Positions 1 to 64,000 are shown, counted from the first letter of the stretch. The stretch: DNA of 64,000 bases from Terriglobia bacterium (GCA_963823095.1 CAWGKI010000019.1:181129-245128); one strand, 5' to 3'. Translations and numbers: made by a program. Notes: generated by a model not told the origin, from the letters alone.

Positions 1-239
1 TGCGCACTACCTCGGTGGTGAAGAAGGTTGAGTACGCCGCGGACAGGGTGTCCTATTCAACCTTCGATCAGGCAGGCACGGAAGTCCTGCGTTTGCGATT
101 CGTTCCGCGCGACGTTGCGCAAGGCGGATCAAAGCTGGCCGAGGGCGAAAGCGTGGATCGCCCGGGATGGGCCTACGATCCGAAGTTGAGAGTGATTCGG
201 GTGCGGCACGCGACCTCCGGCGACATCACCATCCATTAG
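1..239 (+). CDS. 3' end (C-terminal 74 aa) of a secreted hydrolase-like paralog; 5' part lies outside the window
   Basis: C-terminus (..VSYSTFD..VLRLRF..VRHATSGDITIH) aligns with C-termini of the 1161-3221(-) and 13206-14648(+) proteins (YSTFD..VLRLK..LRHxxS..); ORF runs off the window start. Confidence 0.5.
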   Translation, partial: RTTSVVKKVEYAADRVSYSTFDQAGTEVLRLRFVPRDVAQGGSKLAEGESVDRPGWAYDPKLRVIRVRHATSGDITIH

Positions 240-255
240 AGTGACGGGGGAGATG

Positions 256-1014
256 CTACTTGAGCGTGCTTGATTCTTGTTCAGTGTGATTGATGCTCGC
301 GGATTCCATCAGCTGGATCGCTTTCCGGCTGTACTCCAGCGTGTTCCGCATTAACCGGCGAACCGCCTGGCGCGCCCCCACCGGGTTGCCGTTGCGGATC
401 TCATCGGCGACGCTACGATGCAGATCCACGCCGACGTTATAGGAGTTAGTCAGACGGATTTGTTGGATGAAGACGCTCGTCAAAGGATCGATCACCATCT
501 CAAAATAGGGATTGTGCGCCGCGCGGGCTACTGCCATGTGGAAGCGCAGATCGGCTTCTGCCGTCTCCTCGTCGCCATGGCCGGCGTCCATTTCGATCAG
601 AGCGGCATCCATCGTTGCAAGGTCCTCGGGCGTTGCTCGCACCGCCGCCAGTCCCGCGACCGTCTCCTCCAACACCCCTCGCAATTCGAGCATCAATTCC
701 GCATCGCTTTGCGAGGGAAATGGATGGTCCTTAAAGAGCCGCTTAAGCGATTCCTTAACCTTTTCGATTGAGGGGGCCAGCGCGTAGGTCCCGCTTCCGG
801 CTCGCACTTCCAACGCTCCCCGGTCTTCAAGCACCTTGATGGCTTCGCGCACGACGATGCGGCTCACGTGAAACCGCTCCGCCAACTCGCTCTCTTTCGG
901 CAGCCGGTCTCCGGGGTTCGGAAACTCCTCGGCAATCATTCGCTCTAATTCGAGCACCATTTGCTCACTGAGCCGGCCGCGCCGAAAACTGCGCTGAGGA
1001 AGATGCGTCACCAC
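256..1014 (-). CDS. GntR family transcriptional regulator (FadR-type C-terminal FCD domain)
   Basis: N-terminal winged HTH typical of GntR (..DRLPKESELAERFHVSRIVVREAIKVLEDRGALEVRAGSGTYAL..) followed by helical FCD-like domain; 252 aa. Confidence 0.85.
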   Translation of the reverse strand: MVTHLPQRSFRRGRLSEQMVLELERMIAEEFPNPGDRLPKESELAERFHVSRIVVREAIKVLEDRGALEVRAGSGTYALAPSIEKVKESLKRLFKDHPFPSQSDAELMLELRGVLEETVAGLAAVRATPEDLATMDAALIEMDAGHGDEETAEADLRFHMAVARAAHNPYFEMVIDPLTSVFIQQIRLTNSYNVGVDLHRSVADEIRNGNPVGARQAVRRLMRNTLEYSRKAIQLMESASINHTEQESSTLK

Positions 1015-1160
1015 GTGACATCATACCATTCCAATCTGGCAAACCGGCCGAAGATACGAGCTGGCGGCTCGCGAGTGTGCTGCCACCAGGAGCACCTCGT
1101 CCAGCGCTCCCCAGAACATGCGACGGCCGTTTTTCGGTTGAACGGAACGCGGAAGCCGGA

Positions 1161-3221
1161 TTACTCGGACCAATTCAATCGAGCCCAAAAGTACGAGGAG
1201 TAGGCGAGATTGTCGAATCGCAGAGCACCGAGGTCGTCGGATTCAAGGCTTACGGCCGAAGCCCGGTTCATCCATCCAGTCTTGATCCGCTGCAACTCGT
1301 CGGGCTTTACGCGGAAGGTAACTTCCCGCATCTCCGGTGCACGAATTGTGAGCGTCACCTCGTGATTGGTCGGATTGTAGACGTCGAGGCCCATCAGCAC
1401 GCGCGGAAAGGCAAATCGGAAGGCGCCGCGTGATGTCTTCGAATCTGTCGCGCAGAGGGAGAAGGTGCTCATGCGCCCACCCGGTGCGCAGACCTTCCAC
1501 TCGCCGCCGCCCCAGTCGATCACCCCTGAAGGGTATTGCCCGCGCAACGGGGCGTCGGCTCCGACGTGAGGATTGTCGAAGTCGACAGTTTGCGGAATTG
1601 GCTCGGAAGCTACGCCGTGAACATCCACGTCGCGCGATTGGGTGTGCCGAACGCGGAGCACCCGCGTCAGCTTGTCGAAAGTGTAACCCTCTTGGGTCAA
1701 GTCCGCTCGCGGCGCCAACTTCTTTCCTCCACTCCAAACGGCTTCGGGATCGAATTTCAAGCGCAGCACATCGGTGGAAGCTGGGTCGAAAGTCGAGTAA
1801 GTGACAGAGCCCATTCCATAAGCGATCTTAGTCACGACAGAACTGGATCCCAGCAGATGCGATTCGTCGGCGGGCGCCCACTCGGGAACGGCCCAGAATC
1901 CGTCCATCAGGCGGCGCGGTCCATCGGCGAACTCGTCCGTAAACCACCACTGATTGCCGAAAGGCGCATGAGCCCCGGCCGGCATGCCCTGCCAATAGGT
2001 CACCCAGTTGTAGGATCGGTACGCCTGGTCGCGATAGTTCGTGTCGCCTGTTTGCGCATAATAGAGCGCCTCGACAGCGGCTAGCCGCGAGGTGTGACTA
2101 TCGCAGCACTCATTGGGCTTATTGCAGCAGAACGTCTTTCCATCGCCCTGTTCTGTCGTAACAGTCGCACCATGGACGATGTATTTCGGCCACTTCGGCG
2201 TCGTCTTCACCCACTCGATTAACTTACGGGCGTTTTCGCGCCAGTTCGGGTCTTTGTCAGGGTTCAACAATACATAGCGAGCGTACTCAAGAGGAATCAC
2301 CTGGTTCATGTTCTCCATCGTGGGTGGTACGTCCTCGAAGTAGCCAACCCATACATTGTTTTGCATTGGATACTTGTGAAACCAGTCCCACGCTTGCTGC
2401 CGCACGCGCTTGTAGGAGGCCACGTTGCCCTGGTCAAGCCTTATCAGTTCATCGAACAACATGATAGGTTCCACGACATTGGCCGAATAGGGCCCCATCC
2501 CCTTGCCCTCTACTTTGCCATCGCGCGCATAACAGCGAACGGGCCATGGCGACACATTGGCCTCTCCCGTTCTATAATTCTTTACGAGCGCTTCAGCGCA
2601 TCGAATTGCCGCCTGCAAGTACTTTATGTTTCCTGTCACTTCATAGAAGCGCAGATAGGCGTAACCATCCTCGCCTACGACATGCGGCTCCAGGTAATCC
2701 TCGCCGTGCACACTCCAGCCCGCGTAGTGATGGTCGCCCGGATTAGCCGACGTGTAAGGAACGCCCGCCCAGGCATAACTGGATGGGGTGAGTCCATTCT
2801 CCAGTTCGTAGTCTATTAAGTCTTGCAGAAATATGATCGTGTTCGGGTCGCCGGTGTACGGATACAGCCGCTCGATAAACCCTTGCATCATTGCCCGTAG
2901 ATACGCCGTAGAGTTAGCCCAATGGAAATCGGGCTGCATCTCGTAGCTAGTTCGATCAAAGTCAAAGCAGCAGTGGAAATTGTAATAGCGGTTGCGGTTG
3001 TATTGATCCCACAAGATGCTCCACTGTGTCAGGAAGTGCGAACTGTAGGAGTAGCCGATGTTGCCAGGCATCGGCCAAGGCAGCAATTTGCCTTCGCCGT
3101 CTCGCTGCACCGGCCTTCCCGCGATGGTGGGAGCGTTCACGGTCGACACCACGGGAAACGGATCCTCCGCTAAGCCAATGCTTGCGACGGAAAGTAGCAG
3201 GAAGGTTGTAAGGATGCGCAT
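1161..3221 (-). CDS. secreted Cys-rich hydrolase-like protein (paralog family, 686 aa; possible (alpha/alpha)-barrel glycoside hydrolase, family not determined)
   Basis: Signal peptide MRILTTFLLLSVASIGLA; paralogous to 13206-14648 and the 1-239 fragment (DGKLLPW.., SPWPV../SPLPF.., YPMQNN.W..FEDVP, C-terminal YSTFD..VLRLKF); multiple Cys pairs (HCCFDFD, CCNKPNECC). Confidence 0.7.
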   Translation of the reverse strand: MRILTTFLLLSVASIGLAEDPFPVVSTVNAPTIAGRPVQRDGEGKLLPWPMPGNIGYSYSSHFLTQWSILWDQYNRNRYYNFHCCFDFDRTSYEMQPDFHWANSTAYLRAMMQGFIERLYPYTGDPNTIIFLQDLIDYELENGLTPSSYAWAGVPYTSANPGDHHYAGWSVHGEDYLEPHVVGEDGYAYLRFYEVTGNIKYLQAAIRCAEALVKNYRTGEANVSPWPVRCYARDGKVEGKGMGPYSANVVEPIMLFDELIRLDQGNVASYKRVRQQAWDWFHKYPMQNNVWVGYFEDVPPTMENMNQVIPLEYARYVLLNPDKDPNWRENARKLIEWVKTTPKWPKYIVHGATVTTEQGDGKTFCCNKPNECCDSHTSRLAAVEALYYAQTGDTNYRDQAYRSYNWVTYWQGMPAGAHAPFGNQWWFTDEFADGPRRLMDGFWAVPEWAPADESHLLGSSSVVTKIAYGMGSVTYSTFDPASTDVLRLKFDPEAVWSGGKKLAPRADLTQEGYTFDKLTRVLRVRHTQSRDVDVHGVASEPIPQTVDFDNPHVGADAPLRGQYPSGVIDWGGGEWKVCAPGGRMSTFSLCATDSKTSRGAFRFAFPRVLMGLDVYNPTNHEVTLTIRAPEMREVTFRVKPDELQRIKTGWMNRASAVSLESDDLGALRFDNLAYSSYFWARLNWSE

Positions 3222-3367
3222 TTTATTCTCCCGGAAAGGTAGATGGCTCTGGGGTTGTTGAGCCTCGCGAACCCCTCAGGTGGCCGCTGAATTGTGAGAA
3301 CCGCCGGGAAGTATAGCACAATCACGCAATCGCAAAGAATGGTGTGTGACCGGTTGCCTGCACAGGC

Positions 3368-3691
3368 CTACCCCTCCGCCTTTTGCTTGAGGAATCTCCT
3401 CAAGTTGATACTGCAGATGGCGGCGGCGGCGGCATCGAAACGGGCGCGCATCTCGACCTGCTTGCGGACTTGCTCGGCGAATCTGGCTGGCACGTTGAAG
3501 GCTCTGGGCTGGCCCGCGACGAGGACGGAAATCTGATACTGGGTATGCAGGTTGTGGCCATCGGCGCAATGGCAGTTTGGACGGCCACAGGCGCGTTTGC
3601 GTTCTACAAAGGAACCCGGCAGCATGTCGCGCAGAGAACCGAGACTGCGGATGAGTCTGCCGCGCAATTCGAGATCGGGATCGACGGACAT
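3368..3691 (-). CDS. small Zn-ribbon protein, DUF6788-like (CGRPNCHCADG motif)
   Basis: 107-aa ORF with C-x4-C-x-C-type ribbon (ACGRPNCHCADGHNLH) and downstream pattern resembling DUF6788-type proteins; assignment from memory of family, not searched. Confidence 0.35.
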   Translation of the reverse strand: MSVDPDLELRGRLIRSLGSLRDMLPGSFVERKRACGRPNCHCADGHNLHTQYQISVLVAGQPRAFNVPARFAEQVRKQVEMRARFDAAAAAICSINLRRFLKQKAEG

Positions 3692-3851
3692 TATCGTATG
3701 ACACTTATAATCGTGTCAGAATCGGGCCGGGTCAAGAGGCATTTGAAGGGTGCTGGGATCCTCGGGACCGAAACCGCACCCGCAAGGCGCTGAAGACAAA
3801 CGGCCTTTGGCGCCGGCCGAGAGGAACTTGAGCGACTCGCCGGCGAAGTCC

Positions 3852-3880
3852 AAACGTGTCTTGACAGTGAATCGCGTGAA
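3852..3880 (+). promoter_or_regulatory. sigma70-type promoter P1 (TTGACA-17 nt-TATGAT)
   Basis: ttgaca(3852-3857) gtgaatcgcgtgaaagg tatgat(3875-3880); perfect -35 and near-consensus -10 with 17-nt spacer. Confidence 0.4.
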
Positions 3881-4023
3881 AGGTATGATCACCCGTACGA
3901 TTACTGGGTCTTAAGAATTCGACAGATAGCCATGCCAGGTCGTGAGGCGCGTGTGGAGTGCGCCTGATTGATCGAAGGATAGTGTGTCCGTCCCATGTTT
4001 CGGCGTAGGGTCCACGACGTACT

Positions 4024-4052
4024 TGATCGTGAAGTAAGCCAAAGGTATGATC
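4024..4052 (+). promoter_or_regulatory. sigma70-type promoter P2 (TTGATC-17 nt-TATGAT) immediately upstream of TonB receptor gene
   Basis: ttgatc(4024-4029) gtgaagtaagccaaagg tatgat(4047-4052); same gtgaa..aaggtatgatc context as P1 (duplicated promoter); GGGAGG RBS at 4083-4088 before ATG 4098. Confidence 0.45.
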
Positions 4053-4097
4053 GCGCAACCATGAGCATCGCTCAAGTAGAGGTGCGGGAGGTTTGCT

Positions 4098-7000
4098 TTG
4101 ATGACTACATGCGCTCAACCCACATCGCGCCGTCTCTCACGGGCCGGCGTCGTTCTCTTCACCATCGCTGTGTGGAGCTTCTCCTCTCTCCTGGCGCAGA
4201 TCAACACCGGCAAGATTACGGGGATCATCACAGATTCGAGCAACGCCAGTATCGTTCAGGCTTCGGTTCGCGCCTTGAACGCGGAGACCGGAGTCACTAC
4301 TACGGCGCAAACGCAGGAAAATGGCGGCTACCTGCTCAATTTCCTGATTCCCGGGCACTACACGGTAGAGGTGGTTGCGCCGGGTTTTCGGAAAAGCGTC
4401 GAGAAGGGAGTCGAGGTCACCGCGGGAGGGACGGCACGAATCGATCTTTCGATGCAGCTCGGTGAGGTGCAGCAGGAAGTCGAAGTACAAGCGCACCCGG
4501 TGGCGGTGAATACCGAGAGCGCCGAATTGACCCAGACGTTCGGCTATAAGGCGCTCGACCAGTTGCCGAACATCGATCGCAATCCCTTGTACCAGATGAA
4601 CCTTCTCCCCGGCGCGAACAACGGAGGGGGCAGCGGGAATTATGGGTCGAACGGAGGCGAAAACGGTTCCGCCATCGGCCTTACGCGTCCGCAATTGGCC
4701 TCGGTGGGCGGAGTCGACGCCAACGCGAATGGAGTCTACATCGAGGGCATATTCAACCGCGAGCCTCAGAATGCCTATGTCGGGGTAGTTCCTCCCATCG
4801 AGGGCGTCCAGGAGGTCCAGGTATATGCCGGCAAGTACGATGCGGAGTATGGGTTTTCCGGTAGCACCGTGATCAATGTCGTAACCAAGTCGGGCACGAA
4901 CGAGTACCATGGAGCCGCCTTCGAGTATTTACGGAACAACGCCACCGATGCGACCAATTTCTTTGCGACGCAGGCGACACCTTTCCGGCGCAATCAGTTC
5001 GGCGGTGCGGTGGGTGGCCCTGTCCGGAAGAACAAGTTGTTCTTCTTCGGCGATTACCAGGGCACCTTGTTCAGAACGAGCAATTCCGAATTTACGAGCG
5101 CGCCCACGTCGAAGATGTACCAGGGCGATTTTTCGGAGCTTTACTCGCTGGCGCCGCCCCCAGGCACCGACGCGACCTACAATCAAATCTACGATCCGTT
5201 CTCGCGCGTGATCGATGCCAACGGCAACGTCACCTCCGTTACGCCTTTCAGCGGCAATATCATTCCCGGTGGACGCTTCGATCCCGCGGCCGCAAAAATG
5301 AATGCGGATAAGGTCTTCGGGGTATCCAATCTCCCAGGACTCACCAATAATCTGCATTACGGTTATGGGAACTCCCAGGATGCCCACGTGGGCGACGGCC
5401 GCGTCGATTTCAACGCTTCCGACAAACAGAGGCTGTTCTTCCGTTACACCTTGCTGGACTCTACCAATTTGAATTCGACGACCATCAACCAGTTCTTCCA
5501 GGACGGTCAGGCGAATTCGCACAGCGTCAATCAGAACATGCAGCTCACGCTGTTAAGCACTTTGAACGCATCAATGGCGAACGAAGCACGCCTTGGTTAC
5601 AACCGTACGCACGTGAATACCAGCTCCAATTCGATGAATAAGAATTGGAACAACTACTACGGCATTCCGAACGGCAATCTCGGCGACCCGATCACGCAGG
5701 GCATGTGGGAGACCTACTCGTTGAGCCCAATTTCAAACTTCAGTCAGCCGGATTGGGTGGCGTTCATCATCAGCAACACGATTTCCGTTACCGACAACTT
5801 TACGTGGGTGAAGGGGAAACACACCATCAAAGCGGGAGTGAACCTCAATCACGTCGAAGACACGTCCGCGGACACGATTGGTGGCGACGATCCGCGCGGT
5901 ACGCTGTCGTTCGATCCCGCTATGACTTCCTACGGTGGCGTTGCGCCTCCGTTTGCGTATCCTAGCTTTCTCCTCGGCACGATGACCAGCAGCGCCCGCG
6001 CCCGGTTCGTGAATGGTTGGCCGTACCAATCCTACTGGCAGAACGCCTTCTATGCGCAGGACGATATCAAGATTCTGCCTTCCCTGACTTTGAACATCGG
6101 CTTCCGGTACGAGTCAACCACGAGGCCGATAGAGCGCTACAACCGGCAGTCGAACTGGAACGATCAGAGCAATCTGTTGGTCGTCGCCACTAGTGGCAAC
6201 CGAAGCCCGGCGTTAAACCTGGATAAGGGTGACGTCGGGCCGCGCATCGGTCTCGCCTGGTCGCCGGACCATGGAAAGACGAGCGTCCGCGCGGGGTTCG
6301 GCATCTCCTACTGGCAGGCCTACTGGAGCGGTCCGTTGACGATTCTGGGTTTGGGTTATCCAAACTACGCCAAGCAGGCGCTGCTCGCGACAAACAATCT
6401 CACACCGAGTCTCCTGCTGTCGCGCGACGGACTGCCACTTGCCGGCGCCGTCTACGATTCATCGGGCAAACTCGTGATCCCGCAGAACGCGGTGATCAGG
6501 GGAACGGACATGAATTGGAAGAGCCAGCAAGTGGCGCAGACGTCAGTGAACGTGCAGCGCGAGTTGATGCACGGCATGCTTTTGGACATCGGCTACCTCA
6601 GCGTCCGTGGCCTCCACAACAACCACACGACAAACATCAACCAGGCGCCGCCGCAACCTCTCGGCGTGGATTACAGCCAGGCCCGCCCTCTCGCCAGCCT
6701 GTATCCTCAGTTGGGCGACATCCCCATACAGTTCTCCAACACTGCAAGTTGGTACGACGCTGTAACAGCGCGCTTCATCGCGCAGATTGGAAAGGGCATC
6801 ACGCTGAGCGCGAGCTACGCGCATGCGCGCAACTTTTCTAATGGCAACAATATCGACCAGACCAACCTCTGGCAGTATTACGGTCCCACTCAACAGGACA
6901 TTGCGCATTCGTTCTCGGCGCAATTCGTGTACGAGCTTCCGTTTGGCCGCGGGAACCGTTTCCTCGCCAACTCAAACCGTGCAGTAGATGCGTTGTTGGG

Positions 7001-7436
7001 CGGCTGGCAATACTCGGCCTTCCTGACCGTGCGAAGCGGGTTGCGCTTCGACGTCACTTCCGGCGTGAGTCTGCTGAACAATGGCCAGGGCAATCGCGCC
7101 AACCGCGTCTGCAATGGCTCTGTTTCGAATCCCACAGTGAACATGTGGTTCGACACCAGTTGCTTCGTGGACAATCTGGTGGTGGATACTTACGGAAACG
7201 CCGGCATCAATCCACTCCACACCGACGGACTGCAACAGTTGGATTCGTCGCTCTTCAAGACATTCAAAATTACCGAGCGCGCCAACCTGCAGTTCCGGAT
7301 GGATGCCTTCAATACCTTCAATCACCCGAACTTCGCGGCTCCCGATAATATCGTGGGTGATCCCAGCGAGGGTCAGGTCTTCTCCACGTCAGTCGATAAC
7401 CGCCGCATGCAATTTGGCCTACGGCTGTTCTTCTAG
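4098..7436 (+). CDS. TonB-dependent receptor/transporter with N-terminal carboxypeptidase regulatory-like domain (Acidobacteria-type, 1112 aa)
   Basis: Signal peptide; N-terminal CarbopepD_reg-like stretch (GKITGIITDSSNASIVQASVRALNAETG..YLLNFLIPGHYTVEV); long beta-barrel with Gly/Asn/Tyr-rich strands; C-terminal ..FGLRLFF aromatic terminus typical of TonB-dependent outer membrane proteins. Confidence 0.9.
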   Translation: MMTTCAQPTSRRLSRAGVVLFTIAVWSFSSLLAQINTGKITGIITDSSNASIVQASVRALNAETGVTTTAQTQENGGYLLNFLIPGHYTVEVVAPGFRKSVEKGVEVTAGGTARIDLSMQLGEVQQEVEVQAHPVAVNTESAELTQTFGYKALDQLPNIDRNPLYQMNLLPGANNGGGSGNYGSNGGENGSAIGLTRPQLASVGGVDANANGVYIEGIFNREPQNAYVGVVPPIEGVQEVQVYAGKYDAEYGFSGSTVINVVTKSGTNEYHGAAFEYLRNNATDATNFFATQATPFRRNQFGGAVGGPVRKNKLFFFGDYQGTLFRTSNSEFTSAPTSKMYQGDFSELYSLAPPPGTDATYNQIYDPFSRVIDANGNVTSVTPFSGNIIPGGRFDPAAAKMNADKVFGVSNLPGLTNNLHYGYGNSQDAHVGDGRVDFNASDKQRLFFRYTLLDSTNLNSTTINQFFQDGQANSHSVNQNMQLTLLSTLNASMANEARLGYNRTHVNTSSNSMNKNWNNYYGIPNGNLGDPITQGMWETYSLSPISNFSQPDWVAFIISNTISVTDNFTWVKGKHTIKAGVNLNHVEDTSADTIGGDDPRGTLSFDPAMTSYGGVAPPFAYPSFLLGTMTSSARARFVNGWPYQSYWQNAFYAQDDIKILPSLTLNIGFRYESTTRPIERYNRQSNWNDQSNLLVVATSGNRSPALNLDKGDVGPRIGLAWSPDHGKTSVRAGFGISYWQAYWSGPLTILGLGYPNYAKQALLATNNLTPSLLLSRDGLPLAGAVYDSSGKLVIPQNAVIRGTDMNWKSQQVAQTSVNVQRELMHGMLLDIGYLSVRGLHNNHTTNINQAPPQPLGVDYSQARPLASLYPQLGDIPIQFSNTASWYDAVTARFIAQIGKGITLSASYAHARNFSNGNNIDQTNLWQYYGPTQQDIAHSFSAQFVYELPFGRGNRFLANSNRAVDALLGGWQYSAFLTVRSGLRFDVTSGVSLLNNGQGNRANRVCNGSVSNPTVNMWFDTSCFVDNLVVDTYGNAGINPLHTDGLQQLDSSLFKTFKITERANLQFRMDAFNTFNHPNFAAPDNIVGDPSEGQVFSTSVDNRRMQFGLRLFF

Positions 7437-7444
7437 TATCGAAC

Positions 7445-8632
7445 TCAATGGGCGAGCAGCCCGTGACGCCGTAGCGCCGCGGCGAGCAAGGGCTCTACGC
7501 CGTCGCGGATGAACCGGTTCGCGTATCCTGCCCAGGCAACCTCCGCCTTGACGTTCAATGGAGCTTCGAGCGGACGCCCGTATTCGTTAGTAACAAAGAC
7601 GCCGAGTTCGCGCGCGATGAGTTCCGTGCAGAGATCATAGGGATGGCAGCATAGCCCGAGCGTCAGGCCGCGCGACGCGAGCGTTGCGGCCAAGAGAGGC
7701 CTCAGGTCAGCCTGAAAGCGGTCGTGGCCGTTCATGAGTTCGTAGAGTTGCCCGCCGGTGGAGAGGTACTGGTCTTCGAAGCAATAGGCTTTGCCGCGCC
7801 CCCGCAACCCGACAGCCGCCAGCGTAATTTCATCGTCAATCGAAGCCAGGATGTCGCGTCCGCCGGAGAAGAAACGGGTCACCGAAGCGAACCCATGCGA
7901 CAGATCCGTGGCCCTCGAAGGCTGCAGCTCCAGCGGACGGCGCTCACCGGTGATGCGGTTGTGCCGTTCGGCCCCCACTCCGGCGCCGCGAGCCGCCCAC
8001 ATGGAGTCTGAGAGATGCTGCTTCACCAGAGGGATTTCCGTCTGGACCGCCAGATCTATATCGGCCAACGTGGTGGCTTCGCCCAGGTTCGGAGCGACGC
8101 CTGTTAGAATCCAACCGCTGCGCTTCTGGTACATGAGGCAGCGCGTCCCATCCACCGGATCCGCGATAATTCTCCACTCAGCCGACTCCGCGCGAGTGCC
8201 CCGCGGGAGTACAACCTGCCCTCCCGGAAGTCCTTCGGCGATCAAGACAATTGGAGCGATAGTCGCGATTTCACGCTCGAAGAGTTCGACCAGCAACTCC
8301 TCGCTGACTCGGTCGACGGCATAGATGGTGTCGCCTTCATCGTCCGCGACCACTTGGGAGAGTTCGCCTTCCGATGCATGCTGGCACGCGTCGACCACGG
8401 CGTCGCGGATTCGCGCGTGGATGGACCGCAGTGGACCCAGGAACTGGCTGATCCGCGTCATTGTTCGATTCCTATTTCGCCACCAACACGCGAGTAATGC
8501 CTCGGAGCGTCTCCAACTCCTCAGCCTGGGCACCATTATCCGTGATGACCATGTCGCAGGAGCCCAGGCCGCAGAAACGATACAGGGCGTCCTGTCCGAA
8601 CTTGCTGCTGTCCGCGACGAGGATGCGCTCAC
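7445..8632 (-). CDS. inositol monophosphatase family protein (IMPase/FBPase-like sugar phosphatase); probable true start at MTRISQ (about 8461)
   Basis: IMPase metal-binding motif [24 protein letters not shown] (W-x-IDP-[IV]DGT); if start is [11 protein letters not shown] the CDS is 7445..8461, which would abut the DeoR gene end at 8472. Confidence 0.75.
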
Positions 8633-9281
8633 GGCCCGACGTCAGAAGCGCGCGCTGCGCCTCCGGGTCATTCACCATCACGCCATCGTTGAGAGAGAGC
8701 GCCGCGGCGCCGAAGAAGACCTTGTCGGCGCGGACGGAACCGAGTGCTTCGGCGACAGCGAGGCTGACAAAGTCATGGCTACTCGCACGGTAAACACCGC
8801 CGATCACTTCAACTCGCACGGTGCTACTCTCAGCCAGTTCCACCAGCGAGGCGAGCGAGAAGGTGAACACAGTGCATCGGCGGTCGCGGAGATGCCGCGC
8901 AATGTAGAGCGTGGTCGTGCCGGAATCGAGCACGACCGCCTCGCCGTCCTGGACGAGAGACGCCGCCAGTTTTCCGATCTTCTCTTTCTCGCTCGCCATT
9001 CGCTTCTCGCGTTCGAGAAACGACTTCTCCGCGGGGAATCCTCTGGCGATCCTGACTCCGCCTGGGACGCGTATGACTTGGCCGCCGTCGGCCAATTCCT
9101 CGATGTCCCTGCGGATCGTCATCTCCGAGACGCCGAACTCCGAGGCCAACTCGGAGAACGTCGCGTTGACCTTCTTGAGGAGGATGGCGACGATAGCGCT
9201 GGCGCGATCCGAGCGTCCGGAATGTGATAAATTCACAACCTGATTCTGCCACACTCTCGGCCGATGAACAACGCTTCTCAA
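8472..9281 (-). CDS. DeoR/GlpR family transcriptional regulator
   Basis: N-terminal HTH ..[30 protein letters not shown].. and C-terminal DeoR sugar-phosphate sensor domain (..[28 protein letters not shown]-like). Confidence 0.85.
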
Positions 9282-9374
9282 TTGAGTTATTGGGCCAAGA
9301 CAAAGTGGTCCAAGGTCAAGATGGGATGATTGGCGCTATCATTGACATCTCCGAATCGGCGTGCGAAAATCTGA

Positions 9375-9415
9375 CTGCATATGATCATTATGTGAAACTT
9401 TCACACAATATGCAG
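9375..9415. promoter_or_regulatory. nested palindromic operator-like site in divergent DeoR / sugar-operon promoter region
   Basis: CTGCATAT(9375-9382)..TGTGAAAcTTTCACA(9391-9405, perfect 7-1-7 palindrome)..ATATGCAG(9408-9415) in an AT-rich spacer between divergent genes. Confidence 0.35.
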
Positions 9416-9520
9416 CGCTGCGAAAGTTAGCAGAAGGACGTTTTCGAACATCGGGTTTAGACGCTCTTCGAGTGGCTCTGCGTTCATCGCAGTTCTCATT
9501 GTCCGGAACGGGACGAATAA

Positions 9521-10432
9521 ATGATGCCTGGACAGAAGCGACGACTCTTGATCATCGGCGCGAGTGGATTCATCGGCCAGCGTCTCGCGGCGATGGCGGC
9601 GGACGACTACGATGTTTTCCTGGCGGATCTTGCCGAGCCCGCCACAGTTAACGAAATCAAAATGGACGTCACCGATCCCGCGAGTGTGTTCAACGGCTTC
9701 GAAACGGCGCGCCCGCAAGTCGTGGTCATGCTGGCGGCCATCGCCGACATCGACCAGTGCGAGCGCCAGCCCGAATTGGCCAAGGTGGTGAACGTGGATG
9801 GCGCGGTCTGCGTCGCCGATCAATGCGCTCGTCGCGCGGCCCGATTCGTGTACACCTCCTCCGCGGCCGTCTACGACGGCTCGCGCCATGGTTACGCGGA
9901 AGAAGATCCGCCGACGCCCCTCAGTGTCTACGGGCGCACCAAGGCCCAGGCCGAAGTTGAGTTGAGGAGGGTCCTGCCGGATTCAATCATCCTCCGGCCG
10001 GCGCTGGTGCTTGGGTTCTCATCGGTATCGGGGACCAACGCCATGTTGAATAAGTTGGCCAATTCATTCCGCGCGGGACGGATTGTGCGAGTACCGGACT
10101 ACGAGTACCGCAACCCGATCGACGCAGACACGATCTGCAGGGCCATTCTGCTTCTCACCGAATTGGAGCAAGCCCGAGGGGTTTATCACATCGGCGCTGT
10201 CGACTCGATTTCACGATTCGAACTCATTTGCCGCCTGGCGGACAGGATGGGTTTCTCCCTCGCTCTGGTCGAAGCGCAGCGCGAACCCTTGCCCGGTCGA
10301 GCGCCGCGCGGCTTCGATCATTTTCTTCTGACCAGCCGCCTGAGCCGGGAAACCGGCATTGAAATGCCAACTTGCGACGAAGTCCTGGAGAGGTGTTTGC
10401 ATGCAGTTGCCCAAAGCGATCCACGAGCTTGA
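9521..10432 (+). CDS. NAD(P)-dependent sugar epimerase/reductase (SDR family, RmlD/epimerase-like)
   Basis: N-terminal Rossmann motif LLIIGASGFIGQRL; ..VYTSSAAVYDG.. and YG(R)TK catalytic-type motif (SVYGRTKAQAE). Confidence 0.8.
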   Translation: MMPGQKRRLLIIGASGFIGQRLAAMAADDYDVFLADLAEPATVNEIKMDVTDPASVFNGFETARPQVVVMLAAIADIDQCERQPELAKVVNVDGAVCVADQCARRAARFVYTSSAAVYDGSRHGYAEEDPPTPLSVYGRTKAQAEVELRRVLPDSIILRPALVLGFSSVSGTNAMLNKLANSFRAGRIVRVPDYEYRNPIDADTICRAILLLTELEQARGVYHIGAVDSISRFELICRLADRMGFSLALVEAQREPLPGRAPRGFDHFLLTSRLSRETGIEMPTCDEVLERCLHAVAQSDPRA

Positions 10433-11594
10433 ATTCAACCACGGAACGATTTACGGCGAGGAGGAAATCGCCGCCGTCCTGGAGGTGATGAAGGCCAACG
10501 CGCCCTCCACCGGCCCCAAGGTCAAGGAATTCGAAGAGGGCTTCGCCGCCTATTGTGGAGCTAATCACAGCCTCGCTGTGACGTCAGCGACGGCCGGACT
10601 GCATCTGGCCTTGATCGCGGCGGGGGTCGGCCCCGGCGACGAAGTCATCACCACACCGATAAGTTGGATCTCGACGGCAAATGCCGCGGCAGCTCTCGGC
10701 GCGCGCCTCGTCTTCGCGGACGTCGATGAGCGCACGCTGAACCTCGATCCGGTTTCGGTCGCCGCCAAAATCACGCCGCGAACGAAAGTGATTCTTCCGG
10801 TCCACCTCTATGGGCAGTGCTGCGACATGGGCGCTCTGAATGAGATCGCCCGTCCGCGTGGCATTCGCGTGATCGAGGACTGTGCCCACGCCGCGGGAGG
10901 CGAGTGGAAAGGCCGGAAGAGCGGGACGCTCGGCGACATTGGCTGCTTCAGCTTTCATCAGCAGAAGAACATGGTCACGCTCGGCGAAGGCGGCATGAAC
11001 ACGACGAGCGACCGCGGGCTGTACGAGAAGATGCTCTCCTTCAGGTCGCTCTGCTGCCGGACCTACGACCCCAAGGGCAAGTACCTGCCCATCGACGAAT
11101 CGGTCACCCCGATGGGCATGCGCTACTGGTATCTCGATTTCGACGGCGTCGGGTTCAACTACCGCATGACGGACATGCAGGCCGCCGTCGGGATTGTGCA
11201 ACTGCGCCGCCTCGACGGGCTCAATGCTCGGCGAGCCGAAATCGCGGCCATGTACAACGAACGCCTCGCTGACATCCCCGGCCTTGTTTTGCCCTACGTG
11301 TCGCCGGATGTAAAGCATGTCTTCCACGTCTACTGTGTCCTCGTCAAGCCGGAATTCGGCATGAGCAAGGAGGAGTTCATGTGGAAGCTCTACACCGAGA
11401 AACGGATCAAGGTCTGGTCCCACTACATGCCCATTCACTTGACGACCGTGTATCGCAACCAGGGGCACGGTGCCGGCGAGTGTCCCGTCGCCGAGCGGCT
11501 GTTCCACGAGTACGTCAGCATCCCCATCCATCCCCGCTTGACGGACGAAGCGATCGATTACGTGACCGGCGCGATCCGGGAACTCGCGAAATGA
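10401..11594 (+). CDS. DegT/DnrJ/EryC1/StrS family PLP-dependent sugar aminotransferase
   Basis: Classic DegT N-terminus (YGEEEIAAVLEVMKANAPSTGPKVKEFEEGFAAYCGANHSLAVTSATAGLHLAL..GPGDEVITTPISWIST) and PLP-lysine region (..SFHQQKNMVTLGEGG..); ATG 10401 chosen over TTG 10359; stop overlaps next gene start (ATGA at 11592). Confidence 0.85.
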   Translation: MQLPKAIHELEFNHGTIYGEEEIAAVLEVMKANAPSTGPKVKEFEEGFAAYCGANHSLAVTSATAGLHLALIAAGVGPGDEVITTPISWISTANAAAALGARLVFADVDERTLNLDPVSVAAKITPRTKVILPVHLYGQCCDMGALNEIARPRGIRVIEDCAHAAGGEWKGRKSGTLGDIGCFSFHQQKNMVTLGEGGMNTTSDRGLYEKMLSFRSLCCRTYDPKGKYLPIDESVTPMGMRYWYLDFDGVGFNYRMTDMQAAVGIVQLRRLDGLNARRAEIAAMYNERLADIPGLVLPYVSPDVKHVFHVYCVLVKPEFGMSKEEFMWKLYTEKRIKVWSHYMPIHLTTVYRNQGHGAGECPVAERLFHEYVSIPIHPRLTDEAIDYVTGAIRELAK

Positions 11595-12992
11595 ACGAAT
11601 TCACAGCGGCTGTGGAAGGGTTGCGGCAGCCTGGCGGCTGCTTCGCACTGCCGGGACGGATATGCATCGCCCGCTCGCCAGGTCGCCTGGACGTGATGGG
11701 CGGAAACGTGGACTACACGGGTGGACTGGTTTTTCAAGCCACGATTAGGGAGGCGACCTGGGCTGCTGCGCAACTCCGGGACGATGGCTTGCTCGTCTTG
11801 CATAATCCGCAGATGGCGGAAAGCGGATGGCGTTCCGTGGTCGAGTTCCCTCTCTCCTCGTTAGTCGACGAAGCCGAGACGCGGCGCTTGGTGAATGCCT
11901 CTGCGGATGTCCGCTGGACGAGTTACGTGGCGGGCGTCTTCCACCTCCTGTTGCGCCGTTATCCTGAGAAGCTCGCGCGCGGAGCGACGCTCTACATCGA
12001 GTCGAATGTGCCACTCAATAAAGGCGTCAGTTCCTCGGCCGCCGTCGAAGTGGCCGTCATGAAAGCCGCCGTTGCGGCCTACGGCATCCCGTCTCGCTGG
12101 TATCGAGCTGGCCCAAGCCTGCCAGTGGGTGGAGAATGTCATCGCCGAATCCGGGTGCGGCATCATGGACCAGGCTGCGGCTGTGCTCGGCGACGAGGGG
12201 CACATGTTGCCGCTGCTGTGCCAGCCCTGCACGCCATATCCTCTGGTCCGCCTGCCCGATCAGGTTACAGTCTGGGGTATCGATTCGGGTGTCAGCCACA
12301 TGGTGTCCGGCGTCGAATACGAAGCCGCTCGCGCTGCATCATTCATGGGCTACAAAATGATCTGCGACCTGGAGGGGCTCCCGGTTCGGCTCGATGAGAG
12401 CGGCAAGATCCCGCGCTTCACCGATCCGCGATGGAATGGCTATTTCTCGGACATTGATGCATCGCTGTTCCGGTCCAGATATGAAATGGAACTTCCGGAA
12501 ATCATGACCTCGCGGGAGTATCTGGCAATCGCGCGCGAGCACGTGGACCCGTTCAGTACTATGCGCGAGGACGCTCGCTACAGGGTGAGAGCTTGCACTC
12601 GCTACGCCATCGAAGAGCATCTCAGAATCAGGACATTTGTCTCGCTGGCGCGCTGTGCGGCGAGCACGGACTCGCACGAGCCGTTCAGGATCATGGGCGA
12701 GTTGATGTACCAGTCCAACTGGGCTTACACCGAGTGTGGTCTCGGTTGCGACGCAATCGACCAAATTGTCGAACTGGTGCGTGAGGCGGGTCCGCGGAGT
12801 GGGCTCTTTGGCGCAAAAGTCTCTGGTGGTGGCGCTGGCGGCACGGTGGTTGTACTCGGACTCAAGACGGCAGCCGAAGCGTTTCGAAATGTAGTGCAAA
12901 AGTACGCCGCGGCGCGTGGTTTCGAGCCGTATGTTTTCGAGGGTAGTTCCGCCGGCGCGGACCGCTTTGGCACTCTGGTCGTAGGAAACTGA
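11592..12992 (+). pseudogene. GHMP-family sugar kinase (galactokinase-like), interrupted by a 1-nt frameshift near 12091-12093
   Basis: N-terminal part in frame of 11381-ORF (..GRLDVMGGNVDYTGG.., ..NVPLNKGVSSSAAVEVAVMKAAVAAYGIP) continues in frame of 12072-ORF (LAGIELAQACQWVENVIAESGCGIMDQAAAV..); removing one nt at about 12092 restores AAYGIPLAGIELAQ. Confidence 0.7.
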
Positions 12993-13205
12993 CGACGGCC
13001 TGCCCATGATTGGCGACTTACGGAGCCGTTCCGCGAAGGGCTGCCGCTCAGTCTCTGCGAGGTAATGGGATGCGCACACTCGAATGGACCGCCGCACTGA
13101 TAGTCGCCACCTGCCTTGGCCCGGTAGCCCGAGGCGCAGTCGCCCGAGGTCGGCAAACAACGCAAACTCATCTTCCATGACATCCGGACAGATCGCGACG
13201 GCAAG

Positions 13206-14648
13206 TTGCTGCCCTGGTATTCCGACGACCCTGGCACGGCCTACGACCACGTATTGGGGTTGCTCTGGAACTACTGGAAGTACATGCCGTCGTTTTACGA
13301 ACTCGCTCCGGGTGGTAAGCCGTATGGCGGGCTGAACGTCAAGAAGTACCTCGTCTTTCGAACGCTGGAGGATCAAGGCGTGGGGGGCGATCAGTTCGCG
13401 ATGCTCCTCTCGTCCTGGAAGTTGTATTACGCCTACTCGGGCGACCGCGACGTCCTGGACAACATGATCTACCAGGCGGATCACTACCTGGCTCACAGCC
13501 TTTCTCCCGCGTCGTCGGCCTGGCCCAACTTGCCTTATCCCTGCAACCTCACGCGGAACGCTGTTTACGACGGTGACCTGACCTCCGGCAAAGACATTAC
13601 GCAACCGGACAAGGCGGCTTCGTTCGCCGCGGAACTCGTCGATCTCTACAAGATCACTGGCGAACGGAAGTATCTCGAAGCCGCCGACAAGATCGCCACG
13701 ACGCTGGCTGTCCGGACCAAGGCGGGCGATGCCGACAACTCACCCCTGCCATTCAAAGTGAACGCGTTGACCGGTGAGGTGAAGTCCCGCTACACAACCA
13801 ACTGGACGGGCGCCTTGCGACTTTTCGAGTCTCTCATCGCGCTGAAAACCGGAGACGCCGCCGCCTATCAAAAGGCATTCGATCTGCTGAGCGCATGGCT
13901 CAAGCAGTACCCCATGCAGACCAACAAGTGGGGACCGTTCTTCGAGGACATCCCTGGCTGGTCGGACACTGAGATCAACGAAGGCTCCATGGCCTGGTAC
14001 ATCCTGGAGCACCCATCCTGGGACGCCGACTGGAAGCGCGACGTGCGCGCCATGCAGGACTGGGCGATCGGCAAGTTCACCATCCGGCACTGGGAGCAGT
14101 ATGGGCTGACCGTGATTGGCGAGCAGACTGTCTACAACATGCAGGGCAACAGCCACACTTCGCGTCACGCCTCGGTCGAGTTGCGATATGCGGAAGAGGC
14201 CGGCGACCAAGCGCGCGTCGAGGAGTCCATTCGCCAATTGAGTTGGGCCACCTACATGGTCGATTTCGATGGCAAGAATCGCTACCCCAATTTCGATACC
14301 TACGAACTCTGGTGGACGGACGGATATGGCGACTACGTGCGGCACTACCTTCGGGCCATGGCGGCTTGTCCGCGCGTCGCTCCGCCGGACCAGGATCATC
14401 TTCTGCGCTCGACATCGGTCGTGCGCAAGATCGAATACTCGCCAAACGAGATTCGCTACTCCACGTTCGACAGCAGCGCGACCGAGGTGCTGAGATTGAA
14501 AGCAAAGCCGCAACGGATCACAGCCGGTGGATCGTCTCTTCGTCGACGAACTGCAAGCGGGGATGGATGGACATGGGAACCCCTCAAACACGGCGGAATC
14601 CTGCACCTGCGTCACAGCTCTTCCGCGGACGTGATGATCCGCATGTGA
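13206..14648 (+). CDS. secreted hydrolase-like paralog (480 aa as called; probable N-terminal frameshift separating it from a signal peptide ORF starting 13069)
   Basis: Paralogous to 1161-3221(-). A signal-peptide ORF (MRTLEWTAALIVATCLGPVARG.., ATG 13069) lies in another frame and the frame of the CDS is open back to 13128 (..KLIFHDIRTDRDGKLLPW matches paralog ..VQRDGEGKLLPW), implying a frameshift between about 13125 and 13165. Confidence 0.65.
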   Translation: MLPWYSDDPGTAYDHVLGLLWNYWKYMPSFYELAPGGKPYGGLNVKKYLVFRTLEDQGVGGDQFAMLLSSWKLYYAYSGDRDVLDNMIYQADHYLAHSLSPASSAWPNLPYPCNLTRNAVYDGDLTSGKDITQPDKAASFAAELVDLYKITGERKYLEAADKIATTLAVRTKAGDADNSPLPFKVNALTGEVKSRYTTNWTGALRLFESLIALKTGDAAAYQKAFDLLSAWLKQYPMQTNKWGPFFEDIPGWSDTEINEGSMAWYILEHPSWDADWKRDVRAMQDWAIGKFTIRHWEQYGLTVIGEQTVYNMQGNSHTSRHASVELRYAEEAGDQARVEESIRQLSWATYMVDFDGKNRYPNFDTYELWWTDGYGDYVRHYLRAMAACPRVAPPDQDHLLRSTSVVRKIEYSPNEIRYSTFDSSATEVLRLKAKPQRITAGGSSLRRRTASGDGWTWEPLKHGGILHLRHSSSADVMIRM

Positions 14649-14879
14649 CCAGCGGGGAGGAATCGGTAATAGTCTTCGTGACAATCCGCATTCGGGAGGC
14701 GCAGAGAGGCTTCTATCACATTGATTTTGCGGAAGGCCCATCGACCAAGGCCTCCGCGGAAGACCCCAGCGTACTGGCACCAACTCGGCCTTTTGGAATG
14801 AATAACTTGCGTGAAACGGAGCAGAGGAGGAATTGATTCTGAAGGAGGAAGAAACTGGCTTAAGTCTAATGGAATTAAT

Positions 14880-14929
14880 TGGTTGCGGGGGTAGGATTTG
14901 AACCTACGACCTTTGGGTTATGAGCCCAA
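14880..14929 (-). repeat. 50-nt exact copy of the 3' half of tRNA-Met (anticodon stem to CCA): putative att core repeat (distal island end)
   Basis: 14880-14929 is identical to 30722-30771 (..ttggttgcgggggtaggatttgaacctacgacctttgggttatgagcccaa); identity breaks in the anticodon stem; flank 14678-14879 is additionally homologous (about 70 to 95%) to 30520-30721. Confidence 0.7.
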
Positions 14930-15333
14930 AAAATGATTTGCCCTCAGTTCCCCTCCATTGCCCTGGCTTCCCCCAAGATAGTGATTTCATTGCCCTGGGG
15001 TGCCCTCAGTTTGGTGACAAAATTGGTGACAGTTGCCCTCGATTGCCCTGGGTTCCCCAACGGATTGGTGACAGAATTGGTGACGACTTTCGCCTCCTCG
15101 TTTGCGACCGACATGTGCAAGCTAGACTGCATGCAGGCGCCATTATCCACAGGCCGCTGCCCATCGTCAAGCTTGTATTGCTTGTCGCGCTCATTCGGAG
15201 CATTACCGTAGCACCCGGCCAGGGTCAATCGGACGCCGGTGATTGCAGCAGAGGATTGGGAAGACGCAATCAGGAGGACACCAAACTAATACTCCCGCCT
15301 CTCCGACGCGTCCTGGCACAACCTACTCCTCGG

Positions 15334-15783
15334 TCACTTCGGCCCGGTTGAACCCTCAAGATCGGTGGCCCAATCCACGACCGTCAGAAACGGAGTCACG
15401 TGCTGAAAGGCTTTGTCGTGGGAGACGAGGACTGCACCGGTAGACAGTGCGTGTGAGGCGATAAGCAGGTCCATGACTGCAAGGCTCTTCCCCGCCGTCT
15501 TCAAGCGGGACCGCAGTCTTCCGTATGCTTGCGCTGCGGCAGAGTCCCAGGAGCGTATCTCGACTGCATCAAACAGCGTCTCAACCGAGGCCCGAAGGCG
15601 CGTGGCTTCCGGCTTCGACTCCAGCCCAAACAGAATCTCTGCTTCGGTAATCGTAGAAATCCCCACGGCTGTATGTTGAAGCGTCTGCTTCAACATCTCT
15701 CGCGCCGATTGTGAGCGACCGCTGACGATGTACGCTGTGATATTCGTATCGAGCAGATAGAGCGAAGAGCCGGTCACATCCAC
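15334..15783 (-). CDS. vapC: VapC family toxin (PIN domain ribonuclease)
   Basis: PIN-domain signature LYLLDTNITAYIV..; acidic residues spaced as in VapC; GTG start overlaps upstream antitoxin gene. Confidence 0.8.
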   Translation of the reverse strand: MDVTGSSLYLLDTNITAYIVSGRSQSAREMLKQTLQHTAVGISTITEAEILFGLESKPEATRLRASVETLFDAVEIRSWDSAAAQAYGRLRSRLKTAGKSLAVMDLLIASHALSTGAVLVSHDKAFQHVTPFLTVVDWATDLEGSTGPK

Positions 15784-16025
15784 TCCCGATCGACGGGCAG
15801 CGAGAGGTCGCGATCGAGCTCAAACTCAGCGGCACCGGCGGCATCGAGCGTTGCGAAGATTTCGTCCAGTGAGGGGCGGAGAGGCTTCTCTGAAAGAATA
15901 AGCACTCCGGTTTTGGGATTGCGCTCGATGTAGACTTCCTCAGTGTTGAACCGATATTCGGCCGGAATGCGGACTGCCTGGCTACGGCCATTGCGGAACA
16001 CACGAGCCTTTGTGGTTACAGCCAT
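15774..16025 (-). CDS. vapB: VapB family antitoxin (AbrB/SpoVT-type)
   Basis: FRNGRSQAVRIPAEYRF.. motif typical of AbrB-fold VapB antitoxins; 83 aa; overlaps vapC start by about 10 nt. Confidence 0.8.
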   Translation of the reverse strand: MAVTTKARVFRNGRSQAVRIPAEYRFNTEEVYIERNPKTGVLILSEKPLRPSLDEIFATLDAAGAAEFELDRDLSLPVDREWM

Positions 16026-16232
16026 CGGGATTCCCCTTTGATATCCATCATGATAGGCATCACGGCCGATGTCAAGATCTTGGGCACTCGCGAGAAATCA
16101 CCGGTGTCGTGCTTCCGGAAAACAAGTTCCTTTCGGGCTGCACTCGAATCCCGGGCTCACACGAGGTTACTCCCCACGAATCCGAGTGCCTCTGAAAATG
16201 CAGCGTGGTGAGAGGGAGCGCCTTTGCCGGAT

Positions 16233-17055
16233 GTGTTGCAACTTTGAAAGGGCAGCAAGTGACTCACTCGGTGGGTCGATTGGAGGCTACCTCGGGCAGC
16301 CAGATCGAACAACTTGTGGATGAACTGAATCTGCCTTGAAACATCCGAGCCGCTCACCCCCTGCGCCTGCCCCTTCCGGATCATATGCATCGCCTCGTAG
16401 CCCTCGATGGTTCGGCGCGCCGCGTGAAATTCGCGAAAGCCCTGCTCGGCTTTTACTCGTCGTTTGATCGCTCGATGGTCTTGCTCCAGCACATGATTCA
16501 AATACTGCACCGGGCGGTGCCGGCAGCGGCGACGAAGCGTACCTTCTTCTTTGACCCCCGGAATGGCGGGGTCTTAGATGCGGGCCTGGTCGGTGTCGAT
16601 CACGCGAGGCTGGGGATGCGCTGGATCGGCGAGAGCCTTGCGGAATAGTCGTTTGGCGGCTGCGGCATCACGCAACGCCGAGAGCAGGAAGTAGATGGTG
16701 GCGCCGCAGGAATCGATGGCTCGATACAGGTAGCACCAGCGGCCCTGCACTCGAATGTAAGTCTCATCTACGCGCCAGGATTTGTTGGTCGGCTTGAAAT
16801 GACGGCGCAGGCGTTGATCCAGTCCGGGGCCGTAGCGTTGCACCCAGTGCCAAATTGTCGTGTGGTCCGCCTCCACGCCGCGCTTAGTGAGCAGTTCTTC
16901 GACATCGCGGACCAAGAGCGAGTAGCGAAGATACCAACGCACGGCACAAAGAATGAACTCGGGGACCGTTTGCCGCCACTTGAAGATCGTCGGACGGATT
17001 ACCTTCTTCCCGGTCAATTCAGGCTGCCAGCCCCCACCTGGCAAAGTTGCAACAC
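16233..17055. mobile_element. IS6-family insertion sequence (about 823 bp) with imperfect terminal inverted repeats
   Basis: Left end gtgttgcaactttg (16233-16246) and right end ggcaaagttgcaacac (17040-17055) form IRs resembling IS26 GGCACTGTTGCAAA; internal transposase homologous to IS26 Tnp. Confidence 0.65.
16270..17017 (-). pseudogene. IS6-family (IS26-like) DDE transposase, frameshifted between about 16510 and 16575
   Basis: N-terminal piece (16574-17083 ORF: ..ILCAVRWYLRYSLLVRDVEELLTKRGVEADHTTIWHWVQRYGP..WRVDETYIRVQGRWCYLYRAID..VIDTDQA) and C-terminal piece (16157-16510 ORF: ..QYLNHVLEQDHRAIKRR..GF..TIEGYEAMHMIRKGQA) match IS26 Tnp but sit in different frames. Confidence 0.65.
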
Positions 17056-17333
17056 AACCGACTTTGACCCCTCCAGGCTCCAATTTCGTCCTGGTGCGGA
17101 GGACCCGAAACCGGGAATTCCAGGCAATTCAAGGCGTTTTACAGACACCGCTGCGGACCCTCCATCCTGCGCAACCGGATTTCGCTGACTCGTTGCCCAC
17201 GCGCTTCCGAAGAGCGTGTTTCCGGAACCGCCGAACGCGCCTCGTCGGACACCCGCTGGGCTTGGCGGCGGCACGCTCTGGAGGCCCAGATTCCGATACG
17301 CACGAAGGCGAAGCCGATATCGCCGTGGAAAAA

Positions 17334-17363
17334 TTACGAATAAGTGAAGTTTAGATGTATAAT
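17334..17363 (+). promoter_or_regulatory. extended -10 promoter (TTACGA-18 nt-TGTATAAT) upstream of SGNH hydrolase gene
   Basis: AT-rich patch in GC-rich DNA; tgtataat at 17356-17363; weak -35 ttacga 17334-17339. Confidence 0.3.
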
Positions 17364-17432
17364 CATCTCCGTTTAAGATTCAATATCGCTTTCAGGCGCA
17401 TGAAAACCGCTGAAGAACGGTAAGGGGATCGT

Positions 17433-18668
17433 ATGAAGCTTCTGCTTTGGATTGTGACGCTGACCGCGTGTATCGCTCCGGCGTCGGGTCAACGGAAGGC
17501 CGATCTTTCGAGGCTCGTCGTTATCGGCGACTCTTTGAGCGCGGGCTATCAAAATGGCTCGCTGCTCTCAACACAGCAGCCGCACGGCTATGCCAGTCTG
17601 GTCGCGAAGCAGGCCCAGGTGGCATTGTTCCTTCCTCTCATCGCTGCCCCGGGCATACCCAATGTCCTCGTTTTGTTGAGTCCCGGACCTCCGCCGATTA
17701 TTCTCCGGGCTCCCGGTGTGTCCTCCGGGCGTGTCGACCTCTCAACACAAGCCACCGATCTGGCGGTGCCCGGCCAGAACCTGCAAGACGCGCTAACCAC
17801 CCGGCCAAACTTGCCTATCGACGACATGACCGACCTGGTGCTGGGGCTCCCCGGTCTCCTGGCGGGGGTTTCCAAGAGTCAGGTGGAATGGGCTGAATCG
17901 CTCAACCCCACGACGGTCCTGGTCTGGCTGGGCAATAACGACGCCCTCGGCGCCGCAATCGCCGCGGACTCGAGCATCCTCACCCCGACCGCGCAATTCC
18001 AAGCGGCCTTTACGCAGGTCATGGACCGACTAGAGGCAACAGGGGCGAAACTCGTGGTCGCGAACATTCCCGATGTCACCGTGATTCCCTACCTGACCCC
18101 GGCGCTGAAGGTGGCTGAGACAGTGGGATTGCCCCTTTCAATAATTGGCCCGATTCTGGGGATCCAAGACGGCGATTTCGTTACTCCGGACGCGCTACCG
18201 CTGATTCCAGCCATCCTGCATGACCCAGCGCTGGGACCTTTGCCGGGCAACGTGGTGCTAACCGCCGCCGAGGTCGTGCAGATTCGCGCCGCCGTCGCCA
18301 GTTACAACCAGATCATCGAGTCGCAAGCTCGGGCCAAGGGAGCCGCTCTTGTGGACATCCACGCTCTTCTCAACCGAATCCACGCACAGGGATTCGTGAT
18401 TGATGGACACAGGCTCACCACGGACTTTCTCGGCGGCATCTTCTCGCTGGACGGTATTCACCCTACAAACACCGGGGCAGCGATACTCGCCAACGCATTC
18501 ATACACGCGCTAAACAGACATTTCGCAGCAGGCATTTCACCTGTCAACGTCGAGCAGATCGCCAGCACCGACCCATTAGTTCTACCCGGCGTCGGTCGCC
18601 CGGTGTCTTCGCTCGGGCACATCGACTCCGAGACCGCCGATTCGGTTCGGAAGCTGGTGGTTCACTGA
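17433..18668 (+). CDS. secreted SGNH/GDSL-family hydrolase (lipase/esterase-like)
   Basis: Signal peptide MKLLLWIVTLTACIAPASG; block I VVIGDSLSAGY (GDSL Ser), C-terminal DGIHPT catalytic His block. Confidence 0.75.
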   Translation: MKLLLWIVTLTACIAPASGQRKADLSRLVVIGDSLSAGYQNGSLLSTQQPHGYASLVAKQAQVALFLPLIAAPGIPNVLVLLSPGPPPIILRAPGVSSGRVDLSTQATDLAVPGQNLQDALTTRPNLPIDDMTDLVLGLPGLLAGVSKSQVEWAESLNPTTVLVWLGNNDALGAAIAADSSILTPTAQFQAAFTQVMDRLEATGAKLVVANIPDVTVIPYLTPALKVAETVGLPLSIIGPILGIQDGDFVTPDALPLIPAILHDPALGPLPGNVVLTAAEVVQIRAAVASYNQIIESQARAKGAALVDIHALLNRIHAQGFVIDGHRLTTDFLGGIFSLDGIHPTNTGAAILANAFIHALNRHFAAGISPVNVEQIASTDPLVLPGVGRPVSSLGHIDSETADSVRKLVVH

Positions 18669-18670
18669 CT

Positions 18671-18697
18671 CGAGGAGCGGCCAGACTCGCTCCTCGA
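18671..18697 (+). terminator. GC-rich stem-loop directly after SGNH hydrolase stop (possible intrinsic terminator, no T-tract)
   Basis: tcgaggagcg-gccagac-tcgctcctcga: 8-bp stem, 7-nt loop, starts 3 nt after stop codon. Confidence 0.25.
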
Positions 18698-18903
18698 ACG
18701 TAGCGCCCGTGAGTCGTTGGCCGCAGTGAGTTCTCAGGGTATGGACGGCGAGTGAGTTGAGCTTCCGAAGCCAGTGTTCCTGTGAGCGGAGAGGGAACGG
18801 AGAACGAGCGGTCGTACGGTTCTCGCGAGTCGCCTCCCTTGCGGGATTGGGCCAACTCAGTCACTAGACCGTATCGTCTCGGCACGCCACGTGCAAACGG
18901 GCT

Positions 18904-19734
18904 TTGAAAGAAGAATCCAGCTTGAACCAGCCTCGACTGCATGTTTCATCGCGACTCTCCGAGGCCGAGTGGTTAGTGTCGCGACTGGCCCCTTTCGGCG
19001 CGTATAGCGTGAGCTCGGTCGCACCAGGCGGCTTCCCCGCTTATGTCAGAGTCCTGCACCCGGCGCAAGGCATGCATGGCGAGCGTCTCCGTTGGGCCGA
19101 AGTTGCAGCCAGATCTGGTCGCAGGATGCATCCACTTGTCCAATTCCATGCCATCAATCGGCCGCCTGTGTCTGGCTTGGAGTTCGCCATCACCCCCCCG
19201 GAGCCCGGCAATCTGCCGTCTGATCTGCTCAGGGTCGCCTCCGCTATTCTGGCTAATCACACAGCCACCCCTGACCACTGCTGGTTTTGCTTGTGGAATG
19301 GCTACGGCTGGCTACGCAACACGGCCGCGAGCCGGATGGAGTTCACGCCTACCGGCGCGTCCGCTGCCCCGGCAGCAACCCTCGATGACGCCACTGACTC
19401 GATGTCGCTGTCACAACTATTGCCGGCCGCGGTGCAAAACGTTCCTTGCGTTCATCTTCCCAACCGGGATTACCACCTGCTTGAGGGCCCGCTGGAAGCC
19501 GCCACCGAGCTCGGTTGGAATTTGACCAGCGACTGCTTTTTCCCGCAATCACCGAATCTGTTCTGGCCAGACGACCATGCCTGGTGCGTCGCGACTGAAA
19601 TCGATCTGTTCTGCACCCTGGTCGCCGGTTCGAACGCTTTGGCCGAGAGCCTGCTGGCTGACCCGCGTCTGGAGGTTTGGCGTGTCTTGCCCGACGACCC
19701 TGTGACGTGGGGCAGCGACGACATAAACACATGA
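18904..19734 (+). CDS. hypothetical protein (276 aa)
   Basis: Long ORF with codon-usage-like GC3 bias; no recognisable motifs. Confidence 0.35.
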   Translation: MKEESSLNQPRLHVSSRLSEAEWLVSRLAPFGAYSVSSVAPGGFPAYVRVLHPAQGMHGERLRWAEVAARSGRRMHPLVQFHAINRPPVSGLEFAITPPEPGNLPSDLLRVASAILANHTATPDHCWFCLWNGYGWLRNTAASRMEFTPTGASAAPAATLDDATDSMSLSQLLPAAVQNVPCVHLPNRDYHLLEGPLEAATELGWNLTSDCFFPQSPNLFWPDDHAWCVATEIDLFCTLVAGSNALAESLLADPRLEVWRVLPDDPVTWGSDDINT

Positions 19735-19961
19735 TCGGGGCAAGCCGGACAAGGTCCATGGGGTTACGCCGGATCAGAGTCATGCTTTCAGCACCGCGAC
19801 GCAACAACCTGGAATTGTCGTCGCCACTGGAGCTTCGATGCAGCGCTTACGCCCTGGAGACTTCCGCGAGCAATGAACCTCCAAATGGGACTCACAGGCT
19901 TGTTCTCAGCGGCTGTGATTGAGGAAGACAGGTGTACTCTCAGGGAACGCTGGATGCCAAG

Positions 19962-20654
19962 ATGGAGTCCTCTTTGAGAATCATGATCGATACAGTGCCA
20001 CTCGCCGCGGTGCTGCTGGCCGCCACCGCGCTTGTGCAGGCGCAAGAGTCCGTTGGGCCTAGCGTCTCGGCGCCGCAGATTTTGTCGAAGGCCGAGCCAC
20101 AATACACTGAGGAAGCGCGCCACGCCCGGGTGAACGCCACCGTAACGGTTAAGCTTGTCGTGGGGCCGGAGGGTAACACACACGATATCCGTGTCATCCG
20201 CGGGGCCGGGTTTGGATTGGATGAGAACGCCATCGAATGCATGAAGACCTGGCGTTTCGCACCCGGTAGGAAAGATGGGAAGGCCGTCGCAGTGTTTGCA
20301 ACCGTCGAAGTGGACTTCCGGCTCATGGTGAAAGAGAACGAAGGCCAGCATGCGAGATTAGCCTTTACTCTGCCCCCCGGAGCCACTCGGCCGGAATTGG
20401 TCAAAGGCAGGATACCGGCAAACCCCGGTTCCTCACACCCAGACCAGCGCTTCCGCATTAGCATGACCGTCGATTCCACGGGAGTACCCGAGAATCTGAC
20501 CGTCGTCGATGCTACCGACCCCAAATGGGCCGATCGGGCATTGCACGAACTCAAGGGCTGGCGATTCGTTCCCGCCAGCGCCAACGGTCAGGCGGTTGCG
20601 GTCGAGGGGGTTTTCGAGTTAGGGGCCGGCAACCTCCGCTACATGTTGCAATGA
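19962..20654 (+). CDS. secreted protein with two TonB C-terminal-like domains (energy transducer TonB family)
   Basis: Signal peptide MESSLRIMIDTVPLAAVLLAATALVQA; two repeats of TonB_C-like pattern (..EPQYTEEARHARVNATVTVKLVVGPEGNTHDIRVIRGAG..; ..NLTVVDATDPKWADRALHELKGWRFVPASANGQAVAVEGVFEL). Confidence 0.6.
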   Translation: MESSLRIMIDTVPLAAVLLAATALVQAQESVGPSVSAPQILSKAEPQYTEEARHARVNATVTVKLVVGPEGNTHDIRVIRGAGFGLDENAIECMKTWRFAPGRKDGKAVAVFATVEVDFRLMVKENEGQHARLAFTLPPGATRPELVKGRIPANPGSSHPDQRFRISMTVDSTGVPENLTVVDATDPKWADRALHELKGWRFVPASANGQAVAVEGVFELGAGNLRYMLQ

Positions 20655-20805
20655 AGCCTCAATCCGTGTGCCACGACCCGGATGGGCCGGGTACGCAGCC
20701 TTCCACGTTCATCAGGCATTTCCGCGATCGAACCGATGCTGTTTGAGCTTCAACCATCCCTCTCTTCTGACAGAATCCTGACAAATCCCTGATCCGATCG
20801 GCACA

Positions 20806-22732
20806 ATGGCGGCGCATACTCGATCCACTGTGCGTCCGCTGACGACCAAGCTGCTCTCGGTCCGCCGGAGCTTGCCGTTGTTCCTGGCAATCGTTGTCTG
20901 CTTGGCGATTTTGCAGGTGTGGCTCACGTGGCGTCTGATGGAACAGGACCGCAACCTCGCCGCGCAGCAGTCGCGCGAGCGCCTGGGGCAGATCGCCGAC
21001 CTCGCTGTCGCTCAACTTGCCAGCATGCTCGGCGAATGGGACCTCAGCCTGCGTCAGTTGGACGCTCTGCCGCCTCCGGCCGCGTTAGCGGCCAAGCTGC
21101 CGCGAAACGGCGCGTTGTTACTGATGGCACATCAATCGGTAACTTCATACCGGGGCAAACCGCTCCTGTACGTGCCTGCGCCTCCTTCGGCTGCTCCGCT
21201 CCCGCGGGCTTTCGATGCCGCCGAGAAGCTGGAGTTCCGCGATCAGAACTACGCTCGGGCACTGGAAGCCTTACGGCCGTTGACCGAGCAGCCTGCAACG
21301 CGTGCGGAGGCCCTACTGCGCATCGCTCGATTGGAGCGCAGGCTGAACCATCCGGGCGAAGCACTGGCAACGTATTATCGATTGTCGCGGGAGACCGCCA
21401 GCAGCCCCGAGGGCGTGCCGTACGCGCTTTTGGCAGCGGGAGCGCGCTGCGAACTGCCGGGGCACGGCAATGCGGTGGAGCAGTTGCGTGCGGCGCTCCT
21501 CGAAGGCCGCTGGCCAATCCACCGCGAGACCTTCGAATACTATTGGGCCGAAGTAAATCACCTCCGGCACACTACTGAAGATCCCCCGAAGGAGTCGATG
21601 GAGTTCTCCGCACTGGTGTCGCGGCTATACGAAGAGTGGCAAAGGGCGGTGCGGTCCGGAGCCAGTTTCAGCGGTCGAGAGGCCGAGCCGGACGCGTCGC
21701 TGCTGATCTGGCACGCGACGCCGTCACGGCTCGCCGCATTGTCCGCACCCCCTGGCTGGCTTGGCGCCGGCCTAAAGCTGCCCGCCAACGCCAGCGACAT
21801 TCGTTGGAAATGGATGGCTCCAGGCTTGTCAGCGTCAGGTTCAACAGCAGGCGCCGAGGCAGATGTGTCGCGTTCTCTGGCCGAGGCACAACTCACGGGC
21901 AAGCTTGAGTTCTCCAGCATCTCCGGCGTCTCATCTCGGGGGCTCAACCGCGCGCGGTGGCTGTCCGGTGTGGGACTGATGCTGGCATTGGTGCTGGCGG
22001 GCGCATACGCCATGTATCGGGGCGTAAGCCGGGAACTGCGCGTGGCAGTGCTCCAATCGGACTTCGTCTCCGCCGTTTCGCACGAGTTCCGCTCGCCGCT
22101 CACCTCGCTCAGGAGTATCACCGAGTTACTCGTGAACAACCGTCTGGCGGACGAGGGCCGCAGGCAGCAGAGTTACGTCTTTTCTGGAACGCGAAACAAG
22201 CCGGCTGCAACACCTGGTGGAAGATCTGCTCGATTTCGGACGCATGGAATCCGGGCGCAAGCAGTACCGCATCGAGCGGCACGACGTGTTTGGCCTGGTG
22301 CGGGGGGTTGTGGCGGATTTTCGCGAAGAGGCGCTGGCCAGCGGCTTCCAAGTGGAAATGAATCTCGATCCAAGCGAGGCGACCATCAAGGCGGATGACG
22401 AAGCGCTGCGGCGCGCGATCCGCAACCTGCTCGAAAACGCTTTGAAGTATTCACCGGAATGCCGCACCGTGTGGGTGGAAGGCCGGGTGAATCATCGCCA
22501 GGTAATGATTTCGGTGCGCGATCGCGGCATGGGCATCGATCCGCAGGAGCAGCGCGAGATATTTCAGAAATTCGTGCGAGGCGCGGCGGCGAAGAAGGCG
22601 GGTATCAAAGGCACGGGCATCGGGCTATCGATGGTACGGCAAATCGTCGATGCATGCGGAGGAGAGATCCGCCTGGAGAGTCAGGCAGGTGTGGGCAGCA
22701 CGTTCACGATCAAGCTACCTTTGGCCGGTTAA
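20806..22732 (+). pseudogene. sensor histidine kinase (two TM helices, roughly 360-aa periplasmic domain, HisKA + HATPase_c); 1-nt insertion in T-run at 22180-22183 splits it into two ORFs
   Basis: H-box VLQSDFVSAVSHEFRSPLTSLRSITELL in 20806-22398 ORF; continuation FLERETSRLQHLVEDLLDFGRMESG.. plus N/G1/G2 boxes (NLLENALKYS, DRGMGID, GTGIGLSMV) in 22217-22732 ORF; removing one T from gtcttttctgg restores ..SYVFLERETSRL.. Confidence 0.75.
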
Positions 22733-22746
22733 CGAGGAAGCGCGGA

Positions 22747-23868
22747 ATGGTCAGAATTCTAGTTGTCGAAGACGAACCCGGTATCGCGTTTGGCATCGAA
22801 AATGACCTTCAGGCGGAAGGTTACGACGTTACTGTTGCGAGCGACGGCAACGAAGCGGTTCGCCGCGCCCGCGCAGAGACCTTTGACCTGATTCTGCTTG
22901 ACGTAATGCTGCCGCATAAGGATGGCTTCGAGGTATGCCGCGACCTGCGCAGCGGTGGCCTGACCACGCCGATCGTGATGCTGACGGCGAAGACCGGCGA
23001 GTTCGACAAAGTAATGGGGCTCGATCTCGGAGCGGACGACTATGTCACTAAGCCGTTTAGCGCGCGCGAACTGCGAGCCCGGATTCGGGCGGCATTGCGT
23101 CACCAACCAGCCGGAGATTCCGCGGGCCCGGATATGCAGCGGCAACTCCGGGTGGCCTCGGATGTTCAGCACCGCTTATTCCCCCAGCTTCGTCCAGTCG
23201 TGGCGACTCTCGACTACGCGGGCTTCTGCCAGCCCGCGCTCGGAATGAGCGGCGACTACTACGATTTCCTGGACCTCTCGCCCGGCAAGCTCGGCTTGCT
23301 CGTGGCCGATGTAGTAGGCAAGGGCGTTCCTGCCGCTCTGCTGATGGCGTCCGTCCACAGCGCGATGCGCACGCTGGCGCCGCAGTTCGGAGAGCGTTGC
23401 GGCGAGCTGCTGGCCCAGCTCAACACGGTGCTCTATGAAGCGACGGCTGCCGATATGTACGCCACTATGTTCTATGCGGTCTACGACGACGCGTCGCGTG
23501 TGCTGACCTATTCGAACGCGGGGCATGAACCGCCGTTGTTGTTTCGCGCGACGGCGGCTGATGCCCGGCATATGCGATTGGATTCGGGCACAACTCCGGT
23601 GGGCCTGCTGCCTCAGTTGCCCACCGTACAGACGAGTGTCCAACTCGTTCCGGGAGACTGGCTGATTGTCTTTACCGACGGGATCACCGAAGCGCTAAAC
23701 GAAAGCGGACAAGAATTCGGTGCGGCCGGCTTAATCGCAGCGGTGGACGCCGCCTCCGCCCGGAACGCGGAGCAAATGCGCGACGCAATCGTCGGCGAAC
23801 TCCGCGGCTACAGCGGATCCATCCCGCAATCGGACGACATTACGCTCATCACTGCGCGCGTTCAATAG
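22747..23868 (+). CDS. response regulator with PP2C-type (SpoIIE/RsbU-like) serine phosphatase output domain
   Basis: REC domain (MVRILVVEDEP..DLILLDVMLP..TPIVMLTA..GADDYVTKPF) fused to PP2C/SpoIIE domain (..GMSGDYYDFLDL..LLVADVVGKGVPAALLMA..FTDGITEA..). Confidence 0.85.
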   Translation: MVRILVVEDEPGIAFGIENDLQAEGYDVTVASDGNEAVRRARAETFDLILLDVMLPHKDGFEVCRDLRSGGLTTPIVMLTAKTGEFDKVMGLDLGADDYVTKPFSARELRARIRAALRHQPAGDSAGPDMQRQLRVASDVQHRLFPQLRPVVATLDYAGFCQPALGMSGDYYDFLDLSPGKLGLLVADVVGKGVPAALLMASVHSAMRTLAPQFGERCGELLAQLNTVLYEATAADMYATMFYAVYDDASRVLTYSNAGHEPPLLFRATAADARHMRLDSGTTPVGLLPQLPTVQTSVQLVPGDWLIVFTDGITEALNESGQEFGAAGLIAAVDAASARNAEQMRDAIVGELRGYSGSIPQSDDITLITARVQ

Positions 23869-23870
23869 CT

Positions 23871-24563
23871 ATGGAAAGCGAACGTATGGCCAAGATTCTA
23901 GTTGTCGAAGACGAACCCGCCATCGCCTTCGCCCTGGAAAACGATCTTCATACGGAGGGTTACGAGATAACGCTAGTGGGCGACGGAGTGGAAGCCGTAA
24001 AGCGTGCCCGCGCGGAGTCCTTCGACCTGATCCTGCTGGACGTCATGCTGCCCAATAAGGACGGCTTCGAGGTCTGCCGCGAGCTGAGGCACGGCGGTCT
24101 GAGCACGCCCATCATCATGTTGACCGCAAGGATGCAGGAAGCGGAAAAGATTCTGGGGCTGGACGTGGGCGCCGACGATTATGTGACCAAGCCGTTCAGC
24201 CCGCGCGAGCTGCGCGCGCGCATCCGGGCCATGCTTCGGCGAAACGTGGTTGAGACGGGCGGCGAGGTACATCGCTTTGGCCGTTGCGAGTTGGACCTGG
24301 CGCGTTTCGAACTGCGGCGGGAGGGCCGCAAACTGGAGGCCACACACACTGAACTGAAACTCCTGACCGCTTTCATCCGCAACCGGGGACGCGTGCTCAC
24401 GCGCGAGGCCCTCCTCGAAAACGTCTGGGGTTCCGGCGTCTTCGTGACCGACCGTGTGGTGGACAACCACATTGTGGCGCTGCGGAAAAAGATAGAGGAC
24501 GATCCCTCCGCGCCCCGGTACCTGATCAGCATCCGCGGTATGGGCTATCGATTTGATGGGTAG
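23871..24563 (+). CDS. OmpR/PhoB-family response regulator (REC + winged-helix DNA-binding domain)
   Basis: REC (ILVVEDEP..DLILLDVMLP..TPIIMLTAR..GADDYVTKPF) plus trans_reg_C (..LTRTEFKLL-like ELKLLTAFIRNRGRVLTREALLENVWG..VDNHIVALRKKIE..YLISIRGMGYRF); its REC is about 75% identical to REC of preceding gene. Confidence 0.9.
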   Translation: MESERMAKILVVEDEPAIAFALENDLHTEGYEITLVGDGVEAVKRARAESFDLILLDVMLPNKDGFEVCRELRHGGLSTPIIMLTARMQEAEKILGLDVGADDYVTKPFSPRELRARIRAMLRRNVVETGGEVHRFGRCELDLARFELRREGRKLEATHTELKLLTAFIRNRGRVLTREALLENVWGSGVFVTDRVVDNHIVALRKKIEDDPSAPRYLISIRGMGYRFDG

Positions 24564-24674
24564 GTCCCCACGTGTCAGGAAATTCAGACCGAGTTCGTGC
24601 AAGATCCTGACTGAATCCCGATAACCCGCAAACATTGCCGCCGCATTCTGAAATCGCACTCCGGGAGGTGCGGC

Positions 24675-26783
24675 ATGAAACTCGAAAGACTCGAAAACCT
24701 GGCGCTGGCCTTGACGGCAGTCTTTTCCTTAATCCTCTGCGGAGCTGCCGTCGTCAGTATGATCGTGCTCGCTAGCCTGATTCTGGAGTTCGCCGCAGTG
24801 CCGCTGCATGCGCAAACGAGCCCCGCGGTCGAGCTTCAGGCGGCGATGACCAAAGAACAAGTGGATGGCGACCTCAAGACCGCAATCGCCGCCTATCAGA
24901 AGATCGCGGCGGACAAGTCTGCTCCCCGCGACGTACGCTCCAAGGCGCTGCTCCACCTGGCCGGTTGCTACGAAAAGCTCGGGCAGCGGGCCCAGAGCGT
25001 GTACCAGCAGATTGTGCGTGATTTTGCGGACCAGCCCGCCGCCGCGCAGGCGCGGGCGCGGCTCGCGGCGTTGAAGCAGGATGACCGTTCCGCCGCGCCC
25101 ACGGCGATGACGCAGCGCAAAATCCAGCCATTAGGCACTTGCCCGCCCCCGAATACCATCTGCATGGACCCCATCGACACCGACGGTCAACGAATGGTGT
25201 ACTTCAATTACTCAGCCGGGGAAGTGGTTTACGGTAACGCTGCCCAAAACAGCAAGCGTGTCTTCTTCAAGTTCAAACCAGGTGCAGGGAGTAGTCTCTA
25301 TCCGTCGAGGGACTTCTCGAAGGCTCTCATTGAAGTCAACAGCCAAACTGGCGAATTAGCCGGAGGCCAATTAGCCGTCGTTAACACGGATGGGACCGGT
25401 TATCGCGAACTCGGCAAGTTCGCCAGCCTCCAGCACGGAGCTGAGAGCTGGTCTTGGGATAATCGGTCCGTCCTGGTCCCGTGTCAAACTCCAGGGGGTA
25501 AGGGCCGCCTGCTGAGTGTCTCGCTCGCCGATGGCCAAATCCGCGAGTTGGTCAGTCTCGAAACAGGAACGGTAGCCCGTGCCGTGTTCTCTCCAGACGG
25601 CCGCTTCGTGGCCTACGAAGTCCCCGCGCCCTCGGTGGAGGATCCGGAGTCGAGGATGTTCGTGGTGCCTGCCCAGGGGGGACAACCGCAATTAGTCTAC
25701 CAGCAGCGGCTGACATGGTTCTCTCCTTGGGAACGACCGGTCAAACTCCTGGATTGGACGGCTGACGGACGCTTTCTCGCCATTGCCAGCGATCGCACAG
25801 GCAAAGGCGCGCTTCACCTTCTGCCAATGAAAGACGGCAAATCTGCTGGCGCCCCAGTCTTTGTCAAGTATGGAGATTTCGAAGAGGGCGTCACGACTGC
25901 CGCCGGGGGATTGGTTTACCGTTCTATCAAACCTGGTGGCCTATTTTCGGTCTATCTGGCATCGCTCGATGCGGCTGGTCGCCCAGGCGATTGGAAACGC
26001 CTGGATCTTCCCCTTGGCAATACCCTCTTTCCGGAGACTAATTGGTCTATTGACAGCAATGAAATCGTCTACTCTGCGATGAACGAAGACTCGGGACAAT
26101 CTGGTGGCCAGGTGGTCCATCTGCGTAACCTCTCCACGGGAGCGGATCGCGAGATCTATCACGCGCTCGGTTACTCCACTTGCGCATGGGCGTTTCAGCA
26201 ACCGAAGCTTTTCTGCGGCGACTACACGGCCGCAAAGTCGGACATCTTTTCGATTGCGGTGGACTCAGGGGAAATTACCCGGCTCCACACCTTTCAAAGG
26301 CCGGCGATCGGGATGCCCTACCCCAGCCAAGACGATCGGGCGCTTTACCTTACTCGCATACTCGGGGACGGCAAGTGGGAACTCCTGCGATGGGAAATCG
26401 CGACCGGGCGGGAGACGATACTCGAGAAGTTCATCCCCACCGAGACCTTTGTGCTGTTATCGGCGGACACGCGCTGGCTCATCCGCGCGAACAGCGCCAA
26501 TAAAAGCCTCGATATACGCCTCGCGGCAGGCGGCGATTGGAAATCGCTCGTTTCCTTCAGCGAATTCTGGGGGGTGACGCTGCTCGTCAACGACACGCCT
26601 GACGGCAAGTGGCTGCTGTACCATGGCGTCGATTCCACTGGAAAACACAGCCTGTTTCGCATCGCGACTGCGGGCGGTACGCCGGAGCGGCTGGGCGACT
26701 TCTCAACATCGGAGGCTTTGGAACCATGGTGGTCAGCCCCGATGGGAGCAAGATTCTCGTCGTCTCGCGGGCACGTTTTCTAA
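24675..26783 (+). CDS. membrane-anchored/secreted TPR-like + TolB-like (PD40) beta-propeller protein, copy 1 (C-terminal 35 codons disrupted by indels)
   Basis: Hydrophobic N-terminus, TPR-like helical segment (..LKTAIAAYQKIAADKSAPRDVRSKALLHLAGCYEKLGQ..), then PD40-type repeats (FSPDGRFVAYE, WTADGRFLAIASDRTGKGALHLLPMKDGKS); the last 100 nt differ from copy 2 by a -1 and a +2 indel. Confidence 0.7.
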   Translation: MKLERLENLALALTAVFSLILCGAAVVSMIVLASLILEFAAVPLHAQTSPAVELQAAMTKEQVDGDLKTAIAAYQKIAADKSAPRDVRSKALLHLAGCYEKLGQRAQSVYQQIVRDFADQPAAAQARARLAALKQDDRSAAPTAMTQRKIQPLGTCPPPNTICMDPIDTDGQRMVYFNYSAGEVVYGNAAQNSKRVFFKFKPGAGSSLYPSRDFSKALIEVNSQTGELAGGQLAVVNTDGTGYRELGKFASLQHGAESWSWDNRSVLVPCQTPGGKGRLLSVSLADGQIRELVSLETGTVARAVFSPDGRFVAYEVPAPSVEDPESRMFVVPAQGGQPQLVYQQRLTWFSPWERPVKLLDWTADGRFLAIASDRTGKGALHLLPMKDGKSAGAPVFVKYGDFEEGVTTAAGGLVYRSIKPGGLFSVYLASLDAAGRPGDWKRLDLPLGNTLFPETNWSIDSNEIVYSAMNEDSGQSGGQVVHLRNLSTGADREIYHALGYSTCAWAFQQPKLFCGDYTAAKSDIFSIAVDSGEITRLHTFQRPAIGMPYPSQDDRALYLTRILGDGKWELLRWEIATGRETILEKFIPTETFVLLSADTRWLIRANSANKSLDIRLAAGGDWKSLVSFSEFWGVTLLVNDTPDGKWLLYHGVDSTGKHSLFRIATAGGTPERLGDFSTSEALEPWWSAPMGARFSSSRGHVF

Positions 26784-27050
26784 TGACTACGAACTGTGGT
26801 CTCTCGAAAACTTCGTTCCTCCGGCGCCGAAACCGTGAGGAGTTGCGATTCGAATGTTGGGCAGAAGAGAGAAGATGATTCCTCCGCAGCCCGGTACCTG
26901 ATCAGCATCCGTGGTATGGGATATCGATTTGATGGGTAAGATCTCGCGTGTCAGGAAATCCAGACCGAGTTCATGCAAGGTCCTGACCGAATCCCGATAC
27001 TCCGCGAACATTGCAGCGGCATTCTGAAATCGCACTCTGGGAGGTGCGGC

Positions 27051-29207
27051 ATGAAACTCGAGAGACTCGAAAACCTGGCGTTGGCCTTGACGGCAGTCTT
27101 CTCCTTGCTGCTCTGCGCAACTGCAGTCTTGAGTATTGGCATACTGATTGGCCTGTTGTCCCAGTTCGCGGTCATGCCGCTGCATGCGCAAACCAGCCCC
27201 GCGGTCGAGCTTCAGGCGGCGATGACCAAAGAACAAGTGGATGGCGACCTCAAGACCGCCATCGCCGCCTATCAGAAGATCGCGGCGGACAAGGCTGCTC
27301 CCCGCGACGTGCGCTCGAAGGCTCTGCTCCATCTCGCCGGGTGCTACGAGAAGCTCGGACAGCAGGCACAGAGCGTGTACCAGCAGATTGTGCGTGATTT
27401 TGCGGACCAGCCCGCCGCCACGCAGGCGCGGGCGCGGCTCGCGGCGTTGAAGCAGGGTGACCGTTCCGCCGCGCCCACGGCGATGACGCAGCGCAAGATC
27501 CAGCCGTTAGGCACTTGCCCGGACCCGGAGGCTACCAATTGCGCGGGCCCGGGGGACACCGACGGTCACCGCATGGTGTACGCGAATTTCGCAGCCGGAG
27601 AAGTGGTTTATGGGGATCTTGCGCAACACAGCGAGGTTGTCCTTTTTAGGTTTAAACCCGGAGGCTTGGGTTGGTTCATTCCATCGAGAGATTTCTCGAA
27701 GGTCCTACTCGGAGTCCCCGGTGCGTCCGGCGGTCAACTAGCCGTCGTTAACACAGATGGGACGGGTTATCGCGAAATAGGCAAACTCGAGGTCCAACTG
27801 CGAGGTGTGAAGTGGTCTTGGGATAATCGCTACGTCCTGATCTGGGGCCAGTCTCCAGGGGGGAAGGGTCGCCTGCTGAGTGCCTCGCTCGCCGATGGCC
27901 AAACCCGGGAGTTGGTCACTCTCGAAACAGGAACAGTGGCGAGTGCAGCGTTTTCTCCGGACGGCCGTTTCGTGGCCTACGAGGTCCCCTCGCCCTCGGT
28001 GACCGACCCGGAATCCAGGATGTTCGTGGTGCCTGCTCAGGGGGGTCCGCCGTTGCTGGTCTACCAGCAACGACTGAGATGGGTTTCGCCTTGGCAACGG
28101 CCCGTCAGACTCCTGGATTGGACGGCCGACGGACGCTATCTCGCCATCGCCAGTGATCGCACAGGCAAGGGCGCGCTTCACCTCCTGCCCATGAAAGACG
28201 GCAAATCTGGCGGCGACCCAGTCTTTGTCAAGTACGGAGATTTCGAAGAGGGCGTCACGACAGCCTCAGGGGGAATGGTTTACACTTCGGTGAAACCTGG
28301 CGGCCTTTGGTCGGTCTATCTCACGTCGCTCGATGCGGATAGTCGGCCGGGCGATTGGAAACGCCTGGATCTTCCCCTCGGCAACACCTACAATCCGTGG
28401 CCTCAATGGTCTGTTGACAGCAGAGAAATCGTCTACTCTGCGATGAACGAAGATTCTGGACAATCCGGTGGCGAGGTGGTGCATCTGCGCAGCCTTTCTA
28501 CTGGAGCGGATCGCGAGATCTATCACGCGCTCGGTTACTCCACTTGCGCATGGGCGTTTCAGCAGCCAAAGCTTTTCTGCAGCGACTACACGGCTGAAAG
28601 GTCGGACATCTTTTCGATTGCGTCCGACTCCGGAGAAATCGCCCGGCTTCACACCTTTGAAACGCCCGCGGTCGCGTTGCCCTACCCCAGCCAAGATGAC
28701 CGGGCGCTTTACATGACTCGCATACTTGGGGACGGCGCGTGGGAACTCCTGCGATGGGAAATCGCGACCGGGCGGCAGACGATCCTCGAGAAGTTCATCC
28801 CGACCAAGGCCCAGGTTCTAATTTCGCCGGACGAGCGCTGGCTCATGCGGGTGAACATAACCAAGAATAGCTTCGACATACGCCCCGTGGCAGGCGGCGA
28901 CTGGAAATCTCTAGTTTCGTTCAGCGGCAGTAACGCTTGGAGGGGATCTGGGCACGTCAACGACACGCCCGACGGCAAGTGGCTGCTGTACCATGACGTC
29001 GATTCCACCGGAAAACACAGCCTGTTTCGCATAGCGGCCGCGGGCGGTTCGCCGGAGCGTCTGGGCGATTTCCCAACAAAGGAGAGGTCCGGCACCTTGG
29101 TGGTCAGCCCCGATGGGAGCAAGATCCTCGTCTCCGCGGGCGAGCCTTTTGATGGCTACGAACTGTGGTCTCTCGAAAACTTCGTTCCTCCGGCGCCGAA
29201 ACCGTGA
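27051..29207 (+). CDS. TPR-like + TolB-like beta-propeller protein, copy 2 (apparently intact, ends ..YELWSLENFVPPAPKP)
   Basis: ATG 27051 with GGGAGG RBS (27039-27044); about 90% aa identity to copy 1. Confidence 0.75.
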   Translation: MKLERLENLALALTAVFSLLLCATAVLSIGILIGLLSQFAVMPLHAQTSPAVELQAAMTKEQVDGDLKTAIAAYQKIAADKAAPRDVRSKALLHLAGCYEKLGQQAQSVYQQIVRDFADQPAATQARARLAALKQGDRSAAPTAMTQRKIQPLGTCPDPEATNCAGPGDTDGHRMVYANFAAGEVVYGDLAQHSEVVLFRFKPGGLGWFIPSRDFSKVLLGVPGASGGQLAVVNTDGTGYREIGKLEVQLRGVKWSWDNRYVLIWGQSPGGKGRLLSASLADGQTRELVTLETGTVASAAFSPDGRFVAYEVPSPSVTDPESRMFVVPAQGGPPLLVYQQRLRWVSPWQRPVRLLDWTADGRYLAIASDRTGKGALHLLPMKDGKSGGDPVFVKYGDFEEGVTTASGGMVYTSVKPGGLWSVYLTSLDADSRPGDWKRLDLPLGNTYNPWPQWSVDSREIVYSAMNEDSGQSGGEVVHLRSLSTGADREIYHALGYSTCAWAFQQPKLFCSDYTAERSDIFSIASDSGEIARLHTFETPAVALPYPSQDDRALYMTRILGDGAWELLRWEIATGRQTILEKFIPTKAQVLISPDERWLMRVNITKNSFDIRPVAGGDWKSLVSFSGSNAWRGSGHVNDTPDGKWLLYHDVDSTGKHSLFRIAAAGGSPERLGDFPTKERSGTLVVSPDGSKILVSAGEPFDGYELWSLENFVPPAPKP

Positions 29208-29419
29208 GGAGTTGCGATTCGAATGTTGGGCAGAAGAGAGAAGATGATTCCTCCGCAGCCCGGTACCAGACCAGCATTCGCGGTATGGGATATCGGTTTG
29301 ATGTGTAGGATCTCGCGTGCCAGGAAATCCAGACCAAGTTCACGCAAGGTCCTGACCGAATCCCGATATCCCGCAAACATTCCCGCCACATTCTGAAATC
29401 GCACTCTGGGAGGTGCGGC

Positions 29420-29983
29420 ATGAAACTCGAAAGAATCGAAAACCTGGCACTGGCCCTGACTGCAGTCTTTTCGATACTGCTCTGGGGAGCTGCCGTCGTC
29501 AGCATGGTCCTGTTGGCGGGCCTGATTTTGGAGTTCTCCGCAGTGCCGCTGCATGCGCAAACGAGTCCAGCGGTGGAGCTTCAGGCGGCGATGACCAAAG
29601 AACAAGTGGATGGCGACCTCAAGACCGCAATCGCCGCCTATCAGAGAATTGCGGCGGATAAGTCCGCTCCCCGCGACGTGCGCTCCAAGGCGCTGCTCCA
29701 TCTCGCGGGGTGCTACGAAAAGCTCGGGCAGCAGGCGCAGAGCGTGTACCAGCAAATCGTGCGTGATTTCGCGGACCAGCCCGCCGCCACGCAGGCCCGG
29801 GCACGGCTGGCGGCGTTGAAGCAGGATGACCGTCCCGGTGCGCCCACGGCGATGACGCAGCGCAAGATCCAGCCGTTAGGCAACCGCGTGGGCCCGCGCC
29901 CGGCGGACACCGACCGTCACCGATTAGGAGAGTACACATGCGAAAGACAATATCTATTACACTCGCGTTGCTCATGGCGTTGA
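29420..29983 (+). CDS. truncated third copy of TPR-like gene (N-terminal 150 aa only, then unrelated tail)
   Basis: Identical architecture through ..TAMTQRKIQPLG, then a deletion and divergence; likely gene remnant. Confidence 0.45.
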   Translation: MKLERIENLALALTAVFSILLWGAAVVSMVLLAGLILEFSAVPLHAQTSPAVELQAAMTKEQVDGDLKTAIAAYQRIAADKSAPRDVRSKALLHLAGCYEKLGQQAQSVYQQIVRDFADQPAATQARARLAALKQDDRPGAPTAMTQRKIQPLGNRVGPRPADTDRHRLGEYTCERQYLLHSRCSWR

Positions 29984-30306
29984 ACTTGGTCCCTTCGGCT
30001 TTTGGCAAGGACAGCGTAGCAAGCCAGATAACAGCCATGCCAATTGGCGCGAAGATCGAACTTCACCTCAAAAACAAACAAACCATGCGGGGTACCAGAG
30101 GGCAGTTATCGAACGCCGGTTTTGCGCTGGTCGACGCAAGTAAGCAAGAACACCAGATTGCGTTCGACGACGTGGGCTCGGTAAAACGGCTCACCACAAA
30201 GTCGCACCTCGCGCGCAACGTGCTGATCCTGGTTGGCCTCGGTGTGGTCGTGCTGGGTGTCATGGCCCTCCTCATAGAAGCTGCTCGTCACAAAGCACCG
30301 TTTTAA
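29938..30306 (+). CDS. small secreted protein with C-terminal transmembrane anchor (122 aa)
   Basis: Signal peptide MRKTISITLALLMALNLVPSAFG; C-terminal hydrophobic helix VLILVGLGVVVLGVMALLIEAA. Confidence 0.4.
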   Translation: MRKTISITLALLMALNLVPSAFGKDSVASQITAMPIGAKIELHLKNKQTMRGTRGQLSNAGFALVDASKQEHQIAFDDVGSVKRLTTKSHLARNVLILVGLGVVVLGVMALLIEAARHKAPF

Positions 30307-30721
30307 CATTTCCATATTGAAATGTCTGGACGGATTCCGCGGAAAGCATGCGTATTCCGGGCGATGCCGATCATGATTCCGGCTGATGGTCTGTCACTGT
30401 TTAGCTTGTCTTGCGCGAGGAATTTAGGGTAATCATCTGGCTTCACGCAACCCAGTGTGCACGGGCATATTCCCCCAATGAGCCGACTGCCCTTGGGCGG
30501 GGAATTGGTGACAGTATTGGTGACATTCCGCATTCAGTACGTTCGGAGAAGCGTATATCGCATTGATTTCGCAGGAGGTCCATGGGCGAGGGCTTCCGCG
30601 GGAGAACCCAATGTGCTGTCACCAATTTCGTCTTTTGGAATGAATAACTTGCGTGGAACAGAGCAGAGGAGAAATTGATTCTGAAGGAGGAGGAAACTGG
30701 CTTAAGTCTAATGGAATGAAT

Positions 30722-30798
<77 letters not shown>

Positions 30799-31084
30799 CT
30801 CTGACTATAGCGAACCCGACCAGCTTCCGCAATGAAATCGGTAACGCCACTGTGACCGAATTCCGGACCGAATTCCGGACCCTTCGCCCCGTTCCTCGCG
30901 TATGCTGTCCTGAGAGGTGTCCGCGATGTTTCTCGCCGCATGTCCGCGTCCCGCCGCCAGACGGCCGGTGGCCCTCTCTCACGCCTGTCCTTTGCCATAG
31001 ATTCCACACCGCTGGCCAGAAGTGCGCCTTCCGGGCGCCCGCCCGCGGCCGTCGTGGAATTCGATCGAGAAATAGGAGAAATTC

Positions 31085-32917
31085 ATGTTCGAAGCGTGGT
31101 ATTACGTCGTAGCCCTGCTTGGGTTAGTCGTCCTGCTGCTGTGCGCCAAGGCCCTGTTGGGCCTGGTCAGTATCCGGGAAATACAGGTCGGGATCGTTGT
31201 TAAGAAGTTCAGATTGGGCGGCGCCGGCCTGCCCAATGGGCGCATCGTCGCGCTCAACGGGGAACCCGGAATTCAGGCCGACACGCTTGCTCCGGGACTT
31301 CATTTCTGGTACTGGCCCTGGGTCTATCGGGTCGAAAAGGTTCCGGTCGTCGTCGTGCCGCCCGGCCACCTTGGATTGGTCAACGCGCGCGATGGCGATC
31401 CAATCCCGGTGAACCGCATCCTCTGCTCCGCCGTACCCTGCGACAATTTCCAGGACGCGCGCAAATTCCTCTCGTCGGGAGGACAAAGAGGTCGTCAGTC
31501 GGCCATGCTGACCGCCGGTCTGTACCGCATCAACACCGCTCTGTTCGAGGTCAAGACCGACATCCCGATCCGGCGCATCGAATCGAACAAAATCGGCGTC
31601 GTCACCGCGCTGGATGGCGCACCGATGCCAGCCGGCCAGATGGCCGCGCCCGAGGTGGCCGGACACAACAACTTCCAGGATCCCGAGGCCTTCGTCCATA
31701 ATGGCGGCAGCCGCGGGCTGCAGCAGCAGATCATCCTGGCCGGAACTTGGAATATCAATCCGTGGTTCGCCGAAGTGGAGGAGTTCGATCTGACCGAAGT
31801 GCCCATCGGCCACGTCGGCGTTGTCGTCAGCTACGTCGGCAGCGAGGAGCAGTCCAAGGACATTTCCGGCGAGGGCTTCACTCACGGCAATATCGTCACG
31901 GTCGGCGGCAAGGGCGTCTGGAAGGACCCGCTGTATCCGGGCAAGCACCCGTTGAACGTGAAGATCATGCGCGTCGAGATCGTCCCGACCACGAACATCG
32001 TCCTGAACTGGGCCAACACCCGCAGCGAGTCTCACAAGCTCGACGAGCGTCTCTGTACCATCAGCGTGCGCTCCTTCGACGGCTTCACCTTCAACCTCGA
32101 CGTCAGCCAGATTATCAACATCGGCGCGACCAAAGCCCCCTGGGTCATCTCTCGCGTCGGCTCGGTCCAGAACCTGGTCGCTCAGGTGCTTGAACCCATC
32201 GTCGGCAATTACTTCCGCAATTCGGCTCAGGCTTACACGGTCCTGGACTTTCTCTCCAACCGGACCGAGCGCCAGAAGGAAGCGCGCGAGCATATCGCCG
32301 GGGCCATTCAGCTCTACGACGTCCAATCCGTCGATACGCTGATCGGCGACATCACGCCGCCGCCTGAGCTGATGAAAACTCTCACTGATCGCAAACTCGC
32401 CGATGAGCAGCGCAAGACTTTCATAGTCCAGCAGACCAGCGAGACCACGCGCCAGGAGTTGGAGCGGCAGCGGGCGCTGGCCGATAAGCAGCGCGAGATC
32501 CTCAACTCGGAACAGGACGTGCGTATCGCCGAAATGCGCGCCAACGCAGTGGTCAAGACTGCCGCCGGTGAATCGGAAGCGGCCGCCAAGCGATCGGAAG
32601 GACAGGCTGCGGCCGCTCTCAAAGTCGGCTCGGCGGAAGCGGACGTGGTCGCCATGAAGGGCCGCCGCGAGGCCGAGGCGATTGCGGCCATCGGCAATGC
32701 GCGTGCCGAGGCCTATCAGGTCGGCGTGAAGGCGCTGGGAGATACTTTCGGTCTGCTCCAGATCTTCACGACACTCGCAGACAAGAACATTCGCCTCACG
32801 CCAGACGTGTTGGTCAACGGCTCGCAGGGATCGGGTGCGTCCGAGGGACTTATCGCGCTGTTACTGCGAGATCTGGTGACAAGTCATCCTCCGTCGCAGG
32901 CTCCGGGTCAGAAGTAG
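31085..32917 (+). CDS. flotillin-family protein (SPFH/band-7 domain, YqiK/FloT-like)
   Basis: N-terminal TM helix, SPFH domain, long C-terminal coiled coil with Ala/Glu-rich heptads (..AEMRANAVVKTAAGESEAAAKRSEGQAAAALKVGSAEADVVAMKGRREAEAIA..). Confidence 0.85.
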   Translation: MFEAWYYVVALLGLVVLLLCAKALLGLVSIREIQVGIVVKKFRLGGAGLPNGRIVALNGEPGIQADTLAPGLHFWYWPWVYRVEKVPVVVVPPGHLGLVNARDGDPIPVNRILCSAVPCDNFQDARKFLSSGGQRGRQSAMLTAGLYRINTALFEVKTDIPIRRIESNKIGVVTALDGAPMPAGQMAAPEVAGHNNFQDPEAFVHNGGSRGLQQQIILAGTWNINPWFAEVEEFDLTEVPIGHVGVVVSYVGSEEQSKDISGEGFTHGNIVTVGGKGVWKDPLYPGKHPLNVKIMRVEIVPTTNIVLNWANTRSESHKLDERLCTISVRSFDGFTFNLDVSQIINIGATKAPWVISRVGSVQNLVAQVLEPIVGNYFRNSAQAYTVLDFLSNRTERQKEAREHIAGAIQLYDVQSVDTLIGDITPPPELMKTLTDRKLADEQRKTFIVQQTSETTRQELERQRALADKQREILNSEQDVRIAEMRANAVVKTAAGESEAAAKRSEGQAAAALKVGSAEADVVAMKGRREAEAIAAIGNARAEAYQVGVKALGDTFGLLQIFTTLADKNIRLTPDVLVNGSQGSGASEGLIALLLRDLVTSHPPSQAPGQK

Positions 32918-32928
32918 TTTGAGCGGTG

Positions 32929-33046
32929 CCGCGTGGTGGGGCAGAATTTCAGTCTGCGTGGAGCTTCAGCCCCGCCCTCTTGTCCGGGAGGACTGGTTGA
33001 AGCGGTCCGCAGACTGAAGGTCTGCCCACCACGCCCGGCGAACGAG
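32929..33046. repeat. about 118-nt palindromic MITE/REP-like element (family B: CGCGTGGTGGGGC...GCCCACCACGCCCGG)
   Basis: Terminal inverted repeats cgtggtggggcagaatttcagtctgcg / cgcagactgaaggtctgcccaccacg; related copy at 38221-38340 and a variant at 43545-43655. Confidence 0.4.
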
Positions 33047-33087
33047 CGCCTCGAACGTCATGCGCAGCGTAGAGGGAAGCGCGAAAG

Positions 33088-33113
33088 GGAACCTGATGTT
33101 CCATTTCTATTTG
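33088..33113 (+). terminator. intrinsic terminator for flotillin transcript
   Basis: gggaac-ctgat-gttcc hairpin followed by atttctattt; located in an AT-rich patch between convergent genes. Confidence 0.45.
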
Positions 33114-33139
33114 CTAAGTCACTGATTCTAAAATGTGAT

Positions 33140-33167
33140 AAAAGACAAAAGGGAACCTGATGTTCCC
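33140..33167 (-). terminator. intrinsic terminator for the minus-strand Gly-rich protein gene
   Basis: Minus-strand reading: aaagggaacatcaggttccc hairpin then ttttgtctttt; 21-nt direct repeat of the plus-strand terminator stem. Confidence 0.45.
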
Positions 33168-33261
33168 TTTGGGCCACGACGGCGAGTGAATGCGAATGCC
33201 CAAGCGTGATGAGATTCCGGGCGTTGGAGCTTCTGCGGACGGATCATTTCATGCCAGTCTC

Positions 33262-34278
33262 TTACAGCTCTAACCGGCCCTTGTAGACCATCTCTTTGGT
33301 TTCGAACTTGCGTTCCAGGCGATTGCCGCCGAGTTGGGTCTGGAAGTCGAGTTCCTTGTCCTTCAGGGTGATCTCGTCTTCGCGCGAGAAGTGGAAGTAG
33401 ATTATTCCCGTTTTGCCGGGAAGATCGAACTCCACCTTCACCGGCCGGAGCGAGCGGCCCGTCCCGCGCGAGATCGTGGTCCGCTCCATCAACTCTTCGC
33501 GGATCGATTCCGGATCCCGCCCGCCGTACTGGCTGCGGTCCCGGTCGTCGTTGCTGTTGGTTTGATCGCCGGTCTGCGAGGGATCGCCGGTCTGTGAAGG
33601 GTCCCCGTTCCGGCCTTGGCGCGAATACCGGCTGTTGCCCCCGCCAGTGAGCGGGAATCCGTCCACCGCAATGACGTACTCCGCGGGCGCGTCGGACGCT
33701 GGCTGGGCCTTTGGAGCCGGTCTCTCGCCATTCGCCGCAGCCGCCGGTGGATCGTCCGTCTTGCGCCAACCAACCGGCTTTGTCGAATCCGCCGAGGCCG
33801 CGGCGTCCGGATCCTGCTGCGCGTGGGCGAGCCGCAACGGCAGCGCGCTTTCCCAACGCACTACGGCTGTCGAGGTCATCGGATTCTCACGGCGATTGCC
33901 GCCACGCCCTCCGCCTCCACGCCCGCCGGGATACCCCATCCCGCCGCCACCGCCCGGGAAGGGAAGCCCAATCCCTCCGGGCATATAGATGCCGCCGCGC
34001 CGCGAGCCGCCGCCTCCGTTCGGGTAATTGCCACCATTCGGGTCATTGGGGTCGTTCGGGTATTGCCCGCCGCCCCGCCCGCCCTGAGAGCCCATCCCGT
34101 TCTGGTTCGCTTCCAGCGAGACCTTGCCATTGTGAGCCCAGGGCGAGTCGTGCATCAGTTTGTAGATATCGTCGTGAGACCACGACGCCGGATCCTTCGC
34201 ATCCCATATGTCGGAGGCAGAACACACGCCCGCCAATCCCAGTACGGCTACGACCGCGAACAGTCTTGTGAGTTGCAT
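33262..34278 (-). CDS. secreted glycine-rich protein (338 aa, low-complexity GGGxGxPGG and Pro/Asn repeats)
   Basis: Signal peptide MQLTRLFAVVAVLGLAGVCSA; long Gly-rich tract; conserved-looking C-terminal 90 aa. Confidence 0.55.
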   Translation of the reverse strand: MQLTRLFAVVAVLGLAGVCSASDIWDAKDPASWSHDDIYKLMHDSPWAHNGKVSLEANQNGMGSQGGRGGGQYPNDPNDPNGGNYPNGGGGSRRGGIYMPGGIGLPFPGGGGGMGYPGGRGGGGRGGNRRENPMTSTAVVRWESALPLRLAHAQQDPDAAASADSTKPVGWRKTDDPPAAAANGERPAPKAQPASDAPAEYVIAVDGFPLTGGGNSRYSRQGRNGDPSQTGDPSQTGDQTNSNDDRDRSQYGGRDPESIREELMERTTISRGTGRSLRPVKVEFDLPGKTGIIYFHFSREDEITLKDKELDFQTQLGGNRLERKFETKEMVYKGRLEL

Positions 34279-34656
34279 GGTGTTACTTCGTGGACGGACA
34301 GCGAGGCGGGCCGGTTGCCGGGATCTCTAAGGATCTTTAATGGAATCAGGCAGGCAGGAACCGCATCGCGCCCAGCTCACGAGTAGGCCCGCATGCGCCG
34401 GCCCCTTCGGGCCGAGGGCAGTCGTCCACGTTTCCGAGAGGGCGGTTTTCCATCCGGCACCACCACCCGTGCTAAGTTACTTCTGGGTCACTCGCAATCT
34501 CGACGGAACTTGTGCAGCAGGTTTCGCCTATTCGCGCGCCAAGCAGTTCGTGCCTTGCCATGGCCTGTGATGACTCACAAGAGGGTCCTTCGGTAGACTG
34601 CCAATCGATGGTCTTGGCGGTCGTTCAGTCCCGGCCACTAAGCGTATGATTAGCCC

Positions 34657-35115
34657 ATGCACGCCAAACTGAATCTCCGCCTTCTCGTGGGCTTAATTGG
34701 GTTTGCTTTGTCGGCCTTCGCTCAAGTTGACGGGGCTAAATTTGCGGCCGATTTACGCGCAAAATACGGCCCTCCGCTCGCCAGAGAGACCTTCACCGGC
34801 CGGCCCGGCGTCGAAATGGTGGTGGACTATGCCGCCAACGGTCACGTATGCCGAATCCAACTTCCCCCAGTAGGACCCAGCCGCGACCCAAACGTGAGAA
34901 CGCCCCAAGCAATTGACGATTTTCTTTCTGATCTGGTACCGATGAACATCCGCGGAAAAGAGCAGAATCGCATGTTGGAGGCCACAGGTCTCCCTTCTGT
35001 ATCGATTATTGAGTATGAGAATGTCGTGATCGCTGAAGAGTTCCAAGGGCAAAGGCGAACCGGAGTAAGGGTCACATTCAAGCACGAGACGTGCCGGGAT
35101 CGGCCAGGATATTAG
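34657..35115 (+). CDS. hypothetical secreted protein (152 aa)
   Basis: Signal peptide MHAKLNLRLLVGLIGFALSAFA; no motifs recognised. Confidence 0.45.
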   Translation: MHAKLNLRLLVGLIGFALSAFAQVDGAKFAADLRAKYGPPLARETFTGRPGVEMVVDYAANGHVCRIQLPPVGPSRDPNVRTPQAIDDFLSDLVPMNIRGKEQNRMLEATGLPSVSIIEYENVVIAEEFQGQRRTGVRVTFKHETCRDRPGY

Positions 35116-35238
35116 CCGTGCAATGCTGAAAGGTCCGCCGTAGACCGTCTCGTCCATTGGCCTCGGCGATGAGTGGCCCGGGCGAGCCACACTTCCGAAT
35201 TGGCGGTTTTCCCAGCCCCGGCCGCAGCCTGTAGGTGG

Positions 35239-36204
35239 CTATCGACTTGTACGGGTGCCGTCGTATCTGCTTTTCACCGATTCGAACAGCGCCCAATAGT
35301 CCAGCGACCACGCCCTGGCCGCTTTCGGCTCTGGCGGGCACGGGCGTTTGCTGAACCTCCTCCGCACCTCAAGCGATGCCAGTGTGCCGATAGCCTTGTC
35401 TGTGGAAGAGCCGGCAGACGGAAGTGCCTTCTCCAGTTCCTTTTGCACGACATCGGCGTATTGAGACTCATAGATGCCCGTCGCGAATTCGGAGTTCGCG
35501 GGCTCGCTCGGTAACTGCAAGAACAAGCGCGCCAATGTAGCCGCTGCCGCGGGTGTGTTCAAGTATCGAAGGGCACGGGCGCCCTCAAGGCGGGTGGCAT
35601 CCGATTCCAGTAACCGGCCGATTCGACCAAGCTCGGCAGCTTCCCATTGAGCGTTCGGCGCCAGAATCTCAACGGACTGGGCGTTCGATCTCAGGTCGCA
35701 AGTCAACCAAGGATGCCTGTTCTGTTCGTTCATCTCCAAAGGGACGATGTGCATCAACACGACGTGCAACACATACCGGCCCGGCCGCCGGAATTGGACA
35801 TATTCATTTACTTCGATCTCCCGGTTTCGGTCTTCCGACCAGCCATCGCCGAGAGTGCTCCCAACGCGGATTCTGACGTCCTGAGCGGATGGGTCAATTG
35901 CGCCATCCCGAGGCTCCCAAACGACAATTTCCTTGAAGTGGCCTCGCCACGTTTCTGGGAAGGCGGTGAACCCCGGTTGCCCGTTTGCGCTCACGGAGAG
36001 CTTTGCCTTAATGGTCTCTCCACGGTGGAAAATCGGTGGCTGTCTCAAACACCGGAATCGAAGGGACACCTTCGAGCAACTGGGTTCGAAGCCAACAGCC
36101 GACAGGCCGCTCGGCCGGGCCGAAGGGAGCTGTCCAAACATGGCGACAACTGTGAGCCCCGTCACGACCAGAAATCGACCCAGCCGTTTTGACAAAGCGT
36201 GCAT
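35239..36204 (-). CDS. hypothetical secreted protein (start taken at MHALSKRLGRFLVVTGLTVVAMFG)
   Basis: Signal-peptide-like N-terminus at the internal Met; long ORF 35239-36387 with upstream extension likely non-coding. Confidence 0.5.
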   Translation of the reverse strand: MHALSKRLGRFLVVTGLTVVAMFGQLPSARPSGLSAVGFEPSCSKVSLRFRCLRQPPIFHRGETIKAKLSVSANGQPGFTAFPETWRGHFKEIVVWEPRDGAIDPSAQDVRIRVGSTLGDGWSEDRNREIEVNEYVQFRRPGRYVLHVVLMHIVPLEMNEQNRHPWLTCDLRSNAQSVEILAPNAQWEAAELGRIGRLLESDATRLEGARALRYLNTPAAAATLARLFLQLPSEPANSEFATGIYESQYADVVQKELEKALPSAGSSTDKAIGTLASLEVRRRFSKRPCPPEPKAARAWSLDYWALFESVKSRYDGTRTSR

Positions 36205-36364
36205 TGTCGTGAGTCTTTGACGCCAATGGCATCGAGAATGTTCCCCCGGGCCGCCCTCACTTCTTCGTAAGAGCGCATACCGGGCAATGGGCCACCCGGC
36301 TTCGGCTTCCATCGCTATCGCCTCCCGGCGCGAGCATTCCTGTACCCTGATCGAAGAGACCCTT

Positions 36365-37354
36365 ATGCCATACTCCGCTTCCGACACCCGTTACGACGCG
36401 ATGATCTATAACCGCTGCGGCCGCAGCGGCCTGAAACTGCCGGCCGTCTCGCTTGGTTTCTGGCACAACTTCGGCGGCTCGGACGTCTTTGAAAACGGCC
36501 GCGCCATGGCCCGGCGCGCCTTCGATCTGGGCATCACGCACTTCGATCTCGCCAACAACTACGGCCCTCCCTACGGCTCCGCCGAAGAGAATTTCGGCCG
36601 CATCCTGCAGAAGGACCTCGCGCCCTACCGCGACGAGATGGTCATCTCCTCCAAGGCCGGTTGGGACATGTGGCCCGGCCCGTACGGCGACCTCGGTTCG
36701 CGCAAGTATCTGGTGGCGAGTCTCGATCAGAGCCTCAAGCGCATGGGCTTGAGTTACGTGGATATCTTCTATCACCATCGGCCCGATCCAGGCACGCCGC
36801 TCGAAGAAACAATGGGCGCGCTCGATTTCATCGTGCGCAGCGGCCGTGCGCTCTACGTCGGCATCTCTTCCTATGAACCCGAGGAGACGCGCCGCGCTGC
36901 GGAGATTTTGCGCTCGCTCGGGACACCCTGCCTGATCCATCAGCCGTCGTACAGCATGTTCAACCGCAAGCCGGAGCAGGGCCTGCTCGAAACGCTCGAA
37001 ACCGAGGGCATCGGCTGCATCGTCTTTTCGCCGCTAGCGCAAGGCATGTTGACGGACAAATACTTGCACGGGATTCCGGAAGGCTCGCGCGCTTCGAAGC
37101 ATCATTTCCTGAAGCCCGAACAGATCACCGAAGAGAAGCTTGCCAGGATCCGCGCTCTGAACGAACTGGCCGCGAATCGCGGTCAGACCCTCGCGCAAAT
37201 GGCGGTGGCGTGGACTCTACGCCATTCCGCTGTGACGTCCACCGTCATCGGCGCCAGCCGGCCGAGCCACGTAGACGACGCCGTCGCCGCGCTCGCCAAC
37301 CTGCATTTCCCGGCCGAGCACTTGGCGCAGATCGACACAATCCTGGGCGCATAG
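36365..37354 (+). CDS. aldo/keto reductase (YghZ/Tas-like, AKR family)
   Basis: Full-length AKR fold: ..[23 protein letters not shown].., ..[22 protein letters not shown].., ..[16 protein letters not shown].. Confidence 0.9.
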
Positions 37355-37460
37355 TAGCTCGACGAAGCGGTCCCCTCACTGTAGCCGCCCCGTTCAACAC
37401 AGTGCGAATTGCCGATATGCTGGGATGCACTCAGGACTCATGCTGAAAGGCGGACCCTCC

Positions 37461-38171
37461 ATGAAACGAATTGCGGCCGTGATGGCGCTTGCGTCATTCC
37501 TGTTTGCACCGGGCTCGGGCCGCGCGGACGAAAGCGCAGTCCCTACGTTCCACGAACTCTTCAACGGCAAGGACCTGACCGGTTGGGTTAACGTCAACAC
37601 TGCTGAAGATACGTGGAAGGTCCGCGATGGCCTGCTGGTCTGCTCCGGCCACCCCATCGGCGTGATGCGAAGTGAGAAGCAGTACGAGAACTTCATCCTG
37701 CACATCGAGTGGATGCACATGGAACCGGGCGGCAACTCAGGCACTTTTGCGTGGAGCAGTGCGGTCCCCAATCCGGAGAACAGGCTTACCGATGGCGTTG
37801 AGATCCAGATGCTGGAGCTCGACTGGGTGAACCTCAACAAGGTGAATGGAATGAAGCCACCCGATGCCTACGTTCACGGGGAACTCTTCGGAGTCGGAGG
37901 CGTGAAGATCGTACCGGATAATCCGCGTGGCCCGCGGAGCAAGTCTGTCGAAAACCGCTGCAAGCCTCGCGGCGAATGGAACGTTTACGACGTCGTCGCG
38001 GTGGACGGCGTGATGAAGCTGTCCGTCAACGGCAAGTTCGTGAACGGCATCAGCCACTCCGCACGACGAAAGGGCTATCTTTGCCTGGAATCCGAAGGAG
38101 CCGAGATCCATTTCCGCAATATCAGGATCATGGAACTGCCGCCCGGCGTGACGACGCCCGGGACGGAATAA
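37461..38171 (+). CDS. secreted DUF1080 / 3-keto-disaccharide hydrolase-like protein
   Basis: Signal peptide [22 protein letters not shown]; DUF1080 pattern [27 protein letters not shown].......NSG. Confidence 0.75.
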
Positions 38172-38220
38172 TCGCCTTCGGTCGCAATACTCATGTCCGC
38201 CAATGCGGAGCAGCCCAGGC

Positions 38221-38340
38221 GCGTGGTGGGGCGGACCTCCAGGTCCGCGCGGGCTCTCCAGAGCCCGCCCGCACAAGAGCGGGGCTGAATGCCTGCCCCA
38301 CCACGCGCCCGCGCAGGCTGAAGGTCCACCACGCCCGGTG
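38221..38340. repeat. about 120-nt palindromic MITE/REP-like element (family B)
   Basis: cgcgtggtggggcggacctccaggtccgcgcggg ... ctgccccaccacgcgcccgcgcaggctgaaggtccaccacgcccggtga; matches ends of element at 32929-33046. Confidence 0.4.
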
Positions 38341-38345
38341 ATCCA

Positions 38346-39233
38346 CTACTTCACACCGAACACACGCTCCGCATACTCGCGGCTGCGCCTGAGATTCTCG
38401 CTCAGCGGCCGGGTCTTCTGCGTATTGGGATCCCACGCCAGTTCGACGGTGAGCCAGCCCCGGTAGTTGTTCTTCTTCAACTCGGCTGCAACCGCGCCGT
38501 AATCCACTTCGCCATCGGCCAGTTCTTCCAGCCACACGCCGCCCTTCGAATTGCGCAGATGCACGTCGCCGACGCGCTTTCCGGCCTCGCGCAGAATCTG
38601 CATCACGTCCTCGCCGCCGCGCAGAGTCCAGTGCGTATCCATGCAGATGCCCACGTTCTTCGCGGTTGTGTTCTTGACGAAATAGCGCCACTCGCGGGCG
38701 TGATCGGCCATCTCGGGAGCGTGCTGGTGCACAAGCAAACGTAGTCTCATTCGTGTCAGCGCTACGCCCAGTTGTTCTAGCGCCTGCGCCTCCGTCGCTA
38801 ACTCAGCGTCAGTCTTGGACGCGTGCGCGGGCTTGGGGTCGCAGTTGAAGCTGATGGCTTCCAGACCCTTGTGCGGCTTCAACCGTTCGGCGTAAGCCAG
38901 CGCCGTCTCCACCGTTTTCTGCGACACGTCGTTGTGCATCGGACCGCCGATGTAAGCGATCGGCAGCGACAGGCCGTGTTTGTCAAGGAGAGCGAGTGTG
39001 CCGGCCGTCTTCTCCGGCGGGAAGAAGTTCGAAGTCAGTTCCACCGCCCGGTAGCCAGCCTGTTGAAGGGTTGCGAAGATCTCGTCAGCGTGGTCGAGCG
39101 TCTTCTGCTGCCTCTGTCCGTAATCCTGCTCGAAGATATAGGTCTGGCAGGCCAGGCGCGGCGCGTAGCCTTTCGCTCCCGCCAGCGGCGCGGCGGCAGC
39201 CAAGGCCAGCCATTCTCTGCGCGATAGATTCAT
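38346..39233 (-). CDS. TAT-secreted sugar phosphate isomerase/epimerase (xylose isomerase-like TIM barrel)
   Basis: Twin-arginine signal MNLSRREWLALAAAAPLAGA; TIM-barrel AP-endonuclease-2/xylose-isomerase-like motifs (..VHLRNSKGG..WLTVELAWDP..); upstream extension of the ORF contains a REP element, so ATG 39233 is preferred. Confidence 0.8.
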   Translation of the reverse strand: MNLSRREWLALAAAAPLAGAKGYAPRLACQTYIFEQDYGQRQQKTLDHADEIFATLQQAGYRAVELTSNFFPPEKTAGTLALLDKHGLSLPIAYIGGPMHNDVSQKTVETALAYAERLKPHKGLEAISFNCDPKPAHASKTDAELATEAQALEQLGVALTRMRLRLLVHQHAPEMADHAREWRYFVKNTTAKNVGICMDTHWTLRGGEDVMQILREAGKRVGDVHLRNSKGGVWLEELADGEVDYGAVAAELKKNNYRGWLTVELAWDPNTQKTRPLSENLRRSREYAERVFGVK

Positions 39234-39289
39234 CTGGGCCACTCCCGCAGTCACCCTATCACCGGCCTTCATCCGGCCGCAACGCCGTT

Positions 39290-39452
39290 CCTGGGAGCGC
39301 CGATCTCCAGATCGGCTCCGAACGCGCGGGCGAGTGACAACTGCAAATGCATCCAGGTTCACGTGCCTGCGCGTTCACTCCCGAAGACCCGCAGTCAGTC
39401 GCTGGCCGCCGAATTACGAATCGAAGGGAGCCGATCTGGAGATCGGCGTTCC
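39290..39452. repeat. MITE/REP-like element, family A (TIR CCTGGGARCGCCGATCTCCAGATCGGC)
   Basis: cctgggagcgccgatctccagatcggc at 39290-39318 and inverted gccgatctggagatcggcgttcccagg at 39429-39452; core GCCGATCTCCAGATCGGC is itself palindromic. Confidence 0.5.
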
Positions 39453-39600
39453 CAGGGGAGGCGCATCTGCCGCAACATGAAACAACCTTCTGTAACCCGC
39501 GTGGCGAGCGGGGCGTATGCTATTCGGAGTCCCCGTGCTTGGTACCCAAGAGGCTCCCGGCTGGTGGCGAAAGATAGGCCATACGAATGAGGCCACGACT

Positions 39601-39684
39601 GCCAAAACCGGTAAGGGTTACGGTTTTTGGCCTGTAAGTGCTTGATTTCAGGTTCAAAAACCGTAACCCCTTACCGTTTTGGCC
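39601..39684. repeat. about 30-bp-stem inverted repeat upstream of the CarbopepD_reg gene
   Basis: gccaaaaccggtaagggttacggtttttggc (39601-39631) and caaaaaccgtaaccccttaccgttttggc (39656-39684) are near-perfect reverse complements separated by a 24-nt loop. Confidence 0.4.
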
Positions 39685-39702
39685 CATGTGTCATGAGGTG
39701 AT

Positions 39703-41391
39703 ATGACCAAGCTTGCTCTGTTGTTCAGCGTTTTAGCACCGCTCTCGTTCGGCCAAACCGCGCCTGCTCCGGCCTCTGCCGAGACGCAGAAGAAGGCCAG
39801 CATCGAAGGCGTCGTCATCAACGAAATTACGAAAGAGCCACTGCGCCGCGCGGATATCAAGCTCATGCGCTCTGGTAAAGATGGAGCGGTGATGGGCAAC
39901 AATGCCGCCCTCTCCGCAGTCACCGATGCCGCGGGCAAGTTTCACATCGATAACATCGAGCCCGGCGAGTACTACCTCAACCACTTCAAAGCTGGCTACG
40001 TTCACAGCCGCACCACCTCCGGCTCCTCAACGAGTTTGTTGAAGCTCAGCGCCGGTGAGTCGTTGACGGATTTGCATTACCTGCTACTGCCCCAATCGGT
40101 CGTCGCGGGCCGGGTGATCGATGACGAAGGGGAACCTGTTCAAGGGGCGACCGTTATGCTGATGAGCCCACAGTACCGGCGCGGTTCCGCTCGATTGTCG
40201 CCAGCCGGGTTTGCGCAGACCAATGATCGCGGCGAGTATCGGATTATCGACGTCCCACCCGGCAAGTACTACATTCAGGCGAAAGTCCAGCGGATGATGA
40301 TGGGAGGGGTAATGCCCACCCCCTCCGCCGCCGCAGGAGCGCCCAAAGCTGCCTTCGTTTCCACGTATTACCCAAGCGCCGCGGAGAGCGCGCAAGCGAC
40401 CAGAATCGAGCCTCGTCCAGGACTCGAGCTTTCCGGCCAGGACATAATTCTGCGCAAAGAGAAAGTAGTCAGAATATCCGGTAAGGCTCTGGACTTGGAC
40501 GGCTCTCCAGCCCGGCAAACCTACGTCATGTTGATGGCGGTAGATGAGTTCATGGGTTCGTCCAGTGACACGGGCTCTCCGGTGGACGACAAGGGGAACT
40601 TCACCATCAGTGATGTCCTCCCGGGGCAGTACAACCTCGTGGCCAACCGGACGGACGGACAGGACCGCCAGAGCGCTCATGCCGCCGTGACGGTTGGCGA
40701 CGTTGACGTGACGAACGTCGTCCTGCAAGCATTGCCCGGTCTCGAAGTAAAAGGAGTGATAGTTCTCGAGGGCTCCGAGAAGAAGGATCTTGATTTCTCG
40801 ATGTTCTCTATTGCTCTGAGTTCTAATGAGCCGTCGCCTATTGGCGTCGCCGGGACGCAGGCCAAATCCGACGGCTCGTTCACAATTCCACGGGTATCGC
40901 CCGGCCGCTACACGCTGATTGTCCACTCACGCAAGGGCGCGCATTACGTCCAATCGATTCTCGCCGGCCCAGAAGACGTTTTTGGGAAGGAGGTGGATGC
41001 TGTCGCACTCGCCGCCGGCACTCTGCGAGTCGTTGTGCGTACCGATTGGGCGAGCGTCTCAGGGACAGTAGAGATTTCGGAGGACCGCAAGGCGAGTCTT
41101 GGTTCGCCGACTGTTGTGCTCCTGCCCACGGACTTGCGCATGCGAAGCACAGACGAATTTAAGGTCGCCCAATTCCCCCAGATCCATGGATTCGAGTTCA
41201 AGAACGTCCGGCCGGGCGAATACCTTGCGTTCGCTTTCGAGGACTTCGACTATCGTTCTCTTGAGGACCCCGAAGTGTTCGCTGCCGTCAAAAGCAAGGC
41301 CACCAAGGTTAGCCTAGGGCGGGGCGAGTCCAAGGAACTGGCTCTGAAGATGATCCCCTGGCCGGAGCAGTTCGCCGACCGCATAGAGTAG
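39703..41391 (+). CDS. secreted carboxypeptidase regulatory-like (CarbopepD_reg/Cna-B-fold) multi-domain protein, paralog 1
   Basis: Signal peptide; repeated Ig-like modules each starting G(V/R)V(I/L)D..G.P...A.V (e.g. IEGVVINEITKEPLRRADIKL, VAGRVIDDEGEPVQGATVML). Confidence 0.7.
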   Translation: MTKLALLFSVLAPLSFGQTAPAPASAETQKKASIEGVVINEITKEPLRRADIKLMRSGKDGAVMGNNAALSAVTDAAGKFHIDNIEPGEYYLNHFKAGYVHSRTTSGSSTSLLKLSAGESLTDLHYLLLPQSVVAGRVIDDEGEPVQGATVMLMSPQYRRGSARLSPAGFAQTNDRGEYRIIDVPPGKYYIQAKVQRMMMGGVMPTPSAAAGAPKAAFVSTYYPSAAESAQATRIEPRPGLELSGQDIILRKEKVVRISGKALDLDGSPARQTYVMLMAVDEFMGSSSDTGSPVDDKGNFTISDVLPGQYNLVANRTDGQDRQSAHAAVTVGDVDVTNVVLQALPGLEVKGVIVLEGSEKKDLDFSMFSIALSSNEPSPIGVAGTQAKSDGSFTIPRVSPGRYTLIVHSRKGAHYVQSILAGPEDVFGKEVDAVALAAGTLRVVVRTDWASVSGTVEISEDRKASLGSPTVVLLPTDLRMRSTDEFKVAQFPQIHGFEFKNVRPGEYLAFAFEDFDYRSLEDPEVFAAVKSKATKVSLGRGESKELALKMIPWPEQFADRIE

Positions 41392-41463
41392 CGCGCGACA
41401 ATAGGACCATGCTGGATCTGTCCACGGCAGGCCGAGATTCATCCACGCCCTAATGGAAGCAAA

Positions 41464-43122
41464 TTGGCTAATACACGAGTAGCTCTGCCCATTGTTTTTT
41501 TGGCCGCGCTCTTGCCTTGTCTCGCCCAGGCCCCGGCCGGTGCGCAGATCGACGGCATCGTGGTGGACACCATCACCGGCGCGCCCGTGCGACGCGCGGT
41601 GATCCAGCTCCGTATATCCGGCGGCGGAGGGGCGATCCTGCCATCCGTGGAGAACGCCGACTACGCCGCGGTCACCGGCCCGGATGGCACTTTCCATTTT
41701 GAACAACTCCCGCCCGGCACCTATTCACTGAGCTACTCGAGATCCGGCTATCTGCAGCCGCGCGGCTCTTCCGGATACTCACCCCGCGCGGTTCGCGTCT
41801 CAGTGGGACAGGCCGTGAAGGGCTTGCGTTACGGACTTATCCCCCAGTCCGTCGTCTCTGGACGCGTGCTGGATGACGAAGGCGATCCGGTGGAGGGCGT
41901 TCAGGTTTCGCTGCTCGCTTTCCGCTACTCCGGAGGCGTTCGCCGCCTCGACCGGCTCAGTGAGGTGGGCACCACGAACGACCGCGGGGAATACCGCATT
42001 GCGCATGTCCCGGCTGGCAAATACTTGCTGCAGGCCTCGCTGGACCGGCTGCCTCCGGGCTCGGCGCTGCTCACCGGGCCGCGCACGCCAGGCGCTCCTC
42101 TGCTCACCTTTGCTTCCACGTTTTACCCCGGCGCCGCCGATCCCGGCCAGGCTCTCCGCGTCGAAGTGCACGCCGGTCAGGAACTCTCGGGCATCGACAT
42201 CCCGTTGCAGCGGACGACCATGGTGCGGGTTTCCGGCCGCGTGATCGGACCTGACGGCGCGCCTATGCCGCGGGCTTTCCTCACCTTGTTATCGGCGCAG
42301 TCGCATCTACCTGCCGGCTTCGGGGCGCCGTCCGACGCAGCCGGAAACTTCTCGCTGAACAACGTGCGCTCGGGCAGCTACATGCTCAGCGCGGTCTCCG
42401 GAACGACCAGCATCCTGGTTCCGCTGGAAGTCGGTTCCACCGATATCGCCGGATTCACGGCGCAAGCCAGCCCGACCGTATCCGTGCACGGCTCGGTGGC
42501 TGTTGAAGACGCCGTCCGGAATTTCAATTTGGCAACCGTGAACGTCCAACTCAGATTCGCGGACAGCGGCGCTCCGGCGGCTGCGGTCCGTGCCGAGTCC
42601 GATGGTTCGTTCAATCTGGCGAATCTGTCGCCGGGCCGATATATTGCCAGCGTGTTTTGCGGCACGCCGGGCGCCTACGTTCAATCCATTTCCGCCGGCG
42701 GTGAGGAGTTGCTCGGTCACGATTTCGAACTTGCCGTCGCTTCGGGCGGATTGCGGATCGTGCTTCGCACCGATTCCGCCACGCTCAACGGGACGGTCGA
42801 AGCGCCTAATGCCGCGGTTGGGCAGGCAGATCGGCAAGGCCGTCCATCGGTGATTTTCATTCCCGCCGACCCCCGCCAGCGCGGTGTGGACGCGATCACC
42901 TCGGCGCCGGTCTCTTCGAAGAACAGCTTTGAAGTTCGCGGTCTCCGTCCGGGCGACTATTTGGCTTTCGCCTTCGACGATGTCGATGAGTCGGTGTTGC
43001 AGGATCCCGAGTTCCTCACATCGCTCGAACCGCTTGGGACGCGCGTTCAACTCTCGCCCGGCGCGACGCAAACCGTTACCTTGAAGTGGAATGCATGGCC
43101 GCAGACGGCCGCCGGTAATTGA
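41464..43122 (+). CDS. secreted carboxypeptidase regulatory-like multi-domain protein, paralog 2
   Basis: Same architecture and about 40% identity to 39703-41391 (IDGIVVDTITGAPVRRAVIQL, VSGRVLDDEGDPVEGVQVSLL, C-terminal ..PGDYLAFAFDDVDESVLQDPEF). Confidence 0.7.
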   Translation: MANTRVALPIVFLAALLPCLAQAPAGAQIDGIVVDTITGAPVRRAVIQLRISGGGGAILPSVENADYAAVTGPDGTFHFEQLPPGTYSLSYSRSGYLQPRGSSGYSPRAVRVSVGQAVKGLRYGLIPQSVVSGRVLDDEGDPVEGVQVSLLAFRYSGGVRRLDRLSEVGTTNDRGEYRIAHVPAGKYLLQASLDRLPPGSALLTGPRTPGAPLLTFASTFYPGAADPGQALRVEVHAGQELSGIDIPLQRTTMVRVSGRVIGPDGAPMPRAFLTLLSAQSHLPAGFGAPSDAAGNFSLNNVRSGSYMLSAVSGTTSILVPLEVGSTDIAGFTAQASPTVSVHGSVAVEDAVRNFNLATVNVQLRFADSGAPAAAVRAESDGSFNLANLSPGRYIASVFCGTPGAYVQSISAGGEELLGHDFELAVASGGLRIVLRTDSATLNGTVEAPNAAVGQADRQGRPSVIFIPADPRQRGVDAITSAPVSSKNSFEVRGLRPGDYLAFAFDDVDESVLQDPEFLTSLEPLGTRVQLSPGATQTVTLKWNAWPQTAAGN

Positions 43123-43175
43123 GGCGCCCGTCCGGACTGGACGCTTGCCGCCGAATCTTGAAAGGGCCGATCGAC

Positions 43176-43529
43176 ATGGAACGCACTCTGATCCTCTTCC
43201 AATGGAACGCCGAGGAAGCCGAGGCTCGCGCCGGGAAGATCCGCGCCATCGGATGGACTGTCGAGACCGAATCGGAAGACGGTGCCCGCGGCGTTCGGCG
43301 CGTGCTGGACCATCCGCCTACCGTCGTCGCCCTCGATCTGGCCCGCAGTCCCTCGCACTCTCTGCAGGTGGCCGCCGCGATCCGCAAATACCGCGACATA
43401 CGCCACCTGCCGCTGCTTTTCATCGGAGGGTCGATGCAAAACGTGAGCCGCGCCCAGGAGGCCTTCCGCGGAGCGGCCTTCGTCGTTCCAGACATGCTGC
43501 TGACGCGGCTGGATGGTTTCGACGGGTAG
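43176..43529 (+). CDS. small pseudo-receiver (CheY-like fold lacking the N-terminal acidic pair) protein
   Basis: beta-alpha repeat pattern LILFQWN..TVVALDLAR..PLLFIGGS..AAFVVPD resembling a REC domain, but DD and Lys positions are substituted. Confidence 0.35.
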   Translation: MERTLILFQWNAEEAEARAGKIRAIGWTVETESEDGARGVRRVLDHPPTVVALDLARSPSHSLQVAAAIRKYRDIRHLPLLFIGGSMQNVSRAQEAFRGAAFVVPDMLLTRLDGFDG

Positions 43530-43544
43530 CGCGAAGTCAATTTC

Positions 43545-43655
43545 TGGAGCAACCGTGGGGCGGCGCTCCAGCGCCGCGTGGGCCCTCCAGGGCCTGCAGG
43601 ACCAACCGGAGCGGAGCCTGGAAGCTCCGCGCGGCGCTGGAGCGCCGCCCCACCA
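43545..43655. repeat. palindromic intergenic element related to family B (GTGGGGCGGCGCTCCAGCGCCGCG ... CGCGGCGCTGGAGCGCCGCCCCAC)
   Basis: 24-nt perfect inverted termini flanking a 50-nt palindromic core (ggccctccagggcc, cctgcagg). Confidence 0.35.
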
Positions 43656-43719
43656 GAGCTTTCGTTGATTCACTCCGCCAGATCGGGCGTATTCTAAGGG
43701 CGGAGCGGCGTGGGAAGCG

Positions 43720-44418
43720 ATGCGCCTGCCGGCCCTGATCCTGGCTCTGGCCTGTTGTCCCGCTGGAGCCTCTCGCGGGCAAACGGGTCCGCCATCCCCG
43801 CGCGCGTTGAAGATGCTGCACGAACAGATCGAAGCACGGGGCATTCATCATCCCGGCGTCCTGCGTGCAATGCGCGATACGCCGCGCGAACGCTTCGTCC
43901 CGCCGCTCGAACGCGAACATGCCTACGACGACAACCCGCTCTCGATCGGCTACGGTCAAACCATCTCGCAACCCTACATCGTCGCTTCCATGACCCAGTT
44001 GCTCGATCCCAAACCGGGAGACCGCGTTCTTGAAATCGGGACCGGGTCGGGTTATCAAGCCGCCATCCTTTCGCCCCTGGTCCGGCAGATCTACTCGGTG
44101 GAAATTCTCGAACCGCTCGCCAGGTCCGCGCGCGAACTGCTCACGGAGTTGGGCTACAAAAACATCACGGTGCGCTGCGCAAATGGATGGCTGGGATGGC
44201 CCGAGCTCGCTCCTTTCGACCGGATCATCCTTACTGCCGCGCCGTCCGACATACCGCCCGCGCTCATCCAGCAGCTTCGCCCCGGCGGCCGCCTCGTAGC
44301 GCCAATCGGCGATTCCTCGCAGGAACTGATCGTCGTGGACAAGGATCCGCTGGGCAAACTCCATCGCCGCACGGCGTACCCCGTCGCGTTCGTTCCCATG
44401 GTCGGCAAGCCCAAGTAG
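43720..44418 (+). CDS. pcm: protein-L-isoaspartate O-methyltransferase
   Basis: SAM-binding motifs VLEIGTGSGYQAAIL and ..RIILTAA..; ..GYGQTISQPYIVA..; annotated N-terminal 31 aa look like a signal peptide, alternatively the true start is MLHEQIEARG (43813). Confidence 0.85.
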   Translation: MRLPALILALACCPAGASRGQTGPPSPRALKMLHEQIEARGIHHPGVLRAMRDTPRERFVPPLEREHAYDDNPLSIGYGQTISQPYIVASMTQLLDPKPGDRVLEIGTGSGYQAAILSPLVRQIYSVEILEPLARSARELLTELGYKNITVRCANGWLGWPELAPFDRIILTAAPSDIPPALIQQLRPGGRLVAPIGDSSQELIVVDKDPLGKLHRRTAYPVAFVPMVGKPK

Positions 44419-44465
44419 ACTGGTCCCGCGACTCTCAAGGCTCCCCGGCTGCTATCCTCGGTCTT

Positions 44466-44843
44466 ATGTTGTTCACCGGACTGGAGCACACGGCGATTGC
44501 CTCTCCGAATCCCAAACGACTGGCCGACTGGTACGTCCAGAACCTTGGCTTTGTCATCAATTTCGTATACGACGGGAACTACTTCGTGAAAGCGCCCAAC
44601 GGCGCGATGATCGAGATTATTCCCTCCGAGGGCCCGGCGCTGGGAGCCCAGAGCCGCACGCCCGGCCTGCGTCATGTGGCCGTGACTGTGTCCGATTTCG
44701 ATGCCGCATACGCGGATCTGAAAGAGAAAGGCGTCAGCTTCACGGGCGAGCCCTTCTCGAATCAGGGCAACCGGCTGGTGTTCTTCAAGGATGCCGACGA
44801 GAATCTGCTGCATCTGATCGAGCGAGAACATCCGCTGCCCTGA
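44466..44843 (+). CDS. VOC-family (glyoxalase/bleomycin-resistance fold) protein
   Basis: MLFTGLEHTAIASPNPKRLADWYVQNLGF..HVAVTVSDFDAAYADLKEKGVSF.. typical VOC beta-alpha-beta-beta-beta modules. Confidence 0.7.
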   Translation: MLFTGLEHTAIASPNPKRLADWYVQNLGFVINFVYDGNYFVKAPNGAMIEIIPSEGPALGAQSRTPGLRHVAVTVSDFDAAYADLKEKGVSFTGEPFSNQGNRLVFFKDADENLLHLIEREHPLP

Positions 44844-44856
44844 CGGTACTTGCCGC

Positions 44857-46062
44857 GTGCTGCAACGAGTATTTCAGCCTTTCCAGTCACGGGATTTCCG
44901 GCTCATGTGGTCGGGCGCATGCACGTCCAGCATCGGGACGTGGATGCAGAAACTCGCCCAAAGCTGGCTCGTGCTGCTGCTAGGAGGCTCGCCCTTCTGG
45001 CTCGGACTCGATTCGTTTCTCGGTGAACTGCCGATCTTCACGCTCGCCCTGTTTGCCGGCGTGGCTGCCGATCGTTTCGATCGCAGACGGCTGTTGATCG
45101 GATCGCAGTTCGTTCAGATGAGCTGTGCCTTCGTGCTCTGCGCGCTCTTTGCAACGCATAGCGTGCACGTCTGGCACATCCTCACGCTGTCGTTCATCAC
45201 CGGAACGGCGCAGGCCTTCGGCTCGCCGGCTTACCAGTCCCTGATCCCTGCCTTGGTGCCGCGCGAACAACTGCCGCAGGCCATCGCGATGAACTCGATT
45301 CAGTTCAACCTGGCGCGCCTCATCGGTCCGGTGTTGGGCGGCTTGGCGCTCAGCACGCTCGGCGCGGCGTGGTGTTTCGGACTCAACGGCGTCAGCTTCG
45401 TGGCCGTCATCGTCACGTTGCTGATGATCTCCGTGCGCTACGACTTTCCCAAGACCACGGACACGGTCTTCGAGAGCATGAAACAGGGCGTGCGCTTCAT
45501 CCGGAAGAGCGACCAAATGGTGCTGCTGTTCGTCGTTTCGTTCGCCTGCACCTACCTCGGCATACCGATCCTCACGTTCCTGCCGGTGTTCGCCCGCGAC
45601 ATTTACCATGGCGACGCTAAGACGTTTACGCTGCTGCTCTCCGTGCAAGCCCTCGGCGCGATTGCGGGCGCCATTGTCGTGGCGGCCCGCGGCCGCAAGA
45701 CTGGACTGGGACGTTCGGCCCTTTTCGGTTTGCTGGCGCTGGCGTTTTGCCTCAGCGGCTTCGCCTGGAGCAAGTCCATGCTGGTCGGTTGCGTGTTCCT
45801 GTTCTTCGGCGGTATGGCGCTCATCACCTGTTTCGCCATGCTCAGCTCGCTGGTGCAATTGATCGCTGCCGACGACATGCGCGGGCGCGTGATGAGCGTC
45901 TACAATATTGCCTTCCGGGGAGGCATGCCGATTGGCAGCCTGGTGGCCGGTGCGCTGATTCCGAAATTCGGCGCTCCCAACGTCGTAGGCGCTCACGGCG
46001 TCGCACTGGGGGTGCTTGCCCTGTATCTGTTGCTGATTCACCGGAAACTTGCGTCGATCTGA
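44857..46062 (+). CDS. MFS transporter (EntS/YbdA-like efflux family)
   Basis: 12 predicted TM helices; MFS signature G.LADR.DRRR-like loop (GVAADRFDRRRLL). Confidence 0.85.
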   Translation: MLQRVFQPFQSRDFRLMWSGACTSSIGTWMQKLAQSWLVLLLGGSPFWLGLDSFLGELPIFTLALFAGVAADRFDRRRLLIGSQFVQMSCAFVLCALFATHSVHVWHILTLSFITGTAQAFGSPAYQSLIPALVPREQLPQAIAMNSIQFNLARLIGPVLGGLALSTLGAAWCFGLNGVSFVAVIVTLLMISVRYDFPKTTDTVFESMKQGVRFIRKSDQMVLLFVVSFACTYLGIPILTFLPVFARDIYHGDAKTFTLLLSVQALGAIAGAIVVAARGRKTGLGRSALFGLLALAFCLSGFAWSKSMLVGCVFLFFGGMALITCFAMLSSLVQLIAADDMRGRVMSVYNIAFRGGMPIGSLVAGALIPKFGAPNVVGAHGVALGVLALYLLLIHRKLASI

Positions 46063-46134
46063 GTCCGGTTTTGTCGTTAGAGAAGCAACCCGCGCGTTGC
46101 CGGCCGACGTCTTTACAATAGGAATTCAACCTGC

Positions 46135-46839
46135 ATGAGAAGACTGTTCGCACTAATGACTCCGATTCTGGCCGTCTCGGCCATTGCCCTGGCGCAAGAC
46201 GGGGTGCCGCAAGACTGGCGCAAAGCGCGCGACATCCAGGACCGCGCGGCGCTGGAACGAATCAGCACGGCGGCACAAGCCGCCGCCGATAAGCGCGGCA
46301 ACGATGCCAGGGTGCAATACCAAGCCGCTCTGGCGGAGAGCTTTCGCGCGGAGATTCTCGCCGAGCAGAAGGATAAAAAGGGCTCCGGATCGGCCGCCGA
46401 AAACGGGATCCGATTCGCCGAGAAGGCCGTCAATCTGAGCCCCAACACTGCCGAATATCACCGGATATGGGGTGCGCTCTGCGGCCAGACTATTCCCGCC
46501 AATATCCTGTTCGCGATTCGCTACGGCCACTGCGCCATGGACGAAGTCAACAAGGCCATCCAACTCGACGGCAAGTCTTCCATGGCCTGGGTCAGCAAGG
46601 GAGTAGGCAACTACTACCTGCCCGCGAATTTCGGCGGAGGTCCGGATCAGGCGCTCAAGGACCTGCAAAAGGCTGCGCAACTGGACTCCAATAACCCCGA
46701 CGCCTGGCTGTGGCAAGGGATCGTCTTGCGTAAGCTCAACCGCAACGCGGAGGCTAGAAAGGCATTCGAGAAGTCGCTGGCCCTGGATTCCGCGCGGAAA
46801 TGGGCCAAAGAGCAACTCGACAAGACCCCTCCGCAGTGA
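46135..46839 (+). CDS. secreted TPR-like repeat protein
   Basis: Signal peptide MRRLFALMTPILAVSAIALA; helical repeats with TPR-like AEARKAFEKSLALD motifs. Confidence 0.55.
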   Translation: MRRLFALMTPILAVSAIALAQDGVPQDWRKARDIQDRAALERISTAAQAAADKRGNDARVQYQAALAESFRAEILAEQKDKKGSGSAAENGIRFAEKAVNLSPNTAEYHRIWGALCGQTIPANILFAIRYGHCAMDEVNKAIQLDGKSSMAWVSKGVGNYYLPANFGGGPDQALKDLQKAAQLDSNNPDAWLWQGIVLRKLNRNAEARKAFEKSLALDSARKWAKEQLDKTPPQ

Positions 46840-48500
46840 CTCGTCCGCACTTAGCCACGGCTGTCGCTCTCGGCGCGTTCACGCTCCTGACTTATTTCCA
46901 ATTCCCGGGCCACACATGGCTGCAGCAGGACAGCCAGATCTACGTCGCGATGCTCGAGCATCTCGACAATCCGGCGACGCTTGCGCGCGATCTGCTCTGC
47001 GTTCATCCGCATGTCAAGTGGACCGCCTTCGACGAGATCGCCCGGACGCTGCACGCCGTCACCGGCTTGGCTTATCCGGCGGTCTTCGCCGCCCAGATGC
47101 TGCTGTTCCGGTTCCTGGCTCTGATGGGCGTCTTCATGCTGGCCGGGTCTGCCGGACTGAACCGGATCGGCGCTACATTTGTCGCGTTCCTGTTTGGGCT
47201 CGGCCTGTTTGTGGGAGGCCCGGAGATCCTCACTGTCGAGTACGAGGCCGTGCCGCGCGGTTTTGCGTTGTCGCTGATTCTGGCAGCTCTGGGCTATGGG
47301 GTCTACCGGCGGTGGAGGATCTCGGTAGCGTTCGCCGCCGTGGCGTTGTTGTACCACCCGCCGACGAGCGCTCCATACTGGCTGGCCGTGGTCGTCTATG
47401 CGCTGGCGCTGCAGCGTCCGAAGGCGCTTTGGACGGCATTGGCAGGCTTTTCAGCCGCCTGCGCCATTTTGCTGGCCCTCGCCGCTCTACAAGCGGGTGA
47501 GCACGAGTCCCAACCGCTCTTTTCCGTGATCCCCTCCGATCTGGTCCCGCTTCTACGTCACCGCGGCAGCTACGTCTGGGTCGATCTCTGGAAGCCCGAT
47601 TGGATGTGGCAGCATCTTCTGCTCGGGGTCTTCGCGACCGGCGCCTGGCTCCGATTGCGGCGCGAGATCACCAAGGAGCTGTCGGCGCTCAGTGCGACGC
47701 TGCTGCTCTATGGGATGTTATCGGTGCCGCTCTCCTGGCTCTTCGTGAACTACATGCAGTGGAGCATGATGCCGCAGTTTCAGCCCGCCCGCGCGGTGGT
47801 TTTCATCTATATCTTCGCGGTGACTCTGGGCGGCGCGGCCGCCTGGTCGGCGTCGCGGCGTGGCTTGTGGCTGGAGAGCGCGGCGTGGCTGCTGCCGCTA
47901 TTTGCTATCACGGTCAACCGGCTTGCTCTGGGTCTGATCACCCGAGTCTTTTCGGATCCTGTCGCGCAGCGCCGTCTGTTACTAGCAATGGGTCTGGCGT
48001 TTGCCACGGCCGGCGCTGCCGCGCTTGCCGCGCGCTGGCCGAAGACAGCTTCCGCGGCATTGCTTGTCCCGGTCGCCGCGGCCTTCCTGATACCCGGCTT
48101 CGGCCAGCTCGGGAACTATCCGCAACTGCATACGCCGGAACTCGCGGCCCTCACCGGTTGGGCCGCTGCCCATACTCTACCCGACGCGATGTTCCACTTC
48201 GCCGACGCCGGCCATGCCACTACTCCCGGCATCTTCCGGGCCGAGGCTCGGCGCGCTCTGTACGTCGACTGGAAAGGTGGCGGACAGGTCAATCAGAACT
48301 GGGACTTCGCCCGGGAATGGCAACGCCGTTGGAATTGGGCAGGGGAGGCCAGGACGCCCCTACGTCCCGCCACGGAATACGCCACGGCCGGCATCGACTT
48401 CATCGTGCTAGGCACGGCGAACGACCTGCCCGGGTTGCAGCCGGTCTATGCCAACGCGTCGTGGAAGGTATTCGATGTCAGTTTGAGCGCTTCTCACTGA
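46800..48500 (+). CDS. polytopic integral membrane protein of unknown function (start uncertain; GTG 46836 plausible)
   Basis: More than 10 hydrophobic helices; no conserved motif recognised. Confidence 0.5.
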   Translation: MGQRATRQDPSAVTRPHLATAVALGAFTLLTYFQFPGHTWLQQDSQIYVAMLEHLDNPATLARDLLCVHPHVKWTAFDEIARTLHAVTGLAYPAVFAAQMLLFRFLALMGVFMLAGSAGLNRIGATFVAFLFGLGLFVGGPEILTVEYEAVPRGFALSLILAALGYGVYRRWRISVAFAAVALLYHPPTSAPYWLAVVVYALALQRPKALWTALAGFSAACAILLALAALQAGEHESQPLFSVIPSDLVPLLRHRGSYVWVDLWKPDWMWQHLLLGVFATGAWLRLRREITKELSALSATLLLYGMLSVPLSWLFVNYMQWSMMPQFQPARAVVFIYIFAVTLGGAAAWSASRRGLWLESAAWLLPLFAITVNRLALGLITRVFSDPVAQRRLLLAMGLAFATAGAAALAARWPKTASAALLVPVAAAFLIPGFGQLGNYPQLHTPELAALTGWAAAHTLPDAMFHFADAGHATTPGIFRAEARRALYVDWKGGGQVNQNWDFAREWQRRWNWAGEARTPLRPATEYATAGIDFIVLGTANDLPGLQPVYANASWKVFDVSLSASH

Positions 48501-49441
48501 CGCCGTTCGTTGACGAAGGCATCCACCTCATCCCTCGACGGAGCCGACGATTGCGCGCCTAACCGGGTCACGGAGATCGCCGCCGCCGCGTTGGCGAAAC
48601 GCAGCGCTTCCCGCATCGGCATGTTCTCGCACAGCGCGACGCCCAACGCGGCGTTGAACGTGTCGCCGGCGGCCGTGGTATCCACTGCCTTGACGGGGAA
48701 TCCCGGAGCTACGAACTCCGTGTCGCTGTGCGAATAGAGGCAGCCTTGATCTCCCAGTTTCACGATGACGGCCCGCGGCCCCAGCGCCCGGAGGGCCTGC
48801 GCCATCTCCCGCGCCTCTGCGAGACCTACACGGGCCGGCGGACGGTCCAGAAGGATGCAGGCTTCGCTCTCGTTCGGGGTCAGTACATCTACCAGCGCGA
48901 GCAGCGAGGCGGGCAGCGGACGCGCCGGCGCGGGATCCAGTACCGTCACCGCTCCGGCTTCTCGCGACGCCCGTAGAGCGGCTTCTACCGTCTCAATGGG
49001 GGTCTCCAGTTGGAACAGCGAGACTGCGGCCGACGCGTACACTTCGTGGAACGATTCAACGTCAGATGGAGACAATTCAGCGTTCGCGCCCCCAGCGACG
49101 ATAATCGAGTTCTGGCCTGAATTCTCCACCCAGATTTCGGCGATGCCCGTCGCCTGGCCCTGCGTCGAAGAAACGCTCGACACATCCACGCCGGCTTCCG
49201 CCAGGCTGGATTTCAGGTGATCGGCGAACGTGTCGTAGCCGACCCGTCCCACCATCCGGACTCGCGCATTCCTGGCCAGCTTGCCCGCGGCGCAGGCCTG
49301 GTTCGCGCCCTTGCCTCCGGGGATCATTCGGAAGTCGTGCCCGAGCGCGGTCTCGCCCGGCGCGGGCAAGCGGTCCACTTGAACCACGAAGTCCATGTTG
49401 AGGCTGCCGGTGACGGCTAGGGTCTTGGTTGCGTTTGGCAC
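48494..49441 (-). CDS. rbsK: ribokinase (PfkB family carbohydrate kinase)
   Basis: N-terminal ..LAVTGSLNMDFVVQV..PGGKGANQA.. and C-terminal DTTAAGDTFNAAL anion-hole motifs; ORF extends to 49627 but ribokinase-like start is at about 49441. Confidence 0.85.
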   Translation of the reverse strand: MPNATKTLAVTGSLNMDFVVQVDRLPAPGETALGHDFRMIPGGKGANQACAAGKLARNARVRMVGRVGYDTFADHLKSSLAEAGVDVSSVSSTQGQATGIAEIWVENSGQNSIIVAGGANAELSPSDVESFHEVYASAAVSLFQLETPIETVEAALRASREAGAVTVLDPAPARPLPASLLALVDVLTPNESEACILLDRPPARVGLAEAREMAQALRALGPRAVIVKLGDQGCLYSHSDTEFVAPGFPVKAVDTTAAGDTFNAALGVALCENMPMREALRFANAAAAISVTRLGAQSSAPSRDEVDAFVNERRQ

Positions 49442-49811
49442 GCTTCGTATTCTATGCGAAGCGCCGCGCACACATACCGAGGTCAGCGGAACACGAGCCG
49501 GAAGCCACTGCGGTCGTGGCTCCGGTTCGGCGTTAGCCGACCCCCCAGCACCGAGCCGCGAATGAAAAGAGCGGTCTCCTGGATGTGGCCTCGGCGCTGC
49601 ATTGTTTTCGAACAGCAACGCGATCATGGAGTGGGAACCACGTCGCGGGGGTAATGCCCCGAGGGACCTGCTCGTTTCATTCGCGGCTCGGTGCTACCGG
49701 CGGCTCGGTGCTGGAGGGGGCTGCGTCTCTAAGGCCTACTGGTTCACGGAGCACGTAAACGCCCAGGAACGGCAGCGGCGTTGCCGTTTGACTCTGTGGG
49801 ACCGCGGAAAC

Positions 49812-50399
49812 TCAGTTGCCGAGATCGATCCCGAGGTTCCTCAGCTCTTCCGCGTAGTACTTCTTGTGCAGCAGATCCCACTCTTCGGTGCCGTCCAGAA
49901 CTTCGCGTTTCAGCGTGCGGATCTTGGCGCGCGCGGCCTTCTCGGCCTTGTCCTCGTTTTGGAGCACATCCGACATCAGGCGAATGATCTCCAGCCGCAG
50001 ATCGTTCTCGTTCTTCCTGATCCTGCAATCGTGCGACTTCTTCAGCGCCAGCAGCAGCTTGTGCGAGATCTCGTTCACCTTGTCGCGGCTGAGCTTCATC
50101 GCATCGCCGGTGTCGCGCCCCGAAGCCTTGACGATCTTGCGCTGTTGCACCAACTGGTTCTTGATGCGGCGAAACATCTCGGAGTAGCTGATGGCGTTGT
50201 TCGCCATGTAGACGCTGTACTCTTCGAGGATGGTTCGCACCTCGTCGTTCAGCTTGTCCTCCAACATCATCTCGTCGATGATGACGCCTACGAGAACCTC
50301 TCCGACGGCGGAGCGATCGGCGATTTCGATCATGTTGGCGGGAAGCCTTGCGGCCACCTGCCTTCCAAGGTACGCGATGAACTCTTTGGCCAGAAGCAT
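49812..50399 (-). CDS. conserved hypothetical protein (DUF507-like, helical, Lys/Glu-rich)
   Basis: 195-aa charged helical protein; family assignment from memory only. Confidence 0.5.
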   Translation of the reverse strand: MLLAKEFIAYLGRQVAARLPANMIEIADRSAVGEVLVGVIIDEMMLEDKLNDEVRTILEEYSVYMANNAISYSEMFRRIKNQLVQQRKIVKASGRDTGDAMKLSRDKVNEISHKLLLALKKSHDCRIRKNENDLRLEIIRLMSDVLQNEDKAEKAARAKIRTLKREVLDGTEEWDLLHKKYYAEELRNLGIDLGN

Positions 50400-50489
50400 T
50401 TGAGGGTTTGGAGGATCTAAGCGGAGTCCCCACTACCAGTCTAGGGAAGCGTGGAAACAAGTGTCAAAAAAACAACACGGCCCGGAAGC

Positions 50490-50930
50490 TCAGTGGACCC
50501 CGCCGCCGCCGTTGTTTTGCAGGAATTCGGCGTCGATCGGCTTTCTTCCGCGAGCACCCTCTTCCAGTCCGTGCCAGTGTCCGATCCTGGGTTCGCCGAG
50601 GCGCCAGCAGAGCAGCACCTCCTCGCCGCGATAGAGAGTAGGGAAATCCACCAGACCGACGTCCAGGTCTTTCACCTGCACACCCAACTCGTTGATGGCC
50701 TCGATGGCCTCTTTCAGTTGCTCCGCCCCGGCTTCCCGCGACTCCTGGAGCTGCCGCGCTCTCGCTATGTCCACGACGATTCCGCCCATCGATTGGACCC
50801 GCTGCAGGAGCGCGGAGATCGATTCGTCCGCCTCTTCGTACAAGCTCCGCGCGTGAATGGCCAGACGCAGCAGACGATCCACCTCCGGCAGCAACCGGGA
50901 GGCCTGTTCGTGGGAGAAATACCTGGGCAT
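50490..50930 (-). CDS. conserved hypothetical protein (DUF2203-like; start at MPRYFSHEQASRLLPEV)
   Basis: N-terminal MPRYF..EA..LLP motif characteristic of DUF2203-type proteins; upstream ORF extension is Arg-rich and non-coding-like. Confidence 0.45.
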   Translation of the reverse strand: MPRYFSHEQASRLLPEVDRLLRLAIHARSLYEEADESISALLQRVQSMGGIVVDIARARQLQESREAGAEQLKEAIEAINELGVQVKDLDVGLVDFPTLYRGEEVLLCWRLGEPRIGHWHGLEEGARGRKPIDAEFLQNNGGGGVH

Positions 50931-50983
50931 GGTCGCACGACTCCTGGGAGACCGCCCGCTTCGCGGAATAGATAAGCAGAATA

Positions 50984-51475
50984 TCAGATGCCGCTGACTT
51001 GTACAGCGACAGATCGGCTGCGAGGGCCGTCGAACTCGGCCAGAATGATGCTCTGCCACGTTCCCAGCAGCACAGCGCCGTTTCTCACCTGCAGCAAAAG
51101 CGTCTGGCCGAAGACGCTGCCTTTCAGGTGGGAGTCGGCGTTTTTCCGCTCGCAATCGGAGAAAGCCGGATCGTTGTGCTTGTAGTACGCCTTCCGGTCC
51201 ACCACCGTGCCGATGAAGTTCTTGAAGTCTTCGAGCAACGCGTCCTGCCATTCGCCGAGCGCGAGCCCCGTCGTCGTATGCAACGATTGCAGGTGCACCA
51301 GGCCATCGGCGATGCCGCTGCGGCGCACGATTTCGTTGATGCGCTCCGTGAGGTTCAGCAACTGGCTCCGCTCCGCGGTAATGAAGTCGATCACACGGCT
51401 CTGAATGCGGTAGCCGGGCACGGCGTGCGCCGTGAGAGCCGCCGGGCGTGGACTGTCCATCGAAAGGGCGCTCAT
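50984..51475 (-). CDS. YjbQ/UPF0047 family protein (secondary thiamine-phosphate synthase-like)
   Basis: ..GLVHLQSLHTTTGLALGEWQD..ADSHLKGSVFGQTLLLQVRNGAVLLGTWQSIILAEFDGPRSRSV.. matches UPF0047 conserved blocks. Confidence 0.8.
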   Translation of the reverse strand: MSALSMDSPRPAALTAHAVPGYRIQSRVIDFITAERSQLLNLTERINEIVRRSGIADGLVHLQSLHTTTGLALGEWQDALLEDFKNFIGTVVDRKAYYKHNDPAFSDCERKNADSHLKGSVFGQTLLLQVRNGAVLLGTWQSIILAEFDGPRSRSVAVQVSGI

Positions 51476-51587
51476 GAAGTTAAAGATTGCCTCCTATGAT
51501 TACTGATCCTTCATTTTGCGCGTTGGTTTCAAAAGAGTTACGGCAGGCCTGTGATATACTCCCTCCCTGAAATGAAGCTCCGCCCCC

Positions 51588-51858
51588 TGGGAGCGCCGAT
51601 CTCCAGATCGGCAACTATTGCCGCGCGAGCGGCAAGGTTCGAGGATGACTTTCGCCGTAGCGGTCGCAACCCTGGGAACGCCGATCTCCAGATCGGCACT
51701 TGTTGACGCGAGCGCGGCAAGGCCTGGGAATGAACTTGGGCGGAGCGGGTGCATCCCTTTTCTGTTGAGCGTAAGCCGCACTTGCACGGAGCCCCTGCCG
51801 TCGATGTGCGGCGAATATGGAAGCCGGACCGATCTGGAGATCGGCGTTCCCAGGAGAC
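51588..51858. repeat. cluster of family-A MITE/REP-like elements: two tandem 85-nt direct units plus one inverted terminal copy
   Basis: ccctgggagcgccgatctccagatcggc (51588), ccctgggaacgccgatctccagatcggc (51670), inverted ccgatctggagatcggcgttcccagg (51828); same termini as 39290-39452. Confidence 0.5.
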
Positions 51859-51886
51859 GCGGGCCGGTTCGAGCGGAAATGCCTCT

Positions 51887-53125
51887 TCAGACCGCCGTTC
51901 CGGTCTCCTGCTTCGAGTAAGTCCGCTCGACGTACTCGTTCAACATTCCAATGAAATCCTGCACGATCATGTCGCCGCGCAGAGTCTTAACCAGGTGTCC
52001 ATCGACAAACACAGGGGCCTTGGGCTCCTCCGCGGTGCCGGGCAGGGAAATGCCGATGTTGGCGTGCTTCGACTCGCCCGGGCCGTTGACGATGCAGCCC
52101 ATCACCGCCACCTTCATCTCTTCGACGCCGGGATAGCCGCTCTTCCAGATTGGCATCTGGTGTTTCAGGTAGCTCTGGATCTGTTCCGCCAATTCCTGGA
52201 AGAACGTGGAGGTCGTTCGTCCGCAGCCTGGACACGCGGTCACCTGCGGCGTGAAACTGCGGATCCCCATCGACTGCAGAATCTGCTGGCTGACCAGGAC
52301 TTCTTCGGTGCGGTCGCCATTCGGCGCCGGCGTCAGCGAAGCGCGAATCGTATCGCCGATCCCTTCCTGCAGCAAAATCGACAGCGCGGCCGTCGTCGCC
52401 ACAACGCCCTTGGCGCCCATGCCCGCTTCGGTCAGGCCGACGTGCAGCGGGTAGTCGCCCTCCGCCGCCATCATGCGGTAGACGTCCACCAGGTCCTGCA
52501 CGTTCGATACCTTGGCGCTCAGGATAATCCGGTTGTGCGCCAGGCCGTAGCTCTCCGCCAGCCGGGCGGACTCGATGGCGCTCACCACGATGGCGCGTTT
52601 CATCACCTCGTCGGCCGGCAGCGGATTCCGCATGCGGCCGTTCTCGTCCATCATCCGCGCCAGCATTACGGCGTCCAGCGATCCCCAGTTCACGCCGATG
52701 CGGACCGGCTTGCCGTACTCGATCGCCGCCTCGATCATCGTCCGGAAGTTATCGTCGCTGTGCCGGCCGATGTTCACGTTGCCCGGATTAATGCGGTACT
52801 TCGCCAGTGCCCGCGCGCACTCCGGGTACTTTTTAAGCAGGATGTGGCCGTTATAGTGGAAATCGCCGATGATCGGTACTTTGCTGCCGAACATGCGCAG
52901 CGTTTCCACCACCTTGGGCAGCGCTCGCGCCGCCTCCTCGGTGTTCACGGTGACACGCACCATTTCGGAACCAGCCTGCGCCAGAGCCAAGGCCTGATTG
53001 GCCGTGGAGGTCACGTCCGCGGTGTCGGTGTTGGTCATCGATTGCACCGCAACAGGGTTCGTCCCTCCAACCTTCACCCCGCCGACATCGACCACGACAG
53101 ACCGGCGACGTTGGATCTGAGCCAT
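51887..53125 (-). CDS. ispG: 4-hydroxy-3-methylbut-2-en-1-yl diphosphate synthase (flavodoxin)
   Basis: Full-length GcpE: ..[11 protein letters not shown].., ..[13 protein letters not shown].., C-terminal 4Fe-4S Cys motif ..[18 protein letters not shown].. Confidence 0.95.
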
Positions 53126-53527
53126 TTCACCTCCAAAGAGTCCAGTTTAGCAAGCGCCGTTCCCGCTTTTCGTCCCTCTGATGGAAGTGATTGACGATAT
53201 AAGGTTTTTCGATTGGTTTGGGAAACGGTTCCGCTTATACTGAGAGCAGGACCGAAATCAGAGCATTCGGTGCAAGTTTTTCCCCGCGCCCTGTCGGCGC
53301 AATTCCCCGTCCCCGGTCAGCCGCCCCGGTAGAGGCATTAGCGGCTGTTCCCCATTCGTGTCGGACGACAGACTCCGGTTGAGATTTAGCGCCCGATCCG
53401 TGCGAATCTCAGGCCCAGGGCCACCAGCGACCGGGAGGGTGCTTTGCCGGTCGCAGGCGTCGCGCGCTTTCATCCGGCTGTAAGGATTATGGGGTTAATA
53501 TCCTGTTGTCAGAACGAGGTACATGCG

Positions 53528-53944
53528 ATGGATTCAATTACCAGTTCCTCTCCCAGGGCCATTTTGTTCGGTTTGGATCCTGCCGTTGAAGCAGAACTCG
53601 CGGCCTGCCTGCGTGGCGCCTCTTATGTCGTTTCTCGCATCGTTTCCCAGTCTGGAGAGCGCTCGGCTGCGCAGGGCCGAGATGGCGGAATAGTCTTCTG
53701 CCCGCGTGGCGCGGCATTTTCCGCAGCCAAGATTGCGTTTCCCAATTTGCCGGTTGTGATCGTCAGCCGCCTGCCCGACACGCGCGAATGGCTCGAAGCC
53801 CTCGAACTCGGTGCCGCCGATTACGTCGCGGCGCCGTTCGAGTGCATTCAGATGCGCTGGCTGCTGGAGGCTCTTGGCCGTCCCGGACCGGCCGTGGCGG
53901 CGGCCGCGGCATCACAGAGTATTTCTATGCCGAAGTGCGCGTGA
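53528..53944 (+). CDS. small pseudo-receiver-like protein (degenerate REC fold)
   Basis: AILFGLDP..SYVVSRIVS..GGIVFCP..LPVVIVSRLPDTREWLEALELGAADYVAAPFE resembles REC beta-alpha topology (GADDYV-like block) but conserved Asp pair/Lys are replaced; start uncertain. Confidence 0.3.
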   Translation: MDSITSSSPRAILFGLDPAVEAELAACLRGASYVVSRIVSQSGERSAAQGRDGGIVFCPRGAAFSAAKIAFPNLPVVIVSRLPDTREWLEALELGAADYVAAPFECIQMRWLLEALGRPGPAVAAAAASQSISMPKCA

Positions 53945-54515
53945 AAGCTCGCTGTGCGGTGTTTCTATTCGATTCAAGGCCGTTCAGTTCAGTTCGGTTC
54001 GTTCTGTTTGAAGAGACGGCGCCTCAACGTTCTCGGCAACGTCCGAACGCGCTCTCACACAGAGCCCGGAGGGCGGAAGCCAATTGCCTACAGCGTGAGC
54101 TGTGGGTGCGCTGAGCAGACCGCAGAGCCCCGGAACGGGGCGAAAGACGTTCGAATCGCATAGCTTTCGCCCTGTGCGACGGCTGACGCGTATCCGGAAC
54201 ACCCAGAGCTTCCGCTATGGGGTGCAGTCTTCCGCTCCCGCGGAGCTGTTTGGGCTTCGGACGCAGCTTGGATTTTCCACTTCTTCTCCCTTCACCTGCC
54301 CGGTCAGAGCCTGCTTGATTCCAAGCGCATGACGGCATGCAAACTAGCTACAGGCCATGCTCACCGACTGCCGGATTGCGGTTTAATCCCCCATACCATT
54401 GAGCCTCGCGCAGAGCGACTCCCCCATCCGCGCAGCGCTCCGATCCCTGGGCGCGAGTCATCGAGCCGGCAGAACCCAGTGTTTTCAGGCTATTTTCAAA
54501 TTGGAGACTCGAGCC

Positions 54516-55292
54516 ATGCTTCGTCTGCTGCTTGCCACGCTTCTGCTGCCCCTGCTGCTGCTCGGCGACAACTTCCGTCTCTACCTGACTGACGGCACCT
54601 GGCACCAGGTGAGCGAATACAAAGTGGAGCAGGACCGCGTCCGCTATTACTCCATTGAGCGCAGTGAATGGGAGGAGATCCCCACCAGCCTGGTCGATCT
54701 CAAGAAAACCGAGGCCGAGCGCGGAGCGGTTCTCGAAGCCACGAAAAAGAGCGCCGCCGCGGACGATGCCGAGGAGAAGTTCGAGCGCGAACAGGCCCGG
54801 ATTATCTCGCTGATCCCGATGAATCCAGGCGTCTACTATCTGGAGGGCGATAAAGTCCTGACCGTCAAGCAGGCCGAGTCGAAGATCGTGACCGACAAAA
54901 AGCGGTCAGTGCTGAAAGCCATCTCGCCCCTTCCCATCCTGACAGGGAAAGCGACCATCGAGTTGGACGGCGACCGCTCCGCCTTTGCCGTCCGGGACGA
55001 CCGGCCCACATTCTGGTTCCGGCTCTCTGCCTACGAGCGTTTCGGCATCGTGCACTGCCAGTCCAAGAAGGACTCGCGCGTCGTGGAGAAGTGGACCATC
55101 ATACCCGGGAGCAAAGAAGTGGCGGCCGATCGGGAAGAAATCGAGATCTTCCGCCAGCAGGTTGGCAACGAGCTCTACAAGATCTGGCCGCAGAAGCCGC
55201 TGCCGCCCGGCGAGTATGCGGTGATCCAGTACACCGAAGGCGACCGCAACACCCAGATCTGGGATTTCCGCGCCGAGAGTCCAGCGAAATAG
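54516..55292 (+). CDS. hypothetical secreted protein (258 aa)
   Basis: Signal peptide MLRLLLATLLLPLLLLG; no recognised motifs. Confidence 0.5.
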   Translation: MLRLLLATLLLPLLLLGDNFRLYLTDGTWHQVSEYKVEQDRVRYYSIERSEWEEIPTSLVDLKKTEAERGAVLEATKKSAAADDAEEKFEREQARIISLIPMNPGVYYLEGDKVLTVKQAESKIVTDKKRSVLKAISPLPILTGKATIELDGDRSAFAVRDDRPTFWFRLSAYERFGIVHCQSKKDSRVVEKWTIIPGSKEVAADREEIEIFRQQVGNELYKIWPQKPLPPGEYAVIQYTEGDRNTQIWDFRAESPAK

Positions 55293-55417
55293 CCCAGTGG
55301 GGCGGGTCTCTTACTTCTGACTCACGAACAGAAACTCGCCGCCGCTCGCCTTTCTTGTCTCAGTGGCCCGATGAGTATATACTCATGCATATACTCTTTC
55401 AAATACCGGGAGGCGCC

Positions 55418-55720
55418 ATGGAACGAACGCGTACCGCAAAACTCTTTCAGAACGGGAGCAGCCAGGCTGTGCGGCTGCCGGTCGACTTTCGTTTCGATGG
55501 TCAGGAAGTCTTCATCCGGCGCGACGAAGCTACAGGCGACGTTGTCTTGTCGAAACGCCCCGCCGCCGGCAGTTGGACCTCGTTCTTCGATCTCCTGCGG
55601 GAGCTTGACGTCCCGGCCGGCTTCATGGCCGAACGGCCGATGAACGTGCCGCCCCGGCGTCCCGGCATTTTCGACGACCAAATCAAGCCCCAGCGCAATG
55701 CCGGGCGCAAGAGACTCTGA
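55418..55720 (+). CDS. vapB: VapB family antitoxin (AbrB/SpoVT-type), second TA locus
   Basis: FQNGSSQAVRLPVDFRF.. motif (paralog of 15774-16025 antitoxin); GGGAGG RBS 55408-55413. Confidence 0.8.
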   Translation: MERTRTAKLFQNGSSQAVRLPVDFRFDGQEVFIRRDEATGDVVLSKRPAAGSWTSFFDLLRELDVPAGFMAERPMNVPPRRPGIFDDQIKPQRNAGRKRL

Positions 55721-55722
55721 GC

Positions 55723-56124
55723 ATGCTGTATATGCTCGACACCGACACGGTGAGCTATATGTTGAAAGGCCGCAACCCGGGCATCGCGGCCAAACTCGCC
55801 GACATCCCCCCCGAACACGTCTGCATTTCCGTCATCACCTGTGCCGAACTGCTGTACGGACTCAAGGCCCTCCCGGCGAGCCACCGCTTGCATATCGCCG
55901 TCCGTCAGTTATTCCAGATTGTCCGGCTCCTTCCATGGCAGATCGAAGCCGCCCATTGGTACGCCGGCATCCGGCACCAGCTCAAGGGCGCAGGCACGCC
56001 TATCGGCGACATGGACCTTATGATTGCCGCTCACTCCCTTGCTGCCGGCGCCGTCCTCGTGACGAACAACACCCGCCACTTCAAGCGCATCGATGCCCCA
56101 CTCGTTCTTGCCAATTGGGCTTAA
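55723..56124 (+). CDS. vapC: VapC family toxin (PIN domain)
   Basis: MLYMLDTDTVSYMLKG.. N-terminal PIN motif, conserved acidic residues; starts 3 nt after vapB stop. Confidence 0.85.
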   Translation: MLYMLDTDTVSYMLKGRNPGIAAKLADIPPEHVCISVITCAELLYGLKALPASHRLHIAVRQLFQIVRLLPWQIEAAHWYAGIRHQLKGAGTPIGDMDLMIAAHSLAAGAVLVTNNTRHFKRIDAPLVLANWA

Positions 56125-56204
56125 GCCGAACCGCGAAGAGGTGACAAGCGAGTTCGCGACAGGTTGCCGGATAGGAGACGCCCCGATTCCGTCCGCTCCG
56201 TTCG

Positions 56205-58020
56205 CTATGGCTGATTCACGAACAGAAACTTGCCGCCGCTCTCTTTGACGACGTGCAGTTTCTCGCGTCCCAGAAGCCTCTCGTAACGCGCGACGGCGGG
56301 TCGCTCGGCGAGCAGGTACGTACGCTCGGACGAATTCCAGTAAGCGGGCACTTGAGCGTCGGTCAGGAAGACCTCCGGCGCGCCGGGAGCGTAACTGCCG
56401 TACTCCAGGTTATTGACGCGGCCGTTAACGATCTTTGCGCTCTTCACGTTCGCGTAGAAGAAGATCGAGCTGAAGGTGTAGTACTGATCGTCCATCGCCA
56501 CGCGGCCCTTGGGCGCTGCATTCAAGGCCCGCGCGAGCGGCTCGGAACTCAGGTAGGGGTCGAACGCAATCATCGCGATGCGCGCCGCGTTGAGGAACAA
56601 CACCATCGTCAGCGCCAGCATCAGGTAGCTCATGTGCAAATTCTTGCGGAAAGCCGCGAAGACGCCCAGCGCGAAGGCGAGCCCCGCCAGCATCAGCGGC
56701 GTTTTGAGATAGGCGAAGGAGGCCAGCGTCAGGTCGCCGGTGTGTCCCATCGAGAGCGTGTACATCTCGGGATGCTGCGCCAACGCCTGCGAGATATCGC
56801 CGGGTGCGGGCATGCCCCAGACCAAAACGAGGATCGCCACAATCGCCGTCAGAGCCAACGCGCAGATCGCGCCCGTCACGCGGTTGGCCCAGCGGATCCA
56901 ACTCGACTCTTCGGCCATGGCGCAGCCCAGCAGCAGCGCGAAGGCCGGATACGCCGGCATCGAGTAATATTCCTGCGTAGTCGAAAACGTAAAGAACACC
57001 AGCACGAATCCGGCCAGGCACAGGCATAGCAGGCGCAGCCGCGAAGCCCGGTCCTCACCGCGATAGCCCAGCTTCAGGCAGCGGGCGAAGTAAGCGCTCC
57101 ACGGGAAGAACCACAGCAGGTGCAGCAGCCAGAAAAGCGAACGCGGCACGGTGTTGTAATCGCGCGGCCAACGGCGGTTCAGGAAGCGCAGGATGTGTTC
57201 GTTGAAGAAGTAGAACCAGAAGAATCCGCGGTACTTGCCCGGGCCTGCGTCCATTGAGAAATCGAAGTAGGGCGGATTCCGCAGCGTGGCGATAATGTGC
57301 CACGGAGCGGCGATCAGCAGCATCAACGCCACGCCGCTGGCCGGCCTGCAGCCGCTGCCAGGTCCGTTTCACGAAGAGCTGCCGCGAGAGCAGCAGGTAC
57401 ACGAACGCGGCGCCGCAGGGAAAGACCGCGGCGATCAGGCCCTTCAGCAGCAGGCCGGCGCCGATCGACGCCCAGGCCGCGTAGATCCACAGCTTCGGCC
57501 GCGCCTCGTCTTCGTCCAGCGCCCGCAGCATGCCCCACAACGCGAGCGCGATCGTGCCCGTCAGCACGATGTCGGGGATCAGGACCCGCGTGAAGAGAAA
57601 CAGTCCCAGCGACGTCGCGAAAACCAGCCCCGCATAGAAGCCGGCGCGTTCGCCGAAGCCCCAGCGGCCGATCGCTCCGATCAGCCAGGCGATGGCCAGG
57701 ATACACAGCACGACAGGCAGACGCGCTGCCCAGTCCGACACGCCGAAGACAGCGAAGGAAGTGGCGATCATCCAGTACTTCAGCGGCGATTTTTCGAGGT
57801 AGGCGATGCCGTCCAGCCGCGCCGTCACCCAGTCGCCCGAGTCGAGCATGTTGCGCCCGATCTGCGCCTGCACGGCGTCGACGTCGTCCATCAGATGCGG
57901 AGGGGCAATCAACGTCGCCAGGTAAATGGCGGCGGCGAACAGGAGCACGATCCCTAGGCCGTAACGGCTGTTTCCACGTTCCATCGTTTCATCCAGAGAA
58001 ATAGCGTTACCAGGCCCCAC
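56205..58020 (-). pseudogene. GT39/PMT-family glycosyltransferase (ArnT-like 4-amino-arabinose/mannosyl transferase), frameshifted near 57335-57365
   Basis: N-terminal ORF 57055-58020 (..HLMDDVDAVQAQIGRNMLDSGDWVTARLDGIAYLEKSPLKYW..) and C-terminal ORF 56205-57332 (multi-TM ..FFWFYFFNEHILRF..) are consecutive in different frames within a ggccggcc-rich stretch. Confidence 0.7.
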
Positions 58021-59852
58021 AGCGGGTATCCGAGGTTGGCGCGGCGCGTCAGGTGATCGCGCTTCAGCCGCTCCATCGCGTCCACGTTAAACAATCCCGT
58101 CGCCCGCACCGCTTGCGGAGAAAGAACCTCTTCCATCAGACCGCGCAGCGAGGTCCGGAACCAGCGCTGCGCCGGAATATCGAAGCCTTCCTTGGGACGC
58201 GTGAGCACCGATTGCGGCAGCTTGCCGTTCATCAGCTCGCGCAGGATGAACTTCAGCGAGTCGCCGCGAATCTTGAAGTCCTCGGGCAGCGTGGCGGCGA
58301 ACTGCACGATGCGGTGATCGAGGAACGGCGGCCGTACTTCCAGCGAATGCGCCATCGACATACGGTCGCACTTCACCAGGATGTCGTCGGCCAGGTAGTA
58401 GCGCTGGTCGAGGAACATGAAGCGATTGAGATCGCCCTGCCTATGCGCCTCGGTGGGCAGCGTATTCATCAACTCGCCGGGCCTAGGGTAGCTTTCGGCC
58501 GCGTACAGCGAGCGCTTGTCGCGTTCGTTCAGCGTGCCGCCCCAAAACATGTGCGCGTCGGCCGGCGTCAACAGCGAGCCTTCCAGAAAGCGCTTCGCTT
58601 TGTATTCGAGGCCGATCTTTTCGTCCGAAGCCGGCCACAGTTTCAACAAACCCAGGCCGAACCTTCGCATCCACGCCGGATAGCGCCGCGCCCGCCCGGC
58701 CAGGCGGTCGGCTATATACGTCTGGTAACCGCCGAACAGTTCGTCGGCTCCATCTCCGCTGAGCGCCACGGTCACGTGCTGCCGCGTCATCTTGGAGAGG
58801 AACCACACGGGCAGCGCGCCCGCGTCGGCGCTCGGCTCGTCGGAATAATACGTCATCTCGCGGATGGCGCCTTCCAGGTCCTCGTCCGGGCTGAGGTCGA
58901 ACTCGTGATGCTCGGTGCCGTACACCTTGGCCACTTCCTGGAAGTAGCGGCTCTCGTCGTGACTATGGCCCAGGAATGAGATTGAGAACGTGTTGAGCTT
59001 CGGAACGTTCTGCGCCGCGTAATGCAGGATGGTCGAGGAATCGAGGCCGCCGCTCGACCAGATGCCCAGAGGAACGTCCGAGATCAGGTGCTCGCGCACG
59101 GCGTCGTGCAACAGAAAATCGAGTTCCTGCTTGGCGCTGTCGAGCGTCCAGGAGCGGTTGACCTCATAGCGCAGGTTGAAGAACTTCTCGCGGCGGACCG
59201 AACCGTTTTGCCACTCGACGACCTCGCCGGGCTGCACTTTTTCGAGGCCCTCGATGAGCGTGTAAGGAGCGGGAATCCAGTTGAGTGAAAGGTAGTAGCT
59301 CAGCCCGTTCAAGTCGAGCCGGCGCGGGACTTCCGGGTGGCCCAGTATGCACTTCAGTTCGCTACCAAAGTACAGGTCGCGTCCGCGATGGTAGATGTAG
59401 AGCGGCTTGATGCCCATGCGGTCGCGCGCCAGCACCAGCCTGCGTTTCGATTCGCACCAGATGGCCGCCGCGAACATCCCGCGCAGATGCTCGAACGCTT
59501 GCGTATCCCATTGCACGAACCCGCGCAGCACGACTTCGGTGTCGCAATGCGTCTCGAAGCGATGACCCAGTTGTTCCAGCTCGCCGCGTACCTGCGTGTG
59601 ATTATAGATCTCACCATTGAACGCGATCGCCACGTCGCCGCCGTTGGCGAACATCGGCTGATTGCCCTGGGAGACATCGAGAATGGCCAGGCGCGCCGTT
59701 CCCAGGGCGCACAGATCGCTCTCGTGCGAGCCCTGTTGGTCCGGTCCACGATGGCGAATGGAGTCGATTAAGCGGTCTATGCGGCCCCGTTCGACGGGGT
59801 GCTCAAGCTTGGTGTATCCTGCAATGCCACACACGAACTCCCAGGATAACAT
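57954..59852 (-). CDS. asnB: asparagine synthase (glutamine-hydrolysing)
   Basis: N-terminal Ntn amidotransferase VCGIAGY.., ..LSGGLDSS.. PP-loop (SSGGLDSSTILHYA); start probably at MLSWEFVCGIAGY/VCGIAGY rather than the far-upstream Met. Confidence 0.85.
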   Translation of the reverse strand: MLSWEFVCGIAGYTKLEHPVERGRIDRLIDSIRHRGPDQQGSHESDLCALGTARLAILDVSQGNQPMFANGGDVAIAFNGEIYNHTQVRGELEQLGHRFETHCDTEVVLRGFVQWDTQAFEHLRGMFAAAIWCESKRRLVLARDRMGIKPLYIYHRGRDLYFGSELKCILGHPEVPRRLDLNGLSYYLSLNWIPAPYTLIEGLEKVQPGEVVEWQNGSVRREKFFNLRYEVNRSWTLDSAKQELDFLLHDAVREHLISDVPLGIWSSGGLDSSTILHYAAQNVPKLNTFSISFLGHSHDESRYFQEVAKVYGTEHHEFDLSPDEDLEGAIREMTYYSDEPSADAGALPVWFLSKMTRQHVTVALSGDGADELFGGYQTYIADRLAGRARRYPAWMRRFGLGLLKLWPASDEKIGLEYKAKRFLEGSLLTPADAHMFWGGTLNERDKRSLYAAESYPRPGELMNTLPTEAHRQGDLNRFMFLDQRYYLADDILVKCDRMSMAHSLEVRPPFLDHRIVQFAATLPEDFKIRGDSLKFILRELMNGKLPQSVLTRPKEGFDIPAQRWFRTSLRGLMEEVLSPQAVRATGLFNVDAMERLKRDHLTRRANLGYPLWGLVTLFLWMKRWNVETAVTA

Positions 59853-59950
59853 CCGGGTTCCCGTCGCCCTGCGCTGAGTAGGGCGGACGCCCACGTCCGC
59901 GCCGGACCCCCCAGGTCCGGCTTCCGGGACCAACTCAGCAGCTTCAGGGA

Positions 59951-60742
59951 CTAGTCGAGTTCCGGATCCGCAACAACCCGCACAAACTCCCCGACGGTCT
60001 CGTAGCTCTTCTCCGCCGACAGTTCGTACTCCTGATACTCAGGGTTGTCCGAGTGCATCCGCAGCCGTTCATGTTCCCAGCCCCCGCTGGTCTGCTTCTT
60101 GTGGCTCTCGTAGCGCTTGATGGCGAAACGGCCCATCCCGCCTTCGTCCGTCATCTCATGCACCAGCATGATCTTGCCGCCGCGGCTGCCCGCATAGTAC
60201 TTGCGGAACAGGCACAGCGAACCGTCCGGGATTTCGGGCTCCATCGAGTGGCCGTGGATGCGCACCAGGAAGTAGTCCTTGCTCATCCTCACACCGTCCA
60301 CGTCGACCCACTCTTCGCGGTCCGTCTCGGGATTGTCGATCATCGGCCCGGCCGCGGCGAAGCAACGCACCGGCAGGTGGGTTTGATAAGGCTTCGCAGC
60401 GCTCCGCACGTCCCGGGCATAGAGCGTCTGGGCGGTGCGCTCCAGATCGATGGCCAACGACTTCATGGGAGGGCCGCAGCGGAAGGCATTCGAGAAGTCG
60501 GCGTCGATCCAGGCGAGAAACGCCCGCACGCCCATCTCCAGGGCTTTGTCCGTGAGATCGCCGGCAATGGCTTCCAAAACCTCAGCCTCTTCGCCCGCGT
60601 ATTCCGCCCAATCGCGCCGGAAACGAAATGCGATTTCGTTTGCTTCCGGGTCCGCCACCAGCACGCCGCAGTTCTCGCCCAGGGCCTCGAAGACCCGGTA
60701 CTCGACGTTCCGCATGGCGAGCACTGGCATGTTGGTCGTCAC
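59951..60742 (-). CDS. LexA/UmuD-like S24 peptidase-domain protein with uncharacterised 150-aa N-terminal domain
   Basis: C-terminal S24 motifs: cleavage-site-like CFAAAGP (Ala-Gly), Ser in VRIHGHSMEPEIPDGS, Lys in GRFAIKRYE; N-terminal domain has no recognisable HTH. Confidence 0.65.
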   Translation of the reverse strand: MTTNMPVLAMRNVEYRVFEALGENCGVLVADPEANEIAFRFRRDWAEYAGEEAEVLEAIAGDLTDKALEMGVRAFLAWIDADFSNAFRCGPPMKSLAIDLERTAQTLYARDVRSAAKPYQTHLPVRCFAAAGPMIDNPETDREEWVDVDGVRMSKDYFLVRIHGHSMEPEIPDGSLCLFRKYYAGSRGGKIMLVHEMTDEGGMGRFAIKRYESHKKQTSGGWEHERLRMHSDNPEYQEYELSAEKSYETVGEFVRVVADPELD

Positions 60743-60862
60743 TCTCAGTATGGCCCGGAAGCGAACATCCCTGGCTCGCTGCCCATCTAACTGCTCCCGA
60801 CAAAAAGGCGAAACGGTCTTATCGGCCGCCGAACGCTGCGCTGCACGCTTTCTCGCCGAAAT

Positions 60863-61978
60863 TTACGGGATCTGCGGGAAATAGCCTTCGCGCGCCCGTA
60901 CCTTCACGTTTGGCAGGCTCACGCGCACTTCGATCCTGCGGAACTTCTTCGCCACGTCGGTCTCCTCCGGCACGTAGCGCAAGATGTACTGCAATTGGAT
61001 CTCGCCCGCCGTCGCCGCGATTGCGTCCACAATCCCGTTCATGATCGCCGAAGCATACCCGCCGGTGCCGACCGTTAACGCGAAGTTGCCTGCGTCCTGA
61101 GGCTTCGACAGGTATCCGTCCACGTCCTTGTAAATGTTTTCGAGCGGGTAGACCACGCGGCCGCCCGTGGCGTTGGTCAGCCGCCTCAGCCGCTCATCCC
61201 CTTCGGAATAGAAGCCGAACGAGGTCGTGGAAACGCCATAGATGGTCACCAGGTTGCGTTGCGCGATCTCCAGCACTTCGTCGAGCGTCTTCTTGCTCGC
61301 CGTGTCGTGGCCGTCGCCTACGATGACCAGCACGCGCCGAGGCTCGATCGGTTCGCCCTTCACCAGCGTCCTGCTCGTGCAGGCCTGGTAGACCGCGTCG
61401 TACAGTGCCGCGCCGCCGCCGGGCTTCAGCTTCCTCACCCGCTCCAGCAGCTTCTCCGGGTCCGTGGTGGTGTTCACCATCAACTCAGCTTCGGTCGAGT
61501 AGCCGATCAGGTAGCCGCTGAACCGGGGGTCGATCTTCCCGTCCGGGGACAGCGTCGCCAGGATCAGATCCTGAATCGCCTCGCGCAGTTTGTCCCATTG
61601 AATCCGATTTGTGTTGCTCAGGTCGATCAGGTAGCCGATCACCACGGGCTGATTCCGCTCGCGGCTGAAGAAGGCGATCTTCTGCTGCTTGCCGTTGTCG
61701 AACAACTCGAAATCGCGCTGATCGAGATTCGTCACGAACTTGCCCTTATCGTCCGTCACGGTCACTGGGACGATCACCTCGGAAATGCCCGTGCGGAACG
61801 ACTGCGCCGCCTTAGGATCCGCGGGTTGCGCCGACTTGGGGACCGAGGCCGCCGCCTCGGGCGACGGCGCGGGCGAGGCTGGAGGCTGGCCCTGCCGCGC
61901 CATAGCTGGCGTCAGTAACATCCACGCCAGCGCGAACAGGCCTGCCATCGGGATTCTTGAAGCTATGAAATACATCAA
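60863..61978 (-). CDS. secreted VWA domain-containing protein
   Basis: Signal peptide; vWA fold blocks (..VVIGYLIDLSNTNR.. MIDAS-like DxSxS, ..VLVIVGDGHDTAS..). Confidence 0.75.
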   Translation of the reverse strand: MMYFIASRIPMAGLFALAWMLLTPAMARQGQPPASPAPSPEAAASVPKSAQPADPKAAQSFRTGISEVIVPVTVTDDKGKFVTNLDQRDFELFDNGKQQKIAFFSRERNQPVVIGYLIDLSNTNRIQWDKLREAIQDLILATLSPDGKIDPRFSGYLIGYSTEAELMVNTTTDPEKLLERVRKLKPGGGAALYDAVYQACTSRTLVKGEPIEPRRVLVIVGDGHDTASKKTLDEVLEIAQRNLVTIYGVSTTSFGFYSEGDERLRRLTNATGGRVVYPLENIYKDVDGYLSKPQDAGNFALTVGTGGYASAIMNGIVDAIAATAGEIQLQYILRYVPEETDVAKKFRRIEVRVSLPNVKVRAREGYFPQIP

Positions 61979-62293
61979 CTTGGGCTCGCCCTTCGATTAT
62001 AGACGGGGCGCGTGCCCTACTGCGTTCCAGGCATCCGGAGCAAAGCCCGTTTTGAGCCGCTTCGCGGGGCCTTCGCCAAAGCGGAATTCGGTCTCCGGCC
62101 TCGGCGCCCACCGTGCGAGTGCTTGGGCATGGCGCGGTGCGCGAAGAGCCCCCGCCACGCCCGTGATCGCGAATTGTTCCGCGGCGAGACTCCGCCTAAC
62201 GGCAATACCGGTCACTTTGTGGAACATCCCTCGCCTGGCGTCGTCTGGTACCCTGCCACACATGACAGACGACGCAAGCGATCGTCTGTCCTA

Positions 62294-63331
62294 CTAGCGC
62301 TGGACCCGACCGCTGCCGCCGCCCTTGATCAGCGCTTCCACTTCGGCCTTCGTGAAGCGGTTGAAATCGCCGGGGATCGAGTGCTTCAGACACGACGCAG
62401 CCACGGCGAATTCGAGCGCGTCCTTAGGCGAACTCAAGTTCAGCAGGCCGTAGATCAGCCCGCCGCCGAACGCGTCGCCGCCGCCCACGCGGTCCACGAT
62501 GTGCGTTATGTCGTAGTGCGAACTCAGGATGAACTCCTCGCCCGTGTGCAGGCACGCCGACCAGCCGTTGTGCGACGCCGAGAAACTCTCGCGCAGCGTA
62601 ATGGCGATCGCCTTCACATTCGGGTAGGTGGTGAGCACCTTTTCCGCCAGTGCTCTGTACTTCTCCGATTCCAGCTTGCCCGATTCGACGTTGACGCCGG
62701 CCTCGATCCCCAAGGCCTTCTGCACGTCCTCTTCGTTGGCGATGACGTAATCGACGTACTTCGTCACCTCCGACATAACTTCCTTGGAGGTCTTGCCGTA
62801 CTTCCACAGGTTCTTGCGGTAGTTCAGATCCACCGAGACCGTGACGCCCGCCTCGCGCGCGGCATGCACGCTTTCCAGTGTCAGGTCCGCGCAGCTTTGC
62901 GTCAGCGCGGGCGTGATGCCGGTGACGTGGAACCAGGCCGCATCGCTGAAGATCGCCGCCCAATCGAAGTCGCCCGGTTTGGCCAGTGCGATGGAGGAGT
63001 TCGCGCGGTCGTAGGTGACCTTCGACGGACGCTGATTCGCGCCGCTCTCGACGAAGTAGATGCCGAACCGTCCGGCGCCGGGCTTGATGGCCGAAACGTC
63101 GATGCCGAAGCCGCGCATCTGGTACAGGAACGCGTCGGTGATCGGGTTGTTCGCGGGCAACGCGGTCACGTAGCGCGCGGCCTGTCCGTAGTTGGCGAGC
63201 GATACCGCCACATTGGCCTCGCCTCCGCCGAACGTCGCCTGCATCAGCGGCGAGGTGAGAAAGCGTTCGAATCCGGGCGGGGCCAGGCGCAGCATGATCT
63301 CGCCGAACGTAACGACAGGCTTCTGGGACAT
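62294..63331 (-). CDS. kdgK: PfkB-family sugar kinase, 2-dehydro-3-deoxygluconokinase (KdgK)-like
   Basis: ..[27 protein letters not shown].. N-terminal and ..[19 protein letters not shown].. C-terminal motif; start at [11 protein letters not shown]. Confidence 0.8.
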
Positions 63332-63344
63332 AAAAGGAATACCT

Positions 63345-64000
63345 CTAATTCGGATTGGAAACTGTGGCGATGGCCTCGATGGCGAACGAGCCGTCCATCG
63401 CGGGCAGCCCCTCAAACACGATGGAGCGGATGCCGGCGGGCTCGCGGGCCGGGTCGAGATACGGCGCCCCCGTGCGGCGGGCTTGCTCGGCAAGCTGCGG
63501 GCTGAGTGGATAAAAACTCAAAAAAATGGCGTTTTTGAGCGTCGAATTGGCGCTTCTTAGCGTTTTTTCGAGCCTCTCGTAGGCGAGCTTCGCATCTTCA
63601 TCCGAATACGAGAAGGCCAATTGCGCTCCGGTGAATACCAGTGGCTGCGCCTTGCCGGCCTGGCCCGCATTCCGCGTTACTACTTCGCACCAGGTCGCTG
63701 ACTGCAAAGCCACGCGTTGCGGCTGGATCCAGGACACGTCTTCCAGGTGAAGATGCCCGCCGGCGCCAACGTTCATGGAACTCGGGGGCAGAATCGGGAC
63801 GGCGATTTCCAGGCTTTGCACCAGCGGGACGTAGCAGGTTCCGCGCAGCAAATCTCCGCCCAGTTGCCTTAGCCTTGTCTGCGCGGCCGCGCTCGATTCC
63901 GCCTCAAACGACGCGAAACTGACGCCGGCCGGATCGACCGTGTGACCCTGTTGCAGCGTAGCTTCCAGTTGCACTTGCGCGCCTTCCAACGGGAGGGCGC
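63345..64000 (-). CDS. RidA/YjgF-like domain protein (partial, 5' end beyond window)
   Basis: C-terminal ..[37 protein letters not shown] resembles RidA C-terminus; ORF open to window edge. Confidence 0.35.

Follow-up and report, generated by a model that had tools for sequence, protein, structure and literature searches.

Among the closest known systems, RocS1-RocA1-RocR of Pseudomonas aeruginosa is described as a kinase gene clustered with two regulator genes in a branched, one-to-many arrangement (bioRxiv 10.1101/2024.10.18.618891). In RsbK-RsbY of Bacillus cereus and HptB-HsbR-HsbA of Pseudomonas, a histidine kinase or phosphorelay controls a protein that joins a receiver (REC) to a SpoIIE/PPM phosphatase (PMC4574943, PMC6482189, PMC12143880). 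P. aeruginosa RssB (PDB 3eq2/3f7a), a REC-PPM protein, forms a dimer in which the linker helices cross, the PPM domain of Escherichia coli RssB is truncated and inactive, and a general model holds that REC-PPM phosphatases are controlled through linker and dimer (PMC12143880). PhoR-PhoB pairs a HisKA kinase with an OmpR/PhoB-family regulator, as does the locus analyzed here. The pho box consists of 11-bp direct repeats over the -35 region.

We analyzed a 64-kb stretch of DNA, called the window throughout, in which positions 20806 to 24563 encode three proteins: a HisKA/HATPase_c kinase, a REC protein with a SpoIIE/PP2C output (REC-PP2C), and an OmpR-type regulator. A Pfam domain search agreed with the preliminary description, which had called a periplasmic-sensing kinase, a REC-PP2C protein of SpoIIE/RsbU type, and an OmpR output, and the ORF listing of the window gave the same positions. 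These genes and those that follow them are as follows.

20830 to 22732, plus strand: sensor histidine kinase gene with a +1 frameshift (alternative start, ATG 20806)
22180 to 22183, plus strand: frameshift site, TTTT in place of the TTT required for an intact frame (...QSYV-FLERETSRL...)
22747 to 23868, plus strand: REC-PP2C response regulator, 373 aa (identical to public protein P0001)
23886 to 24563, plus strand: OmpR/PhoB-family response regulator, REC plus winged-helix Trans_reg_C, 225 aa (public annotation from ATG 23886; alternative start, ATG 23871)
24675 to 26783, plus strand: T1, TPR and tandem beta-propeller protein, 702 aa (public protein P0242)
27051 to 29207, plus strand: T2, intact paralogue, 718 aa (public protein P0241)
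29420 to 29983, plus strand: T3, truncated third copy

As in Roc, one regulator is DNA binding and the other has an enzymatic output. However, RocR has an EAL phosphodiesterase rather than a PP2C phosphatase as its output, the kinase RocS1 is unorthodox and includes an Hpt relay, RocA1 is a NarL/FixJ-type regulator, Roc lacks near-identical twin receivers, and a propeller partner is absent. The RsbY and HsbR phosphatases adjoin STAS and anti-sigma partners and lack a twin DNA-binding regulator, whereas the window has no linked STAS gene and its REC-PP2C receiver is of the OmpR/PhoB subfamily, copied from or coevolving with the neighboring transcription factor. The RssB family acts as adaptors or in sigma-S control; the window protein keeps all of the catalytic motifs. 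Its REC-to-PP2C linker (QPAGDSAGPD) is short and Pro/Gly rich and a continuous coiled coil is not obvious, so that the published linker model may not transfer directly. Compared with PhoR-PhoB, the window cassette has no Pst partner, and its kinase has a large periplasmic sensor that PhoR lacks. All of the parts are of known kinds, but we know of no earlier description of their conserved combination with TolB-like propeller proteins.

The trio and the propeller genes downstream of it form a conserved acidobacterial cassette, which we found at 12 other loci with unrelated flanks.

Full cassette (kinase, REC-PP2C, OmpR regulator, propellers), flanking genes unrelated: L081/L082, L083/L084, L085, L088, L089, and one JGI contig
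Partial loci, cut by contig ends but with a still compatible gene order: L087, L090, L091
Cassettes without REC-PP2C (kinase, OmpR regulator, and propellers only): L172, L173

The kinase and regulators are adjacent in all cassette loci, and all 10 loci with sufficient flank keep the order kinase/REC-PP2C/OmpR regulator or REC-PP2C/kinase/OmpR regulator. The branched layout that had been proposed, one kinase gene with two regulators of different output, is therefore present and retained. The window locus is one copy of a conserved envelope-signaling unit that is acidobacterial and probably belongs to the Bryobacteraceae. At its core are a histidine kinase in the membrane, an OmpR-type regulator, and between one and three exported double-propeller proteins that are TolB/CpoB-like. 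Some cassettes, that of the window among them, have a gene for a second response regulator, with a SpoIIE/RsbU-type PP2C output, placed between those of the kinase and the regulator. L172 and L173, both without REC-PP2C, hold the closest relatives of the window kinase (75 to 78%) and regulator (84 to 85%). REC-PP2C is an optional insert in the cassette and is dispensable in the closest cassettes. The TPR/TolB-like genes had been noted as neighbors of the trio; their position stands, but they are more than neighbors, being a conserved part of the cassette that shares the sequence box of its operator. The TonB_C neighbor is incidental, with no counterpart gene at any other cassette locus.

As sequenced, the kinase lacks the single-frame HisKA and HATPase_c of a classical two-component kinase, whereas its orthologues are intact. 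The ORF at 20806 to 22398 matches HisKA only at residues 417 to 452 before the frame is lost, and the HATPase_c part lies in the +1 frame and runs to a stop at 22732. The suspected frameshift is real in the sequence as given, amounting to one extra T at 22180 to 22183. Removing one T gave a 641-aa kinase (HisKA, residues 417 to 483, E 5.9e-14; HATPase_c, residues 530 to 640, E 1.3e-28) that is colinear with intact orthologues. One of these, the intact 633-aa kinase P0121, is 93% identical to the repaired protein and identical to it across the frameshift junction. Judged from P0121 and L173, the true start is likely GTG 20830. The architecture is TM1, a periplasmic Cache-like domain with an inserted TPR, TM2, DHp, and HATPase_c, with the phospho-acceptor His at residue 426 counted from 20806 (codon 22081 to 22083). 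In an AlphaFold2 model (pLDDT 87.9), two TM helices stand on either side of a periplasmic domain of ~340 aa, and the sensor adopts a Cache-like fold into which a TPR array is inserted. This sensor family has at least 245 proteins.

The frameshift bears on whether the window copy works at all. There is a substantial possibility, though short of an even chance, that the cassette in this genome is a decaying remnant on a degenerate insertion, without current function. In addition to the frameshift, two indels (-1 and +2) have put the C-terminal ~22 aa of T1 out of frame relative to T2, T3 is truncated, and a broken IS6 transposase lies nearby. Neither kinase ORF was found as a protein in the public collection, which suggests pseudogene annotation, and the intact appearance of the other ~50 window genes makes a generally high error rate unlikely. 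However, the kinase carries only a single lesion, and the sequence past it continues in an open frame that differs very little from P0121. Neither regulator is damaged, nor is T2, and one extra homopolymer base is also typical of assembly error. The one-base insertion, the damaged T1, and the truncated T3 imply that this copy was probably recently inactivated or is decaying, unless the insertion is a sequencing error. We hold with moderate confidence that the locus is a conserved envelope-signaling cassette whose kinase feeds both receivers. Given the frameshifted kinase, the window organism may have lost the pathway or may drive it with a paralogous kinase.

The OmpR-type regulator (Response_reg, E 2.7e-30; Trans_reg_C, E 2.9e-25) joins a receiver that keeps E8/D9, D52, T80, and K102 to a winged helix, and its NCBIfam PhoB score of 212.7 is far below the cut-off of 296.2. 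Its receiver and that of REC-PP2C had been put at about 75% identity, and the count is 88 of 118 residues (74.6%). This value is far above the level for unrelated OmpR-family receivers. The best 80 genome matches to the REC-PP2C receiver were only 39 to 61% identical, and identity to an approximate PhoB reference sequence was 42 to 48%. At the DNA level, the twins are 70 to 73% identical and match at 47 to 49% of third codon positions. The receivers are therefore twins, as the word "duplicated" had implied, but not the product of a recent event: synonymous sites are at the saturated baseline, which makes the duplication old, and the REC-PP2C/OmpR pair occurs in distant lineages.

Within-locus receiver identity was 68 to 86% in all 8 pairs, which represent about 5 deep lineages, and none of 44 derangements of the pairs reached the observed value. 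In a phylogeny of the two REC domains, they clustered by locus in L085, L089, and L090 (bootstrap 97, 91, and 100, respectively), which are deep lineages. The excess identity is concentrated in helix alpha1 (0.86 within a locus versus 0.48 to 0.56 across lineages), which is the kinase-docking helix of receivers, and the DHp helix of the kinase differs between the lineages compared. The twins also share the alpha4-beta5-alpha5 signature DDYVTKPFSxRELRARIRA. In L090, the PP2C module accompanies a very different kinase/regulator pair, and its receiver is locally matched. These results suggest that one membrane sensor kinase probably feeds two near-identical receivers, a reading supported indirectly by an alpha1 that is common to the twins of each lineage yet differs between lineages. 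The pattern fits coevolution with a shared kinase, old gene conversion, or repeated receiver replacement alike.

The REC-PP2C protein (Response_reg, E 5.7e-30; SpoIIE, E 2e-50) consists of an OmpR/PhoB-subfamily receiver (residues 1 to 118), a short variable linker, and a SpoIIE/PPM phosphatase domain (residues ~179 to 372) with its metal-binding Asp motifs. The 24 homologues compared all keep the GDYYD, DVxGKG, DG, and DDxT motifs and the phospho-acceptor (D52, codon 22900 to 22902) unchanged. For the receiver, the best PDB and NCBIfam matches are the PhoP, YycF/WalR, CreB, PhoB, and OmpR receivers, and in a search with REC motifs the matching protein was a REC-wHTH protein in 79 of 80 genome loci. 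The only solved structure that matches over both domains is RssB 3eq2 (query residues 4 to 335, E 1.6e-21). A 469-aa ORF from 22459 was rejected as the REC-PP2C gene because it is an out-of-frame read-through of the 3' end of the kinase gene.

The module had been called "partner-switching-type," a label that is unproven, since no STAS, RsbW-like, or sigma-factor gene was found around the cassette. None was present among ~45 proteins scanned in the window, and Pfam lists gave none among the genes up to ~10 kb from the cassette at 12 other loci, the pair in L172 excepted, so that the window and the flanks examined hold no STAS antagonist with an RsbW-type anti-sigma kinase near the phosphatase. 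That pair, an ECF sigma factor and a Ser/Thr kinase, lies 8 kb upstream of the L172 cassette. Known partner-switching systems usually keep the phosphatase beside its STAS partner, and this linkage is absent at the window locus. By analogy with RsbK-RsbY and HptB-HsbR-HsbA, REC-PP2C could still dephosphorylate a STAS anti-sigma antagonist encoded elsewhere and so place an alternative sigma factor under the control of an envelope signal. Membership of the phosphatase in the SpoIIE/RsbU Pfam family (E 2e-50) is consistent with such classical partner switching, as is the fact that the characterized REC-PP2C regulators known to us act on STAS proteins or as adaptors (PMC12143880, PMC6482189, PMC4574943). 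With no linked partner in either survey, we regard this explanation as rather unlikely.

It is improbable, in our judgment, that REC-PP2C acts mainly by its receiver, as a phosphate sink or antagonist. It would compete for or drain the phosphoryl groups of the kinase because its docking surface is the same as that of the OmpR-type regulator, or the two proteins would form mixed alpha4-beta5-alpha5 dimers; the transcriptional response would be tuned or shortened and the phosphatase domain would be secondary. The near identity of the receivers, with the same alpha1 and alpha4-beta5-alpha5 signature, the dispensability of the PP2C gene in L172 and L173, and the lack of a linked substrate gene in the 64-kb window all point this way, and Roc is a known branched system that pairs a DNA-binding with an enzymatic regulator (bioRxiv 10.1101/2024.10.18.618891). 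However, the PP2C domain is under clear purifying selection, its metal-binding motifs being invariant in homologues down to 51% identity, and between L090 and the rest it is 48 to 62% conserved when the kinase is only 25 to 28% conserved. Such conservation is hard to explain if the receiver alone mattered.

A long shot is that the twin receivers, besides letting both regulators dock on one kinase, let the two form phosphorylation-dependent mixed dimers and that the PP2C substrate is a Ser/Thr-phosphorylated component of the cassette itself. Mixed alpha4-beta5-alpha5 dimers would place the PP2C domain on the OmpR-type regulator or the kinase, and a candidate site is the conserved Thr in DDYVTKPF, which we take to be the position where PrkC phosphorylates WalR. 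If true, the cassette would be a self-contained circuit integrating His-Asp and Ser/Thr signaling, which would explain both the missing linked STAS partner and the fusion of the propeller to Hanks-type kinases (P0314).

The upstream regions of the cassette and of its propeller genes share putative regulatory elements.

20767 to 20799, plus strand: putative operator read from the sequence, three helically phased 11-bp direct repeats, CTGACAGAATC CTGACAAATCC CTGATCCGATC
20815 to 20820, plus strand: -10-like hexamer CATACT, 9 nt before GTG 20830, inferred from an alignment of upstream regions
24607 to 24621, plus strand: CTGACTGAATCCCGA box, 68 nt before the first propeller gene
26983 to 26997 and 29352 to 29366: copies of the CTGACTGAATCCCGA box, before T2 and T3, respectively

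Of the 11 loci for which upstream sequence is available, 9 have the putative operator, CTGACAnAAnC in 2 to 4 copies, ahead of the operon; in L172 and L173, TATACT occupies the position of the hexamer. Like the pho box, the putative operator has 11-bp direct repeats over the -35 region near a -10 hexamer; the repeat sequence differs (CTGACA versus CTGTCAT). CTGA-N7-CTGA occurred 12 times in ~243 kb (the window and 10 loci, both strands), 11 of these sites being no more than 170 nt upstream of the first cassette gene and all on the gene strand, in a count for which the pattern was partly derived from the same upstream regions and only L091, L172, and L173 were kept out of that derivation. Of 9 loci, 7 have a [C/G]TGAC box between -67 and -70 relative to the first propeller gene. 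By lineage, strict CTGAC was found in 4 and the looser [C/G]TGAC in 6, and the binomial P value of 1.8e-4 applies to at least 5 of 7 lineages at a 10% per-window chance of strict CTGAC.

The propeller proteins contain a YbgF-like TPR (residues 64 to 130) and a TolB-like propeller (residues 229 to 467). They fall far below the NCBIfam equivalog cut-offs for TolB (40.7 versus 343 bits) and YbgF (23.2 versus 90.1) and resemble TolB/CpoB at the fold level only. T2 has an N-terminal hydrophobic helix, a CpoB/YbgF-like TPR, and a double beta-propeller; the first ~150 aa of T3 are 86 to 91% identical to T1 and T2, and the remainder is unrelated. Unlike TolB and CpoB (YbgF) of Tol-Pal, with which they share these folds, the window proteins carry two propellers, lie outside any tol-pal operon, evolve fast, and have been duplicated repeatedly. 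The propeller recurs as the extracytoplasmic module of other signaling proteins, being fused to a wHTH in L081 and L173 and to a Hanks-type Ser/Thr kinase in P0314.

For the favored reading, a kinase that feeds both receivers, we propose the following sequence of events. The kinase would be switched by a cue in the periplasm, which the propeller proteins may relay; His426 would be phosphorylated, and the phosphoryl group would pass to Asp52 of both receivers, which present the same docking helix alpha1. The phosphorylated OmpR-type protein would then bind two predicted elements, the CTGACA repeats that overlap the operon's -35 region and the related box that precedes the propeller genes by ~68 nt, and would so regulate both its own operon and the propeller genes. 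Phosphorylated REC-PP2C would dimerize via its OmpR-type alpha4-beta5-alpha5 face, turning on the phosphatase, which would strip Ser/Thr phosphate from a protein encoded elsewhere. The domain content, the cassette's conservation, the twin-receiver pattern, the repeats with their positions, and the lesions were observed; from these we infer the signal, phosphotransfer to both receivers, DNA binding, and phosphatase activation.

Acidobacteriota are abundant in soil, and to our knowledge their signaling is almost unstudied. Because the cassette recurs as a defined envelope-sensing unit and has a predicted operator, it lends itself to direct testing. The twin receivers also bear on how new outputs are wired into existing two-component pathways. 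Paralogous regulators usually diverge and so avoid cross-talk; here the second output seems, from the receiver sequences, to stay connected by keeping or recopying the kinase-docking surface of the resident regulator. Confirmation would make the cassette a natural case of a pathway that branched through duplication of a receiver.

The suggestion that the module is island borne was half borne out. No integrase was found, nor any recombinase ORF in 14930 to 17433 or 29208 to 30720, which hold only vapBC and the split IS6 transposase, GC content inside the repeats (0.57 to 0.63) is about equal to that of the flanks, without a compositional shift, and elsewhere the cassette lies among housekeeping genes. 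What stands is a 276-nt imperfect direct repeat that contains the 3' half of tRNA-fMet and brackets 15.8 kb holding vapBC and the broken IS6 transposase.

14654 to 14929, minus strand: left copy, 3' half of tRNA-fMet plus ~225 nt, within a chimeric pseudo-tRNA (14883 to 14957, Rfam 32.7 bits)
30496 to 30771, minus strand: right copy, overlapping the genuine tRNA-fMet (30725 to 30798, Rfam 69.2 bits)

The 3' part of a tRNA thus lies in direct repeats at both ends, as in a tRNA-linked island, and the two copies show 85% identity in total, with a stretch of ~63 nt from the anticodon stem in which they do not differ.

ORF calling on the plus strand gave a run of three long ORFs, at 20806-22398, 22459-23868, and 23871-24563, corresponding to a sensor kinase, a REC-PP2C regulator, and an OmpR-type regulator. 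In the second ORF, what look like the first 96 residues are the kinase C terminus read out of frame, and the true start of the REC-PP2C gene is the ATG at 22747 (MVRILVVEDEP...), which gives a 373-amino-acid protein identical to public protein P0001. Using Pfam, we found Response_reg (E = 5.7e-30) and SpoIIE (E = 2e-50) in this protein and Response_reg plus Trans_reg_C in the product of the third gene, which is publicly annotated from the ATG at 23886. Thus, the gene trio and its domains, including PP2C, are as the preliminary description had them. The receiver (REC) domains of the two regulators, described there as about 75% identical, are indeed identical at 88 of 118 positions (74.6%), and the acidic pocket, Asp52, Thr80, Tyr99, and Lys102 are kept in both.

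Homologues of the REC-PP2C protein number in the thousands. Among them, the ~120 best matches are 50 to 81% identical to it and nearly all have the two-domain architecture; one truncated match among them is SpoIIE alone, and the few that are named come from Acidobacteriota. The contigs of nine REC-PP2C homologues each carried the identical gene set: a HisKA/HATPase_c kinase of 602 to 687 amino acids, the REC-PP2C regulator, an OmpR-type regulator of 224 to 226 amino acids, and one or two propeller proteins of 669 to 901 amino acids with matches to Tricorn_N, PD40, and TPR models. The gene order is kinase, PP2C, regulator, propeller, with the PP2C gene first in the related loci L083/L084 and L091. 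Flanking genes differ at every locus (purine biosynthesis genes, metG, peptidases, and toxin-antitoxin pairs), and therefore the cassette is a conserved unit. The TonB_C protein that the preliminary description had placed beside the module, a GDSL lipase, and ORF 18904 have no homologue in the other cassette loci searched and were ruled out as members. A role of the cassette in anti-phage defence was also ruled out, as PADLOC gave only weak receiver-domain matches.

Within this unit, the PP2C regulator is an optional insert. Two related loci, L172 and L173 (the latter from a Bryobacteraceae metagenome-assembled genome), have kinase, regulator, and propeller cassettes without a PP2C gene, and these are the nearest relatives of the window kinase (75 to 78% identity) and regulator (84 to 85%). 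The PP2C-containing cassettes are 55 to 61% and 75 to 77% identical to the window in the same two proteins. The relatives of the kinase sensor are closer (93% and 73 to 76%) than those of the PP2C protein (81% and below). At locus L090, the opposite extreme, the kinase is only 25 to 28% and the regulator 43 to 49% identical to all others, yet the PP2C domain is 48 to 62% identical, as if the PP2C module had been fitted anew to another kinase and regulator. The two receivers of the L090 cassette (8103-11895 of that locus) are 78% identical to each other and almost identical over their first 40 residues.

All eight complete pairs of twin receivers, meaning the REC domains of the two regulators at one locus, showed 68 to 86% within-locus identity. 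At the DNA level, the receiver segments are 70 to 73% identical, and their third codon positions only 47 to 49%. The fraction of identical residues encoded by the same codon was 0.49 in the window and 0.41 to 0.51 in six other loci, compared with 0.42 in saturated comparisons across distant lineages; it was 0.66 in L090, though GC3 there is 0.91. Because within-locus codon identity is about that of distant pairs, recent tandem duplication and recent gene conversion of the receiver are ruled out. Judged by codon identity, the receiver duplication is old, with the similarity kept at the protein level and not by a recent copy.

A phylogeny of the REC domains, a check suggested in the preliminary description, clusters the pairs by locus in the deep lineages, where same-locus receivers are mutual closest relatives (bootstrap values of 97 for L085, 91 for L089, and 100 for L090). 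With one locus taken per lineage, none of 44 mismatched pairings reached the observed mean identity (0.76 versus at most 0.65). The regions of the receiver differed as follows.

Receiver identity within a locus and between lineages, by region
Helix alpha1 (residues 10-24): 0.86 within locus; 0.48-0.56 between lineages
beta2-alpha2: 0.62 within locus; about 0.40 between lineages
beta3, beta4, and beta5: no within-locus excess over between-lineage identity

Structural and genetic work has established helix alpha1 as the main receiver surface that docks on the DHp helices of its kinase, and the DHp helix after the phospho-acceptor His varies between the same lineages. The alpha1 pattern is as would be expected if both receivers fit one kinase. 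The twin receivers may instead stem from gene conversion long ago or from a local copy having repeatedly replaced the receiver of the PP2C protein, and both the beta2-alpha2 excess and the L090 case point in that direction. In the receiver tree, the window PP2C receiver falls with its PP2C counterparts from L081, L087, and L088 and the window OmpR receiver with L172 and L173. Given this separate grouping, the twin-receiver pair is ancestral within the window clade, and L172 and L173 either lost it or are paralogous cassettes.

The REC-PP2C receiver itself belongs to the OmpR subfamily. Its best matches among solved structures and NCBIfam models are the receivers of PhoP, YycF/WalR, CreB, PhoB, and OmpR, and it retains the alpha4-beta5-alpha5 signature GADDYVTKPFSxRELRARIRA. 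A genome-collection scan with the full REC-PP2C alignment relied on receiver-derived patterns and yielded nothing but generic OmpR-type regulators; of the 80 genome loci retrieved by these receiver motifs, 79 have REC plus winged helix as the matching protein. A PP2C-only alignment run against metagenomes found other SpoIIE architectures at 37 to 49% identity and no more cassettes. The only solved structure matched by both REC-PP2C domains is Pseudomonas aeruginosa RssB. Phosphatases of the PPM family headed by receiver, PAS, or GAF domains have been proposed to be dimers regulated via the linker and dimer interface (PMC12143880). In the REC-PP2C protein, phosphorylation-driven dimerization through alpha4-beta5-alpha5 would be a natural means of switching the phosphatase, although this step is inferred, given that the family has a short, variable, Pro/Gly-rich REC-to-PP2C linker.

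Since all catalytic motifs are invariant across the homologues, the phosphatase is expected to be active. The preliminary description had raised a STAS-type anti-sigma-antagonist partner; no STAS, RsbW-like, or sigma factor gene was found in the 64-kb window or beside any cassette examined. Candidate substrates are a distant STAS protein and a target of Hanks-type kinases, which are frequent in Acidobacteriota; a component of the cassette is a less likely candidate.

Upstream of the kinase gene, we found three 11-bp direct repeats.

20767-20799, plus strand: three 11-bp direct repeats, CTGACAGAATC CTGACAAATCC CTGATCCGATC, 5' of the kinase gene

The repeats are followed by CATACT, and the GTG at 20830 lies 9 nt further on. 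A -10-like hexamer only 9 nt from the start, as also in L172 and L173, suggests that the kinase transcript is leaderless or nearly so. TGAC-N7-TGAC occurs once window-wide against 1.77 expected, which is not significant alone; what speaks for an operator is where the pattern lies from locus to locus. In about 243 kb of window and loci sequence, both strands included, there are 12 CTGA-N7-CTGA matches, and 11 of them are on the coding strand, no more than 170 nt upstream of the gene that opens the cassette. L091, L172, and L173 were left out when the pattern was defined, yet they are among the matching loci. Of the 11 loci with sequence upstream of the operon, 7 have the strict pattern there, and 9 have repeats once L090 (a looser TGACA-N6-TGA only) and L089 (a degenerate pair, found by eye) are included; the upstream region of L085 has no operator repeat match. 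The final repeat of L172 and L173 stops 4 to 5 nt short of a TATACT hexamer, and therefore the repeats span the -35 region, where pho boxes likewise lie.

A [C/G]TGAC box is also present on the coding strand 67 to 70 nt before the first propeller gene at seven of nine loci; L083 has it at -52, L085 lacks it, and four loci have an inverted copy at -100 to -103. Counted by independent lineage, strict CTGAC is found in four of seven and the looser box in six of seven. The binomial probability of five or more of seven lineages is 1.8e-4 given a 10% per-window chance of strict CTGAC, a rate that makes the value only rough for the looser box. In the window, whose propeller genes are T1 (24675-26783), T2 (27051-29207), and T3 (29420-29983), the promoter was duplicated along with the gene, and the box is accordingly also found before T2 and T3. 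On the simplest interpretation, both the propeller genes and the operon of the OmpR-type regulator itself would be under the control of that regulator.

The AlphaFold2 model of the first 410 kinase residues is confident (pLDDT, 87.9), and we read the sensor as a Cache-like scaffold (a long N-terminal helix and strands 103-115 and 288-371) with a predicted TPR array inserted at ~134-284. In the T2 model (pLDDT, 86.6), we see a hydrophobic helix at the N terminus, TPR-like repeats (about two and a half), and a beta-structured part of ~560 residues matching tandem double propellers (Aip1, LRP6, and tricorn); weak NCBIfam matches of T2 to YbgF and TolB are far under the cutoffs. Members of the propeller family occur joined to an OmpR-type winged helix in L081 (18799-20805) and L173 (14902-16986), giving one-component regulators a few kilobases from the cassettes, and to a Hanks-type Ser/Thr kinase in protein P0314. 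These fusions suggest a general use of the propeller as an extracytoplasmic sensor module in the phylum, and with such sensory use elsewhere, a co-sensor role for T1 and T2 is as plausible as a pure output role.

The propeller proteins are 21 to 63% identical between loci and evolve much faster than the signalling proteins. Copies at one locus are mostly mutual nearest relatives, and therefore tandem duplication has recurred in a lineage-specific manner. Independent tandem duplications of the propeller gene were seen in L081, L087, L089, and L172. In the window, the gene is tandemly amplified about 2.2 times (24390-29983) with a period of ~2370 bp. Because this repeat unit starts within the 3' end of the OmpR-type gene, relics of the regulator precede T2 (~26766-26939) and T3 (~29135-29308). 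T3 is truncated after ~150 residues. Relative to T2, T1 has a 1-nt deletion and a 2-nt insertion at ~26710-26783, which shift the final ~22 residues into another frame and bring an early stop; these indels are a second lesion in the window cassette besides the kinase frameshift.

The HisKA kinase, the OmpR-family regulator, the REC-PP2C regulator, and the branched layout of one kinase and two regulators are of known kinds, the layout being that of the Roc system. We found no description of the cassette in the literature searched. Undescribed there are the conserved combination of its parts, a PP2C-borne OmpR-subfamily receiver mirroring its neighbour's kinase-docking helix, the link to amplifying TolB/CpoB-like double propellers, and the shared putative operator. 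The proposed mechanism of the cassette is testable.

The kinase frameshift mentioned in the preliminary description is present in the given sequence. The ORF at 20806-22398 contains only the first half of HisKA by Pfam (residues 417-452) and runs on into Arg/Gly-rich nonsense, and the remaining DHp and a complete HATPase_c are encoded in the +1 frame, which reaches its stop at 22732. The frame breaks at GTC TTTT CTG, with an extra T in the run at 22180-22183. Deleting one T gives a 641-amino-acid kinase with HisKA at 417-483 (E = 5.9e-14) and HATPase_c at 530-640 (E = 1.3e-28), which aligns colinearly with seven intact orthologues. P0121, a 633-amino-acid kinase from a different sample, is 93% identical in the sensor part and identical to the repaired kinase across the junction. 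Programmed frameshifting was ruled out in that the orthologues are unshifted, frame 0 stays open for 70 more codons, and neither a stop nor a known slippery context is present. Because ~50 other window genes appear intact and neither of the two possible frameshifted kinase ORFs has a counterpart in the public protein collection, we lean toward a real, very recent inactivating mutation as the probable cause rather than an assembly error. As the kinase start, GTG 20830, which P0121 and L173 also use, is more probable than ATG 20806. In P0197, a 478-amino-acid protein from a Logan assembly, the periplasmic kinase sensor runs straight into the end portion of the regulator's receiver and its winged helix. 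Rather than a domain-fusion clue, P0197 reads as a deletion variant or an assembly chimera.

Copies of an imperfect 276-nt direct repeat flank the 15.8-kb segment in which the cassette lies.

14654-14929, minus strand: left repeat, in a chimeric pseudo-tRNA (Rfam, 32.7 bits)
15334-15783 and 15774-16025, minus strand: vapBC-type pair (PIN protein and AbrB/MazE-like protein, respectively) at the left end of the segment
16157-16510 and 16574-17083, minus strand: IS6-family transposase split in two ORFs, adjoining vapBC
30496-30771, minus strand: right repeat, in a genuine tRNA-fMet gene (Rfam, 69.2 bits)

The repeat starts exactly at the tRNA-fMet anticodon stem, is identical for ~63 nt, and then decays to 75 to 85%. 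The module had been called island-borne, and this stands in part: the tRNA-fMet repeats, the vapBC pair, and the split IS6 element speak for it, and the lack of an integrase or a compositional signal in the segment and the chromosomal location of the cassette at other loci speak against it. The segment looks like an old tRNA-targeted insertion without an integrase. Also in the window are two adjacent proteins of CarboxypepD_reg repeats (39703-43122), a second PIN-domain toxin gene (55723-56124), and, just outside the right tRNA, a 610-amino-acid SPFH/Band 7 protein (31085-32917).

Follow-up and report, generated by a model that had tools for sequence, protein, structure and literature searches.

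A 2.3-copy tandem array of a TPR and double beta-propeller protein gene beside a two-component regulator gene in a soil acidobacterium

Among the closest described counterparts of the locus reported here is MtrAB-LpqB, where the genes of kinase, regulator and extracytoplasmic protein likewise adjoin one another in conserved synteny. LpqB contains a beta-propeller-like domain and, to our knowledge, is not known as a tandem array. A beta-propeller fold of the PD40 type is also what the protein described below shares with TolB. With respect to gene amplification, the expanded paralogue groups of Candidatus Solibacter usitatus Ellin6076 have been reported to include winged-helix two-component regulators (PMC3174227).

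Here we analyse a window of 64,000 nucleotides from a soil acidobacterium of the family Bryobacteraceae, in which 2.3 head-to-tail copies of the gene for an exported TPR and double beta-propeller protein adjoin the gene of a two-component regulator. The array is probably the product of a lineage-specific tandem duplication of a cassette made up of a leader and the propeller gene, and represents one case of birth-and-death turnover. All features described below are on the plus strand.

Geometry and junctions of the array

Analysis of the direct-repeat families in the window reveals three units in constant orientation with periods of 2376 and 2369 nt. Their limits are 24489-26864 for unit 1, 26865-29233 for unit 2 and 29234 to about 29923 for unit 3. 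Each unit consists, in order, of a relic of the regulator 3' end (about 75 nt), a leader of about 110 nt and the propeller gene. Units 1 and 2 are 84.8% identical over 2428 columns (24489-26898 against 26865-29267, E = 0), units 2 and 3 are 89.2% identical (26783-27513 against 29152-29882) and units 1 and 3 align without gaps at 88.9% identity (24489-25137 against 29234-29882). Overall identity amounts to 85% for units 1 and 2 and to 89% across the 650 nt common with unit 3. The three head-to-tail units proposed in an earlier note on this DNA are therefore borne out by these periods and by blastn identities of 85-89%, while its figure of about 90% identity holds for the first 650 nt but not for the whole of units 1 and 2.

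The last ~75 nt of the regulator gene (24489-24563) recur, by alignment, as a relic at the junction of units 1 and 2 (26865-26939) and again at the junction of units 2 and 3 (29234-29308). The regulator protein used as a tblastn query also detects both relics, with a match at 26832-26936 for the first one. The same gene had been named earlier as the boundary of the units, which is correct, although the recurring part measures about 75 nt and not 65 nt. A spacer of 26 nt (26839-26864 in the alignment) precedes the first relic, and the same novel junction, consisting of the stop codon, the 26-nt spacer and the regulator-tail relic, is present at 26839-26939 and at 29208-29308. The orientation, period and similarity of the units, the repeated novel junction and the single-copy arrangement in relatives identify the array as a tandem segmental duplication. 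A longer upstream regulator relic, or a microhomology junction at the CCGTG that the regulator gene has in common with the stop region of the propeller gene, was also considered and rejected, since the alignment is no better than shuffled sequences; global alignment of 24440-24492 with 26822-26868 stays at shuffle level (P = 0.38) and supports no longer relic.

Both junctions also share a tract of 112 nt that is 100% identical (26787-26898 and 29156-29267) and runs from the end of the gene across the spacer into the relic. Some 14 differences are expected in this tract and none is found, while its flanks are 85-89% identical. It is the longest identical stretch between the units and indicates a recent gene conversion that homogenised the two junctions.

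Propeller gene copies, leaders and upstream genes

At its N-terminus the encoded protein has a hydrophobic helix, which is followed by a TPR-like domain and then by two propellers of the TolB-like kind. The helix, the TPR-like domain and the TolB-like fold agree with the membrane anchor, TPR and PD40 propeller that had been noticed earlier; the number of propellers does not, as two are found instead of one. Copy 2 (27051-29207; 718 aa, identical to database protein P0001) is intact as claimed, with full length and the family-wide C-terminus ELWSLENFVPPAPKP, and its AF2 model has a pLDDT of 87.9.

Copy 1 (24675-26838) as written has an ORF that ends at 26783 (702 aa, identical to database protein P0002) because the frame changes twice, near 26715-26719 and near 26759-26767. 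Its ancestral TGA stop codon persists at 26836-26838 in a different frame, and with single-base corrections the copy reads to the conserved C-terminus. The -1/+2 indels described earlier near its end are equivalent to two 1-nt deletions together with an in-frame extra GTC codon.

Copy 3 (29420-29983) is a 187-aa ORF, annotated in the source record as a 187-aa protein (P0121). Its homology to the other copies stops at about nt 29923, after a 6-codon deletion, so that the homologous part of about 169 codons includes the hydrophobic helix, all of the TPR-like domain and a linker; truncation had been recognised before, but was placed after 150 codons rather than near codon 169. The final 18 or so codons are unrelated and overlap the next gene, whose ATG (29938) is only 13-16 nt downstream of the end of homology. 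This small gene (29938-30306, 122 aa), which abuts the truncation and is unrelated to the array, encodes a protein with a signal peptide and a C-terminal hydrophobic segment. It has no match in Pfam or NCBIfam and no homologue beside the module in the loci of relatives.

Leader 1 (24564-24674, about 110 nt) contains an inverted repeat, GTCAGGA-N24-TCCTGAC (24574-24611), and a GGGAGG ribosome-binding site. The inverted repeat is intact in leader 2 (26940-27050; repeat at 26950-26987) and is broken by a T-to-C change (GCCAGGA) in leader 3 (29309-29419), where the ribosome-binding site and the ATG are kept. The leader element is found upstream of the propeller gene in every relative and is 85-95% conserved between lineages with proteins that are only about 60% identical. 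Within the window the inverted-repeat motif is confined to the array, with 0 occurrences expected by chance; the search for other regulon members found no further site in the window. A structured RNA in the leader was rejected, as none of 20 predicted pairs has a compensatory change in RNAalifold and no Rfam family matches; Rfam gave no match over 24300-31200 except a tRNA. A simple sigma-70 scan of the leader gave no promoter match. Because conservation of the leader is at the level of sequence, it is more likely to be a DNA operator or promoter than a structured RNA. Since every unit has its own conserved leader, each paralogue probably keeps the same transcriptional control, for which the adjacent regulator is the most likely, putative, source.

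Upstream of the array lies a sensor histidine kinase gene (20806-22732) for a protein with a large periplasmic region, HisKA and HATPase_c. Pfam places HisKA in 20806-22398 and HATPase_c in 22217-22732, and the gene as written is split by a +1 frameshift at a TTTT run (22180-22183); in seven relatives this run is one T shorter and the frame stays open. A gene for a receiver with a PP2C/SpoIIE phosphatase (22750-23868; Pfam Response_reg and SpoIIE) separates the kinase gene from that of the regulator, and its receiver is a diverged copy of that of the regulator (22747-22993 against 23886-24132, 77% identical). This phosphatase gene was not found between kinase and regulator in any relative examined. 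The response regulator itself (23871-24563) belongs to the OmpR/PhoB family (Pfam Response_reg, E 2.7e-30; Trans_reg_C, E 2.9e-25). All NCBIfam equivalogs stay below their cut-offs; OmpR (NF007005) reaches 194 bits against a cut-off of 331, for which reason OmpR proper was rejected in favour of an OmpR-family regulator.

Relatives, selection and origin of the array

In Bryobacteraceae the cassette is normally single and lies directly downstream of the kinase gene and the gene of an OmpR/PhoB-family regulator. The orthologue search suggested earlier did find the single-copy ancestral arrangement, with the order kinase, regulator, propeller, in relatives (loci L001-L004, L006, L007 and L010-L012), and a kinase, a regulator and an exported protein are adjacent in all relatives examined. 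L002-L004 carry a second, diverged kinase-regulator-propeller triad 7-10 kb downstream; therefore the three genes travel together. Arrays with 2 to 4 copies and other junctions have formed independently in further relatives: L005 has three copies, a JGI contig has four followed by a 191-aa ORF, and in the L008 and L016 arrays the leader follows directly after the stop codon without any regulator relic. A single copy followed by a leader relic of about 55 nt is present in L009-L012, and L013-L015 (20 contigs) as well as L017/L018 contain copies that are split or frameshifted. There is thus birth-and-death turnover at this locus across the family. The protein has hundreds of homologues in soil and peat metagenomes.

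Substitution patterns reveal that every copy has been under purifying selection for most of its history. Between copies 1 and 2, dN/dS is 0.32 at a dS of 0.39, and in the TPR part it is 0.06-0.09. Copy 3 has 17 synonymous and 7 non-synonymous private changes (P = 3e-6 against neutrality), although its low dN/dS could be due in part to conversion by copies that no longer exist. That copy 1 evolved faster, as expected from relaxed constraint, was rejected by a relative-rate test with three outgroups, since its 38 private amino-acid changes do not differ significantly from the 30 of copy 2. Distances among the three N-terminal segments are roughly equal, with star-like site patterns (30, 37 and 39 private sites). 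As to the timing of the duplication, in a tree of more than 70 homologues copies 1 and 2 of the window are sisters; the two proteins are 77% identical, and either of them is 64-66% identical to the nearest other proteins.

The tandem duplication proposed above probably started with the joining of a point 26 nt past the propeller stop to a point about 75 nt before the regulator stop, and the regulator-tail relic would then be the scar of this first junction. The third unit would have come from a further round, most simply by unequal homologous recombination between units. Both rounds appear to be old, with a dS of about 0.2-0.4, and the similar distances among the three units suggest that they were close in time. 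Copy 3 might have arisen either by full triplication followed by deletion or by truncation at the two-copy stage followed by an unequal crossover. The two 1-nt frame changes in copy 1, the deletion after codon ~169 in copy 3 and the +1 frameshift in the kinase would all be recent lesions. As the substitutions are those of long-maintained paralogues, the lesions are presumably late or are sequence errors, and the two frameshifts of copy 1, which lie at short runs of T and C, could be such errors.

This bears on the earlier proposal of a progressive decay, which is only partly right, given the constraint in every copy, the lack of acceleration in copy 1 and the equal distances among units. In a stronger form, only copy 2 would be functional, copies 1 and 3 would be degenerating and the whole module, including the kinase, would be on its way to loss. 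The two frame changes in copy 1, the truncation of copy 3, the +1 kinase frameshift that is missing in seven relatives and the broken modules in other relatives suggest such a possibility, as does the clustering of three lesions within 4.6 kb while ten other ORFs of the window look complete. However, substitutions show that every copy was constrained during most of the period after duplication, copy 1 has no rate acceleration and the units are equidistant instead of graded. At most, inactivation is recent, and we regard a decaying pseudogene array as unlikely. It is more conceivable, though still short of probable, that the frameshifts are sequencing or polishing errors and that the true locus has an intact kinase, two intact paralogues and a truncated one. 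All three (one in the kinase and two in copy 1) lie at short homopolymers, which fits sequencing error and mutation alike: the kinase has TTTT against TTT, and the two sites of copy 1 are a TTT run and a C/CC site. The restoration of copy 1 to the conserved C-terminus by single-base corrections and its lack of relaxed constraint also speak for errors. On the other hand, ten other ORFs of the window match domain profiles over their full length. They come from a frameshift check confined to ten ORF pairs that were suspicious by frame overlap, in all of which the Pfam domains run end to end; because these ten are complete, indel errors appear to be uncommon in the assembly. Real frameshifted copies also exist in relatives, on 20 independent contigs.

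The array as a whole is very improbable as a collapsed, expanded or chimeric repeat, even though the window comes from a metagenome-derived contig (469 kb) and repeats are a known hazard of assembly. The units differ at 11-15% of positions and by several indels, no identical stretch exceeds those 112 nt, the private substitutions of every unit bear a coding signature, and similar arrays are found in the independent assemblies of relatives. The divergence between units (11-15%, dS 0.39) is too high for an artefact, in agreement with the old, diverged amplification that had been claimed. We also doubt that selection has kept copy 3 as a functional TPR-only paralogue, which might, for instance, compete for a TPR-bound partner. 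It keeps a ribosome-binding site, an ATG and the entire helix and TPR-like domain (AF2 residues 1-137), its private changes have a strong synonymous excess, and short ORFs (191 aa and 182 aa) follow arrays elsewhere. However, a recent truncation predicts the same signature, and the leader inverted repeat has been lost. Most short database homologues are contig-end fragments or halves of frameshifted genes, so that the search with copy 3 gave no clear support for a recurrent, conserved TPR-only gene. The 182-aa ORF after the L016 array looks like a frameshifted full copy, because an overlapping ORF comes next. Lineage-specific duplication of the leader and propeller-gene cassette stays the preferred reading.

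Possible role and comparison with known systems

Judged from the gene context, the protein most likely either serves the kinase in the periplasm, as a binding partner or co-sensor, or is a target dedicated to this two-component system. The conserved synteny makes a scaffold or sensor accessory role plausible for an exported or membrane-anchored propeller protein near a two-component system. The N-terminal TPR module might be the conserved interaction part, with the propellers serving as more variable binding surfaces. A bolder but improbable reading is that the cassette is an expandable, regulator-controlled array, in which periplasmic co-sensors of one two-component system, with an operator each, are amplified, diversified and pruned by Bryobacteraceae time and again and independently, and TPR-only remnants such as copy 3 are kept as functional modulators. 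If true, this would be an undescribed mode of tuning, in which the number and the diversity of accessory receptors set the input range of the system.

Equivalog and domain searches separate the protein from its possible relatives. Copy 2 reaches only 40.7 bits (E 1.4e-10) against the cut-off of 343 for TolB (TIGR02800). TolB has one propeller instead of two, and its N-terminal alpha/beta domain is missing here, where a hydrophobic helix and a helical TPR-like domain are found; the gene context is a two-component system and not a tol-pal operon. The CpoB/YbgF score is 23 bits against a cut-off of 90. In contrast to Tricorn-type proteins (Pfam PF26549 Tricorn_N and PF26550 Tricorn_2nd), no protease, PDZ or catalytic domain is present, and the Tricorn_N and Tricorn_2nd matches fall short of E 0.01 in the Pfam scan. 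A sequence relationship to LpqB was not detected: no LpqB family is among the Pfam and NCBIfam hits of copy 2. The locus differs from MtrAB-LpqB in gene order and in the domain make-up of TPR and two propellers. As an abundant, uncharacterised family with a strict link to a pair of kinase and regulator genes and a highly conserved leader of about 110 nt, these proteins are candidates for part of a 'three-component' signalling module in Acidobacteriota.

What we describe is a real, ordinary duplication in a family that readily expands and loses copies, with no new genetic element or mechanism. Its value is as a well-resolved case of the growth of paralogue families in the large genomes of soil bacteria: the duplication is dated and delimited by its junction scar, gene conversion is visible, and relatives show the ancestor, the expansions and the losses. 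It resembles the Solibacter paralogue expansion (PMC3174227) in that the paralogues are old and diverged and evolve under purifying selection, and in that the genome is of the Bryobacterales type and has many mobile elements. It differs from that expansion in that the amplified gene is the propeller gene rather than the regulator, and in that the array is resolved at nucleotide level, with its unit, scar, conversion tract and single-copy ancestor.

Organization of the tandem array

Repeat finding in the region 22000–32000 reveals repeat families of three copies, whose starts lie 2376 and 2369 nt apart. Pairwise blastn aligns 24489–26898 with 26865–29267 (84.8% identity over 2428 columns), 26783–27513 with 29152–29882 (89.2%) and 24489–25137 with 29234–29882 (88.9%, ungapped), and the array comprises unit 1 (24489–26864), unit 2 (26865–29233) and unit 3 (29234–~29923). 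A three-way alignment reveals that all three units open with the final ~75 nt of the response-regulator gene (genuine stop at 24561–24563), followed in each by an intergenic leader of ~110 nt and the start of the large propeller gene. The regulator protein used as a tblastn query independently matches 26832–26936 and 29231–29302. The tandem triplication described in an earlier note is therefore real, and its coordinates (24497–29930) and 2.37-kb unit size are essentially right. The regulator-gene tail does bound every unit, with a length of ~75 nt where 65 nt had been given. However, the ~90% identity ascribed to the copies does not agree with our blastn alignment, in which whole units are 85% identical.

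Copy 2 (27051–29207) encodes a protein of 718 aa, identical to the database protein P0001, and ends in the C-terminus ELWSLENFVPPAPKP which is common to nearly all homologues, in agreement with its earlier description as intact. Copy 1 (start 24675) contains two frame changes, near 26715–26719 and 26759–26767, and its ORF therefore stops at 26783; another frame still contains the ancestral TGA (26836–26838) and the conserved peptide of the C-terminus. These lesions are most simply read as two deletions of 1 nt, each at a short run (GCTTT(T)GG and TC(C)GCGG), together with an in-frame extra codon. Mapped on the AF2 model, the copy 1 product as written would lack three strands of the four-stranded last blade. 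Copy 3 is an ORF of 187 aa (29420–29983) with a 6-codon deletion at 155–160. It is truncated, as noted earlier, but homology runs to ~codon 169 and not 150 before unrelated sequence begins, and the breakpoint lies 13–16 nt ahead of the ATG of an unrelated 122-aa gene.

A gene for a receiver and a PP2C/SpoIIE phosphatase (22750–23868) is situated between the kinase and the OmpR-family regulator, a position at which it is absent in all relatives examined. Its receiver is 77% identical in nucleotide sequence to that of the regulator (22747–22993 versus 23886–24132), and the encoded protein shares ~80% identity with the regulators found in relatives. The gene seems to have arisen from a partial duplication, in which the 5' half of the regulator gene was fused to a phosphatase domain. 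A stretch of 15.6 kb with the entire module is bracketed by a 271-nt direct repeat (14659–14929 and 30501–30771; 85% identical, ungapped), which consists of the 3' half of a tRNA-Met and ~220 nt of its 3' flank. On the right, the tRNA-Met at 30722–30798 (minus strand) scores well (69 bits); on the left, the tRNA-like sequence at 14883–14957 (minus strand) is marginal (32.7 bits). GC3 of the bracketed genes is 0.69–0.74, with most flanking genes higher. This arrangement suggests that the bracketed region may be an island inserted at tRNA-Met; no integrase was identified. On its minus strand the bracketed region carries a PIN-domain (VapC-like) toxin gene (15334–15783) and an IS6/IS240-type DDE transposase that is split in two (16157–16510 and 16574–17083) and hence probably degenerate. 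Genes for a GDSL lipase (17433–18668) and a double TonB_C protein (19932–20654) come next. Between the tRNA-Met and an SPFH/Band-7 gene at 31085, a non-coding stretch of ~290 nt contains 2.3 copies of a perfect 12-nt tandem repeat, GACCGAATTCCG (30854–30881), which lies just past the 5' end of the tRNA gene.

The propeller protein and its leader

Pfam detects PD40 repeats and weak TPR signals in the propeller gene product. The only NCBIfam matches, to the TolB propeller (40.7 bits; cut-off 343 bits) and the YbgF TPR domain, are sub-threshold. The protein belongs to neither TolB nor tricorn nor any curated family. The AF2 model, built with 61 homologues, is confident (pLDDT 87.9, pTM 0.76) and consists of a long N-terminal hydrophobic helix (residues 3–39), a helical TPR-like domain (50–137) and ~45 beta-strands arranged in two tandem propellers (146–709). 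In some members of the family a classical signal peptide replaces the long helix, with 'LHA/QT' as a possible cleavage site; therefore, the protein is likely to be periplasmic or membrane-anchored. The N-terminal helix and TPR-like module (copy 2 residues 1–154) are 77–85% identical between lineages and the entire protein 59–66%. No variation occurs among 61 homologues at two cysteines (C499 and C510 in copy 2) and at several tryptophans.

The ~110-nt leader between regulator stop and propeller start is 85–95% conserved, whereas the proteins of the same lineages are only ~60% identical. It contains the inverted repeat GTCAGGA-N24-TCCTGAC, which is invariant, and a ribosome-binding site (GGAGG or GGGAGG). 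The alignment holds no compensatory base changes backing an RNA structure, Rfam gives no match, and a simple promoter scan found no promoter in the leader. Judging from sequence conservation, it is a putative regulatory site at the DNA level, probably for the adjacent regulator. Within the window the motif is present in units 1 and 2 only, one arm in unit 3 having a T-to-C change. Because the leader lies inside the duplicated unit, each paralogue has kept its own.

Homologous loci in relatives

Hundreds of homologues of the propeller protein are present in Bryobacteraceae/Acidobacteriota genomes and in soil and peat metagenomes. The single-copy ancestral arrangement sought in the earlier note does exist: histidine kinase, OmpR-family regulator and one propeller gene follow each other in loci L001–L004, L006, L007 and L010–L012. 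A second, diverged triad located 7–10 kb away in L002–L004 indicates that the three genes are inherited together. The linkage of the propeller gene to the two-component system and to the leader is conserved. Copies 1 and 2 share 77% amino-acid identity (next proteins, 64–66%) and are sisters in a neighbour-joining tree; their duplication is therefore younger than the split from all sampled relatives.

Relatives also contain independent arrays, whose junctions differ. L008 contains at least two copies and the start of a third, and L016 a second copy, with junctions formed by the stop codon, ~10 nt and the leader, without regulator relic; the junctions of the three copies in L005 are different again. 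On a 25,142-nt contig of JGI sample 3300047160, kinase and regulator precede four tandem paralogues (709, 687, 678 and 681 aa), overlapping or 38 nt apart, and a 191-aa ORF without Pfam match, possibly a fifth copy truncated in the manner of copy 3. Directly after the propeller stop codon, the closest single-copy relatives (L009–L012) retain the first ~55 nt of a second leader together with its inverted repeat (L009 4022–4059, L010 5204–5241, L011 5870–5907, L012 5509–5546). This is probably the remnant of a lost second copy, and offers a ready substrate for new unequal crossovers. In another lineage (L013–L015; for example, L013 5200–10117) the module is degenerate: only the receiver (156 aa) is left of the regulator, and a frameshift splits the propeller gene into overlapping ORFs of 269 and 447 aa. 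The 269-aa product recurs on 20 contigs that come from several samples; the frameshift is thus real and widespread. L017 and L018 also have a split propeller gene. Arrays, leader relics and broken copies thus reveal a family that repeatedly expands, contracts and is inactivated.

Maintenance, and possible inactivation and function

The earlier note had also proposed progressive decay, which the substitution data contradict. Between copies 1 and 2, dS is 0.39 and dN 0.12 (dN/dS 0.32), with the tightest constraint in the TPR part (0.09) and the greatest divergence in the first propeller blades (dN 0.28). Relative-rate tests with three outgroups reveal no acceleration of copy 1 (38 versus 30, 35 versus 38 and 37 versus 32 private changes). 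On the copy 3 branch, 17 synonymous and 7 non-synonymous nucleotide changes over 154 codons (P = 3e-6 against the neutral expectation) indicate that selection acted on this fragment over most of the time since its separation. We therefore favour, from these comparisons of sequence, long-maintained paralogues with late lesions. Private differences (30, 37 and 39 over the 649 nt common to the three units) form a star-like pattern with local patches, so either two duplication rounds occurred close in time or conversion has mixed the units. A 112-nt tract (26787–26898 and 29156–29267) is 100% identical between flanks of 85–89%, and ~14 differences would be expected in it at 12–13% divergence; recent gene conversion is the simplest explanation.

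The frameshifts could be real or artefacts. Relative to seven relatives, which have one T fewer and an intact frame, the kinase gene has an additional T in the run at 22180–22183 that splits HisKA from HATPase_c; this could be real inactivation or a homopolymer error. All three frameshifts of the module sit at short runs, compatible with mutation or sequencing error. Ten other ORFs with suspicious frame overlaps cover the full length of their Pfam domains; indels are therefore not widespread in the assembly. This result and the broken copies in relatives make real and recent inactivation somewhat more probable. In copy 3 the truncation is structural and hence no base-calling error.

Our data establish the tandem array and its junction scar, the action of purifying selection, the conversion tract and the recurrence of such arrays in relatives. 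Illegitimate recombination would have produced the first duplication by linking a position 26 nt beyond the propeller gene with one within the regulator gene, a junction at which no significant microhomology was found. Unequal homologous recombination would then have expanded the array, and a later deletion would have truncated the last copy. The paralogues may be co-regulated via their leaders, and the protein presumably acts in the periplasm. There is perhaps an even chance that it is a binding partner or co-sensor of the kinase there; a role as dedicated output of the two-component system is somewhat less likely. Overall, the array is an ordinary case of tandem duplication, in a family whose genes are frequently duplicated and frequently decay, and its main value lies in pointing to an uncharacterised, two-component-linked protein family and its conserved leader. 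The propeller protein has no sequence relationship to LpqB of the MtrAB-LpqB type system. Paralogues that expanded under purifying selection are well known from the large genome of a related acidobacterium (PMC3174227).
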